Below the pieces are notes generated by a model that was not told the origin of the DNA, did not search any database, and was given only the letters and a program-made list of their open reading frames with translations. A DNA stretch of 62,186 bases, filler included, from Sluysia triapertura (Eukaryota): assembly GCA_046118255.1 (NCBI GenBank). It is 4 parts of 4 records of this genome, joined end to end, with 100 filler letters (N's around TTAATTAATTAA, not from the genome) between each part and the next. Parts side by side here need not be neighbours in the genome. Positions count along the whole stretch, not along the records: positions 14,741 to 37,285 come from JBJNIA010221798.1; 3 more parts are not named here. One strand, given 5' to 3'. Within the stretch, counting starts at the first letter, position 1, and every line of letters starts with the position of its first letter. The position numbers were made by a program, and so were the translations under genes. Positions 1 to 62,186 of the stretch are shown piece after piece.

Positions 1-437
1 GTCACCATCATCAACGATGACAGCCTTTTTACATTCTCATCACGCTGTCACCATTGATGATGGTTGTTAATCAGTCACCAACATTTCACCAATTTTACCT
101 ACGATCAATATATCCAATCAGAGTCAACACAGTTAGTTCATCAAGCACTGATCTGATTGGATATACTAATATTAGCTTTAAAAGTAGTCACAATTAGAAT
201 TAAATTTTGTAATATCAATTGGAGTTAAATTTTGGTAGTCACAATTTCATCTACAACTAAATTTTCAATTTTACACCTCTAAGTGGTGAGTTATTTTTGA
301 AGCAATTTCATTTACAATTTCCAATTTTACCAACTGGAGTTAAAAAGCACGATTTCATTTACGAGTAAAATTTTCATTTTATACATTCACAATTTACAAT
401 TTTACTAAATGATGATGAATTGAAGATGAAGAAACTA

Positions 438-665
438 ATGATTTCATGTAACGCAATTTTACAAGATATTGATGAATCAAAATTGAAGCAAGTAACGTTT
501 ATAAGAATCATAATGTTATAAAGTTCATAAAGCTTATGATTTCATGTAACGCAATTTTACAAAATAGTGATGAATCAAAATTAAAGCAAGTAAACGTTTA
601 TAAGAATCATGATGTAGTAAAGTTTATAAAACTAACGATTTCCTGCGACGCAATTTTACGAAATT
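438..665 (+). repeat. ~99-bp tandem repeat, ~2.3 copies (33-aa period in ORF 536-919)
   Basis: A(T/C)GATTTC(A/C)TG(T/C)(A/G)ACGCAATTTTAC recurs at 438, 536 and 635 (periods 98 and 99). Confidence 0.85.
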
Positions 666-1697
666 TCGTACAATCAAACGTTAAACATATCGAGACAAAG
701 AAACTAAACCTCACGTGGACCATTCTACTTGTCACTTCTTCAACGATATTTACAATTCTCGATCAAGAATACATCACCATTGGATCTCCTGTTCTAATTC
801 TAGTTCATCAATACTTCAAAAGCTTGGAAAACAACGTTATCCTTTCTATGATCGATATGAAATCATTTGCCCGAGCATACTTTCCTTATTCCATTTACTT
901 ATACTCAATTCTTTACTGAAATTATGATAACGCTCTCAACATTAATACTCTGCCTAAATCCAAAATTATATAACAACTTTTCATTAAATAAAATTAAACA
1001 TTCAGTAACTTATATTTTATCAACTGGTAGTGGTTTAAGTAATAAAACGTTACCAATCTTAAAAAGATGCCAAGTTAAACAACACCAAAATGTTGTAATG
1101 TCTTTTTAAATATACAATTTCAAGTGGTCCCACTGATTCTCGAAAAACAGTAGTTTGAATATATTCATTAATTATATCGTCTTTTACTGAGCTGTATTGG
1201 AAACATGAAACATTAGCCACATTATTGCTTAGTATACGAGTATAACGAATTTCAGTAATAGATCTGATATTTTTATAATAATGCACTTGCATTAAAAAAT
1301 GAGTTTGTCCTTTACTTGTCTCTAACAAATCGATACAATATATTTTCGTCGTACGAAAAAGTATTTGGAAAAATTAACAATTTGTGTTCCCTTTGGTTCT
1401 ACGTAAATTTGTTTGATTTCTTTGTTTTACAATTTCATGAACCAAGCAACAAACATAATGGACTAATCCAACTTCAAAATTTGAAAGCATTTCCAAAGAA
1501 ATAGTATCAATTCCGTATAAAATCGTCTTATCTTCGTGTAAAATCAAATTACCACTGTAAATTATCATTTTTACAGGTGTAGATGCACAACCTTGTATTG
1601 TACAACCAAAACTTTCGCCTGCTTTAATCATATCTGTTGCTGGTTGATACATCATTAATTGTGTATATTTTACGATCAGATAAATGTTTATCTCAGA

Positions 1698-2330
1698 TTA
1701 TTGAAATTGCATTGGGTTATTGGATAGTGTTTGGTCCAATAATGTAGTAGAAGTAGATACAACTGGTTGATAAGTATGTGTAAAATCAGGAGATGGTGGT
1801 GGACCTAAAGTGAGAGTAGAAAATACTGCTGGATGATGAGAATGATATGGTGCATGTTGTGAAAGAGTGTTATAGGTTGTTCGAAGTACCTGTGTTGGAT
1901 GTGTTGGTGTGGTGTAATATGTAGGAGTGCCAGTTGGTGCTTGAGGTGTTCTGGGAAGTGTATATGGCGGTGGTGCAGTTGCAGCAGAATATGTAGTAGA
2001 AGGATGCAAAAATTGATGTGCAGACTGAGAATTAACAGTTGGATTGAGAATATAAAGTGGCGGTCCAGGCGTAAATTGAGAAAGGTCAGCAGAATATGGG
2101 GTTCCGGTATGTGTAGGAAGTATCGTGTAAGAAGCTGTCATGTACACTGTATTTTGAATAGTTTGAGTTTGATTACCATCTAACATTTCTTCATGTGAAT
2201 TAGGATTTAAAGCAATAAATTCACCAATCGGTTTTAAATCTTCATACTTGATCGGTGGAAAAATGTTTGTAGAACATAAAATAGAAAAGTACAAATTTTC
2301 CGGTATCACAGTCAGATATATTGCATGGTG
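1698..2330 (-). CDS. Orphan Pro/Thr/Tyr-rich protein with PPxY motif (start uncertain)
   Basis: Long open frame, GC-richer than its flanks; contains ATAPPPY; no recognisable family. Confidence 0.5.
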   Translation of the reverse strand, partial: HHAIYLTVIPENLYFSILCSTNIFPPIKYEDLKPIGEFIALNPNSHEEMLDGNQTQTIQNTVYMTASYTILPTHTGTPYSADLSQFTPGPPLYILNPTVNSQSAHQFLHPSTTYSAATAPPPYTLPRTPQAPTGTPTYYTTPTHPTQVLRTTYNTLSQHAPYHSHHPAVFSTLTLGPPPSPDFTHTYQPVVSTSTTLLDQTLSNNPMQFQ

Positions 2331-3058
2331 TAAAAAAAAGAAAGAAAGATTGATAATAAAATGAACGAAAGAAATAGTAGGAATAGGAAATAATAATAAT
2401 AATGATAACAATTATGTGGTTATTATGTTTATTAATACAGAATTGTTGAAATTTATTATGAAATTTTATCATGAAAATTATTATAAAAGTTATTATTTGG
2501 TATTTATATTATATAACAATAATGACTATAATTATTACACATATTTTAATATGATCTGAATCGTAATAATAATAGCGATAGTTCAGGATAATTAGATGTG
2601 ATGGTCATGTTTGTTTTTGAATAAGTTTAGTAGTTTATTTAATAATCTGTGTATATGTGAAGTGTTTTGTGTGATGTAGTGTGATGGAATTAGTGTGAAG
2701 AATTCCCTACATGAAATGATAAAGAAAATATAAAGATTAGTTTATTAAAATTATCGTTAGTTTAGTATATATTTATTTGATTTATTATTATTTATTACTT
2801 ATATATTTTAGGAAAAATAAGTTAAAAAATGAAAATTGAATTAATTATGTTTTTCTTTAAAAATGAATTTACTACAGTGTTCTTTCTATATAAACCCGCC
2901 TTTTTATATAGACGTCATATTTGTCTGCGACATCGATTATGATTCTGGAATTTTGATAACCCAAGAGGATAATCAAGAGGTGGTATATTAATTGAATGTT
3001 TATTATTTCGTTGTTTAATATACTCTGGCTGGGTTATTACTACTTCCTGAATTTCAAT

Positions 3059-3301
3059 TCATTGATTAATAAGATCTAATGGGATTTTCTCCAAGATATA
3101 ATAATGCCTAAATTTACCCTTACAAAAAACGTGAATTTCCTCTATGGCCGTTCGACATAATGGACAACTCATGTATTCCGTGAATGAAAAATGGAAAAGA
3201 TTAATAATACATTTAAAGTGAAATTTATGTAAACATGGATGTGTCTTTGTATAATGCTTATGTATGGAGCATTGACAAATTGAACACCGAATAAAATACA
3301 T
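3059..3301 (-). CDS. Small intronless RING-H2 finger protein (possibly truncated by a premature TGA)
   Basis: CSIC...PCLHKFHFKC...CPLCR fits C3H2C3 spacing; the frame stays coding-like after the TGA at 3059-3061. Confidence 0.7.
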   Translation of the reverse strand: MYFIRCSICQCSIHKHYTKTHPCLHKFHFKCIINLFHFSFTEYMSCPLCRTAIEEIHVFCKGKFRHYYILEKIPLDLINQ

Positions 3302-3994
3302 TACTGAAATTTAGGAAGAAAAAATAAAAATATAAGAAGATAATAATATTTTTAAATTAATTAAATGGTTAATTAAAATACTGTAGTTATAGTTCTAATT
3401 ATGTACATTACGAAAAATATTTGAACAATAATTTTTTAAAGTTAGGTGACCAGCCGGACAGTACACAACCGTCAACGTCGGTCACTCGGTTAACTCTATA
3501 CTTTAATTATGGGTGTCATTCTACGAAATGATCCTAAATACATTTTTATGGCTTCAGTCGTAAGACTGACTGCAAGCAAAGCATAAATGATGCACAAATG
3601 AATGTTGATTTAAAATTCTTTAATGTCATTATTGTGTTTGTAGATTTTAAGGTTAATTAAGCTGATTTTAGTAGATTTATTTGGTATTTTAATTGTTTTT
3701 TCAGTTATCGCTTATTTAATTACAGTATTCTTATTTAATTTATTACTTATAGTTTACTTAATGATGGATATAACTAGATTATATGGTCGTGTGATTGATC
3801 AGTCATTCGCTTTTAGTGATTCATTAGCATTAAGTATCCACGCGTATATAATTGAAAAGGTTGACACAGGATAATAATTTAACAGGGTAGTATGTTTCGG
3901 TGGAATTAATTCTGAAATAGTTTCTTTATCAGTTGCATATCTTATTATAATCGAATTATTTACTAGGGGATTAGTTACCTTAATTAAATCGATT

Positions 3995-5830
3995 TCAGTG
4001 ATTAACGCCGTTCAACCATTGTTTACTGAATTTATCGTAGAATACACAAGGCATTGTTTTAATCCAGTAATATTGTGTATGTATTACTCGATTTGTTAAT
4101 TCCATCGTTATTTTTACTTGATATAATTGAGATTCAAATAAATCTTCACAAGTTACTACCCAATATATTGAAGCTTTAATTAGTGTTGAAGAAGTAGTAC
4201 AGAATTGATTGAAGCAACAATTGATAGATAAACGAACTAACTTCTCGTCCATTTGCTTAGCTACAACTACTATTACGTCGGTCTTGGCTTGAATAGTTAT
4301 TTGTATATTATTGTAGAACAATTTCTTACTTAACTTATTTATGGTTATATCAAATGAATCAATAGTTGTTATTAAACAAATACAGAGTAATACCGATGAT
4401 ATTTGAAATCCATTATAATATGTAGGTAGTCTTAAGTCTGTATTGTATTCATATATTGGTGACGGCATTATTGGTGGTGGTCCTGGAGGAGGGACAAAAT
4501 TTATTATATCTTGGGATTGAATAGAGGTTATCACCGTCATTATCAGGATTAGTGTATTTACATTTATTCATAATGAACATCATTAACAAGGTTATTATCA
4601 ATGCAATAAGAAATAATGTAGCTGCTATTGCTAAAATAACTATTGCCGGATCTTTTTTTAATGTATCTATAATTGTAGTTGGTTCTCTGATTCCTTACAT
4701 AGCAAAATGAAGTTGTTTAACAATTTTTGCTTGATGTTGGATAAATATTACTATGTCTGTCTTCCGATAGTAAATAATCTTTACAGATTGTTACTGGATA
4801 CTCTGCGTTGGGTAGAACATGTATGTGTAGTTCCCATATACTGAAATTAAGTCTTGCTGGATTGATACATATGTAATTTGTTTTAATATTTCTAGTTACC
4901 TTAATTTGCACTTCTGTATCAAAGTTATAAAAATCCAAATATTTTGATTTGTAAATTCTCTATGACGCGTCCGTAATTGATAATAAGGTTAGTAAGGTAA
5001 GTAACATCATGCTTGGTTTTCTATTATTTACTCTTATAATTCTATTACAAGTGATTAATTAGTAAATAGTAAACAGCATATAAATCAGGGTAAAGATTAA
5101 GAGTGCAACTTTAAAAATATTTTGTATTTCAAACTTATTTTTCTTAATTATATTCTTACTTATTTCCGTGGTAATATTCATAAACCTATTCGTTGTAGTT
5201 GCTAATAGTGTACTTACTGTTTTATCTATAACTTTCTTCTTAAAAATGTCCATGAAGTCTATTGTTACTGACTTATTATAAAGTGTAAACGCCATTATTG
5301 TGGTATATTGAATTGAGTGCTCGTATTTGAAGATATCATCTATCATAGAGGGTTTCTTTATTATTATTGGCTCAAAATATATGCATTATATATCGAAGCT
5401 ATAATCAGGAATTTCGTTTCTGTTATCAATTTCAGCAGTCCAAAATCTATTGAAAGTATCTGATAGAAAGACGTTCTGTTTAGTATTGGTATAACTTGTT
5501 AAATTTGCTGGATAATTCGTCATCATAGTTGTTAATTGAAATAAAATAGCATAAAAGTTATTATATAAAAATATCTATTATTTGGAATTGCTCTTATAAA
5601 CATTATACTGCTATCACTGTTGCTAATACTAGTATTATCAGTAGTATTATTATCATTATTATTATCTGATCCGATACCTGAGGTTGAAGAAACTGTGGTA
5701 TCCCACCAATCGAGATTTTCCAAATTTGGAGTTGGTGATGGTGGTAATATTGGATTTAATGGAGCAATTGTACTGGCGGAACTGCTCTTGGCATTGGTTA
5801 TACTACTAATTGTGGTTATACTACATGTGT
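3995..5830 (-). pseudogene. Tandem decayed ORFs for signal-peptide/TM membrane proteins of unknown family
   Basis: S/T/P-rich stretch 5830-5600; TM-like VALLIFTLIYMLFTIY; signal-like MMLLTLLTLLSITDA at ~5010; TM AIVILAIAATLFLIALIITLLMMFIM at ~4650-4570; scattered stops and frameshifts. Confidence 0.45.
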
Positions 5831-5899
5831 ACCTAGAGGTATTTTAAGAAATCCTAGTCTTCCGTGTATTACTATATTTTCTAATTTGCTTAATACATC

Positions 5900-7997
5900 C
5901 ATTTCACATCTAAGACTGTCAACTGACATCTTCTCGTTGATGTTTTATTATTTCTTTTGGATCTTCTAGCTTTCCCGAGATTGACATTATTTGTATAAAA
6001 TTTACATTTCCTTGCTCATCGATATTTGTTAATCTGGACATACAATCGGCACCGTTCTTCATTGACCCTGTTTGTATATTATTTGTAGATCAAATTCTGC
6101 AGTTTTGTAAACCATCTATTTAATCTACTTACTTCATCTCTGTGATTTATAGGTATGTTAATGGTTTATGATCCGTATACAGTAATATTTTCTGTCCTAG
6201 TAAATAGTGTCTGAATAGTTTACACGCATATACAATTGCTAAACATTCCTTTTCTATTGTAGAATAATTTAATTCAGCTTTATTTAATCTTCTACTTGCA
6301 TAAGCTATAACACCTTCTAGGTTTTCTTTATTTCTCTGTCCCAGAATTGCTCCTATTGCAAAGTTGCTAGCATCTGTTGTTAGTATAAATGGTTTGCTCA
6401 TATCTGGGAACATTAGTATTGGGACATTTGTTAATCATTTCTTTAATTCAATAAACGCTTTTGTTTGTTCTTTCGTCCACTTGAATATTGTGTTCTTTTA
6501 TATGAGCATTCTTAATGGTCTAGCTATTTTCGCAAAATCTTTTACGAATCTTTCTTTACATTATCTGGTGGTGGAAATTTCACAACTTTTTCTATATTTT
6601 TTGGATTTGGTTTTATACCTTTATGTGAAACTATGTGTCTCAAAAATTCAACTTGTTCTTCTGACCATACACATTTAGTCGGTTTAATTTTTAATCTTGA
6701 GTGTGTTATCTATATCTACACCACATGAGTATCAAAATCTTTTGAAAATACCATAAATGTAAACCATAACATTCTTACAACCGGGAAACACGAAATTCAT
6801 ACATTTTTGGAATGTCATCCGAATGGCATCTTTTCACATTCATATAGTTCGTCTCCACATGAGAATACTGTTTTATGTTTATCTTTTTCAGCTATTTCTA
6901 CTTGCCAATAACCACTTTACAAATCTAATGTAGTAAAGTATTTAGCGTTGCCTAATTTATCTAACATTTCATCAATTCTTGGTAGTGGGAATACATCCTT
7001 TCTCGTTATTTTATTTAATTCTCTAAAGTCAATACAAAATCTCATAGTTCCATCTTTTTTCTTGGTCTGATAACTCCAGCCTTTTTCATAATATCTATTT
7101 GGTCTTTCATTTCTTGTTGCTTACATAATGGAATTCTGTATGGTTTCTTTCTAATTACTTTATCTTCTATTAACGGAATTTCATGTTTTATTATAACGGA
7201 ATCTCCGATATCATATTTATTTCTTGCAATTGCCCATGGATATCTATGGATAACTTTATATAATGTTTCTTTTTGTTGTTTAGTTAAATTCTTATTCTTT
7301 ATTTGTATTTCTTCGTAATCTTCTTCATCTTCAATATTTTTTGGTAGTTTTATGTTCTTATTTCTTGGTTTATCATCTGATACCATTTTTATTTGTGTTT
7401 TTAATTTATAATTAACTATTTCTCCTAGTTTTGTACCTGTGTATAACCATTTATTTTCATCAGTATAATTTATTATTCTTATTGGTATATTCCCGTCGTT
7501 AATTCTACATATTGAATCAGCAATACCTATGTTTAATTTCTCTTGATTATTTTTTGAAGCTATAAACATTATTGGACCATTTCTTAAACTATTTGTTCTT
7601 CTTAAACTATACATTCTGTCATTTCTAATATAACATCATCGTCATCCATTGGTCTTTCCGTATACGTATCCATTAATCTTGCTTTACTGAAGTCTGATGA
7701 AACTCCTTTTAATTGTGATAGTACATTCATTACTCTACGTTTTATTTCCATTTTGTTCTGGCCAATTTCGCATAATATCTTTAGCACTCCTAAAATTTCA
7801 ATTTCATCTCCAGTTACTCCTGTTAAATATGAATGTTGTTTAGCTAAATTGTTTAATTTTTTAGTAGTTAATAATGATTCGCTTATTAATGAGGCAACTG
7901 CTCCTGTATCAACTAATGCAGATAACATTCTATAATTAACTCTCATATCTATCATGGGTCTTCTTGCACTGTTATAGTTATTATTAGCGCATATCAT
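5900..7997 (-). pseudogene. pol: Gypsy pol (aspartic protease, RT, RNase H), frameshifted and partly deleted
   Basis: ALVDTGA; KPYRIP; [47 protein letters not shown] (7060-6815); FILTTDAS, YASRRL, NYSTIEKECLAIV, TDHKPL, ADCMSR. The YxDD region is degraded. Confidence 0.95.
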
Positions 7998-8109
7998 GTA
8001 AACTAGATTTCTTGGAGGTGGTTGATATAAACTTTGTTTTTCTTCGTTGACTGGTTCGATATCTATTGTCTGTAATGCGATTTCCTCAGTTTTTTTTCTC
8101 TTTCTTTAA

Positions 8110-9889
8110 AGCGTTTAATTGAGCATGAGCGTGATGATGTAACATAAACTTAGCAACCGATTATTAACTTCCATGTAAAACCTGATATTCTGTATATACC
8201 TACAACTAAAATATTTCAGAGATTATAAAAGCAATAACTTTAATTATTACATATATACCTATTAAAACAGAAAAAGCTCGACATATAACTAAGAAGTTTG
8301 CCCAAATTTGTTTTAAAGTGTTTTGTGCTGCTTTCCTAATAGTAATTCAAAGTTTATTTTACCATCTTTTTCAACTCTTGATTTATCAACTATATCAGTA
8401 AGTACTTTAGATCTTTTAATAGGAAATAGTATCTCATGCCAAGCCTCTTGATTATCTTCATTTGAATAGATTCCAGATCTTGGAATGTTCTTTGTAGCTG
8501 AGAATTTTAATTTTGTTTTTAATTCTGTTAAACCTATAATTTCCAAAGATTGTCATCAATTTTATATTCTGGAGCCATTACATTAGAGCAGTGTAGAGTT
8601 TTTGGTTTAAGTTTATTAGTTGGCATAATAATTCTAGTGACTGGTTCTAAATAAGTATTTTGATTTTTGTAGATTACTAGTAATTCATTAGTACATTCGC
8701 TCTCTTGTCTTATTTGTACTTCTACCTTTCAACATTTATATGTATATGAAACTTCACCCATTAGCCTACCAAATACTCCTTCTTCTAATGGAAGTAATGG
8801 TGCTACTAAGTCTGGGTTGGTTATTGCTACTGCTAGTTTAGTACTTAATATTTCCTTGTTTAATTGGAAATCTCTAGCTATCATAGCTTGATAAACTTTT
8901 TCTAGTGACATAAGTCCTAAATGATAATAAAAATCGATTTTATTATTAAAATATATTTAATTGTAAATTATTTGTATCTATTCCTTTTTTGGCTTGTAGT
9001 ATTGTCTTTTCTGATAAATATATTCCTTGATAGTTTGTTTCTGTGATTTCTTGTCCGCATCTAATTACTAGTTTCTTTGATACAAATATTAATTCATCTT
9101 CTTTATTCACCATTAAAATTGTTGGAGTTTCGATTTCATGAAGTCTTCCTTTCACTTATATCTAAATTATCCTTATAAATTTGTTTTTTATTTATTTCTT
9201 CTGCAGCTAATTCACCCTCATTTTGATACATAAATCCTGAGATTAGATTAAACTTAATTTATTTTAGGAATATTAGTGGACATTGGAAATTTTCCAATTC
9301 ATATATAGTATAGATTCTCCAGTATCACAACTTGTTTGATCACTTCTACAAAATGGTCTAGACATCATAGTACCTTTTTCTAAATTAAAACTTTCGTTAA
9401 AAGATTTTAGACTTACTACATACGTTTCTTGAGCTAATACATTGTGATAAATCTTCCTTTCGTATTTTATTGATCATCTTTCACAAGTACCATCAATTAA
9501 TACATTACCAGTTATCTAATATTGTAAATTATTTTTTCATTATTTTTAATTCTTAATTTACCTCCTTTATTTAAACTCCTCCTTTATTTATATATCAAGT
9601 TTCAAATGCATCTCGACAATTGTTTGGTGATATTTTAAAAGGTTTTAATATATTCGACATATCAATAATTGACAAGTGACTGTGGTGTTGTAACCAAATT
9701 TCCTACTTGGTAAACATTTAATACTTTCATATCTTTTATTTTGACTCTATTTGGTCTTGATTGAGGACAATCTTCAGTGTCCAATAAAGAAAACTTTCTT
9801 CCGATTTGAGGTTGGTTACAATCAAAAGCTTTTATAGCATTTGTTTTAAGAATTCCAAATAATGCCAATAAAACAATTATAAATAACAT
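8110..9889 (-). pseudogene. Env-like glycoprotein resembling chuvirus (Jingchuvirales) G
   Basis: Signal peptide MLFIIVLLALFGILKTNA then IKAFDC...FSLLDTEDC; LAVAITNPDL...GEVSYTYKC..VEVQIRQESECTNEL...YLEPVTRII...CSNVMAPEY; C-terminal TM SVLIGIYVIIKVIAFII...GIYRISGFTWKL. These match the recalled chuvirus-G motif pattern; many frameshifts. Confidence 0.75.
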
Positions 9890-9999
9890 ATTATTTATTG
9901 AAGTTCCAAATTGCGGGAATGATCCATTCGTATTAATTAGTCTGGATATCATGTTAAGTGGTTTGCTTAAAGTATTATAATCTTCCTTTTCTTTATCTT

Positions 10000-10350
10000 T
10001 GACTTTTACAATATTTTTTCATCCTCCTAATTGTTCAATTAGAGTACCTAGTTTCTTATCGGTAAAATTTATAACCTTATCTATTTTTTCTTGAGTTAAG
10101 AGCGCAGCTTTATTGCATTGAAATATTATGTAAGCCATTATTATTTTAAGTCCATCTCTATTAATTCCAGCGTTAATTTGTTTATTGATTATGTTTTTAT
10201 ATTGACCATTGTTTATGAAGTCACTTATGTCTGTATTCTTATATCTTTCCTCCATAACTTTAATTATCTTAGATAATGCAATTCTTTTAATTCAGGTAAA
10301 AGTTAGAGAATTTACTATATAATAGTGCGCAAATTATAGTTTTAGTACTT
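10000..10350 (-). pseudogene. Bcl-2-like domain inside the retroelement polyprotein
   Basis: BH4-like STKTIICALLYSKF, BH3-like IALSKIIKVMEERY, BH1-like YKNIINKQINAGINRDGLKIIMAY, BH2-like KLGTLIEQLGG*KNIV (TGA where TGG Trp is expected); in frame with the glycoprotein signal peptide. Confidence 0.55.
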
Positions 10351-11899
10351 AAAGTTTCTTCTATATTCTTATAAGTAATTTTTGTTAAATCAAAAGGTTT
10401 TCTATGTATTGGTGTTGGTATTATTGTTTCGTCATCATTATCTTTAATTTTTTTGGTCTACCTGGTTTTCTTTTAAAAGTATTTGTTTCTTTATCTTCAG
10501 TTTCAATATGTGGATTTTAATTTAAATCTATTATGTAATCGGGTTTATCTTCTGTGTAATCATCATTGTCATTGGTAATATCTATAATTTTACTTTCATT
10601 ATGGTTATCTTTATTATTACTATTATTATTTTCCTTATAACTGTCTTCCATTAATTCTCTTAGTGTTGAACATGGGGTTCTATATAAATCAACATCATTG
10701 TCATCATTGATTAGTTCCTTTAATTTTCTTAAATCATCGGAAGGCTTAGTATATGCCGTTATAACTGCGGAAGTCATTGATGCTTCCTCATGGTTTCCAT
10801 TCATTGATGATAACCCTAATCATTTATATAACAATTTTCTATCATAAAAATATAAATCAACATCAGTAATATTAGAGTCATTTGACTTGAGTAATTCTAT
10901 AATATCTTTAGCAATTGAAGTAGGAGAAGTTCCATAGTAATATTCAAAATAATAATTATACTTATTTTCATTAATTACTTCTTTCTTTTTGTCCTATTTT
11001 CCTTAATAATTTTCTTGCATTAGTCTTATATAAACTATCTTCTTTACTTTAAATAGCTAATACTAATTTAATATCGTGTCATTCTGTAAACTTAATTCTG
11101 AATTCAACAAATCATTTAAATTTTCATTTAAGTCTTTGCTATACGTCATATTAGATAAAAATTCTTCAACTTTTCGATCAATTTCCTTGATTTTAGTTTC
11201 TGGGGTATTTATCTTCTCATTAGCTGCTATTATTATTGATTCCGTCTCTTCTGTTTCCATCTCTTCTGTGGCACTGTAATAGGCATCTTCTTCATCTATT
11301 TCCATTTCTTCTGCTTGTATTTCTTCATCATCTGTTTCTTTATTGTTAATGATGTATCTGTTTCTACTTCTTGATCATCACTTAGTTCTGCATTATTTTG
11401 TTGATTTTCTTCTTGCTTAATTTCTTTATCTGTTGGAATTGATTCTGTATTTGATTCTTCTTCTATTTCATCATTACTTTCTTTTGATTCAGTATCTATT
11501 TCTTTATCAATTATCTTATTTGATTCCGGTTTCCTCGTTTTTCCTTCCCATTTGTCAATTAATTCTTGAATTATTTTTCTTTTATCTTCATTTGAAATAA
11601 CTATTTTATCTCTTTTATTTGTTCAATACTTTCTTCTAAAGGTTGATTTAATAATTCACGAATTCTAACCTAAATTGGTTGAATTATTAATCGATTTTCT
11701 TCTTTTTCTCGTTGTTCCCTTCTTTGTTTATCCTTTTGAAATTCCAGGTATCTATCATGCATGTAACTCATAAAGATTTATTCTTCTTGTTTTTTCTTAA
11801 ATCTATTCTTAATCCACTAATATAGAATTCCCGCAGCATTGCATTCTTTTCTTCATCTGATATTAACTTAAGATATTTATCATCTTCTTCATCACTTCT

Positions 11900-13041
11900 C
11901 ATTTCTCTTCTTCTTGGTTGCCTTCTGCTTCTATTTCTTGCTTCTTTATACTGATGTTCTTCGTCTTCATATTCATTTCTATAATCTTTTTGACTTTTAT
12001 GCTTACAATTTACCTGTCCCTTATTATTCTTATTGTTACTATTATCATTAAACCTTACCTTCCTATTCGGGCTTTGGTATCGTCCCCTAACCTTATTAAA
12101 ATCCTGAGTAAATACATTTTGTCTTAACTTCCTACAATCTCTTGCATAATTCCCCTTTTTATTACATTTGTCACAGATTAATTCTCCATCTATATTAGTT
12201 TGAGTCTTATTATTATTTTCATATCTTATTGGACTCTTACTTCTATTCCTATTAAAATTAGAGCTTGGTGTCCATCTCGGTGCTGGTCTTTGTTCATAAT
12301 TAAAAGTACCATAATTACTTGTTCTTTTATTCTGTAATTATTATCTCTAAAATTATTTCTGAAATTATTCGAGTTATCACTGCCTCTACTTTGGCTACTA
12401 CATCGTTCATAATTGTAATTACTGTCATTATATTCTTCATAATTCTGGGAATTACATTTATTATTATCATAATTTCTTGTTAATTTTGGGCTTTCATCTC
12501 CTTTTTCTTCATTATCGCTTATATAATCAACATCATTATTATTCTTTTTATACTTAATTGAGCGTTCTATACTTCTTAGTTCCTTATTTACTTCTTTAAA
12601 GGGTTTTCCTTCTATTAAGATAACATTTGTTATTAATTCAGGTCGTAATCCAGTTTTTAATTTGCCTATTAATGTTATTTCTTTTTTATCTTCAGGGATT
12701 TTGGCTCTAGCAACAAGTCTTTTAAGAGCACAAGCATATTCATATACAGATTCATTTGGTTTTTGTATACTGGTATTTAGCATTTTAGCATAATATTTAC
12801 CCATGTAATCAAGAGCTATTTCTTCTATAAATGCATGAACAAATTCATTCCATGTTTGTTTATTATTATTGCTTATTTCTTTATAAGTCTGGATAGCCAC
12901 TCCAGTTAGATAATTTTGGATCCGTTTTATTTTTTCGGCTTCATTCCAGCCGTTTGTTTCTGCTATGCTTTCATATTCAAATAAGAAATCGCAGAGATAT
13001 TCCTCTGCTCCGTCAAATTTGTTCATTTCAGGTAAAGACAT
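11900..13041 (-). pseudogene. gag: Gypsy gag with degenerate zinc knuckle
   Basis: FDG..FLFEYESIAETNGW..YLTGVAIQ..QKPNESVYEY..GLRPEL; CDKCNKKGNYARDC at 12175-12134 (CX2CX4[H>N]X4C); R/S-rich tail. Confidence 0.9.
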
Positions 13042-13371
13042 TATTGGAATGAAAAAATATTCTCTGGCATTTCTCTGGCTAAATGTACCATATATTCCTT
13101 AAATTCATTAGGTAAAACCCTATAATTCCTTAATTTTGATCTGTAATCTTCAAAAAGTACAATTTTCTTATCTATTACTTACTTAATCTATTAATAATCT
13201 TATTCTTAACGAAATCTTGATACGATTATTCTAAAAATTCTTAAATCTTAATATTAATTCTCAAATTCTTCTTTAATTAATCTTTAAATTCTTCTTAAAT
13301 ACTTAATTCTTATGTCAATACTCCTCCAAAATCTTCTTAATTACTTAATCTTTATATTTATTTCAATACTG

Positions 13372-13390
13372 CTCCTCATTCTGGGCACCA
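13372..13390 (-). promoter_or_regulatory. Primer-binding site, elongator tRNA-Met-like
   Basis: TGGTGCCCAGAATGAGGAG resembles the reverse complement of the animal tRNA-Met(e) 3' end (TGGTGCCCCGTGTGAGG); ~350 nt upstream of gag and 10 nt after a candidate LTR end ...TTCCACA (13401). Confidence 0.6.
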
Positions 13391-14486
13391 GATTATTCTA
13401 TGTGGAAAATTTACTTAGAATAAAAGGAAGTACTTATTGTGAATTCACCAAGGTACTAGACCAGCAGTTGGATTTTGGTAAATTAAAAGAAAGTCTCAAA
13501 AACCTTTAGCTATCTGTAGACAAATGAAATTTATTTACAAGAATTAATACTAATAATCGAATTTATAAAAAGATTTTTCGTTGATTCCTCTGTATGGAAT
13601 TTTTAAAAGTTATTTTGCGTACCTAGAGGTAAATTCTAGCAGTTGAAGCATAAAGGACGACGGATTTTATGGTTGAAGCTATAATATAATTTATTCTTGA
13701 AAATTTTGTATAGCAATACAATAATAATATAAATGTCTAATTTATGTAAATTAACTGTATAAGTTAATTTCCCATTAAGAAATTTTAAAAATAATATTTT
13801 GCGTATAGATCTTTGAAAATATCCAACAGTTAAATAAAAGAATTTAAGTAAGATTTTTCGTATGATACTATATTTACCTTAAAAATAATTAAACTAACGT
13901 GGTTTAGAATAAGTTTTTAATCGTCTAATAATCTTCAAGTCGTATCGATCTGCCAAAATCTACTAAATTCGAGATTGCGTCTCTGAAAGAGTTGTAATTG
14001 AAAAATTATATTTTTAAAAAGTGTGACCGAATTGAAACAAAATTTTATAAACAACGTTAATTAGCTATAAAGTGTGGAGGGCGACACCAATCTGTACTTT
14101 TTAATTTTACGTGGCTTTACTTTAGTTGAACGAAACTTAATTAAAACCAAATTTTTTTTATCTATTTTGTTAATATTTACGAAAATGAGCTTAAGGCTCA
14201 GATTTATTAGAAATAAACAAATAATTAGAGTATATAACAACATAACAAGATCAAACAACTTGATGTTATTTACAAAAAAATATATTAAAAATAATTCATT
14301 TAAATATAAAATAAACAATGAACGAATAGAATTATCAACATTTAACATATCATGTATACCTTGGATAACATAGTCTATGAGTTCTTCTTTTTCTCCTTTA
14401 TCTCCATCGTTCAGACTTCCATCGAAAGAATCATCAGCCATGGTTAAAACGACGTCGTAAAATACCCATTTTAAAATTCTCATAAA

Positions 14487-14640
14487 ATAAAATGTTAAAT
14501 AGACGAGGAAAACACCAAATGTAATTGATAATTGATGATGTGCTGTAATTGTACAACCAATTGACGTTGGAGAAATTTCTGCCAAAAATACTGGTGCTAT
14601 AATAATCATCATCGCAGTATTTAAACATAATATAGAACGA
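14487..14640 (-). pseudogene. MFS sugar-transporter (GLUT-like) fragment
   Basis: APVFLAEISPTSIGCTITAHHQLSITFGVFL resembles the sugar-porter motif PxYxxEIsP..RG....QL.I..G; cut by the contig end. Confidence 0.6.
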
Positions 14641-14740
14641 NNNNNNNNNNNNNNNNNNNNNNNNNNNNNNNNNNNNNNNNNNNNTTAATTAATTAANNNN
14701 NNNNNNNNNNNNNNNNNNNNNNNNNNNNNNNNNNNNNNNN
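14641..14740. other. Artificial contig-joining spacer N44-TTAATTAATTAA-N44 (also 37286-37385 and 50371-50470)
   Basis: Identical 100-nt design with stops in all six frames; 21708-21851 is an ordinary N gap. Confidence 0.95.
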
Positions 14741-14767
14741 GTATGAAAAAGTTGATTTTATATTTAC

Positions 14768-15083
14768 ACAACCCTTTTATTAAGGTGTTGTTTCAAAAAA
14801 TGAATTTAATATTTTATCTAATTGTGACAAAAATCCTTTTATTTACTTAAAATCTATTAAAAACAAATTAAATCTTCTGGAAGTTTTATTATTAAAAAAC
14901 GTTTCACCAATAATTACAAAAAAGTAAAATTATAATAATAATAAAAATTTTAAGCTAGATTCAACCTTGTGTTGATCGCTATTTTATTTTAAAATTAAAT
15001 TACGCGACCCTATAATTAAGGTGTCGCAAAAATTATTATCAGATTTTAGGTTAGATTTTAAATATCCCACTTAGGGTGATATT
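14768..15083. repeat. Array of bulged stem-loops (stem-C-CC-loop-GG-T-G-stem)
   Basis: Copies at 14768-14791, 14961-14975 (short), 15004-15027, 15061-15083; more at 50330-50351, 50473-50496 and 62127-62150. Confidence 0.75.
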
Positions 15084-16271
15084 ATGAAACTTATAGTATA
15101 AAAAATTACTTGTTTGACATGGAATGCATTTAAGAATAATTCGTCTTCTTTTAATATAAATTTCTTCTGAGACTTAAATTTTCTTCTTGAACTAAATCTT
15201 TACACAATTCTAAAATATTGTTTCGCTAAATCTTCACAAAATTCTATCTATTCTTCTTGAATAATTTTCTTCACAAAAATCTATCTAAAAATTTGTTGTT
15301 ATAAATCAAAAATTCCTACCTATTTATAATGAATTATGTTCAAAATGGATTCCAATGATTTAAACAAATAAAATGAATATTGATGGATTTAAACAAATTT
15401 TATATTAAATAAAATTAATTAAATTTTATAAATTGATAAAATTATTTCAATTATTTATTAAAAATAAATATTTATTTAATTATTATTATTTATTAAAGAT
15501 TATTTTACAAGATTTAAATTATTTAAATATTTACAAAATTAGTTAATTTTAAAATTATTTAAATATTTACAAAATTAGTTATTTAATTAATTTTAACTTA
15601 TTTTAACTTTATAATAATTATATTGATTTTAAAGATAACACAAAAAACATAAATAAACACAAAAACATAAATATTTTTTACATAACAATAAAAATTTATA
15701 ATAATAAAAAATTATTATATAATTGGATAATCATAAATTAAGCCATTGAGGATGTTCAAATAATTAAAATAATTTGGTTTCAAAGCCATTTTTGTGCACA
15801 ACGTTTTCAGCTACGCTGATGTGCATGCAATTAGTTAAAACTGAATCAAGTAAACACTACAACCGAGCCAATAAATATAGAAGCCCATAAAAACTGTCAA
15901 AATAAGAAAAGGGATAATAAAAAAAACTCGATTAGAATTTATAGAAATTTAATTGTTGTATTATATTGTTATATATATTTAATTTTAAGTTTTACAGATT
16001 TAGTGCTGAACTGTTTAGATATTTAAATGATTGTGTATTTATTTAATGTCTTGTGTTGTACATGTGGCATTTTGTTTATTGATTACAATTTGAAATAATG
16101 TCAAAATTATTTTAAAAATAGGAATCAATATATAACTATAATTTAGATTGTTTTACTTAATCATTTATTAAATTTTTTATCATACTATTAAACACATAAT
16201 TTAAGTTTTTACGATATTTTAGAATTTAATTCATATTAAAATAATTTGATTTCGTATTTTTTCGGTAACCA

Positions 16272-19200
16272 ATGCATTTTTTTAAAACTTCAAAGCCAAA
16301 ACATGAAGAAGTGTTTAAAAATGTAACAGAACGTCTCAACAGTTTGTATAATAATAAATTACTATCTCTGGAAAAGCAGTATAAATTTCACGAATTTCAT
16401 TCATCATCATTAGAAAGTGGTGATTTTGAATGTAAACCAATGGTTCTATTATTGGGTCAATATTCAACTGGAAAAACTACATTTATTCGTTACCTTCTGG
16501 AACAAGACTTTCCAGGTATTCGTATTGGGCCAGAGCCAACTACAGATAAATTTATAGCAATTATGTATGACGAAAAAAGTGGAGTAGTACCTGGAAATGC
16601 TTTAGTAGTAGATCCCAAAAAACCATTTAGACCATTATCAAAATTTGGAAATAATTTTCTTAATAGGTTTATTTTGGAAATTTATAAATATTTTCTTTTA
16701 GATTTCAGTGTTCGTTATTAAATAATCCAGTACTTAAATCTGTAACAATTATAGACACTCCAGGTATTTTAAGTGGTGAAAAACAACGATTAGACCGTGG
16801 TTATAATTTTCCGGAAGTTGTTGAATGGTTTGCCGAACGTGTTGATAGAATTATTTTATTATTCGATGCGCATAAATTGGATATATCAGATGAATTTAGA
16901 CGTGTTATTGAAATGCTAAAGGTAATTTAATTCGTCATTTGTTTTTTTATTAAATAATCATTAAATTAATGAAATAATTCCTATATTGATGTGTTTTTGG
17001 ATACAAAGTACATTCTTCGACAAAATTTGAAACACAATTATGTGTGTTGCGAAAAATGTTTGTAGGATATTTGAAATTTTATAAAAAAGTAAATTTATGT
17101 AAATTAATTGCGTAAGTCAAGTTTTTTTCATTTTGTGCATTAAAATGATTTGTTTTTAATATTAATATTTTATTTAAATGAGTGATTGTAAGAGAATTCG
17201 ATAACATTCATTATAAAAGGCGCTAAATTTGATTTATATATATAAAGTACATTTATACTAAGTAAATATATTAAGTATATTTAAACATTAATCCATTTAG
17301 TTAAGTGTTTTATAAATAAAAACTAATGTTAAATTATTTTTTAATCGTTCATAATCTTAAATAAGAAGAATTACGTTTAATATCAGGGTTGGCCAAGCTC
17401 CTCGATAGTCCGAGCCATTTTTCAAATTTTGAAATTTTTCGCAATTAAATACGCATTAAAAAGGTACGCAAAAAGGTATTAAAACATTTTTTCCGACAGA
17501 AATGAAATTTGTTACAACGTCTTTCAGATTTGTCAGAATTTAAAGGACATTTTGAAACACATAGTAACACAAAAATGAAAAGAAAAGTCGGGTAAATTTA
17601 TCGAGAGAGCCACAAATAATCTTTCAAAGAGCCGCAGTTTGTCAACCCTGTCTTAGGATTTATCGATCAATTAAATAAATTATGAAAAAAACAATTTAAA
17701 TTAAATAAAATAACCTCAAAATAAAAATACCGTTTAAAAAATTGGAAAATTTAGAAATGTAAACTCCGAAAACACAAACAACGATCAAACTACTATCCAT
17801 AAGGCATCCATTATTATTACACCGAGCACAAGAAAAGTTAATGTCTCAGTTGATGACATAGGGAAAGAATAATCCAAAAAACACTTGAAGAATATTCTAC
17901 TAAGTCAATCAGTGTAATGTGTGGTAGACCATGCAAAACAGTTAATGCAATAGTACAAAGATATTTAAACCGGGAAAACGTGGAGGTGATAGAAGATCTA
18001 AACTTACGCTCGAAGTGAAAGAGCAAATATTAACAAAAGTGGATCAAGAGTGTACATTGACACTAAAAAATCTAGAACTATATGTGTCTGAAACGTTTGG
18101 TATCAATGTATCTTTGAATACTCAAGAGTAGTTCCAGAAACAATCGAATAGAGGATGTTATATTCGATTTAGTAGGAATAAATCGAAAAATTTAGTTTCA
18201 TATTTTAAGTTGATTGTAATTGATTGCAAAGTTTATTTAATTGATCGATTGCATTTAAATATTACGTAATATAAATGATAGAGGAGTAACGAATTTTGTT
18301 TTCAAAATGTGACAAAATATCTCAGTAATTTCTGAAAAAATGTCACTATTTTCTTGCCGTAGTTTTCAAATTATCAATATCTATGTTGTTCATGTTTTTT
18401 CTTTTTTCTGGTGGATTGGAACCATAAAGCTCAGAAATGACTTATTATTATTTTCTATTATATTATTATTTAATATTATTTTCTATCGGACATGACTTTC
18501 GTTCCAAACATATAGTATAAAACGATGTAATAATAGACTGTACAAGGGTCCATTGTAATTTTAAAGAAATGGTAGGCTCCTAATGATTTTGTTTTAAATT
18601 TTGTATTATTACTTTATGTGAAAAATATTTAAAATAATCAATTCTTATTCATCTTAGATTTATTTGTAAACTTTTAGAAAACCTTCATGATATCAAATAC
18701 CATTAGTAAAGTGTTGTAGTCCATGAAATGAGGAAATTTATCTCGTTTCTATTATTAAAGAGGTTGTTTAACGTCTCATTCTACTATACGAAAACACATT
18801 TGTTTAAGGTCTATGAAAAACTTAATAACTGTGTTACAAGGTCATGTTTGATTGGTTAACAAAGAAAATTTTATTTTAAGTAATTAATATTTAAGTTTCG
18901 AATGTTACCGAAAATATCTTCGGTAAAAACAATTTCAAATATTAAAAGATATGGTGGCATTAGTTCTGAACTCGTCTTTGTTGGTAGAAATTGAAATTGA
19001 AATTGAAATTTTAACAGTTAGAATAAGTCAGTCTCAAATCTATATACTCAGAAATAAATTAAACATTTGACAGACAGAATATAAACAAATAAATCAAATC
19101 GAATAAATACTACATTTATACCTTATTTCGCAAGTTTTTTCTGATTATTTTAGGTTGTAATTTAGTTATTGTACTTTATATTAAAGTTATTTTGAGATGT

Positions 19201-22200
19201 CAGCATAATTCCAATTTATTTTTCACAGACATACTATGACCAATACATTTTTCGATTTCATTCTATATATGGTAACTGTTCTATAGTTAAAATCATACAA
19301 TATGATAATATAGCCAATTTCTTCTATTTGTTAATTTTTGTTTATTCTTCATATACATTCAATTTGTAATTATGTTTTGGTTTGTATTCGTTTTATCGTT
19401 CTCAAAATGCATCTTTTTATGACAAGCTTTTCGAACTTTAGATTTCTTCATTTCAAAAAATTTATAATCAGAAATTATGTAATAGTGTCACATAATTTCG
19501 TTGTTTATATATATTATTCTTCCTTGTTCACAACTACTCAATTTCCACGACATAATATCTTCTCTACAATAATGAAAATAATAATGATCTCTGTAATGGA
19601 AAATTGTCTTTGAATAAAATATGCACACGACAAATACCCACAGACAATTGCTCACATGGAAAAGTTGTATTTCAAACAAAATGCATCGATTATTCGACAA
19701 AAAATTATAAAAGTTTCAAAAATAATCTATTGTAGTATGAAGACGAATTAAATTGAAATATTTTTACTGAATATAATATGTAATTCTTCATAATAATTTG
19801 CTCTTAATTAATCGATGTGGTACAAGATACGTACAGGATTCGTACTTGTAATAAATTATTTTAAAAGTAAATATAAATTAAAAACAAAATATATATGTTA
19901 TATATCTAAACAAAATAAAAAATAATTGTAAGTTATTATTATTATTGTAAATTAGTCATTTTTCGCAAATATCGCATTTTATTTTCTATATTATCATAAT
20001 TTTCGACGTGAGGGGTCACAACCGAATGCGAACATTCGCAAATGTTAGGGTATGGCAAGCCAAATATTTTTTAATTCGTCAAGAGGACGACTACCATGAA
20101 ATAATGAATTTAAAACATTGTACATCTCTCACTGCCACTTGTTGTTTGGGATGGCTTTGATTCCAAATTTGATTAGGAATAGAAGACTTCTTCATGTTAG
20201 TACTTCATTGAAACTTTTTTCATCGGGAAATGCAGTTGATGGTTGATCAAAAACTCGAAGTACACTAACTGGTGGAACAAAAGGCAATGCTGCAAGAAAT
20301 TTTAATTTTAATTGCGTATCAATGCTACTTTCGAATTGTATTTTTTAAACAAACGCTAGGCAATACAATCCTAGTCAGTGTTTTGAGGTGATAGATTAAG
20401 AATTAAAAGCTTTAAGATGTAAAAACATTCGTGAATATGTTTATCTTTCGTGATAAAAATTACGTACATGATGGATAAACATTGCCGAATGATCATCTAT
20501 TTAAAATTGATTATAATTGATTATAATTTGATTATAAACAAATCTGTATCAAAATAAAAATCAGATAAAAAGGAATAATAATAAAAGTTAGTATACCTTT
20601 ATATTTGCTGGATAAGAGAATAACTTACGAAATGTAATTGTATCGATCAGTGCATTGAATTGAATTCGAAATTCGTAATTTATGTTTGAAGACATTATTG
20701 AATGAGCATCATGACCTCTAAATTACTCACAAACCAATGACAAGATTATATACTCATCATTTTGTCCAACAATGAAGAATTTATCACTAAGATTGATAAT
20801 GTATTATCAGATTGGCCTTTAGTTATATGATTAAACATATAACGGCGATTATACTTATAACTAATAATAAAATGAATTTTCAGGTACGCTTTTAAATCGT
20901 GTACTTCATCATCATTATGATCAACATTCATGGAATCAGCAATTGAAACGCTGTTATAGTGGAGTATTTATTATTTCTATTATCGGTAAGACCTACTGTG
21001 GGGATTGAATCGTATATTGATAATCGATTGTGACGGTGCGTAACGCACTTGGAGAAATAAGAGCTCTTGGTAGCAGTAGTTAAATCATGATCGGTATCTG
21101 AATTATTAACGAGATTACCGTGCGTGTTTGACATCTTTTCCACCGAATGTTGTGATTATAAGGTAAGAAGCGTGATCTTGTAAGTGCTTGAACAATTCAA
21201 ATCATAATATCTAATTAATGTTGTAGTATTACTTGGAACTTCTGTCTCTAATCTTCAACAGATTTTGTATCTAATGATTGACAGAAACGGGAACTTTTAT
21301 TATCACTTAGTTCAGAAATAAACATTGCATCTTTAACTTAATTAGTTTGGTAAAAATGATTTTTATTGATAATAGAATATTATAACTAAAATTGCGGTCA
21401 AATATCGCGATTAAATTTATGTAAAAATTGAAACTGCATGTTGTGATTAAAAATGTTGTGGTTAAGAATATTGTGCCAATTAATTTTGCTAACTTTATGT
21501 AACCAACTGTTTTGTTGCTAGCACCAATCAATATAAAATTTTTATGAATGAAAAGTGGTCAAGTAATGACAGGAATTAAATTAAATAGATAATAAAAACT
21601 GTGAAAATTGACAGTGCAATAATTAAATGATAAAAATAATAATTAAAATAGTGATAATCATAATAATGATAATAATAAAAATGTAATAATAATCATAATG
21701 AAAATGTNNNNNNNNNNNNNNNNNNNNNNNNNNNNNNNNNNNNNNNNNNNNNNNNNNNNNNNNNNNNNNNNNNNNNNNNNNNNNNNNNNNNNNNNNNNNN
21801 NNNNNNNNNNNNNNNNNNNNNNNNNNNNNNNNNNNNNNNNNNNNNNNNNNNNGCTAATAATAAAATAAATATTAAAATAAAAATAAAAGTACGCATACAT
21901 ATTTGTCTTGTAACATATCAATTTCTTAAAAGAAAGCTTGTTGTGGTTGTTTTCTCCAACAACTTCATCTATAACAAGTAAATGACATCCTTCATCTGAT
22001 GTGCGATATGTGCTTCTCTTTAACTTCTTCATTTTGCATTCTTTTCTGATGCATGTCTCAGATGCATGTGGAAAACTTCCTTTTAGATCTCTAATGACAT
22101 TTTCTTGAAACAGATTTAAGTGAATTGGAAACAGTGATAATCGATGTGGTGGACTAAGTGTGATTCTGGAAGACGATGTATTATTCTTTGGCAAAAGCCA

Positions 22201-25200
22201 ACCATCCGAATTAGTATGTTGGCATGAGTTTTTATCGAGAGGTTCGTTTTGAATGACAAATATTACATAATGATAGAAGAAAGAAAGATAAAAATAAAAA
22301 AGTTATGAAAGAGAGTTGGGAGATAATTAATGAAATTAAAGGTGTTAAGAGAAATTCCCTTTCGTATATTGTTATTTTGAAATTAAAATTACAAATTTGA
22401 TGATTTTTGATGTAATGAATGCTTTAGATGTTGTAAAAGTATGATTTTTAGTGTAGTGTGGTGTATTAAAATTTTGTGTGAAGAAGATGGCCACCACAGA
22501 GGACGCTTTTTCTAAGATTGATTCTTCAGCTCTCAATTTCACATTGTCATGCAACCTCTCCACAACCTGCAGTAATCCCCAGCTCGGGTTCCGCTTGAAT
22601 TCATTTATATCTTGTTTAAAATCTGATATTTCGATCAAATAATCGATTTGTTTGCTTGCATATTACGAACTGTAACTTCATGCAAATCTTCGTTACCAAC
22701 TATCATTGTTTTGAATACATTATTGTCAGCATTTTTTGCTGTTCTAACAAGTTTTTAAAATTATTTAATATTTTTTGTTTTAAAAAAAGTGAAAATCAAA
22801 ATAAAATTAAAAAAAATAATACTTATAATAATAACAAAAACATGTAATATAATATAATATAATTAGTATTAAGATTACTGCTAAGGTTAGTTGTAGTAGT
22901 GGTAGTATTACATGCATGAGACAATTGAAACACTTTGTACTAAAGTACAATAATAGTGAGATGATGGAAATGACATTGTCTTTTAGTGATAATGATGATG
23001 AAAACTGGGATTGTGGTAAAATAAAACTTATTTAATTTATTTTGATGTAATAAAATGATAATGCGTATGGATGGATGAAAACAAAATTACCAGAGATACT
23101 GGGACACATCAATCCCTCTGTGAGAAGCGGAGCTGGTCTAATGTTGTGACCCAGTATTAGGAATAAGAGTTCCATTTTTGCGTGATACAGGAGGTTGATT
23201 TATTTGGTTCTTTTTGATGATTTCAGTTTTGATACACCAGTTGATATCAACGATGGCTGTATTGTTTACGGGGTTGAATTTTTTTAACTCGATATGATCC
23301 GGTATTCCTTGGCTGTAAATGAAGTTCGCTTTTCAATGGATGCCCAAACGAATGGGCTCTCATGAATAAGAAAGTAATTTTCCCTCTGAGCTTTAATTAA
23401 CTACTTTTGAATCAAAAAATAAATCTTACAACCTGTTCTAAGCTAAAATTTGAATTTATTTATTTTCAAAATTCAAAGAGCAACTTGTTGGAGTTGTCTG
23501 AAATCAGATCGTCATTTACACAATGTGTTTTCGGTTCTTTTATGTTCAAAATCGACCTAGTTCACTTTCTATCATAATTAACCGATTATCATGTATAATT
23601 TTTAAAACAATATTATATTACTTATTGTTGTCATATCTAGAGATTTGAAACTAATGTATGACTTATCTTCAAATATAAAGCTAATTTTAAAAATGAAACA
23701 GTATTTTTACACCTTAAATATTCAAAATTTTAATAAATATTGAAGAATGTGTAATATATATATCAAAAATATTATTGTTATTTATTTCAACGGTACAATC
23801 CATTATATTATATAAGTTAATTTTAATTTTTTTATTTATTGATTTCTTGTTTATTATGTTTCTAATAGAGGACTTTATTATTATTGTATGTTATTATTAA
23901 TGTTATCATCATTAATCATATGTTATAACACGATCGCAATTTTCTTGGTTTTTAAACAAATTTTACATGATTATGACGACTGTCCAATCACAGTGTGTTT
24001 TTTTAAACTTCACTAAAAATATAATTTTTATACAAAGTGCCAAATATTTAAACAAAAATAGTAAAAAGATAAAAATTACAAAAATCATATTAATTCGTTC
24101 TGAAACTCCAATTTAATATAATGATAAAAAGATATAATGCGAAGAGTTTAAAGGTGCTTCTCGGAATGGTGTTGATGAGAATGAGGGAGACAATTGCTAA
24201 TGATTTTATTGTAAGTTTTAAGATGAGATGATGAAGTGTAGAATGAATTTTATGTAAATTTATGAGTTTGGGTGATAGGAAAAGTACCAAAACTAAATAC
24301 TATTATTACAATTCAGGGTTACGAAGAGAAAATTCGTATTGTTCTTAACAAATCTGATATGGTTGATAGTCAGCAATTGATGCGTGTCTACGGAGCACTG
24401 ATGTGGAGTCTGGGAAGAGTACTTTATACACCAGAAGTTGCTCGTGTTTTTATTGGCTCATTCTGGGACCAAACGTTACATTACGATACAAATCGAAAAT
24501 TGTTTGAATTGGAAGAAAAAGATTTATTTGATGATTTACAAGAATTACCGCGCAATTCTGCTCTAAGGAAATTGAATGATTTAATACGTCGAGCTCGTCT
24601 GGCAAAGGTAAATTAGATATAATTTCAAAATTTTCAATTTATTGATTTTCTGTAAGATCAGTTTATCGATTACACTTAGGGGCAGTTTTGAAAAGTATTA
24701 TGGAAAATAAACATTTACGAATAAACATTTTATCCGAATTCCTTATTCGGATCTTTTCCATTGTAGTTTTTCAATGATAAATACATTTTAAAAATAGACA
24801 ACTGGCTTCATATCCTTCATATCATTTAATCACGAGTTTGAGTGATAGGAATGGAATGTTATTAACCCGAGTCTTATTTTGATAGGATATTAATATGATT
24901 GTGACTTGTGCAATAATTGATAATGCATTTCATTCTTGTTATATATTTATAGAAACATTATTGATGCAAATTAAAATCGCTTTCCATAATTTCCTGAATA
25001 TTCGAATATATTAGACAAAAATCTTTATAAATTTTATAACTTTTACAAATCTTGAGAGTAATTCATTATCGATCTTTCTCGAATATGATTATGATTCGAA
25101 TTTTATTTTATTTTATTTTATTTCCATTGAATCATCCTCTACAGGTCCTATTTAATTTCAGCGAAAACACAAAATTTTCACAAAATTAAACGCCTGACTC

Positions 25201-28200
25201 AAAATACATACTTCAAATCGAATTTAAATTATTTTATTTATTTATGTACCTTTATGTTATATTTATGTAATATTTATATAATATAAAAATAATAATAACA
25301 TAATATATTTCATTAATTTATATTGCCTGTTTATTATTTTTTGTAATCCTTTAAGACATTTTTTAAAACATTCCCCAAGATGAAATACTCCGATAAAACT
25401 AATCTGCATTCTTCGCATGTAGTACAGTGGTCGTATAGTGGTCCGAACTTGACCAAAATGACGGGTCGGTGCAAATGAAAATACGAAATGCAAACAGTTT
25501 CTTATCGGACCATAAACGTTTCAATGTGTATGATAAATTAGTGTCGGGGCTGCCTTGACAGAGGACCGCAAAGGTTTAATTTAAAGTCTGGATTGAGATT
25601 TATTTCAATGTTAACGATCTACCATAACAAAATAATAAACGACTTTGCCAATTGCAGAACAATAAAAACTAAAAATAAAATAAAACCTAAAATTCATTCA
25701 ACACACTCATAGCATTAGTGTTTTTAAACAACATTTAATTCTCGAGCTTTTGATTTGGATTCAACTTAGCACTTAAACGTAAATAATTTTTTCTGTTTGA
25801 TTTTGAAGCATATCTGATTGAGGTATTGTTTATGAATTAACTTCAAATGAATCTGAAACTGATGTGCTTTATTTGAATTGTATTATCGATTGATATTGGA
25901 GCACTTTGCGATTCGTCTATGGAATCTGTGAATGGAGGTTGTGAATATGGATGATGACGATTGCGACTACGTGACACACGTGTCCATATAGAACATTTTC
26001 ATTATCAATATTGTGTTGGTGAAGACAACATTTATATAATCGTGTTATGCCGCAACTACTGCTGCCACCAACGGTAGGAGTGGCACATTGACTGCGTCCA
26101 AGATTACGAACACTAGTCTTATTTCATCAAACTCGATTTCTGAATGAGTCACTGTTGCCAGACACACAATTATTTTCAGTCATTAAACCAAGGTAACAAA
26201 CTTCATAACTCAACACCATTGAAAAGTAACTTCCTATTTTAAAATATCTACAATTTAATTCGTTTCTCAAATTTTGTGTATATCTTACTTAATGTATGAC
26301 AATTTAATCTATGCTGTCTCTATGTTTTCTTTTTAGATCTGTTTTGTGAATTTGTTTTCATTAATTTGTTTGAAATTTCAAACCGTAGAAAAAATATCCT
26401 CTGGAGTGATGAAACTGTATTTCATATAGAAGGGTTTGTGAACCATCACTACTGCACTGCTGGGCAGGAGAAGATCCTCTTGAAACGGTATGATGTGGAA
26501 TTGTGGGTCCCTTTATCCTTCGTGATACTATGAATGCCGGAAGGTACCTCACTATGTTGAGAGATGAAGTTTGGTCAATTGAAGATTTGATTTTCATGCA
26601 AGATAGAGCTCTTCCACACTGAATGATAAATTTCCTGGAAGATGGATGGGACATCATGGTTCGCACGAATGGCCAGCCAGAAGTCCTAGCTTAACACCAA
26701 ACCAACAAATTTGGAAGAACTTGAAGTTATGGCTTTCATGCCATAACTTGTGAAATCAATTGATTCGATTCCTGGTCGACTCGAGAAACTGGTGGCGAAT
26801 GATGGTGTCTTTTTATAATATACTTTTATATATTAATTAAACGTATAAATTATATTTAAATTATAAACTACAGTTATTTTAAAATAGAGAGTTACTTTTC
26901 AATCACTCCATATATTGAATGTCAAAACTTGAACTCATACTGTGAACTAGATCTTCTGCATCGCCTTGTTTATGATCGTCTTCATTGACACAGGGATGAA
27001 TTAGTTAATTTATCGACTGAATTCAGAATCAGAAAGGAACACCTTGATACCACTTATTACCAATTCTTAACATCTTTAAGTGGAACTCCTTTATCTTCTA
27101 AAGATTTCTAGATATTGTAATAGAGTTATGTTATCAGATAAAGAATGAAGATTTAAATGAATGTGTTAATATAAAATATGAAATATTTTATTTATTAGCT
27201 TATAAGTAGTATAAATTACAAAATAATGGAAGTACTATATAGATAAAACACAATAATAATGTATTAAACCAAAGGTGCGCAAACTAAATGGCGAGTCTCT
27301 GGATGGTGGCTCTAAAAATTTTAAAAATGTAGATTTTACAATCAAAGTTTTGTTTTTTCTTTGAATATTTTTTTTTGTTTTTTTACCAATTCAAGTAATT
27401 CCATCATCTAATTCCATAATTTACGATATTGATGTAAGAACAATCATCAAGAATAAAATTTCAAAGCAAATATACTTACAAATTCATAAGCAATTATACA
27501 TGCGTACTAGAGATGTTATGCTATTTGGTTTTCTGCTATTTTTTAGCTGTTAATTGCAGCTATTATTAAATAACAGCGACGTGTTGAAAATATATTAATA
27601 TTTCACTTATGTGAAATATTGCATTTTTGATATAAAGAATTAAAATTTATTTTTGTTAATTTTCTTTATTTTTGCTAAAGAATTAGAACTATTTTCATAA
27701 TATTTAATTAATTTAATTTATAAGAAACAGAAAAATACATTTTGTTATTAAAAAGGTTTTTGTTTTATTTATGAAGTTTTTTTTATTAAGTTGGGGCGCC
27801 AAAAATAAATAAGTTGTAATGGGGGCGCAACTTGATTAGAGTAGTTGCTTCGTTTCACTTGTTCAGTCGATTTCATAAATTTGTGCCCCACCTTGGTCTA
27901 TGTTGTACTATTTCGTTGATATTTAAAATGAATGATATTGTTATTTGATTTGATTTATTTATTTGTTTTGATTTCTATTTCTGTCAATTAGGTGCACGCT
28001 TATATCATTAGTTCACTACAATCTCAAATGCCGGCATTGTTAGGTAAAGATACGAAGAAAAAGGAACTAATTCAGAATTTACAGAAGACGTACGATCAAA
28101 TATCGAGGCAGTACGGGATTTCCATGGGTGATTTTCCGAAGTTAGAACGAATGCAAACTATTTTACAGGTTATTATCTTAACTTTCTGTTTTTTTCGAGT

Positions 28201-31200
28201 TTCAAAAAGAAGAGAAAAACTATCTAAATTTTCATATCGATTGATAAATCTGAAACACAGAATTGTAAAATTTTTATAAGATTCATTATACAATATTCAT
28301 TGCAATGACATTATCAATTGGAATAATATCGATTGCACTTCGTAGAGTACAAGTTCAAGTTCGATAACTGTAAAATTCAAATCATTGATTTATTGATTTT
28401 TTTGATACGTAAATAAGATTTTTCTACGTTTCATTAAAGCAACTCGGTAGTAATTGCAACTATGACTTAGTTAATTATTTAGTTTCGTCCAGGGCCGGAT
28501 CTACGGTTTCGAGCGCCATTTCGTCCAAGAATATACAAATTTACTGCGAATTAAAATAATTGTAAAAAAGACAAAAAGAACTGTTTTATTTAAAAATAAT
28601 CCAATAGTTATTTACTTACAAGCGATACAACATATGGAATAACATAACGAGCACATTTGAAGTTTGAGCAACGAAGTTATGCTATTCCTGTTGTATACGT
28701 GTGACACACAAGATTTTTTGTAATGCTATTTGTCAAGAATTCAATAACGTAGTTAATTAAATTAATCCATTTTGAAAATCAGTTTGTAAACAGTTTACAA
28801 AATCTGGTATTATTAAAGAAAAAAATTTATTTCTTGCTAAAAAATCGATGTCTCAAGAAAAATGATCGATTTTAATTTATAAAATCTAAAAAGTATTTCA
28901 GAATGTAAAAAAAATATTTTATTTTTATATCGGCGCTCCTTAAAATTTGGTGCCCGGACAGCCGCCGGGATTGCCCGCCTATTTATCCGGCGTTGGCTTC
29001 GTCCACGGACCCTGCCTTACTACTGCAGCTATTTCGTTGCGGTGTAGTAAAATTATGAAACTACTTATTTCTTTAGCTAGTAGTTCTTTAATTTAAAAAT
29101 TAAAAAATATTTTCCATCGAAGTAGAATTAGTGGAAATCTGGAAAAGCGCTCTATCACACTGTTGTATCGTGTGAAATCTCGATGCCATTGTGGAACAAT
29201 GGGAAGGGTACCGACAATATCCATATGGATCATCTCGAATAATAATTGAAGTATTTGTAATCTTAACATCCTTGTGCATAAATTCGATAACCTTCGACCT
29301 AAAACTGGTGTCAAGTATGCTAAATTGTGAGATGGAAGATTCTATTGCAAACATTGCTACGAATTCGATACATATGATAAAGCATCATCAAGTGGCATGT
29401 GTTCGAAGTTAAACTGGGATACAAATAGCTGATGCATTGGACATGATTTGGATAAGAATTCTTCACGGAAAAGAAACGAAATCCAAAAACTCAAAATCTT
29501 TATCTCCACACAAAGTGTGGAATCAGAAATACAAAATATCTTGCAACACAACATTCATAATAGTGACAACAGTGCAACAATCTATAAATACAAATACAAA
29601 TCCATTCATTAACATATACTTCTCATCATCATCACCATCATTATCATCAAGTATCTCTGTAGTCGTATTTCGTAATCTTTCAACAGCATCAAGAACTACA
29701 AAATATGATCTTAGAAATTATTCTCCCATCTCAAACATCTTACAACACTTACAATAACAATAACAATATTCACTAATTTGTTAGTCACATTGTTCACACA
29801 CATTTTCAATAATCTGTAGCAATATTATGAGTGATGTGTTCTCAATGTAAACATTGTGTCACTATATGGGTTCGAATACACCACCGAACCAATTGTTGTA
29901 ATTGCAAAAACAGTGCAAGCATAATTTGTGTGTGCATGACAGGGGAAATGTTGATAAAAAGTATTGATAACTCCCATTTCTTTCCAGAAGATAAATCCAT
30001 GAGCAGCACCAGAATTTGACAAAATTTGGGTCAGAACCGACGACAGCAATAAACGAGGTTTAAAAAATTATCAATTGTCTTAAATTGTACAAAAATTGTC
30101 ATAATTCTTTTAATATCCTTCAAGGACTTTTAACAATACTCAATCGTTAAAATTATTTCTGCATCATTTTTTCGCTCTACTTTTAAATGGTGTCACCTTA
30201 TTTCAACCAACCCAAACCTTTAAAATAACAAATTAAAGGTTTACATAGCGGCATTATTAACTGTCGCTTTATATCTTATTTTAACTACAATTATTATACT
30301 TGATAGTGATCTTAGATCAATTCTTTTCTCCTTTATTTATAAAAATGCGTACTCACAAAATGCCCTCGCAGTCGTTATACATGTATATCGGCACCTATTA
30401 ATATGTTTACTGCCGAGCCACGCAACATGAACCTCCTCTACCTGTTAAGCACAACATGGCTTTTTTTAGTTGTGACAGAACGAATTAAAATCATGTTTAT
30501 TTTTATTCGTCATATTTAAAATGCTTTTTCGTTTAAATTAAATTTCTTATTAAATAATAAGCTCTGATTTGTTAATAATATTTCATCCAATGATTTTCAT
30601 TGCAGGATCAAGATTTCAAAACATTTTCCAATTTGAAACCACGTCTAATTGAGACAGTTGATGAAATGTTGCAAAACGATATTGCCAAATTGATGCAGAT
30701 GATTCCGAAAGAACAAATGGAACAGAATCAAGCTGAAGAAAATGAACCTAATCTACACCCATCTAGTCATATCAAAGGTGGAGCATTTACTATCAAGGAA
30801 ACAGAGAATCCATTTGGAATTGGAGCTAGTGATGGTACTTTTTGATGTTTTTATAACTACTAAGAAATGAGCATTCAAAATTGTTTCGAATATATCCAAA
30901 ATATTTCATAATCTTCCAGTGATTTGACATCTTAATATACTGGGTTGGTGCATCCATTCATGCGGTTTTATTCCTCAAATAAAACACACCAATTGGTTTG
31001 AGTTATATTCATTCAGCTGAATTATCTATTTAAATCATTTTTGACTAACTTTCACTTTCATTACCCTCATTAAAATGGAGTGTTAGGTAGATAAAAATGA
31101 TTATTTCCAGTATCTACTCCTTTTATATTTTTTCATCTTTTCGCTCCATGTCGAACCATCTTTCTGGTGTCACATTTGAAAACGAAAAAGCAATAACAAC

Positions 31201-31853
31201 GTGGATTGAAGAATTTTTCGACCAAAAATCACCAAGCTTTTTCAAACGTGGGATTGACAAATTGTCACAACGGTGGAAGGAAGTGATTGATTGTGGCGGA
31301 GAATATCTCACCGATTGAGAGACTGAGATATAATTGTTTTTTCTAATGATTTTATAAATTCATTTTGTTATCTGTAATTTTTTGCATGGTTTTTATTCTT
31401 GATCAGTATGCATTTTTCATAAATGTGAAAAACCGCACGAACTTATGCACCAACCCAATATCGTTTTGTGATTATTAAACACTTTGAACAGGTATCAATC
31501 GGGGAAAATTCGATCACAACTGGATTATCGAGCAGTTCCGTGACGAATACGATCAAGTGTTTATGAGTCTGAATCCTCAGAACGGCAAAGTTAGCGGTTC
31601 AGCTGCTAAGGAACATATGATCAAAAGTAAACTGCCTTACAACATTTTGGGTAAAATATGGAAGCTGTCTGACATCGATCAAGACGGTGCACTGGATCAG
31701 GAGGAGTTCTGTGTGGCATGCTACTTAATTAAACTGAAATTGGACGGTGATGAAATACCGAATAAGCTGCCAGATCATTTAGTACCACCTGGAAAACGTA
31801 GTTTGATGGCAAATCCAACGGGAGATGTCGTTGTCAATGACGGGGCATGCTGA
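16272..31853 (+). CDS. EHD1: EH domain-containing protein (EHD/RME-1/PAST1 family); exons 16272-16666, 16702-16921, 24317-24607, 27992-28168, 30606-30834, 31492-31853
   Basis: P-loop [62 protein letters not shown]-terminal EH domain ([26 protein letters not shown]). All introns are GT-AG with consistent phases. Paralog number cannot be determined. Confidence 0.97.
17384..17650. mobile_element. Non-autonomous hAT-like MITE
   Basis: TIRs CAGGGTTGGCCAA...TTGTCAACCCTG and GAGCC(A/G)C subterminal motifs; no clear TSD. Confidence 0.65.
17880..18125 (+). mobile_element. Tc1/IS630-like transposase N-terminal (HTH) remnant
   Basis: [19 protein letters not shown]...[12 protein letters not shown]...ETFGINVS. 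Confidence 0.45.
20090..20360 (-). mobile_element. MULE (Mutator-like) transposase remnant
   Basis: [21 protein letters not shown] resembles the MULE 'ALAF.P' motif. Confidence 0.5.
26215..26910 (+). mobile_element. Internally deleted Tc1/mariner-superfamily (maT-like) element
   Basis: TIRs ATTGAAAAGTAACT..TATTTTAAAATA / TATTTTAAAATA..AGTTACTTTTCAAT; remnants GIVGPF, FMQDRA.PH, FPGRWMG..WPARSP.LTP. Confidence 0.8.
28490..28995 (+). mobile_element. hAT-type non-autonomous element, copy 1
   Basis: CAGGGCCGGAT...ATCCGGCGTTG; 8-bp TSD GTTTCGTC/GCTTCGTC; homologous to 40350-40845. Confidence 0.85.
29100..29560 (-). mobile_element. Gypsy integrase-region remnant
   Basis: RSKVIEFMH...[10 protein letters not shown]...VIERFSRFP. 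Confidence 0.55.
30940..31458 (+). mobile_element. Internally deleted mariner element in EHD intron 5
   Basis: TA-flanked TIRs CTGGGTTGGTGCAT../..ATGCACCAACCCAA; C-terminal transposase [31 protein letters not shown]. Confidence 0.9.
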
Positions 31854-32249
31854 TAATGTAGTTAGTAGTGTATATAATTACAGAAATATATTCCGATTTT
31901 TTTGGCATTTGTCTTTCACATTTTCAAACTTTTCGACCCTGACGATTCTTGTTAACCTAAAGCTTAATGTACAGAATACTTAGTAAATAAGTTATTGAAT
32001 GTAAAATTTAAAAATGAAACTACATTTTATTTACAACTACTTACTTCGAACTGCGATACGTGTAGAAAAGCAGAAACATCTTGAAAATAAGAAAAGAAGA
32101 AAGCAGGATGTAGATGAAGTGTAGATGATAACCGACGGATGAAACAGGCTAATAGTGATAACTAGTAATGAACCGCCTGTAACATGATATCCTTGTTATG
32201 CGTCTGTATCTTTACCAAGCGAATATGTCATAAATTTACACTGATTTTT

Positions 32250-32600
32250 CTCATTAAAATTCGTAAAAAATTAAACAAGCGGACGTTTAAGTGTCAAATA
32301 AAAATTGGAGAAAATTGGTGGTGCAAATAAATGGAATGAATTCTAGGGTGATAATTGGTATATTATTGACTATAATAAGGTATCAATGAAAAATTCTGTA
32401 TAAAGTAATATTTTACACGAGGATACATTTGTAGAAACAATCGCAGTTAGCAGCGCTGAAGCTGAACGATGAAAAGATCTTCTCTCACTGTTAAACACGA
32501 TTCGAATTTTATGACGATCTGCTTGAATGGGAAATCTTTGTAATAATTTAATGCTAGTACGTACGTTAAATCATCGCTCGGTTCTGATAAATCTAAAAGT
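32250..32600 (+). mobile_element. hAT transposase C-terminal remnant
   Basis: VETIAVSSAEAER dimerisation-domain motif. Confidence 0.5.
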
Positions 32601-34396
32601 GGAAGGAAATACAGTATGGCAGCTTCTGGGATAAGTTGTAAATTTTTTTTCTTGCAGCAGTACAGATGCCATATTTTTCTTTATTATATTCTACTGTATT
32701 GTTTGTCTATTCCTTATTAATATGATATTGTATATTTTGTATGAAATAAACAATTTAAGTTAACATTATTTTGTTCTCGTGATACATTGCTAGAGTACTA
32801 GTTGACACGATGAGTCTCGAGAAAAAAGAGGAGCCCATTGTTAAAAATACCATGGCTCACCACTAATTGCTACTGTTATTGCAGCCGACATTGTTGTCAT
32901 ATACAAAATATTTTTTAAATTATTTTTTACTATGCAATGAATATAATTAATTATATTTTCAGTTATTCGATGATTGACGGACGAAAAAAGAGGACAAGTT
33001 TTATATTTGGATATTTTTAACATTCCCTTGATTTTATTTTCATACAAAAAATGTCCACCACTATTCGATAATTAAATTAGCACGGTGCCAAATTTATTTG
33101 CAATTTATTAATTTATTAAAATAAACGGTGAGATTATTATTTTGTTATTTTTTTAATTTTGACGAATTAGTGAATAAACTTTGTAAATAAACAATCATTA
33201 AAATGATTAATGTTTTCAAATTATAATTGGCTAATTTGATTGCGAATGAAAATTTGGATTTATAATACTTAATCGATTTATTGTTTTTATACTTATATTG
33301 GTGGTGTATGGTTATTAATCAGTTTGATGAGCCAATGAAATAACAATGGACACTAAATTTGTTAAGTACTTGCTGACACTTGAAAAAAGGCCTTTCTGAT
33401 ATTATACTTTATTATTTTATTATCATAATAATAATAATTATTATTTTGCGTTGACACAAATTTATTTTTATAAATATTTCAGTTTTTTATAATCCTTCGT
33501 AATATAAATGATGAAACAACGATTATTCATTTATTTATAATGTCGAATATAGTCATGCAAGGTGTTCTAAATTTATTTTGTGGAAAGTCTCAAATTCCTA
33601 AAATTTATTTGTATTACTTTCTAATTTGTCAGACTAATATAAATGCACTAACTGAAAGGAAGTCGAACCAGACATATCTGGCTGCACATTCCGATGATTA
33701 AAAACATGTATTAATATAATAGTTCTAGTCTCTTCTTTCTCTTTTCAGAGAAGAAAGGTCTTATTGTTTTGGGGAGCAATTTTCTTTCTTCTTTCAGGGA
33801 CCGTGCAGGACATGGTCGTGGTACTCCACAGCTAGTCGTACCAGGGTCTTGTGGAAGCCAAGTACCTTGAGAAGCCTGTCATTTTCAGGATTCCATGGCC
33901 CAAAATATCCAATATATGAGATGTTTAAGACTTATTTGCTGTTCTCACGAATAAAAGCTTATTATGCTAGTGTTTTCCTTAACTTAGTCTTACGAATGAA
34001 AAGTGAGTTCACCAACATATTAGTCTTACCAGTTGGGGCTGGCCATTGGATTTGAAAGTAAAAACGTAAAGTTATAAATTTTATTGTAATACTTTTCCTA
34101 AATGTAAAAAGAGGCGAATTTTAATAGTTAGTAATTTAATCTGGTTCTTAAATTGAACCTTTTAAGATTTAATTAGTTATTTTGTTGAAGTTCTAAAATA
34201 AACCTTAAAATTTATTTTCAATGATTTTGATTAGGTTCTAAACCGATCCTTTAAAATTTTAATCAGATTTTGGAAGTTAATGTTTTAATATGGTTCTAAA
34301 TTGAACCTCTAAAAATTTATATAGGTAAAAATAAATTGTAACAAAAATTGAAAATAATTTATATTAAATATTACAATATATATAAAAGCTTAAAAA

Positions 34397-34553
34397 TGTT
34401 GGGGTAAAAAGGCCTAAGATGCCATTTGGTAAAATTGACAATAATAAAATAAAACTGTTAGACGGGGCTGACAGCTCAGTGGTAGAGCAATCGAACTGTG
34501 CAGCGGTGATCCCGGGTTCGATCCCCGGTCAGTCAATTATACGAAGTCTAACA
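34397..34553 (+). mobile_element. Solo-LTR-like short element with tRNA-derived core, copy 1
   Basis: TGTTGGGGTAAAAAGGCCTA...GAAGTCTAACA; TSD AAAA; internal box A/B. Confidence 0.75.
34465..34536 (+). pseudogene. tRNA-derived sequence (Ala/Cys-like arms, defective anticodon arm)
   Basis: Acceptor GGGCTGA/TCAGTCA, D arm GCTC-AGTGGTA-GAGC, T arm CCGGG-TTCGATC-CCCGG; anticodon stem is not canonical. Confidence 0.75.
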
Positions 34554-36220
34554 AAAATAAAAATTTTAAATTTGGATTAATTTATAATTAATCCAATCTT
34601 TGTCAACAAAAATATTTTATTCAGCTACTTCGAAATAGTAACGTTACTCTAATGAATTTTAAGTCGGAATTTAAAAACGCAATAATAAAAATTGCAAAGA
34701 AAACGATAATTTTTCTAAGCCTGAAATAATTTTTCAGAAAGGTATATTTGATCAAAGAACTGGTGAAGCACACACGTAAACGAATTATTGTCTTATCAAA
34801 TATTGTGTGTAATGGTACTATCTTTTTATATTAAAAAGATGACCTTGAGGTCAAACAATTAAACAAATATTTTAAAATTTTTTAAATAATATAACTAATT
34901 TTAAAAATTTAATAATAATAAAATTAATAATTTAACATTAGTTATAATCAATAAAATTAATAATATTAAATTCTAATAAAATTCCAATTAATTAAATTTT
35001 CATTAGATGTAAAAATATAAATTAACAATAAGTTTAATCAATAATTATGTACAAAAATCGATAATTTTGTATATACATAAGTATATACATACAAGCTTAG
35101 ACATTCATAAGTATAATATATATGAAATTTTTAAAGAATCTTATGAAATAAAATTATTATTACAAATAATTAACATAGATAGGTAGAAAAAGAATCAGTG
35201 TGGTGAAGGAGAAAATATTCAGAACTTCCTGAATGCATTATTAAGTACTAAACAACTTTAGAACCTTGATCAAAACTATAGAAACTTTTACATTAAAATA
35301 TGTACAAGATAACATAATATATTTATAATAAACTTTGTAAGAATCTACTATCGGGTTTTCCAATACTTACACTCACCTGATCAATAAATAGTTTTTATGA
35401 GGTCGCTTACAATCTTCCACTTACGGATTACGTCTAGTCCGAAGATTTTTAGAAAATAAGCTACAGTGAAGGATTAACACGCTTGGAAGTCTAATTTTGT
35501 TTCGTATTAACTTGAGGATTCGATTGAAAAGTCTTAAGAAGTGTCTAAGGTTTATCAGATATAAATATGATTAATTGGTTAGTAAATTTTTTATTTTAAT
35601 TCCCCTCTGAGACAATATTAATTAAATTTGAACATTATTTTTGTTTATTCACTTTCCGACTTGTTGTGAGGTTAGATAAAACACTGATTTTACTTAAGTT
35701 ACCTTCAATGAGAACCTACGGAAATAGATAATTTTTAGGACTCGGTATTATAAACTTTGACTGACAATTTTAATGAAAAATTATAACTACAGAAATTAAT
35801 ATTATTTACTTTTGATCCATTTTAAAGGATTAAAAACACAAATTATATAGTTTATTAAATTATAAATCTTAGAATTTATAATTTAATTTATTAGAAATTT
35901 TACTACAATAAATTTAGTACAAGGTCATTTCTGTTTTTCAATTCTCAAAATTTTTTGAATACTTATATAAAATTGAATATATAATTTGCTCAATTATTAT
36001 TATAATAATAACAATTGCTGTAATATGATTTTAAATGTAACAAATTTAAAAGGTTATGAAAAAGTTTAATATCAAATTTAAGTATATTTTAAAGTACATT
36101 TTAAAACGTTGATTTTCTTATAGATATTAAACTAACAATTATCAAATGAGTTTAAATGGTTGTTGTAAATGATTGATATGATAAATCGATTTCCAATTTT
36201 TATGCTAGATCTTTTAATAT

Positions 36221-36360
36221 TGTTGGGGTAAAAGGCCTATAAAGTGCCAAGTAGTATAATTGAATATATTGAAAATGAAAAACTTAGACGGGGCTGATAG
36301 CTCAGTGGTAGAGCATTCCCGGGTTCGATCCCCGGTCAGTCCATTTTATGAAGTCTAACA
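36221..36360 (+). mobile_element. Same element, copy 2 (anticodon arm deleted)
   Basis: Same termini; TSD ATAT; D arm joined directly to T arm. Confidence 0.8.
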
Positions 36361-37385
36361 ATATAATAATTTTCTTGTACAAAGCAATCTTCATCATTTG
36401 GAAATAATTTGTCCAAATTTCAAAATTAGAAATATTTACGATTTTTAGAATTTAGTTTTATAATACAATTTTTTTATTGAATTATTTTAGGCGCTAATTA
36501 TATCACATTTCTATTCACATTTCTACTTTAATAAAATGTTTTTATTAATTAATATTATAGTTATTTAAAGTTTTGGAGTTATAAGATTTACATATTGGAT
36601 TAAAAATGGTAAATCATTATTAACAATTGTAAGATTGTAAAATTTCAACATATTGTTAAAGAAATAATTAATGAATTTTATCTCAAATCTTTTTTACTTT
36701 TACATTATAATAAATTTCAACAAGAACAACGAAATAATAACGTGAATTTTTATATTTAATAACATCAAGTTTAATTTTTATGAACATTATTTATACAATT
36801 CTTATTTTACACATTACTATGTCTATAATCGAATATATATGTAGGTCTTCAGATATTAGATTATGCAAAATAAACAATGATTAAATAAATCTTTTTAAAT
36901 AGCTAAACAAATGAAAATTACTTTGTAAGTAATATCATTATTTTGGTAGTAGTCTTTCAGTTGATTGTCGTTGAATTGCCTGTGGTATTGGTAACTTCCA
37001 TACTTTATTGATCTTAACAAATCGTCAAATCTTTTTTATGTTCTATAGTTTGTTCCTGATAAGTGTTGATTTCAAATATTAGTGGTAATATAGATGTTGG
37101 GGTTGTCGAAAAATAAAATGACTGAAAGAATATTGCAGCTTCAAGGTAAAGAGATGAATATTTTATAAAAATTTTCCCAAAAATTTATAAGTATATTAAT
37201 TAATTAATTTAATTAGAATTATTTGAAAATCATTTTTAATCAATAACTTTTCTTATGATATTTGCATGGAGGTGAGTATCACACANNNNNNNNNNNNNNN
37301 NNNNNNNNNNNNNNNNNNNNNNNNNNNNNTTAATTAATTAANNNNNNNNNNNNNNNNNNNNNNNNNNNNNNNNNNNNNNNNNNNN

Positions 37386-37455
<70 letters not shown>
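37386..37455. repeat. (AAT)n microsatellite (another at ~59667-59711)
   Basis: Read directly. Confidence 0.95.
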
Positions 37456-37465
37456 TAAAACTCAC

Positions 37466-50966: not shown

Positions 50967-51698
50967 TCACAGACTAAAAAAATCTTCTTTAACGAAATAT
51001 GAAATTGCGGATAACATCTCATCAAAATTTGTCAGGCCCGGTAGTAGTTCGTTCATTCCGTTAGCGAACCGGCAAAATTCACCATATTGTGCAAATTGAT
51101 TAGTTATCGTAATCTGATATGGATAGATTATGTATTTAAGGTTTAGTCTTTCACTTGAATTCATCATAAGTGAATATTCATTATTACTCACATTACCCCT
51201 TATAAAATTTGTAAATTGTGTAGATCCATTATGATTAAATTTCCTTTCAACTGTTATTGAAGAAACTTGCAAATTTCTGAAACGCATTAACTCTTTGTTG
51301 GAAAGGATATCATTGTCATTATTTGGGACCCCATTAATATACATATGAAAATCTGAATACTTTAACGATTTTTTTAATGATTCATTAGTTGTAGCAACAT
51401 ACACATTCATGTAGGGGACCGTAGAACGGTGATTAGCCATAACGTGTTGTTTGCTAATGGTATTGCCATTTTCATTTGAATTGGAATTGTTAAAAAGAAC
51501 TCGAATGTTAGATAGATAATTCATAATTACATGATCATTTCTATTAATGTTACTTTCGATGATATTGTTATCATCTGCTGGATAACATTTCTGTAATATC
51601 GTATTTGTAAATTATCTTTCACGTAGCTTTACGGGTTGTCTAAGCTGACTTGAAGTATATGTATAACTAGTTGAAGTGGTATAAGACGTTGTTGTCAT
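50967..51698 (-). pseudogene. Intronless orphan ORF (243 codons, one internal stop)
   Basis: The 185-aa ORF extends in frame to an ATG at 51698 (MTTTSYTT...) across a single TAA at ~51612. Confidence 0.55.
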
Positions 51699-54600
51699 TG
51701 AAGTTATCTTGTTATATATAATTATTTAATAAATATACAAACCATCAATATATTGTTTAATTATTATAAACTTTACTTTATTATTGGTACTTATTAAATT
51801 TGTGATTAAAAATTGCTTATAATAATAATAATTTTTCAAAAACTTTCTATTTTAATGTTGTCACTTTTTAAACTTTTTTGTCCAATAACCAATAACTGCT
51901 TTGCCTGTTTAAAATAACATCTCAACAAGATCACAATGCCTGTGTGTAGTTGCAAGTGGTCAACCAATTAAGGTGGTTTTTGGCTGCCAGAATACTTTAA
52001 TTACAAATTTTATGATTACGAGTTAATCGCTGTCAGGGTTGACATTAGAGTGTTTAAAAATAATTACTAATGTAATTAATGATAATAATGAGTGATGATA
52101 ATGAAAACACCTAGGTGACGATTGTTGATAAAATTAATTAATAGTAGTAATTAGCGCTAATATTAATGGTAATTAAAATAACATGAAATAAAATAAGGAT
52201 ACTAATAATAAAAATGTAAAATAAAATAACATAACATAAAATAAATAATAATAATAATATATAATATGAATTATTACAAATAAAATGCATAAATTCGTAT
52301 TTTTTAAAATAAAAATCTTTAAAAATCATAAAATTCTTTCTTGACTTCTTTATAAAAAAGGAAAATGTAAAAGAACATTTCTCTTTCCTTTAAAATTCTT
52401 TAGTTTTAATTAATTCTTATTATCTTTTAAAAAGAATTTATGCAGTAATAACTAAAAAAGGTAACGACATAGTTAAATAGGATAAAAGAAATTCCATTTT
52501 GATTATAATGATGCTTTACAATAATTTTGAAATGTAAATTTAATGTATTTCAATGATATTAATGATTTTCATGTTGAAGAATTGTGAACTTGAAATGTTT
52601 TGAATTAACTTCGAAATGTACACTTGATCATTTTCTATGTTGATTATGATTTTAATGTTATGAAATTGTGAATTTAAAATGTTTTAAAGTGTAGTGTTGA
52701 ATTGAAATTTTGAGTGAAAAGGTTAGCCACCACAAAATCATCCACGTTTCTTAGATTCTTGTTCAAATTCATGTTCTACTAATCATCTAATTTGATAAAC
52801 ACGGAATGACAAGTCACAATACACCGAGACTTAAAATACTGAATAATGTAACTACAAATAGGTAGTGGCAATTTTGCCGAAATGCACAAACAAACAAGTT
52901 ACTATAACAATTGTTTGTTATGGGTCCTCATTAGATTCAAAGGTTATAAATTATTTTAATATAAAGAATAATGTTTTAGATTTAGTTAATTTTAATTATA
53001 GATAACAAACAATAATGCATCCATCTAATATACTTATTTTTGTACATTTGAAAAAATAAAAGTATAATTTTGTTTATAATTATGTGCATTTATTTAAATT
53101 AATTTTAGCACGTTTTTTATTTTTCTAAATTTTGAAATGGTTTAGTTTTACTAAATGATAAATATTTACTATGATTTTTCATTTTCATTTATTAATTCTA
53201 ATAAATACAGTATGTATTGTATTAAAATTATTGAAATATTAAAGAAATAGTTTTATGTAAGAAATATATAATTATTACATTGTTTACCGATAAAATCATG
53301 AGTGGAATTCAAAATCATAACAATAATTTACGAAAGTCCTAAATATTTTTTAGAAATAATAAAGAATTTGGAAACCAAGATGAATATTTTATTGAGACAT
53401 GATAATCTGTACAAAATAAGCTAAGTTATATATCGTTTTGTAAAGTACATTAAAATGAGTCACAGTCACAATTGAAAATTAGTCACCTTCATTTACATTC
53501 ATAATATTAACAAATAAATGTAAACATTCGTTAATATAAATATAATATAAATATTTTAAAAATTATGATTTTGGAAAAAATTTAATTTAATGTTCATCTT
53601 CCAGGTTTGTTTTATTATTTTTAATATTTGTATTTTATTATTTGTTGAAATTATTATTATTAAGTTTTATTATTAACATTTTATTTAAATTTATTAAAAT
53701 TATTATATTATCAATTCTCTTATTATTAAAATTATTAAAATTATTAATATTATTGTTAATATTATTGTTATTTAAATTATTAAATATTCTCTTATTATTA
53801 AAATTATTAATGTTAGATATACTTTGTTTTAATCTTATAAGTTTAACCTTCAGAAAATAGGTATATATATAGCTTAACTTTCTTTGACATTTTCATAACT
53901 TGTTTCACAACTTGTAATCACACTTTACTAAGCGTTTTTTAACGACAATTTGCAATTTTCAAGCTTCGAGAGATTACTTAACGCCTTCAACTTATCAACT
54001 TCGAGAGATTACTTCGACTGAACATAATCCATTCTACTGAGGACAATTAATTACAGATCAACTTACTTCGTGTCGTTAGTTTTCTATATTATAAGTTTTC
54101 TTGCAAGTTTCTAAACTTGCTTTTCTAAAATCTACTTAAAATTTATTTGTAATCATTAGAGCTATCGTTTATAGATAGCTAAGTAAAATATTTATTAAAA
54201 TTTTATTAAGATTATTAAAATAATAATCTTTTTCAAACTCTACATCATTTTATCACTGTTCTATTATATTATTGTAACATATAAGTTTTATTTGTTTGAG
54301 TTAAATTTTATTAATAAAAAATTTCCATTTAATTTTGCTCATTCATCTTAAAATAATTGATCAGGTTCCTGAGAGAACCTAAGTAAACTCTCATAAAATT
54401 CAAAAGGTTCATTTATATTGAACCTAAGTAAAATCAGTAAATATTTGAAAGGTTTGTATATTCAAACCATAGTAAAATCTTCGTTATTGTATTTTTAAAA
54501 TCCTGTAAAATCAATATTAAAATTATTTGTCCCCTAAAATATTAACTATTAAATTGTTATTATTGTTAAATTATTAAATATTTAGAGCATAGTATTAATA

Positions 54601-56759
54601 ACCTTTTGGAATCAGTTTAACTTTATAATTGTTTAATTATTGATTATTGCATAGAGCATTAAAGTGACTAAGTCTAGGAATAGTCTTTCTTAACCTCCAT
54701 TTTTTAAGTCAAAAATCCAACGGTTGGCCATTAAGTTAGTAAGCCCAATACGTTGGTGAACTCACTATTTATTTTAAGTTTTATTCTACACGTACTTTTC
54801 CTGCAGTACGATACGATTGTGTTGAAAATACTTTAAGAATTTGATTTATATATATCTGTATCGTCCAATCATTCTCAAACTCATTATTAGGACTTACTTT
54901 TACACAAATCATCAAAACCTCTCTTAAAGATTAAACCGAAACTAAAACGACTTTGACATTTACGTAGTACGACCAGTCAAGCAAAAGATAACAATTCGAT
55001 TAACAGTCAACTCTTATTTTTTTCTTTTATTCTACTCGATCTACTTATATCACTTTTTCATATATTTTAAATTTTATTACTTTTTAATCTATTTTCTAGA
55101 CACTACTGGACAATCCCAACAGCTGGAATGAAGCCGAAAAAAATTAAAAGAATTAAAAATGGCTTAATTGGAGTGGGGATCAGCATATAAGGAAATAGGA
55201 GATAGAGATAAATAAACATGGAATGCACTTGTGAATGGATTGAGCATTAATTGAAAAGTTATTAATTTAATGGAAAAATAAAATGGATTTTAAGGCATTT
55301 TGATAATAAATCCATTTAATTATTGGATAAGTTTAAAAATATTAATTTGGTTTTTGAAAAAATTTATTAATTTGATGGATTCTTAATGGATTAATGGATT
55401 CCTTGTTGAATTGCTAATAGAATATAAATATAAGTAAAAATATTCTCTCATAATAATTTCTATGAATTTTGAAAAAGACGTGAATAATATTTTACAATCA
55501 AAAAATTTTATATATCAAGTGTCGTTTTATTATATTCTGAAGTTAGTCATTCTTTTGGTTAATTACATATTTCGAGTTTTTGGAAAATTTATTCGTATTC
55601 AATTTTTGGCAACTTATGCGGTTATTTGAAGAAGAAATTTCTATTTAATCCGTACATTTTTGTTAACAGGTGCGTCTTACTTAGGAAGGCATAAATTTGA
55701 CTTAAAATCTGAAAAACTTTTGTCTGGCTTAAGTCAGTTATAAAATCATTTTAAAATACTGTTAAATTTCATTAGAGTAAAATCTAATGTAATAAACATA
55801 TATTTTGTATATTGTTTTTATTATTATTAATTTCTGAATATTGATTTTACCTGTTGATCCTTTAATTTTTTAATTGTCGTATTTTACGTTTAATATAATT
55901 TGTATTAATAATTTGTTTGTTTTGCTTTTTGATAATAGAAAAATTTAAAGGATATAATACTTTTGATAGTAGCTTTATTTAAGGGTGTTGACTCATTCAA
56001 AAAGCAAACCTAGTCATTGTACATAATTATCATGAACGATAATTATCGTTATTATAAATCCAATCGTATTAAAATACATAATAATTATTACGATTATTGT
56101 TATATAATGTGATTATCATGATTATCATATAATAATTCTTATAATAATATAACAACATCATCATATTGAAATATAAAAATTGCGTAATTTTTATTGTTTT
56201 CAAAGTTACTTCCTCTTTCTCAAATTTCTCACGTTCTTTTTATAACTTGCTTGCTATTTTATTAATGATTCAAACAATTTACACATATACGTAACCATTT
56301 ATACTTATTATCTACATCTTCACTTAATTTGAATCTCCAGGTGGTGAACTCAATCCAAAAATCATAACATAGCAACTCAAAAATTAATAAATTATAAAGA
56401 ATAGAAATACCAGTAACATTTCTTACATCAACAATTTCCTATAACAATGTAGCTTTAATATAACGCATATCTACAACAAACTCACAAGAATGATAACAAT
56501 ATATAGCAATAACATTTCCACTTGATTATTAACAAATTAACATTCTTATTTACAAAAATTTACAAAAAGCGTTATAATTATTGTTAACATTCAAATGCTG
56601 TTGTCACTGTTGTTGCTTCTCGTTATCTTTTTGTCACTCTAATTTTTTTGTTTACTTATATATATTCTGTATGTATTGTTAATTGGTTTATTATATGGTT
56701 ATAGTACATGGTTTATATGTTAGCAAGATTTTTGTTCGGTATTTCATTTTTTGTTTATA

Positions 56760-57230
56760 TTTTAATGTCACAAAAGTATCCATTTTTATTAATGATTTGC
56801 CTAACTGTCAATGTGATTCTTGTTTAAATACATTTGGTAAAGAGAAGCTATTTTAGTATCTAGATGCTTCTAAATCCAGCATTTAATGATCTTCTCCAAA
56901 CAGTCCGAACTCAAGACACAGAAAACAATCATCAGAACATCAAAAAGATTGCCTGTTCTTTCCGGAGTCAATGTAATACAAGCTAGTATGAATCTCGTAC
57001 AAATAATCTCAAGCTATTTATTAATGCTCATCATAATGACTTTTAATTACTGCTTACTAATTTCAATTTGTCTTGGTTTAGCATATGGATATTAAATTAC
57101 TGCTAAAATTCGTATATTACCAAAACTGCATAATGTAAACTATAGAGGACGAACAGAAATAGAAACAAATGGTGATAATTGCGTTACTGATGATAATCAC
57201 AACCGACCCCTTTTGATTAATAATTCATTA
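56760..57230 (+). pseudogene. Intronless Ctr (SLC31) copper-transporter pseudogene
   Basis: IQASMNLVQIISSYLLMLIIMTFNYCLLISICLGLAYGY has the Ctr MxxxM-x12-GxxxG signature; stops upstream and immediately after GY. Confidence 0.75.
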
Positions 57231-59663
57231 TGATTTATGGTAAAACACATTCATATGCATAATTGATGCAAAACAATTATTGTTTATAATTAAGTTCTTA
57301 CAACAAATAGTATTTACTGTATTTATTAAATACATTCAGAAGCACAAAACAATTATTTTATATATATTTTTAACTTTATAAAATGATAGTTGGTTGCTGT
57401 ATTGGATGTTTAGCTTCATCAGTAATTTGTTGTGTATGTGCGGTGGTAATAATTTTATTTCATCAACAGTCACTCGACTCATTTATATTATGATATATCT
57501 ATTAATTTGCTCACTATCAATTTCATGTTTGCTTCGAGATTATAATGTAATATTACCAAAAATAATTTTATTATGACCAAAACATAAGGTTGGAATACTA
57601 TATATTAAGGACAAATTGCAGTTTAGTCACTTATTTCAGTGCAATATATCATATTGATTTTTCAATGTTTATGTTTTTCATTATAATATCAATATTCTTA
57701 CTCCGAGTAAGTAATATTCATTTCGTCGTAATATTCATAATGGTCAATTATTAGTTTTTTTAGATTTTCGATATTAACTTTGATAATAATACTGTCATTT
57801 ATTTTTATACCAAATGATTATTTTTCATCAACTATAACAATGATAGGTCAATTATGTGCAGCTATATTTGTTATATTGGAGTTATATCAAATTTGAATGA
57901 GTTATGGTTTGATAAATATACACTTTTTAATATATTTTATTTAAATTTTGTTGGTTTTATTTTATTTATATTCTTTGTTTAAAGGCATTAAGCCTATTTT
58001 GTTAACTATTGTGTTAAATTGTTTAGTAGTTATAAAAAAATTTAATGCTTTGTTAAATAGTTCACTAATAATTTTAAATGTGAATATATTTAACAGTTTA
58101 ATCATAAAATCTGACACTTAATAACAAAAGTAAAAATCCCTCAAATAATCTTTCATCTTCCCTTTGTATAAATCTATGTTACGTGTCACTGTTAAGAAGC
58201 TGTACAAGTTATAATAGTATATTAATATGTATTTCTCAAGTAATGAATTGCACATGCCAATGAATTAGGCAACAAAAATCAGAAAATCAGTTTACGATCC
58301 AAATAGATTATCCTATTCAATAAAAGATGAAGTTTTTTATCCAGTTACTTAGACAAAAGCTTTAGAAGTCATTAGATATTGTCAATCTTTTTGGGTCACA
58401 GAAATATGTTTTTCAATTTTAGTTAATCTGGAAAACCAATTCATTGTGAATATGTTAATGACATTTTATATTAGTTGTTGAATTGCAAAAATTCAAGCTT
58501 AATAAAACTTATTTATATTTAGTTATTATTCTTCACAAAACTCCAGATGACTCTCTAGATACTTTTATATGTCAATAAATTAATATACATTTGTGATAAA
58601 TTAGACAATTAGATTTTCAATACAAATTCTGTAACGTTACTGTTCCTCAATAATACTTTAAATATCTTCACTTATATAGATTATTGTTACATTATTATTA
58701 TTATCGTTTTACTATTCTATTAATATTTCTTTATTCTATCTAGAAGTATGAGTTTGAATACTCGTTCCGATGACCTGGAATGGAAACGCAAAAAATATGT
58801 TTTACGTTTATTTTAAAATGAAGTTCAATTTACTCTATAAATATTATTAACTTTAACTTTAGTCACAATGTTATTCTTTGATTATGATCTTATGTTAATT
58901 TCTTTCTTTGGGGAACTACTCTCAAAACACAAAAAATTCAAATACGAAAATTTATTAATTAAATGCTTTATACAAAAAACAGAAACACTAAAACTGATAA
59001 TAATGTATATGAATAAATATCGAAATGTAGTTTGATAACATTTTTTAATATTATAATTTTAAACTTGAAGTTCAATAAATATCACTTACTATAATCAAAT
59101 TTGGATTTGTATCTTAGATTTAATAATTAATTCTACACAATATTTTCCGATTTCCTTTTCGATTTCGTAATACCAAGAATGAATTCTAGTTAATATTCTC
59201 AAGTCTTTTTTAATTTTGTAGTATTCGTGGAATATGTAACACCGTTCTTCGTAATATTGTTAATAATATTCGTAATATTCGTAATAATTACTAATCAATC
59301 GTCTCTCTCTGTGTATGTTGTCAAATATCTGTACGTGCTATTTATACATGTTTTATTACAGTTTCAATTATTTAATTTCTCGAATAATAATAATTTCCTT
59401 CATTAGATATGTTATAATAATTTTATAGTAACGATAATTATTTAATTTTCTCAAATAGTAATTCAATTTGTATGTTATTTCATAATAATCATAGTAAGCG
59501 ATCGTTTTTCAATTACTACCATAATAATTTCGTCATAATAATTTCGTGATTGTTATAATAATTCAGTTTGTATCATAATAATTTCAATTACGTAATAATC
59601 ATCGTATGACTAATACTAGTGGTGCTGTAAACAATACATAATTTTAATAATTATCGTTGTAAG

Positions 59664-59711
<48 letters not shown>

Positions 59712-62186
59712 TTCATGAATTTGTACAACGATAATAATAAATAATGATAAACATTGATTCCAGCCTGAATATTTATTTTATTAAATTTTGATTACATATA
59801 ATTTATATTTAATCTTATTTTAATGATTTTTCTCGATTAAAAAGGTTTTTGAATTTGACATAACATTATTCTCTCAATCTTTAATTTAAATTAATTTTGA
59901 TCGAGAATAGTGTTGTTAATTTTTAATTGTGTAATAGTTTTACTCAGTCTCAATTTAATATAGTTTTGATTCTCATATTAGAATGATCTTTATGTTCTTA
60001 AAATTTAATATTATATTGTCATTATAGAATATCATTTTAAAATGATTATTTATTTTATTTTAATCTAAAATTAAGTTTATTTGCTGTTAAATTTTGAATT
60101 TATATTAACTCTATTAAATCTCATTTTAAACTGATGAAAAGCATTATAATCTTAATGAAAATGATTTTAATTTTACTTTAAAAACAATTTTTATTTTAAA
60201 TGAAATTTACATGAAATTAAAATTGGATAAATATTATGCTACATAGTCATTATTTTCTATGTTTCCCCAATAGATGATATTTTAAAATTTATGACAGATA
60301 GAAATCGAGCATTCATTTTTCTTATGAAATCTCATATGATATTAGAAAATCTTAATAAATCTCGAATGATTGTACAAGAAATTAAATATGTTCTTAATTA
60401 ATCAGAGTTCGTGTACAGCTGTCATAATTTCTTTGATTTATTGCTTTCTTCTTTAATTAATCTAACTTTGTTCTTAAAGTATAGGGTGACCAGTAAGAAT
60501 TAGAGTTCAAATTGCTCATTGTATCAATACTATGCTGTAAAAAGCTTACACTGTTTATTTCAAATACTTCGAAGCGTGATTCAATATTTAAATCCAGCTT
60601 TAATGTCAAAATGTAGGCTTCTCTTGTGTAATTATTTATTTTCCAGACAAAATCAATAATTTGTTTTGTTGCAGAAACACGAAAATTTTTTATTAGTCGT
60701 CGTCAATTTCATTCTATATGTTGTGTCTTTCGAAAGCTCCGAGTCGAATTCGTTGCTCAAAACAAATAATTAACGTTTGAAATAAAAGATATACTGTGAA
60801 ATTGTCCAGATACGTACTAACCAAAGCCACGTTTTATCAATAATAGCTTGAGTATACAACTTGAAGATTTCTGAATTATCGAGTTAATCAGGATTTGAAT
60901 GACATTGTTGTCAAATGTGATTATTTACTCCGGTAAGCTTGAATTAGAAATAAGTATTAAATGATCTAATGCTGTCAAATAACGAATAGTACTCCACAAT
61001 CTTGTTAGAGAAAGAAAGTCGGGTATGAGGTTAAGAAGAAGTGAAAATGAGTAAGTGAAAGAGTTATAAAAGAAGGTTAGTGAAATTGAAGATGTTTTAT
61101 GGAAATTTCATCTTATTACCTTTTTTGAACTTTAAAATGCAATTAAGTGAATTTAATATGATGAGTGATTTATATGTTGTGTAGATGAAAAAATTGGAAT
61201 ATTGTAGTGTGTGAAAATTGTGTGCAACAGTGTTGGCCACCACAACTAATTCAAGTTTACGTACAACATTTAGTGTAAGATACTAACTGTATAAGGTCTC
61301 TATCATAATGAATAGTAATTTATATAATAACCATTGATCGAATATGATGATATACATAATTAGAATACTCTACTTAATACAACATATCCCAATAATATTA
61401 TTAAATTATTTTTACTAGTGTTCTTAATAATATATCTTTACATTAGTTATTTATTTACATACGATAGTCCCAACATAAACATATTTGATAAAATATATTA
61501 TCTAAAGTCATTTCAAAGTATACTCGTCGTTTTAAAATACCTATTCGGAATTAACTTCTCATACTCCATAAATCTCGGATATTCACGTTACTTGCAACTA
61601 TGCCAATTGTAAGTCGTATATTGCAAGCGAACTCCAATTATCTTCATTTTGCTAGTAAGTTTGTTTAAGATATAAAGGCAACAAAATTTATTTCCTCGTT
61701 TTTTCGTATGCAATAATAATGTCGAATCTTTTTCATTTATACTAAAATGTTTCATTATTAATCCATTATTTTCGTTGAACAAATAAATCAATTAATGTTT
61801 CCATTAGCCATTATTTTTCTTTTTTTATTTTCATTATTATTTGTAAAATAAAACATTTTTAATTAATTTTTTATTTTTTAATAATAATAATAATATCGTA
61901 AATATTGTTAGTTTTTTCCTTATTCCTAACAAATTGTCTGTAGGGTCAGTTCGCTTAGTATATACGCTTTATACCAAATTTGGAGACGTATTACTAAGTT
62001 TTTTAAAATTTAGAATTTTAACTTAAAAAACTATGTAAACTAATCCTATAAATTAGTTATAATTTAAATTTATTTCTCACAACTGAATAAAATTGATCGG
62101 TTTGATTTGTATTTTATTTATATTTCACAACCCTTTTATTAAGGTGTTGTTAAGATAAAAGAAGATTACACAACTCCCTTAATGAG

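Follow-up and report, generated by a model that had tools for sequence, protein, structure and literature searches.

A sequence resembling a chuvirus glycoprotein lies within a Gypsy retroelement, upstream of pol, in the 62,186-nucleotide stretch of Sluysia triapertura DNA (the window) analyzed here. The locus raises the question of whether a retrotransposon has recently taken up a viral gene, in an unusual arrangement, or whether the glycoprotein is a long-standing component of the element. The analyses described here indicated that the locus is very probably the decayed remnant, lacking integrase, of a Ty3/gypsy (Metaviridae) element with the gag-env-pol layout of flatworm elements, resembling the planarian element Burro but more compact.

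RESULTS

All of the glycoprotein motifs cited in the first-pass annotation were recovered by six-frame translation of the minus strand between ~8100 and 9900, where env coding sequence runs from a Met codon at 9889 to ~8100 and is scattered across three frames. This env remnant (8098..9898), of the chuvirus/Monjiviricetes type, consists of a hydrophobic leader beginning at Met 9889 (9833-9889), an ectodomain and a transmembrane (TM) segment within 8209-8328 (mean hydropathy, 2.67); it contains AFDC at 9829, SLLDTEDC, GEVSYTYKC at ~8758, YLEPVTRII at ~8653 and GFTW at ~8182. A Pfam scan was performed on 21 pieces of the element region, 6 of them single-frame pieces of env. Five of these six matched PF24664 (Monjiviricetes_fusion), collinear with their genome order and covering profile positions 3-51, 144-209, 310-443, 462-510 and 534-571 of 653, in agreement with the chuvirus-type assignment for which a profile search had been proposed as a check. 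The largest piece (8537-8956) was the only one above the curated cut-off (82.9 bits versus 27; E = 1.8e-23); the other four matching pieces fell below it, yet were collinear. The piece at 8955-9140 had no Pfam match.

The Pfam scan revealed the order gag, env, protease, reverse transcriptase (RT) and RNase H on the minus strand, with gag to RNase H spanning ~7 to 7.5 kb. A primer-binding-site-like motif, starting with TGG and unique in the window, is located upstream of gag on this strand (13372..13390). The gag capsid open reading frame (ORF) (12226..13098) matched PF03732 (E = 1.1e-6) and PF19259 (E = 0.002) and, by tblastn, the gag of protein P0015 (E = 1e-19). It is followed, in a different frame, by a degenerate zinc knuckle (12134..12175) that could be aligned to the P0015 CCHC knuckle but was without a Pfam match. 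Directly after the env tail is an aspartic protease (7602..8105; PF00077, E = 9e-7), with its DTG near 7906, and then a spacer domain (7066..7593) that had no Pfam match, is 27 to 30% identical to that of metagenome loci L001 and L002 and occupies the position of a dUTPase-like annotation in Burro. The RT is broken (6554..7063; PF00078, E = 2e-13), with 70% identity to L001 and L002 over 81 amino acids (aa), and its catalytic YxDD motif is not intact. RNase H and the connection domain (5970..6551) matched PF17919 (E = 1e-38) and PF17917 (E = 1e-35). In a tblastn search with L002, similarity stopped near 5970, short of the integrase core, and no match to an integrase core was detected within the window. 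The order of gag, protease, RT and RNase H, with integrase following RNase H in the closest intact relatives, is that of Ty3/gypsy elements (Metaviridae), while BEL/Pao-type Pfam families (Pao gag or protease, DUF5641) were absent from the 21 element pieces and from L001, L002 and L004. No chuvirus L or N gene was present in the ORFs scanned. Because env and protease share a frame at their junction in the relatives, the idea of a programmed -1 frameshift at this point was abandoned.

Neither a pair of long terminal repeats (LTRs) nor a target-site duplication was found in the window, and a self-BLAST of 13391-14620 gave just short, chance-level matches. The 3′ end of the element may have been deleted or may lie beyond the window. 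ORF pieces on the same strand (1059..5843), some with hydrophobic segments, are possibly a 3′ membrane-protein tail of the element or accessory genes. These pieces had no notable Pfam match and no significant match to the tails of P0003, P0007 or P0016; 20 of 21 comparisons with relatives' tails were at chance level, and the remaining match (z = 3.5; 1 of 300 shuffles) was not taken as evidence. A profile of the relatives' post-integrase repeats gave a weak best score of 1.3 bits at 4103-4171 (null, -2.1). Elsewhere in the window, on the opposite strand, a 126-nucleotide (nt) fragment (55118-55241) is 76% identical to gag 12830-12954 and represents another, more ancient remnant of a related element.

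A database search with the largest env piece detected one longer protein, P0002 (60% identity), and residues 1-761 of P0002 were then used as a query. A total of 1,452 proteins matched at E ≤ 0.001, and the best 150 of these were listed. Element polyproteins were at the top of the 150, while most of the others were chu-like proteins of ~650 aa with 21 to 29% identity; the best-scoring envs among the matches listed were element-borne and 39 to 45% identical to P0002. Twelve of the matches listed were at least 1,100 aa long, with env and protease in one chain in 10, gag and env in 1 and env only in 1. In P0145 (1,000 aa), a Monjiviricetes-type glycoprotein is preceded by immunoglobulin domains in a single fused chain. 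P0007 (HBK71150.1), a retroelement polyprotein of this family with env and pol, is deposited as a protein of a Flavobacteriaceae bacterium metagenome-assembled genome; the record probably reflects animal DNA assigned to a bacterial genome during binning.

The fold was examined with P0004, a relative with 53% identity across the largest env piece, rather than with the broken window copy. A model of P0004 based on a 115-row alignment had a pLDDT of 84.6. Against the PDB, herpesvirus gB was found in every row listed (best E = 6.1e-13); against BFVD, mononegavirus-type glycoproteins were matched, chu-like ones among them (best E = 9.1e-43, for that of Tacheng tick virus 4). Both the fold and a cysteine-rich motif pattern are common to this env family, the G proteins of Jingchuvirales (Chuviridae) and gB, but the top viral matches had only 17 to 22% identity. 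The matches of this model to gB and chu-like G indicated that the glycoprotein belongs, on its predicted fold, to the class III fusogens; a host protein as best match, the outcome that had been named as contrary to the first-pass annotation, was not obtained. While the gB-like fold is that of P0004, the hydrophobic segments corresponding to a signal and a C-terminal TM are present in the window copy itself. The proposal of a chuvirus-type (gB-like, class III) glycoprotein within a Gypsy element of gag-env-pol order was, therefore, upheld by the Pfam order and by the structural matches of P0004.

A metagenome scan detected five related loci (L001 to L005), whereas none was present in the viral contigs scanned. 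A single ORF of 3,703 aa runs from gag through env to integrase in L002, one of 2,693 aa from gag to integrase in L004 and one of at least 3,426 aa from env to integrase in L001; L003 has a stop before env, and L005 is without a long ORF. Two to four tandem aspartic proteases are present in one chain between env and RT in P0002, P0003, P0005, P0006, L001 and L002, compared with one protease domain in the window copy. In the intact single-ORF relatives of L001 (positions 2-12107) and L002 (positions 97-13473), the ORF closes with a post-integrase segment encoding a leader, short repeats, a Ser/Thr-rich stalk, a TM and a Pro-rich tail, and a similar membrane module also occurs between two protease domains of L001. 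A separate DEDDh exonuclease ORF is located downstream in both loci (PF00929, E = 1e-5 and 1e-3, respectively).

The frame of the env leader runs upstream, across one stop (10019-10021), into a segment (9995..10387, minus strand; with another stop further upstream) resembling the pre-env segments of the relatives. Pfam Bcl-2 matches to the latter were all below the cut-off (P0004, E = 0.001; P0015, E = 0.055; P0002, E = 0.2), but a profile built from three of the relatives' segments had nothing other than Bcl-2-family chains among its best 60 PDB matches (BAK, E = 0.0019; Bcl-xL, E = 0.002). A profile from seven relatives scored 9.5 bits at 9995-10387, the exact place and frame expected, with the next-best place at -0.6 and a reversed-frame null at -0.4. 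The window piece resembled that of P0015 (z = 7.1; 0 of 1,000 shuffles) and P0004 (4 of 1,000 shuffles), while for P0002 and P0011, the other two of the four relatives compared, it was no better than shuffles. Alignment of L001 to the window was unbroken from 10192 through env. These comparisons suggested that the pre-env segment of the window copy is likely to be Bcl-2-like. We consider it unlikely that the element, although a gypsy of gag-env-pol order from this broad flatworm clade, is unrelated to Burro and has a pre-env segment that is not Bcl-2-like. Such an interpretation would account for the lack of a Pfam Bcl-2 match to the window piece alone, for the lack, by eye, of such a segment in five close relatives (P0003, P0005, P0006, P0007 and P0008) and for an AlphaFold model of the domain, made with a 3-row alignment only, with a pLDDT of 46 and no meaningful structural match (best Z, 5.3); it is opposed by the placement of the seven-relative profile score, the similarity to P0015, the continuity of the L001 alignment and the PDB matches of the relatives' profile. 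ESM Atlas searches gave no usable match, and a region search for further ubiquitin- or Bcl-2-like relatives returned the query alone. Weak Pfam matches to ubiquitin/SUMO-like domains were obtained for P0015, L002 and L003. A ubiquitin-like domain at ~10730-10990 of the window looked plausible by eye but failed on testing (z = 0.5 to 2.3), with no match anywhere in the window to a seven-relative profile.

In a tree of 122 env sequences, constructed with a single-frame piece, the window env nested among polyprotein-borne envs, within clades of 11 (support, 0.92) and 22 (support, 0.925) whose inner nodes were weak. Relatives were ranked identically by RT and env: L001, L002, P0003 and P0007 had RT identities of 67 to 70% and env identities of 51 to 58%, followed by L004, P0016 and P0018 (49 to 54% and 34 to 36%, respectively), and the env of P0128, a pol-env element, was 29% identical. 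This concordance argues for inheritance of env with the element and against fresh acquisition from a chuvirus. The term capture in the first-pass annotation was not supported where it would mean recent acquisition from a chuvirus, the closest envs being element-borne, and the phylogeny that it had proposed against element-borne copies placed the window env among these. A recent insertion of chuvirus G cDNA into an ordinary gypsy element of the host (a nonretroviral endogenous viral element [EVE] in a transposon) would be in keeping with chu-like glycoproteins as the best viral structural matches and with the frequent flanking of chuvirus G EVEs by gypsy fragments described in the available text of PMC10084718. 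This explanation is already largely refuted, and we regard it as very improbable: the best-scoring envs listed are element-borne, most ~650-aa chu-like proteins being far less similar to P0002, the window env lies inside polyprotein-borne clades, RT and env rank the relatives alike, and env has the same position in intact single-ORF relatives.

Frameshift-tolerant alignment of env with three relatives (37 to 42% identity) detected 9 to 11 frameshifts, the count varying with the relative, and 4 in-frame stops. Relative to P0002 (42% identity; 569 codons), breaks are located near 9700, 9596, 9515, 9310, 9145, 8955, 8535, 8337, 8207 and 8155 and stops near 9590, 9474, 9259 and 8729. The distance from the env start to the first protease is 641 codons in the window copy versus 684 to 915 in seven relatives. 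The env of this copy is a pseudogene, from which no functional protein is made; this state and the upstream Bcl-2-like segment were both absent from the first-pass annotation. An intact and active element in which errors of sequencing or assembly account for the breaks is highly improbable, since, while many are frame changes inside A/T-rich sequence, five exons (~490 codons) of the window's host EHD gene are unbroken compared with ~14 lesions in ~600 env codons, making decay likelier, and the in-frame stops, damaged RT motif and absent integrase core are atypical of indel errors.

This EHD/RME-1 gene (16272-31853, plus strand) has at least six exons, multi-kb introns and a first intron of only 35 nt (16667-16701). 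Very short introns are a feature of parasitic flatworms. In a FastTree phylogeny of 33 proteins (32 drawn from 120 matches; 447 columns), the host gene grouped with one further protein (0.986) and both grouped with two trematodes (0.998), the host lying outside the two trematodes. As these two were the only named flatworms, and there were no other named spiralians, the placement stops at a flatworm, probably not a trematode. The window also contains an exon of an intron-containing CCDC81-like gene (37760-38164, minus strand; PF18289, E = 3e-16). Nested long inverted repeats at 43132-46451 and 47900-48691, with arms of 72 to 159 nt, 83 to 90% identity and a common center, are foldback or MITE-like DNA elements. 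Two tRNA-derived SINE-like copies (34446-34566 and 36272-36373), one internally deleted, have A and B boxes, and no tRNA was called in them by ARAGORN. ORF pieces at 49630-51611 (minus strand), 160 and 214 aa long, were without Pfam matches, and the sequence at 50147-50219 recurs at 61930-62002. Stretches of N with the TTAATTAATTAA spacer at 14622-14741, 37285-37385 and 50370-50470 are not biological.

DISCUSSION

Glycoproteins of this type had been described in the first-pass annotation as known mainly from BEL-Pao elements, with a Gypsy host and a gag-env-pol order being unusual, a view mirroring PMC10084718, in whose available text no clear Gypsy capture had been found. This view is not supported by the accessible portions of two other reports. 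PMC13524379 describes 114 arthropod gypsy elements with a Chuviridae-like glycoprotein and, from Nematoda, Bryozoa and Platyhelminthes, GAG-ENV-POL gypsy elements whose env is of the gB type, including nine flatworm elements; in its table, none of four Monogenea-labelled genomes has an ENV-POL env count above 0. PMC6431247 describes planarian Burro, in which an in-frame env lies between gag and pol. The architecture itself is, therefore, already in print. Anakin-type BEL/Pao elements of mosquitoes (PMC7642597, as cited in PMC10084718 and PMC13524379) carry the same glycoprotein Pfam family but are described with a BEL/Pao pol and with env after integrase, unlike the gypsy-type pol and env before protease of the window copy. 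The BEL/Pao arrangement is exemplified in our searches by P0039, in which DUF5641 precedes env.

One of the closest published parallels is Burro/GYPSM1 of Dugesiidae, known here by description (PMC6431247; Grohme 2018 and Jurka 2007, as cited there). According to the available text, its order is Gag, Bcl-2-like domain, mononegavirus-like Env, protease and RT, and, as in the window copy, there is a Gag CCHC knuckle, env lies between gag and pol, and protease, spacer and RT-RNase H follow in that order. Env of Burro, like the window env family, matches mononegavirus fusion glycoproteins; it was, however, tied to gypsy/baculovirus F by HHpred, whereas the relatives examined here have a predicted class III, gB-type fold. 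Decayed Burro copies are reported in Dugesia japonica, and the window copy is likewise decayed. The BCL2-like domain directly before env appears, indirectly through relatives, to be shared, and a single ORF was seen in intact relatives, reaching from gag to integrase in L002 and L004 and from env to integrase in L001. Burro has an ORF1 of 4,873 to 5,140 aa, exceeds 30 kb and carries BIR, ankyrin and MATH domains, whereas the window copy is much shorter, has one knuckle, preserves neither LTRs nor an integrase core and was without a detected BIR, ankyrin, MATH, SMC-like or ubiquitin-like domain. Because the giant size and extra domains were not found, the element is termed Burro-like rather than Burro. 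Within the openly accessible literature searched, PMC6431247 was the only description of a Bcl-2-bearing env element.

A second parallel is provided by the Platyhelminthes_C1a "ancient errantiviruses" of PMC13524379, which, in the parts available, combine a Ty3/gypsy pol, a gB-type env like Chuviridae G, a gag-env-pol order and a flatworm host. That survey covered intact copies only, whereas the window copy is broken. The PFC..C.TGES and CG..TNY.GIY.S motifs of the window env match six Schmidtea rows of Platyhelminthes_C1a and not the nematode rows shown in the supplement (by eye, unscored). The accessible main text contains none of the words "Burro," "Bcl," "fused" and "polyprotein"; we infer that its Schmidtea elements may be Burro-like single-ORF elements. 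The Burro-like reading is preferred because of the Pfam order and collinearity, the fold of P0004, the single-ORF relatives and the Bcl-2-like segment, together with the same domain order in Burro, the grouping of EHD with trematodes, the Schmidtea motifs and the concordant RT and env rankings.

By analogy, the element would have worked in the manner of Burro and of the gag-env-pol errantiviruses of flatworms. Intact members would express one ORF as Gag, a ubiquitin-like domain, in some a Bcl-2-like domain, class III Env, one or more proteases, RT, RNase H and integrase; for the compact relatives, a single ORF implies that Gag, Env and Pol would be equimolar and the polyprotein processed by signal peptidase. 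Judging from the layout of the intact relatives and from signal-peptide topology in general, the internal hydrophobic leader would thread Env into the lumen of the endoplasmic reticulum, signal peptidase would cut Env from the upstream Gag/Bcl-2-like part, leaving the latter on the cytosolic face, and the Env TM would bring the chain back to the cytosolic side for release of Pol by the element protease. A trimeric Env, if active in fusion, could let the element pass from cell to cell in enveloped form, and host apoptosis could be modulated by the Bcl-2-like domain. Cellular Bcl-2 proteins are tail-anchored; hence, the Env leader might remain as a tail anchor of the Bcl-2-like domain.

A more extended proposal is possible but doubtful: that the host is a non-dugesiid flatworm; that its element belongs to a wider, compact, Burro-related clade with L001 to L003, P0002, P0004, P0011 and P0015; that these elements are single-ORF and enveloped, with the Env leader anchoring a Bcl-2 mimic; and that they encode a post-integrase repeat type I membrane protein and a DEDDh exonuclease.

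As a dead copy of an architecture already published, this single locus carries little weight. Its value is modest and lies in joining the literature on the Burro Bcl-2-env polyprotein with that on gB-type gag-env-pol errantiviruses and in pointing to a class III, and not an F-like, env for this clade. If the extended proposal is true, a retrotransposon lineage present across the flatworms would carry a viral-style modulator of apoptosis, and the small intact members would be easier to study than the 30-kb Burro.

Follow-up and report, generated by a model that had tools for sequence, protein, structure and literature searches.

The bulged-A hairpins found at contig ends in a 62,186-nt stretch of Sluysia triapertura DNA (filler included; hereafter the window) are conserved in shape and are under structural selection. 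They form one module of a repeat of ~1.2 kb, of which two diverged versions are present in the window; the length was obtained by adding head A to tail A, as each copy in the window is incomplete. The carrier is a highly multicopy non-coding element and is larger than an earlier sequence-only reading had taken it to be. The window has a G+C content of ~26% and consists of four contigs between N-linker gaps (1–14640, 14741–37285, 37386–50370 and 50471–62186). The hairpin groups lie at contig ends, where they would be expected had the assembly been interrupted by a high-copy repeat. The genes in the window, which include an intron-rich EHD gene, a CCDC81 exon, a copper-transporter piece and a broken Gypsy element, indicate that the host is an animal; in ordinary full-length matches of the EHD exon a trematode protein came first (71%), with insects about equal.

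On the minus strand the motif reads stem-C-A-CC-N-UAA...GG-G-stem, with a loop of 6–9 nt. A scan of both strands of the window for the core CCC-N3..14-GGTG gave eight matches, six of which, all on one strand, carry an outer stem of at least 4 bp (4–5 bp); the other two carry none. Block-wise dinucleotide shuffling (200 rounds) gave 4.7 cores on average, but only 0.025 (maximum 1) with such an outer stem, which bears out the six copies reported by the sequence-only reading, at the same positions and with the same differing yet pairing stems. The scan and alignment place them, all on the minus strand, at 14768–14791 (array type H1), 15004–15027 (where one U.G pair is added to the helix), 15061–15083 (the first past the donor-like site), 50330–50351 (version B, the last before the spacer, also placed by comparison of the tails), 50473–50496 (second head, again the first past the donor-like site) and 62127–62150 (H1, identical to 14768–14791 and the last before the spacer). 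Arrays had been claimed on three contigs; within the window a row of three exists only at 14768–15083, and tandem rows are seen via contig joints.

The six hairpins represent five distinct sequences, and the arms pair fully in only one of their 120 permutations. When the copies are aligned, 45 of 48 cells pair, compared with 28–48% in slid registers, and both sides have changed in five of the eight pairs; by our own count from the arms, at least seven double changes are needed. The covariation score was not reached in any of 500 shuffles, a control that ignores the relatedness of the copies. These results agree with the earlier proposal of selection on structure. The single bulge, described as invariant, is kept in all six copies. 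The form given for the motif was correct in its bulge and stem, but the loop is not free: it starts with N-UAA in 6/6 hairpins, a feature that had been overlooked. The suggested covariance-model search was run on the window, where a model built from the six copies recovered these and no further copy, the best match after the training copies scoring 13.9 bits.

A truncated copy had also been suspected at 62173. The copy is present, but it starts at 62170 (62170–62186, minus strand) and is a variant hairpin, H2, that runs off the end of the window. A contig loose end before 14747, seen in four contigs, opens with the last eight letters of the window and supplies the remainder of H2. Read from this loose end, the pairs above the bulge are U-A, C-G, U.G and C-G; the first is U-A instead of C-G, so that even the CC/GG core can covary. 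A possible decayed or shortened copy at 14960–14978 (minus strand), seen in the sequence and missed by the covariance model, is of low confidence. The candidate CACCTTAA at 51975 was rejected as it is without a 3' arm and lies inside a CCAAT-type palindrome. Single hairpins at 50060 and 3567 (minus strand) have the same bulged-A geometry, with another upper stem and a 3-nt loop, and are probably due to chance.

The abundance of the motif was assessed from the summed contigs of one public run, possibly the source of the window itself; this depth refers to contigs and not RNA, and is no copy number. The bin holding the hairpin at 14768 has a depth of 453,765, compared with 19–27 on the EHD exon. 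Over 61890–62186 the depth is 19.8 in the flank, 760–917 thousand in the tail, 12–37 thousand in the spacer and ~700 thousand (~700,000) on H1. Hairpin and tail are thus more than 10,000-fold covered, the spacer 20–70-fold less, and the sequence just past the tail is at the single-copy level, which confirms that the hairpins belong to a repeated element, as had been claimed. Depth divided by the largest overlap factor is still greater than 1,100, a rough estimate by which the motif is probably present in more than a thousand copies. Extrapolation of the depth ramp puts the end of the family at ~61904–61906. Tandem joints lead back to the hairpin with periods of 44–57 nt (13 joints used, 10 of 11 from 61890–62186 and 3 of 12 of those listed from the 14768 region), and their low depth indicates that direct tandems are specific to particular copies. 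None of the 12 substitutions listed at ≥1% in 61890–62186 falls in the H1 stem, which is weak evidence as only changes away from contig ends were listed; a 1-nt loop deletion occurs at ~5%. Across the family, hairpin and tail are much more conserved than the spacer between them.

The order of the element on the minus strand is an AT-rich head, a TATA box, a leader, a donor-like block, the hairpin row, a variable spacer and then the tail, which itself consists of a second covarying stem, an acceptor-like site and a terminal hairpin. In the first head the AT-rich part spans 15330–15690, with a probable element start, TGTTA, at 15687, where the contig depth falls tenfold, from 3,825 (bin 15637–15692) to 362 (15693–15748). 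A TATA-like box at 15320–15328 is followed by a purine-rich, C-poor leader (15115–15300), a putative first exon, which is AAGA-rich with 43% A and 8% C and matches the composition of the sense leader of the Gypsy element in the window. The second head comprises a TATA-like box (50617) and an AT-rich part within 50612–50930, its start being undefined, and its shorter leader is a poorer match to that composition. The TATA-like boxes, found in both heads with a chance probability of ~0.5, are candidate Pol II promoters. The TATA at 15328, previously given as ~15325, and the GTAA at 15109 and 50522 are present as reported; taken by themselves they are weak, with a chance P of about 0.49 and 0.21.

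Stronger support for the position of the hairpins downstream of a donor-like block comes from the homology of the two blocks, 15084–15145 (CCATG, then GTAA at 15109–15106) and 50497–50560 (CCATG, with GTAAG from 50522), both on the minus strand, which align with a score of 35 reached by 0/3000 controls. The phase from ATG to donor is not the same in the two heads. Alignment of the whole of head A with the whole of head B was discarded as evidence of homology, since the AT-richness of both makes it uninformative.

Self-comparison of the window revealed a second shared block, at 50121–50219 and 61905–62002, 110–130 nt from the last hairpin. The two tails are identical in 58 of 70 columns over stem and acceptor and in 67 of 127 over the spacer, and the homologous tails together with the homologous donor blocks define one minus-strand layout common to two diverged versions. 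In each tail a bulged A interrupts a 13-bp stem (50171–50215 in version B, where the bulge lies on the 3' arm, and 61954–61998 in version A; minus strand), two compensatory pairs distinguishing the versions. Within version A the variants 61955 T>C and 61958 G>A are linked (54 contigs each), and a loose end after 61993 gives their partner letters; the 61986/61967 pair, U.G on the minus strand, becomes U-A in an 11% variant. A candidate UUCG mini-hairpin in the tail was discarded, since support for its two variants is unequal (29 versus 54 contigs).

Branch-like and acceptor-like sites follow at 50155–50166 (version B) and 61938–61949 (version A), the acceptor-like sites ending at 50155 and 61938. 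The branch-like A is just 9 nt from the AG, a shorter distance than introns usually have. Donor-like and acceptor-like sites resemble those of the host EHD gene. The terminal hairpins, whose arms are 14–19 nt apart, lie at 50115–50155 in version B (10 Watson-Crick pairs and one G.U) and at 61905–61932 in version A (seven pairs, with TAACA at 61910–61906). In version B the pairing runs 7 nt past the CA, so this CA may not be the element end.

From the sequence, the fold appears rather more likely to act in minus-strand RNA than in the other strand. Wobble pairs on the minus strand include the U.G at 61986/61967, the U.G ending the hairpin at 15004 and the U.G in H2. The EHD-like donor and acceptor and the Gypsy-like composition of the leader also favour this strand. 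The folding energies of tails and hairpins lean slightly to the plus strand, which also carries a TATAAAA just past both rows (15097 and 50505). As RNA, the tails are predicted to be more stable on the plus strand (-29.6 versus -26.2 and -22.5 versus -19.5 kcal/mol), and the plus strand is also lower in energy in three of five hairpin regions.

The explanation that we prefer, and hold tentatively, is that the hairpins are a multivalent protein-binding tag within the intron of a retro-type element, possibly LTR-derived, and mark its unspliced RNA. Transcription would start from the TATA at 15328 and splicing would join the GTAA donor to the CAG in the tail, so that the hairpin row would lie inside the predicted first intron and fold in minus-strand RNA. 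A protein may bind C-A-CC-N-UAA and the bulged A, and the tag would single out the unspliced transcript, which a retroelement protein would export or package. An element copied from RNA loses its spliced-out parts; an intronic tag would therefore be retained only if the tagged unspliced RNA is copied, and such copying would explain both selection and amplification. The carrier would be of the retro type, probably LTR-type, the copies in the window being solo or terminal repeats, and spliced read-through from lone copies would account for the unrelated decayed frames behind the tails. A bolder form of this proposal, which is possible but on the doubtful side, is a natural device like an MS2 array: a row of variable length of bulged-A, UAA-loop hairpins in an intron within the terminal repeat of a retroelement, whose own protein would count the hairpins and so select unspliced RNA, while spliced read-through from thousands of lone copies would give neighbouring or captured sequences promoters and first exons.

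The assignment to LTR elements is suggested by the TGTTA at 15687 and the TAACA at 61910–61906, which are located at the two depth drops. An 8-nt inverted match from end to end was equalled in 42 of 200 shuffles, and the two ends come from copies that may be different insertions; version B has no terminal inverted match. A packaging signal in the unspliced leader of an element had been proposed for the hairpins. The repeated element and the donor-like position agree with this proposal, whereas neither tail is followed by a PBS or gag, which leaves a retroviral-type leader behind an LTR unsupported. The position relative to a PBS that had been envisaged was not found, as TGG follows 0/2 tails; the same would be seen behind solo or 3' LTRs. 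Ahead of head A there is no polypurine tract (the start of head B being undefined), no gag or pol is linked to the element and no autonomous partner was found, and searches with the frames next to the copies gave neither Pfam domains nor homologues. The Gypsy element of the window shares no DNA with the repeat in the self-comparison. Rfam 15 at the gathering score gave no family on the element and only two tRNA-like matches in the window, and ARAGORN found nothing on the element.

Beyond the window, the hairpin pattern occurs at no fewer than 120 metagenome loci (56 of 64 parts) and 10 viral loci. The stem is formed in 42 of these 130 loci, near the quarter expected from the pattern, and none of the 130 has two copies; no array was found beyond this genome. 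Three AT-rich stem-bearing matches proved to be one unrelated sequence. The tail pattern had no matches in the metagenome contigs.

In MLV and HIV psi lies behind the donor. To our knowledge, the RNA recognition signals of animal LTR-type elements are poorly defined. The hairpins described here resemble the packaging and export signals of retroviruses in being stem-loops behind a donor-like site that would be present solely in unspliced RNA. They differ in that a single small motif recurs many times, upstream of the presumed end of the repeat and not behind a PBS. The packaging signal of RSV is upstream of the donor, so that such signals need not be intronic (excerpts of PMC5035971). Ty3/Gypsy LTRs, including planarian Burro, share with the element a TATA-bearing repeat, presumed TG/CA ends, stem-loops downstream of the start and thousands of copies (excerpts of PMC6431247 and PMC3601003), and tandem repeats are marked in the legend of the Burro figure; unlike these LTRs, the element has no linked PBS, PPT or internal genes. 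LTR-mediated retrocopies are likewise intronless, decayed frames beside a promoter-bearing repeat, but differ in having two flanking LTR portions and junction microsimilarity (excerpts of PMC5131818). In excerpts of a study of Dugesia and Schmidtea, Gypsy accounts for >90% of LTR elements (bioRxiv 10.64898/2025.12.11.693146). Our literature search found no LTR with a whole predicted intron holding at least five covarying hairpins, and Repbase or other repeat libraries may hold the family.

The geometry of the MS2 operator and the loop of the Qbeta operator are familiar from phage. The hairpins share with these operators a short stem, a bulged A in the 5' arm, an A-rich loop and exchangeable stem letters (for the Qbeta bulged A, excerpts of PMC11724954). 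The phage operators are single, unlike the natural tandem rows with 6–9 nt loops of an animal genome reported here; the likeness is geometric only, and no homology is claimed. A short, covarying motif repeated in rows and probably present in >1,000 copies is directly testable. If the intron-borne tag is true, it shows how an element can keep an intron through reverse transcription, and its RNA and protein form a new compact pair to set beside the operator arrays of phage.

The same minus-strand fold could instead have a regulatory role, as a TAR-like array or one controlling splicing or polyadenylation through a host or element protein. We consider this unlikely, even though the structural and positional evidence is the same as for the tag. 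Four of the six copies have GUAA, a donor-like word, within 2 nt after the stem, and the H1 loop contains AAUAAA, but the latter is limited to the two identical H1 copies of the six. In excerpts of PMC3601003, stem-loops are linked to conservation in long LTR R regions. Regulation explains less well than a tag why an intron-borne row should be retained and amplified in a mobile element.

Comparable in its low likelihood is a reading of the plus strand as a non-autonomous, HINE/DINE-1-like Helentron, in which the hairpins would act in ssDNA, with a bulged T and 5' TTAC, as targets of an HUH protein. The terminal hairpin would then be the 5' subTIR plus inverted repeat, the tail the core, the row the central tandem repeats and the head a captured promoter, an assignment that we regard as equally improbable. 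The order of modules fits HINE as described in excerpts of PMC7492417 and PMC4067079, where a terminal hairpin, a conserved core, a variable segment and central tandem repeats are likewise found. Both tails have one sharp, highly conserved end with a hairpin (arms of 7 and 10 bp), the tandem units vary in number with their 44–57 nt periods, and the plus strand folds equally or more stably. The 11–15 bp subTIR is absent, however: over four head-tail pairings, whose copies may be different insertions, the best matches were 8 nt exact and 9 nt with one mismatch, which is the chance level. No four-base microsatellite follows the core, TRF giving just short AT runs at both tails, and the tenfold fall in depth is right at TGTTA and not 40–60 nt beyond. 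The only palindromes near 15700 that might serve as the Helentron 3' palindrome are AT-only. The wobbles lean to the minus strand, and the splice-like signals are on the strand opposite to that of HINE/DINE-1. Covarying hairpins such as those in the 44–57 nt units are not reported for the central repeats of HINE in the same excerpts (PMC7492417, PMC4067079), and a Helentron would therefore add structure-selected central repeats to what is described there.

It is quite improbable that the repeat belongs to some other, perhaps undescribed, carrier. Examples would be a Maverick-related or endogenous DNA-virus unit or a tyrosine-recombinase retroelement; the hairpins would serve it as origin or recognition signals, and the orphan frames would be its genes. 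Intronless orphan frames do adjoin tail and head, Mavericks have expanded in Dugesia (excerpts of bioRxiv 10.64898/2025.12.11.693146), and 49633–50112 is weakly like phage tail proteins (Atlas 0.92, with only 82–86 of 256 features). Against this, tail A is flanked by single-copy sequence, the frames next to the copies show no relation to one another and gave no homologues, and four viral matches span 31 aa only and are taken as chance. No hammerhead core is present in the element, the one core-like match in the window lying outside it.

Weakest, and very improbable, is the explanation that the covariation has no selected function and arose as a by-product when quasi-palindromes of a tandem repeat underwent template-switch repair. 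In palindrome repair one arm serves as the template for the other, and tandem arrays and foldback repeats are common in the window, but such repair should erase the bulge, which is kept in 6/6 hairpins together with the unpaired N-UAA, hairpin and tail are 20–70 times better covered than the spacer, and the tail stem, a second module, covaries too.

Several other features of the window were recorded. The host EHD gene (16272–31853, plus strand) has long introns, and the element head is located ~585 bp upstream of it, head to head. An orphan frame of ~243 codons with one in-frame stop (50967–51699, minus strand) ends just before the second head; a 214-aa part of it has no homologues and Atlas was blank. 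Directly behind tail B is a decayed frame in several pieces (48960–50112, minus strand) with weak Atlas phage-tail likeness only. PHROGs gave one weak match among five orphan frames. A sugar-transporter fragment (14061–14640, minus strand) runs from the gap after the hairpin row, and the two contigs are perhaps not adjacent in the genome.

The broken Ty3/Gypsy element (1000–13400, minus strand) includes gag, protease, RNase H, a RING-finger frame and further orphan frames, three pieces of a Monjiviricetes-type fusion protein and a PBS-like TGG near 13390. Decayed pieces like Gypsy gag and the Gypsy 3' region occur ~750 bp apart at 55118–55241 and 55991–56148. A foldback element of ~790 bp (47900–48691) has ~200-bp arms and a run of GAAnnTTC units, which we take to be like a heat-shock element; a related piece is at 42361–42466. 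AT-rich promoter-like cassettes headed by TGTAAAGG are found at 43000–43900, 45200–46500 and 47100–47500, two of them forming a 750-bp inverted pair (71%). Short tRNA-derived repeats are located at 34390–34567, 36214–36373 and 38801–38858.
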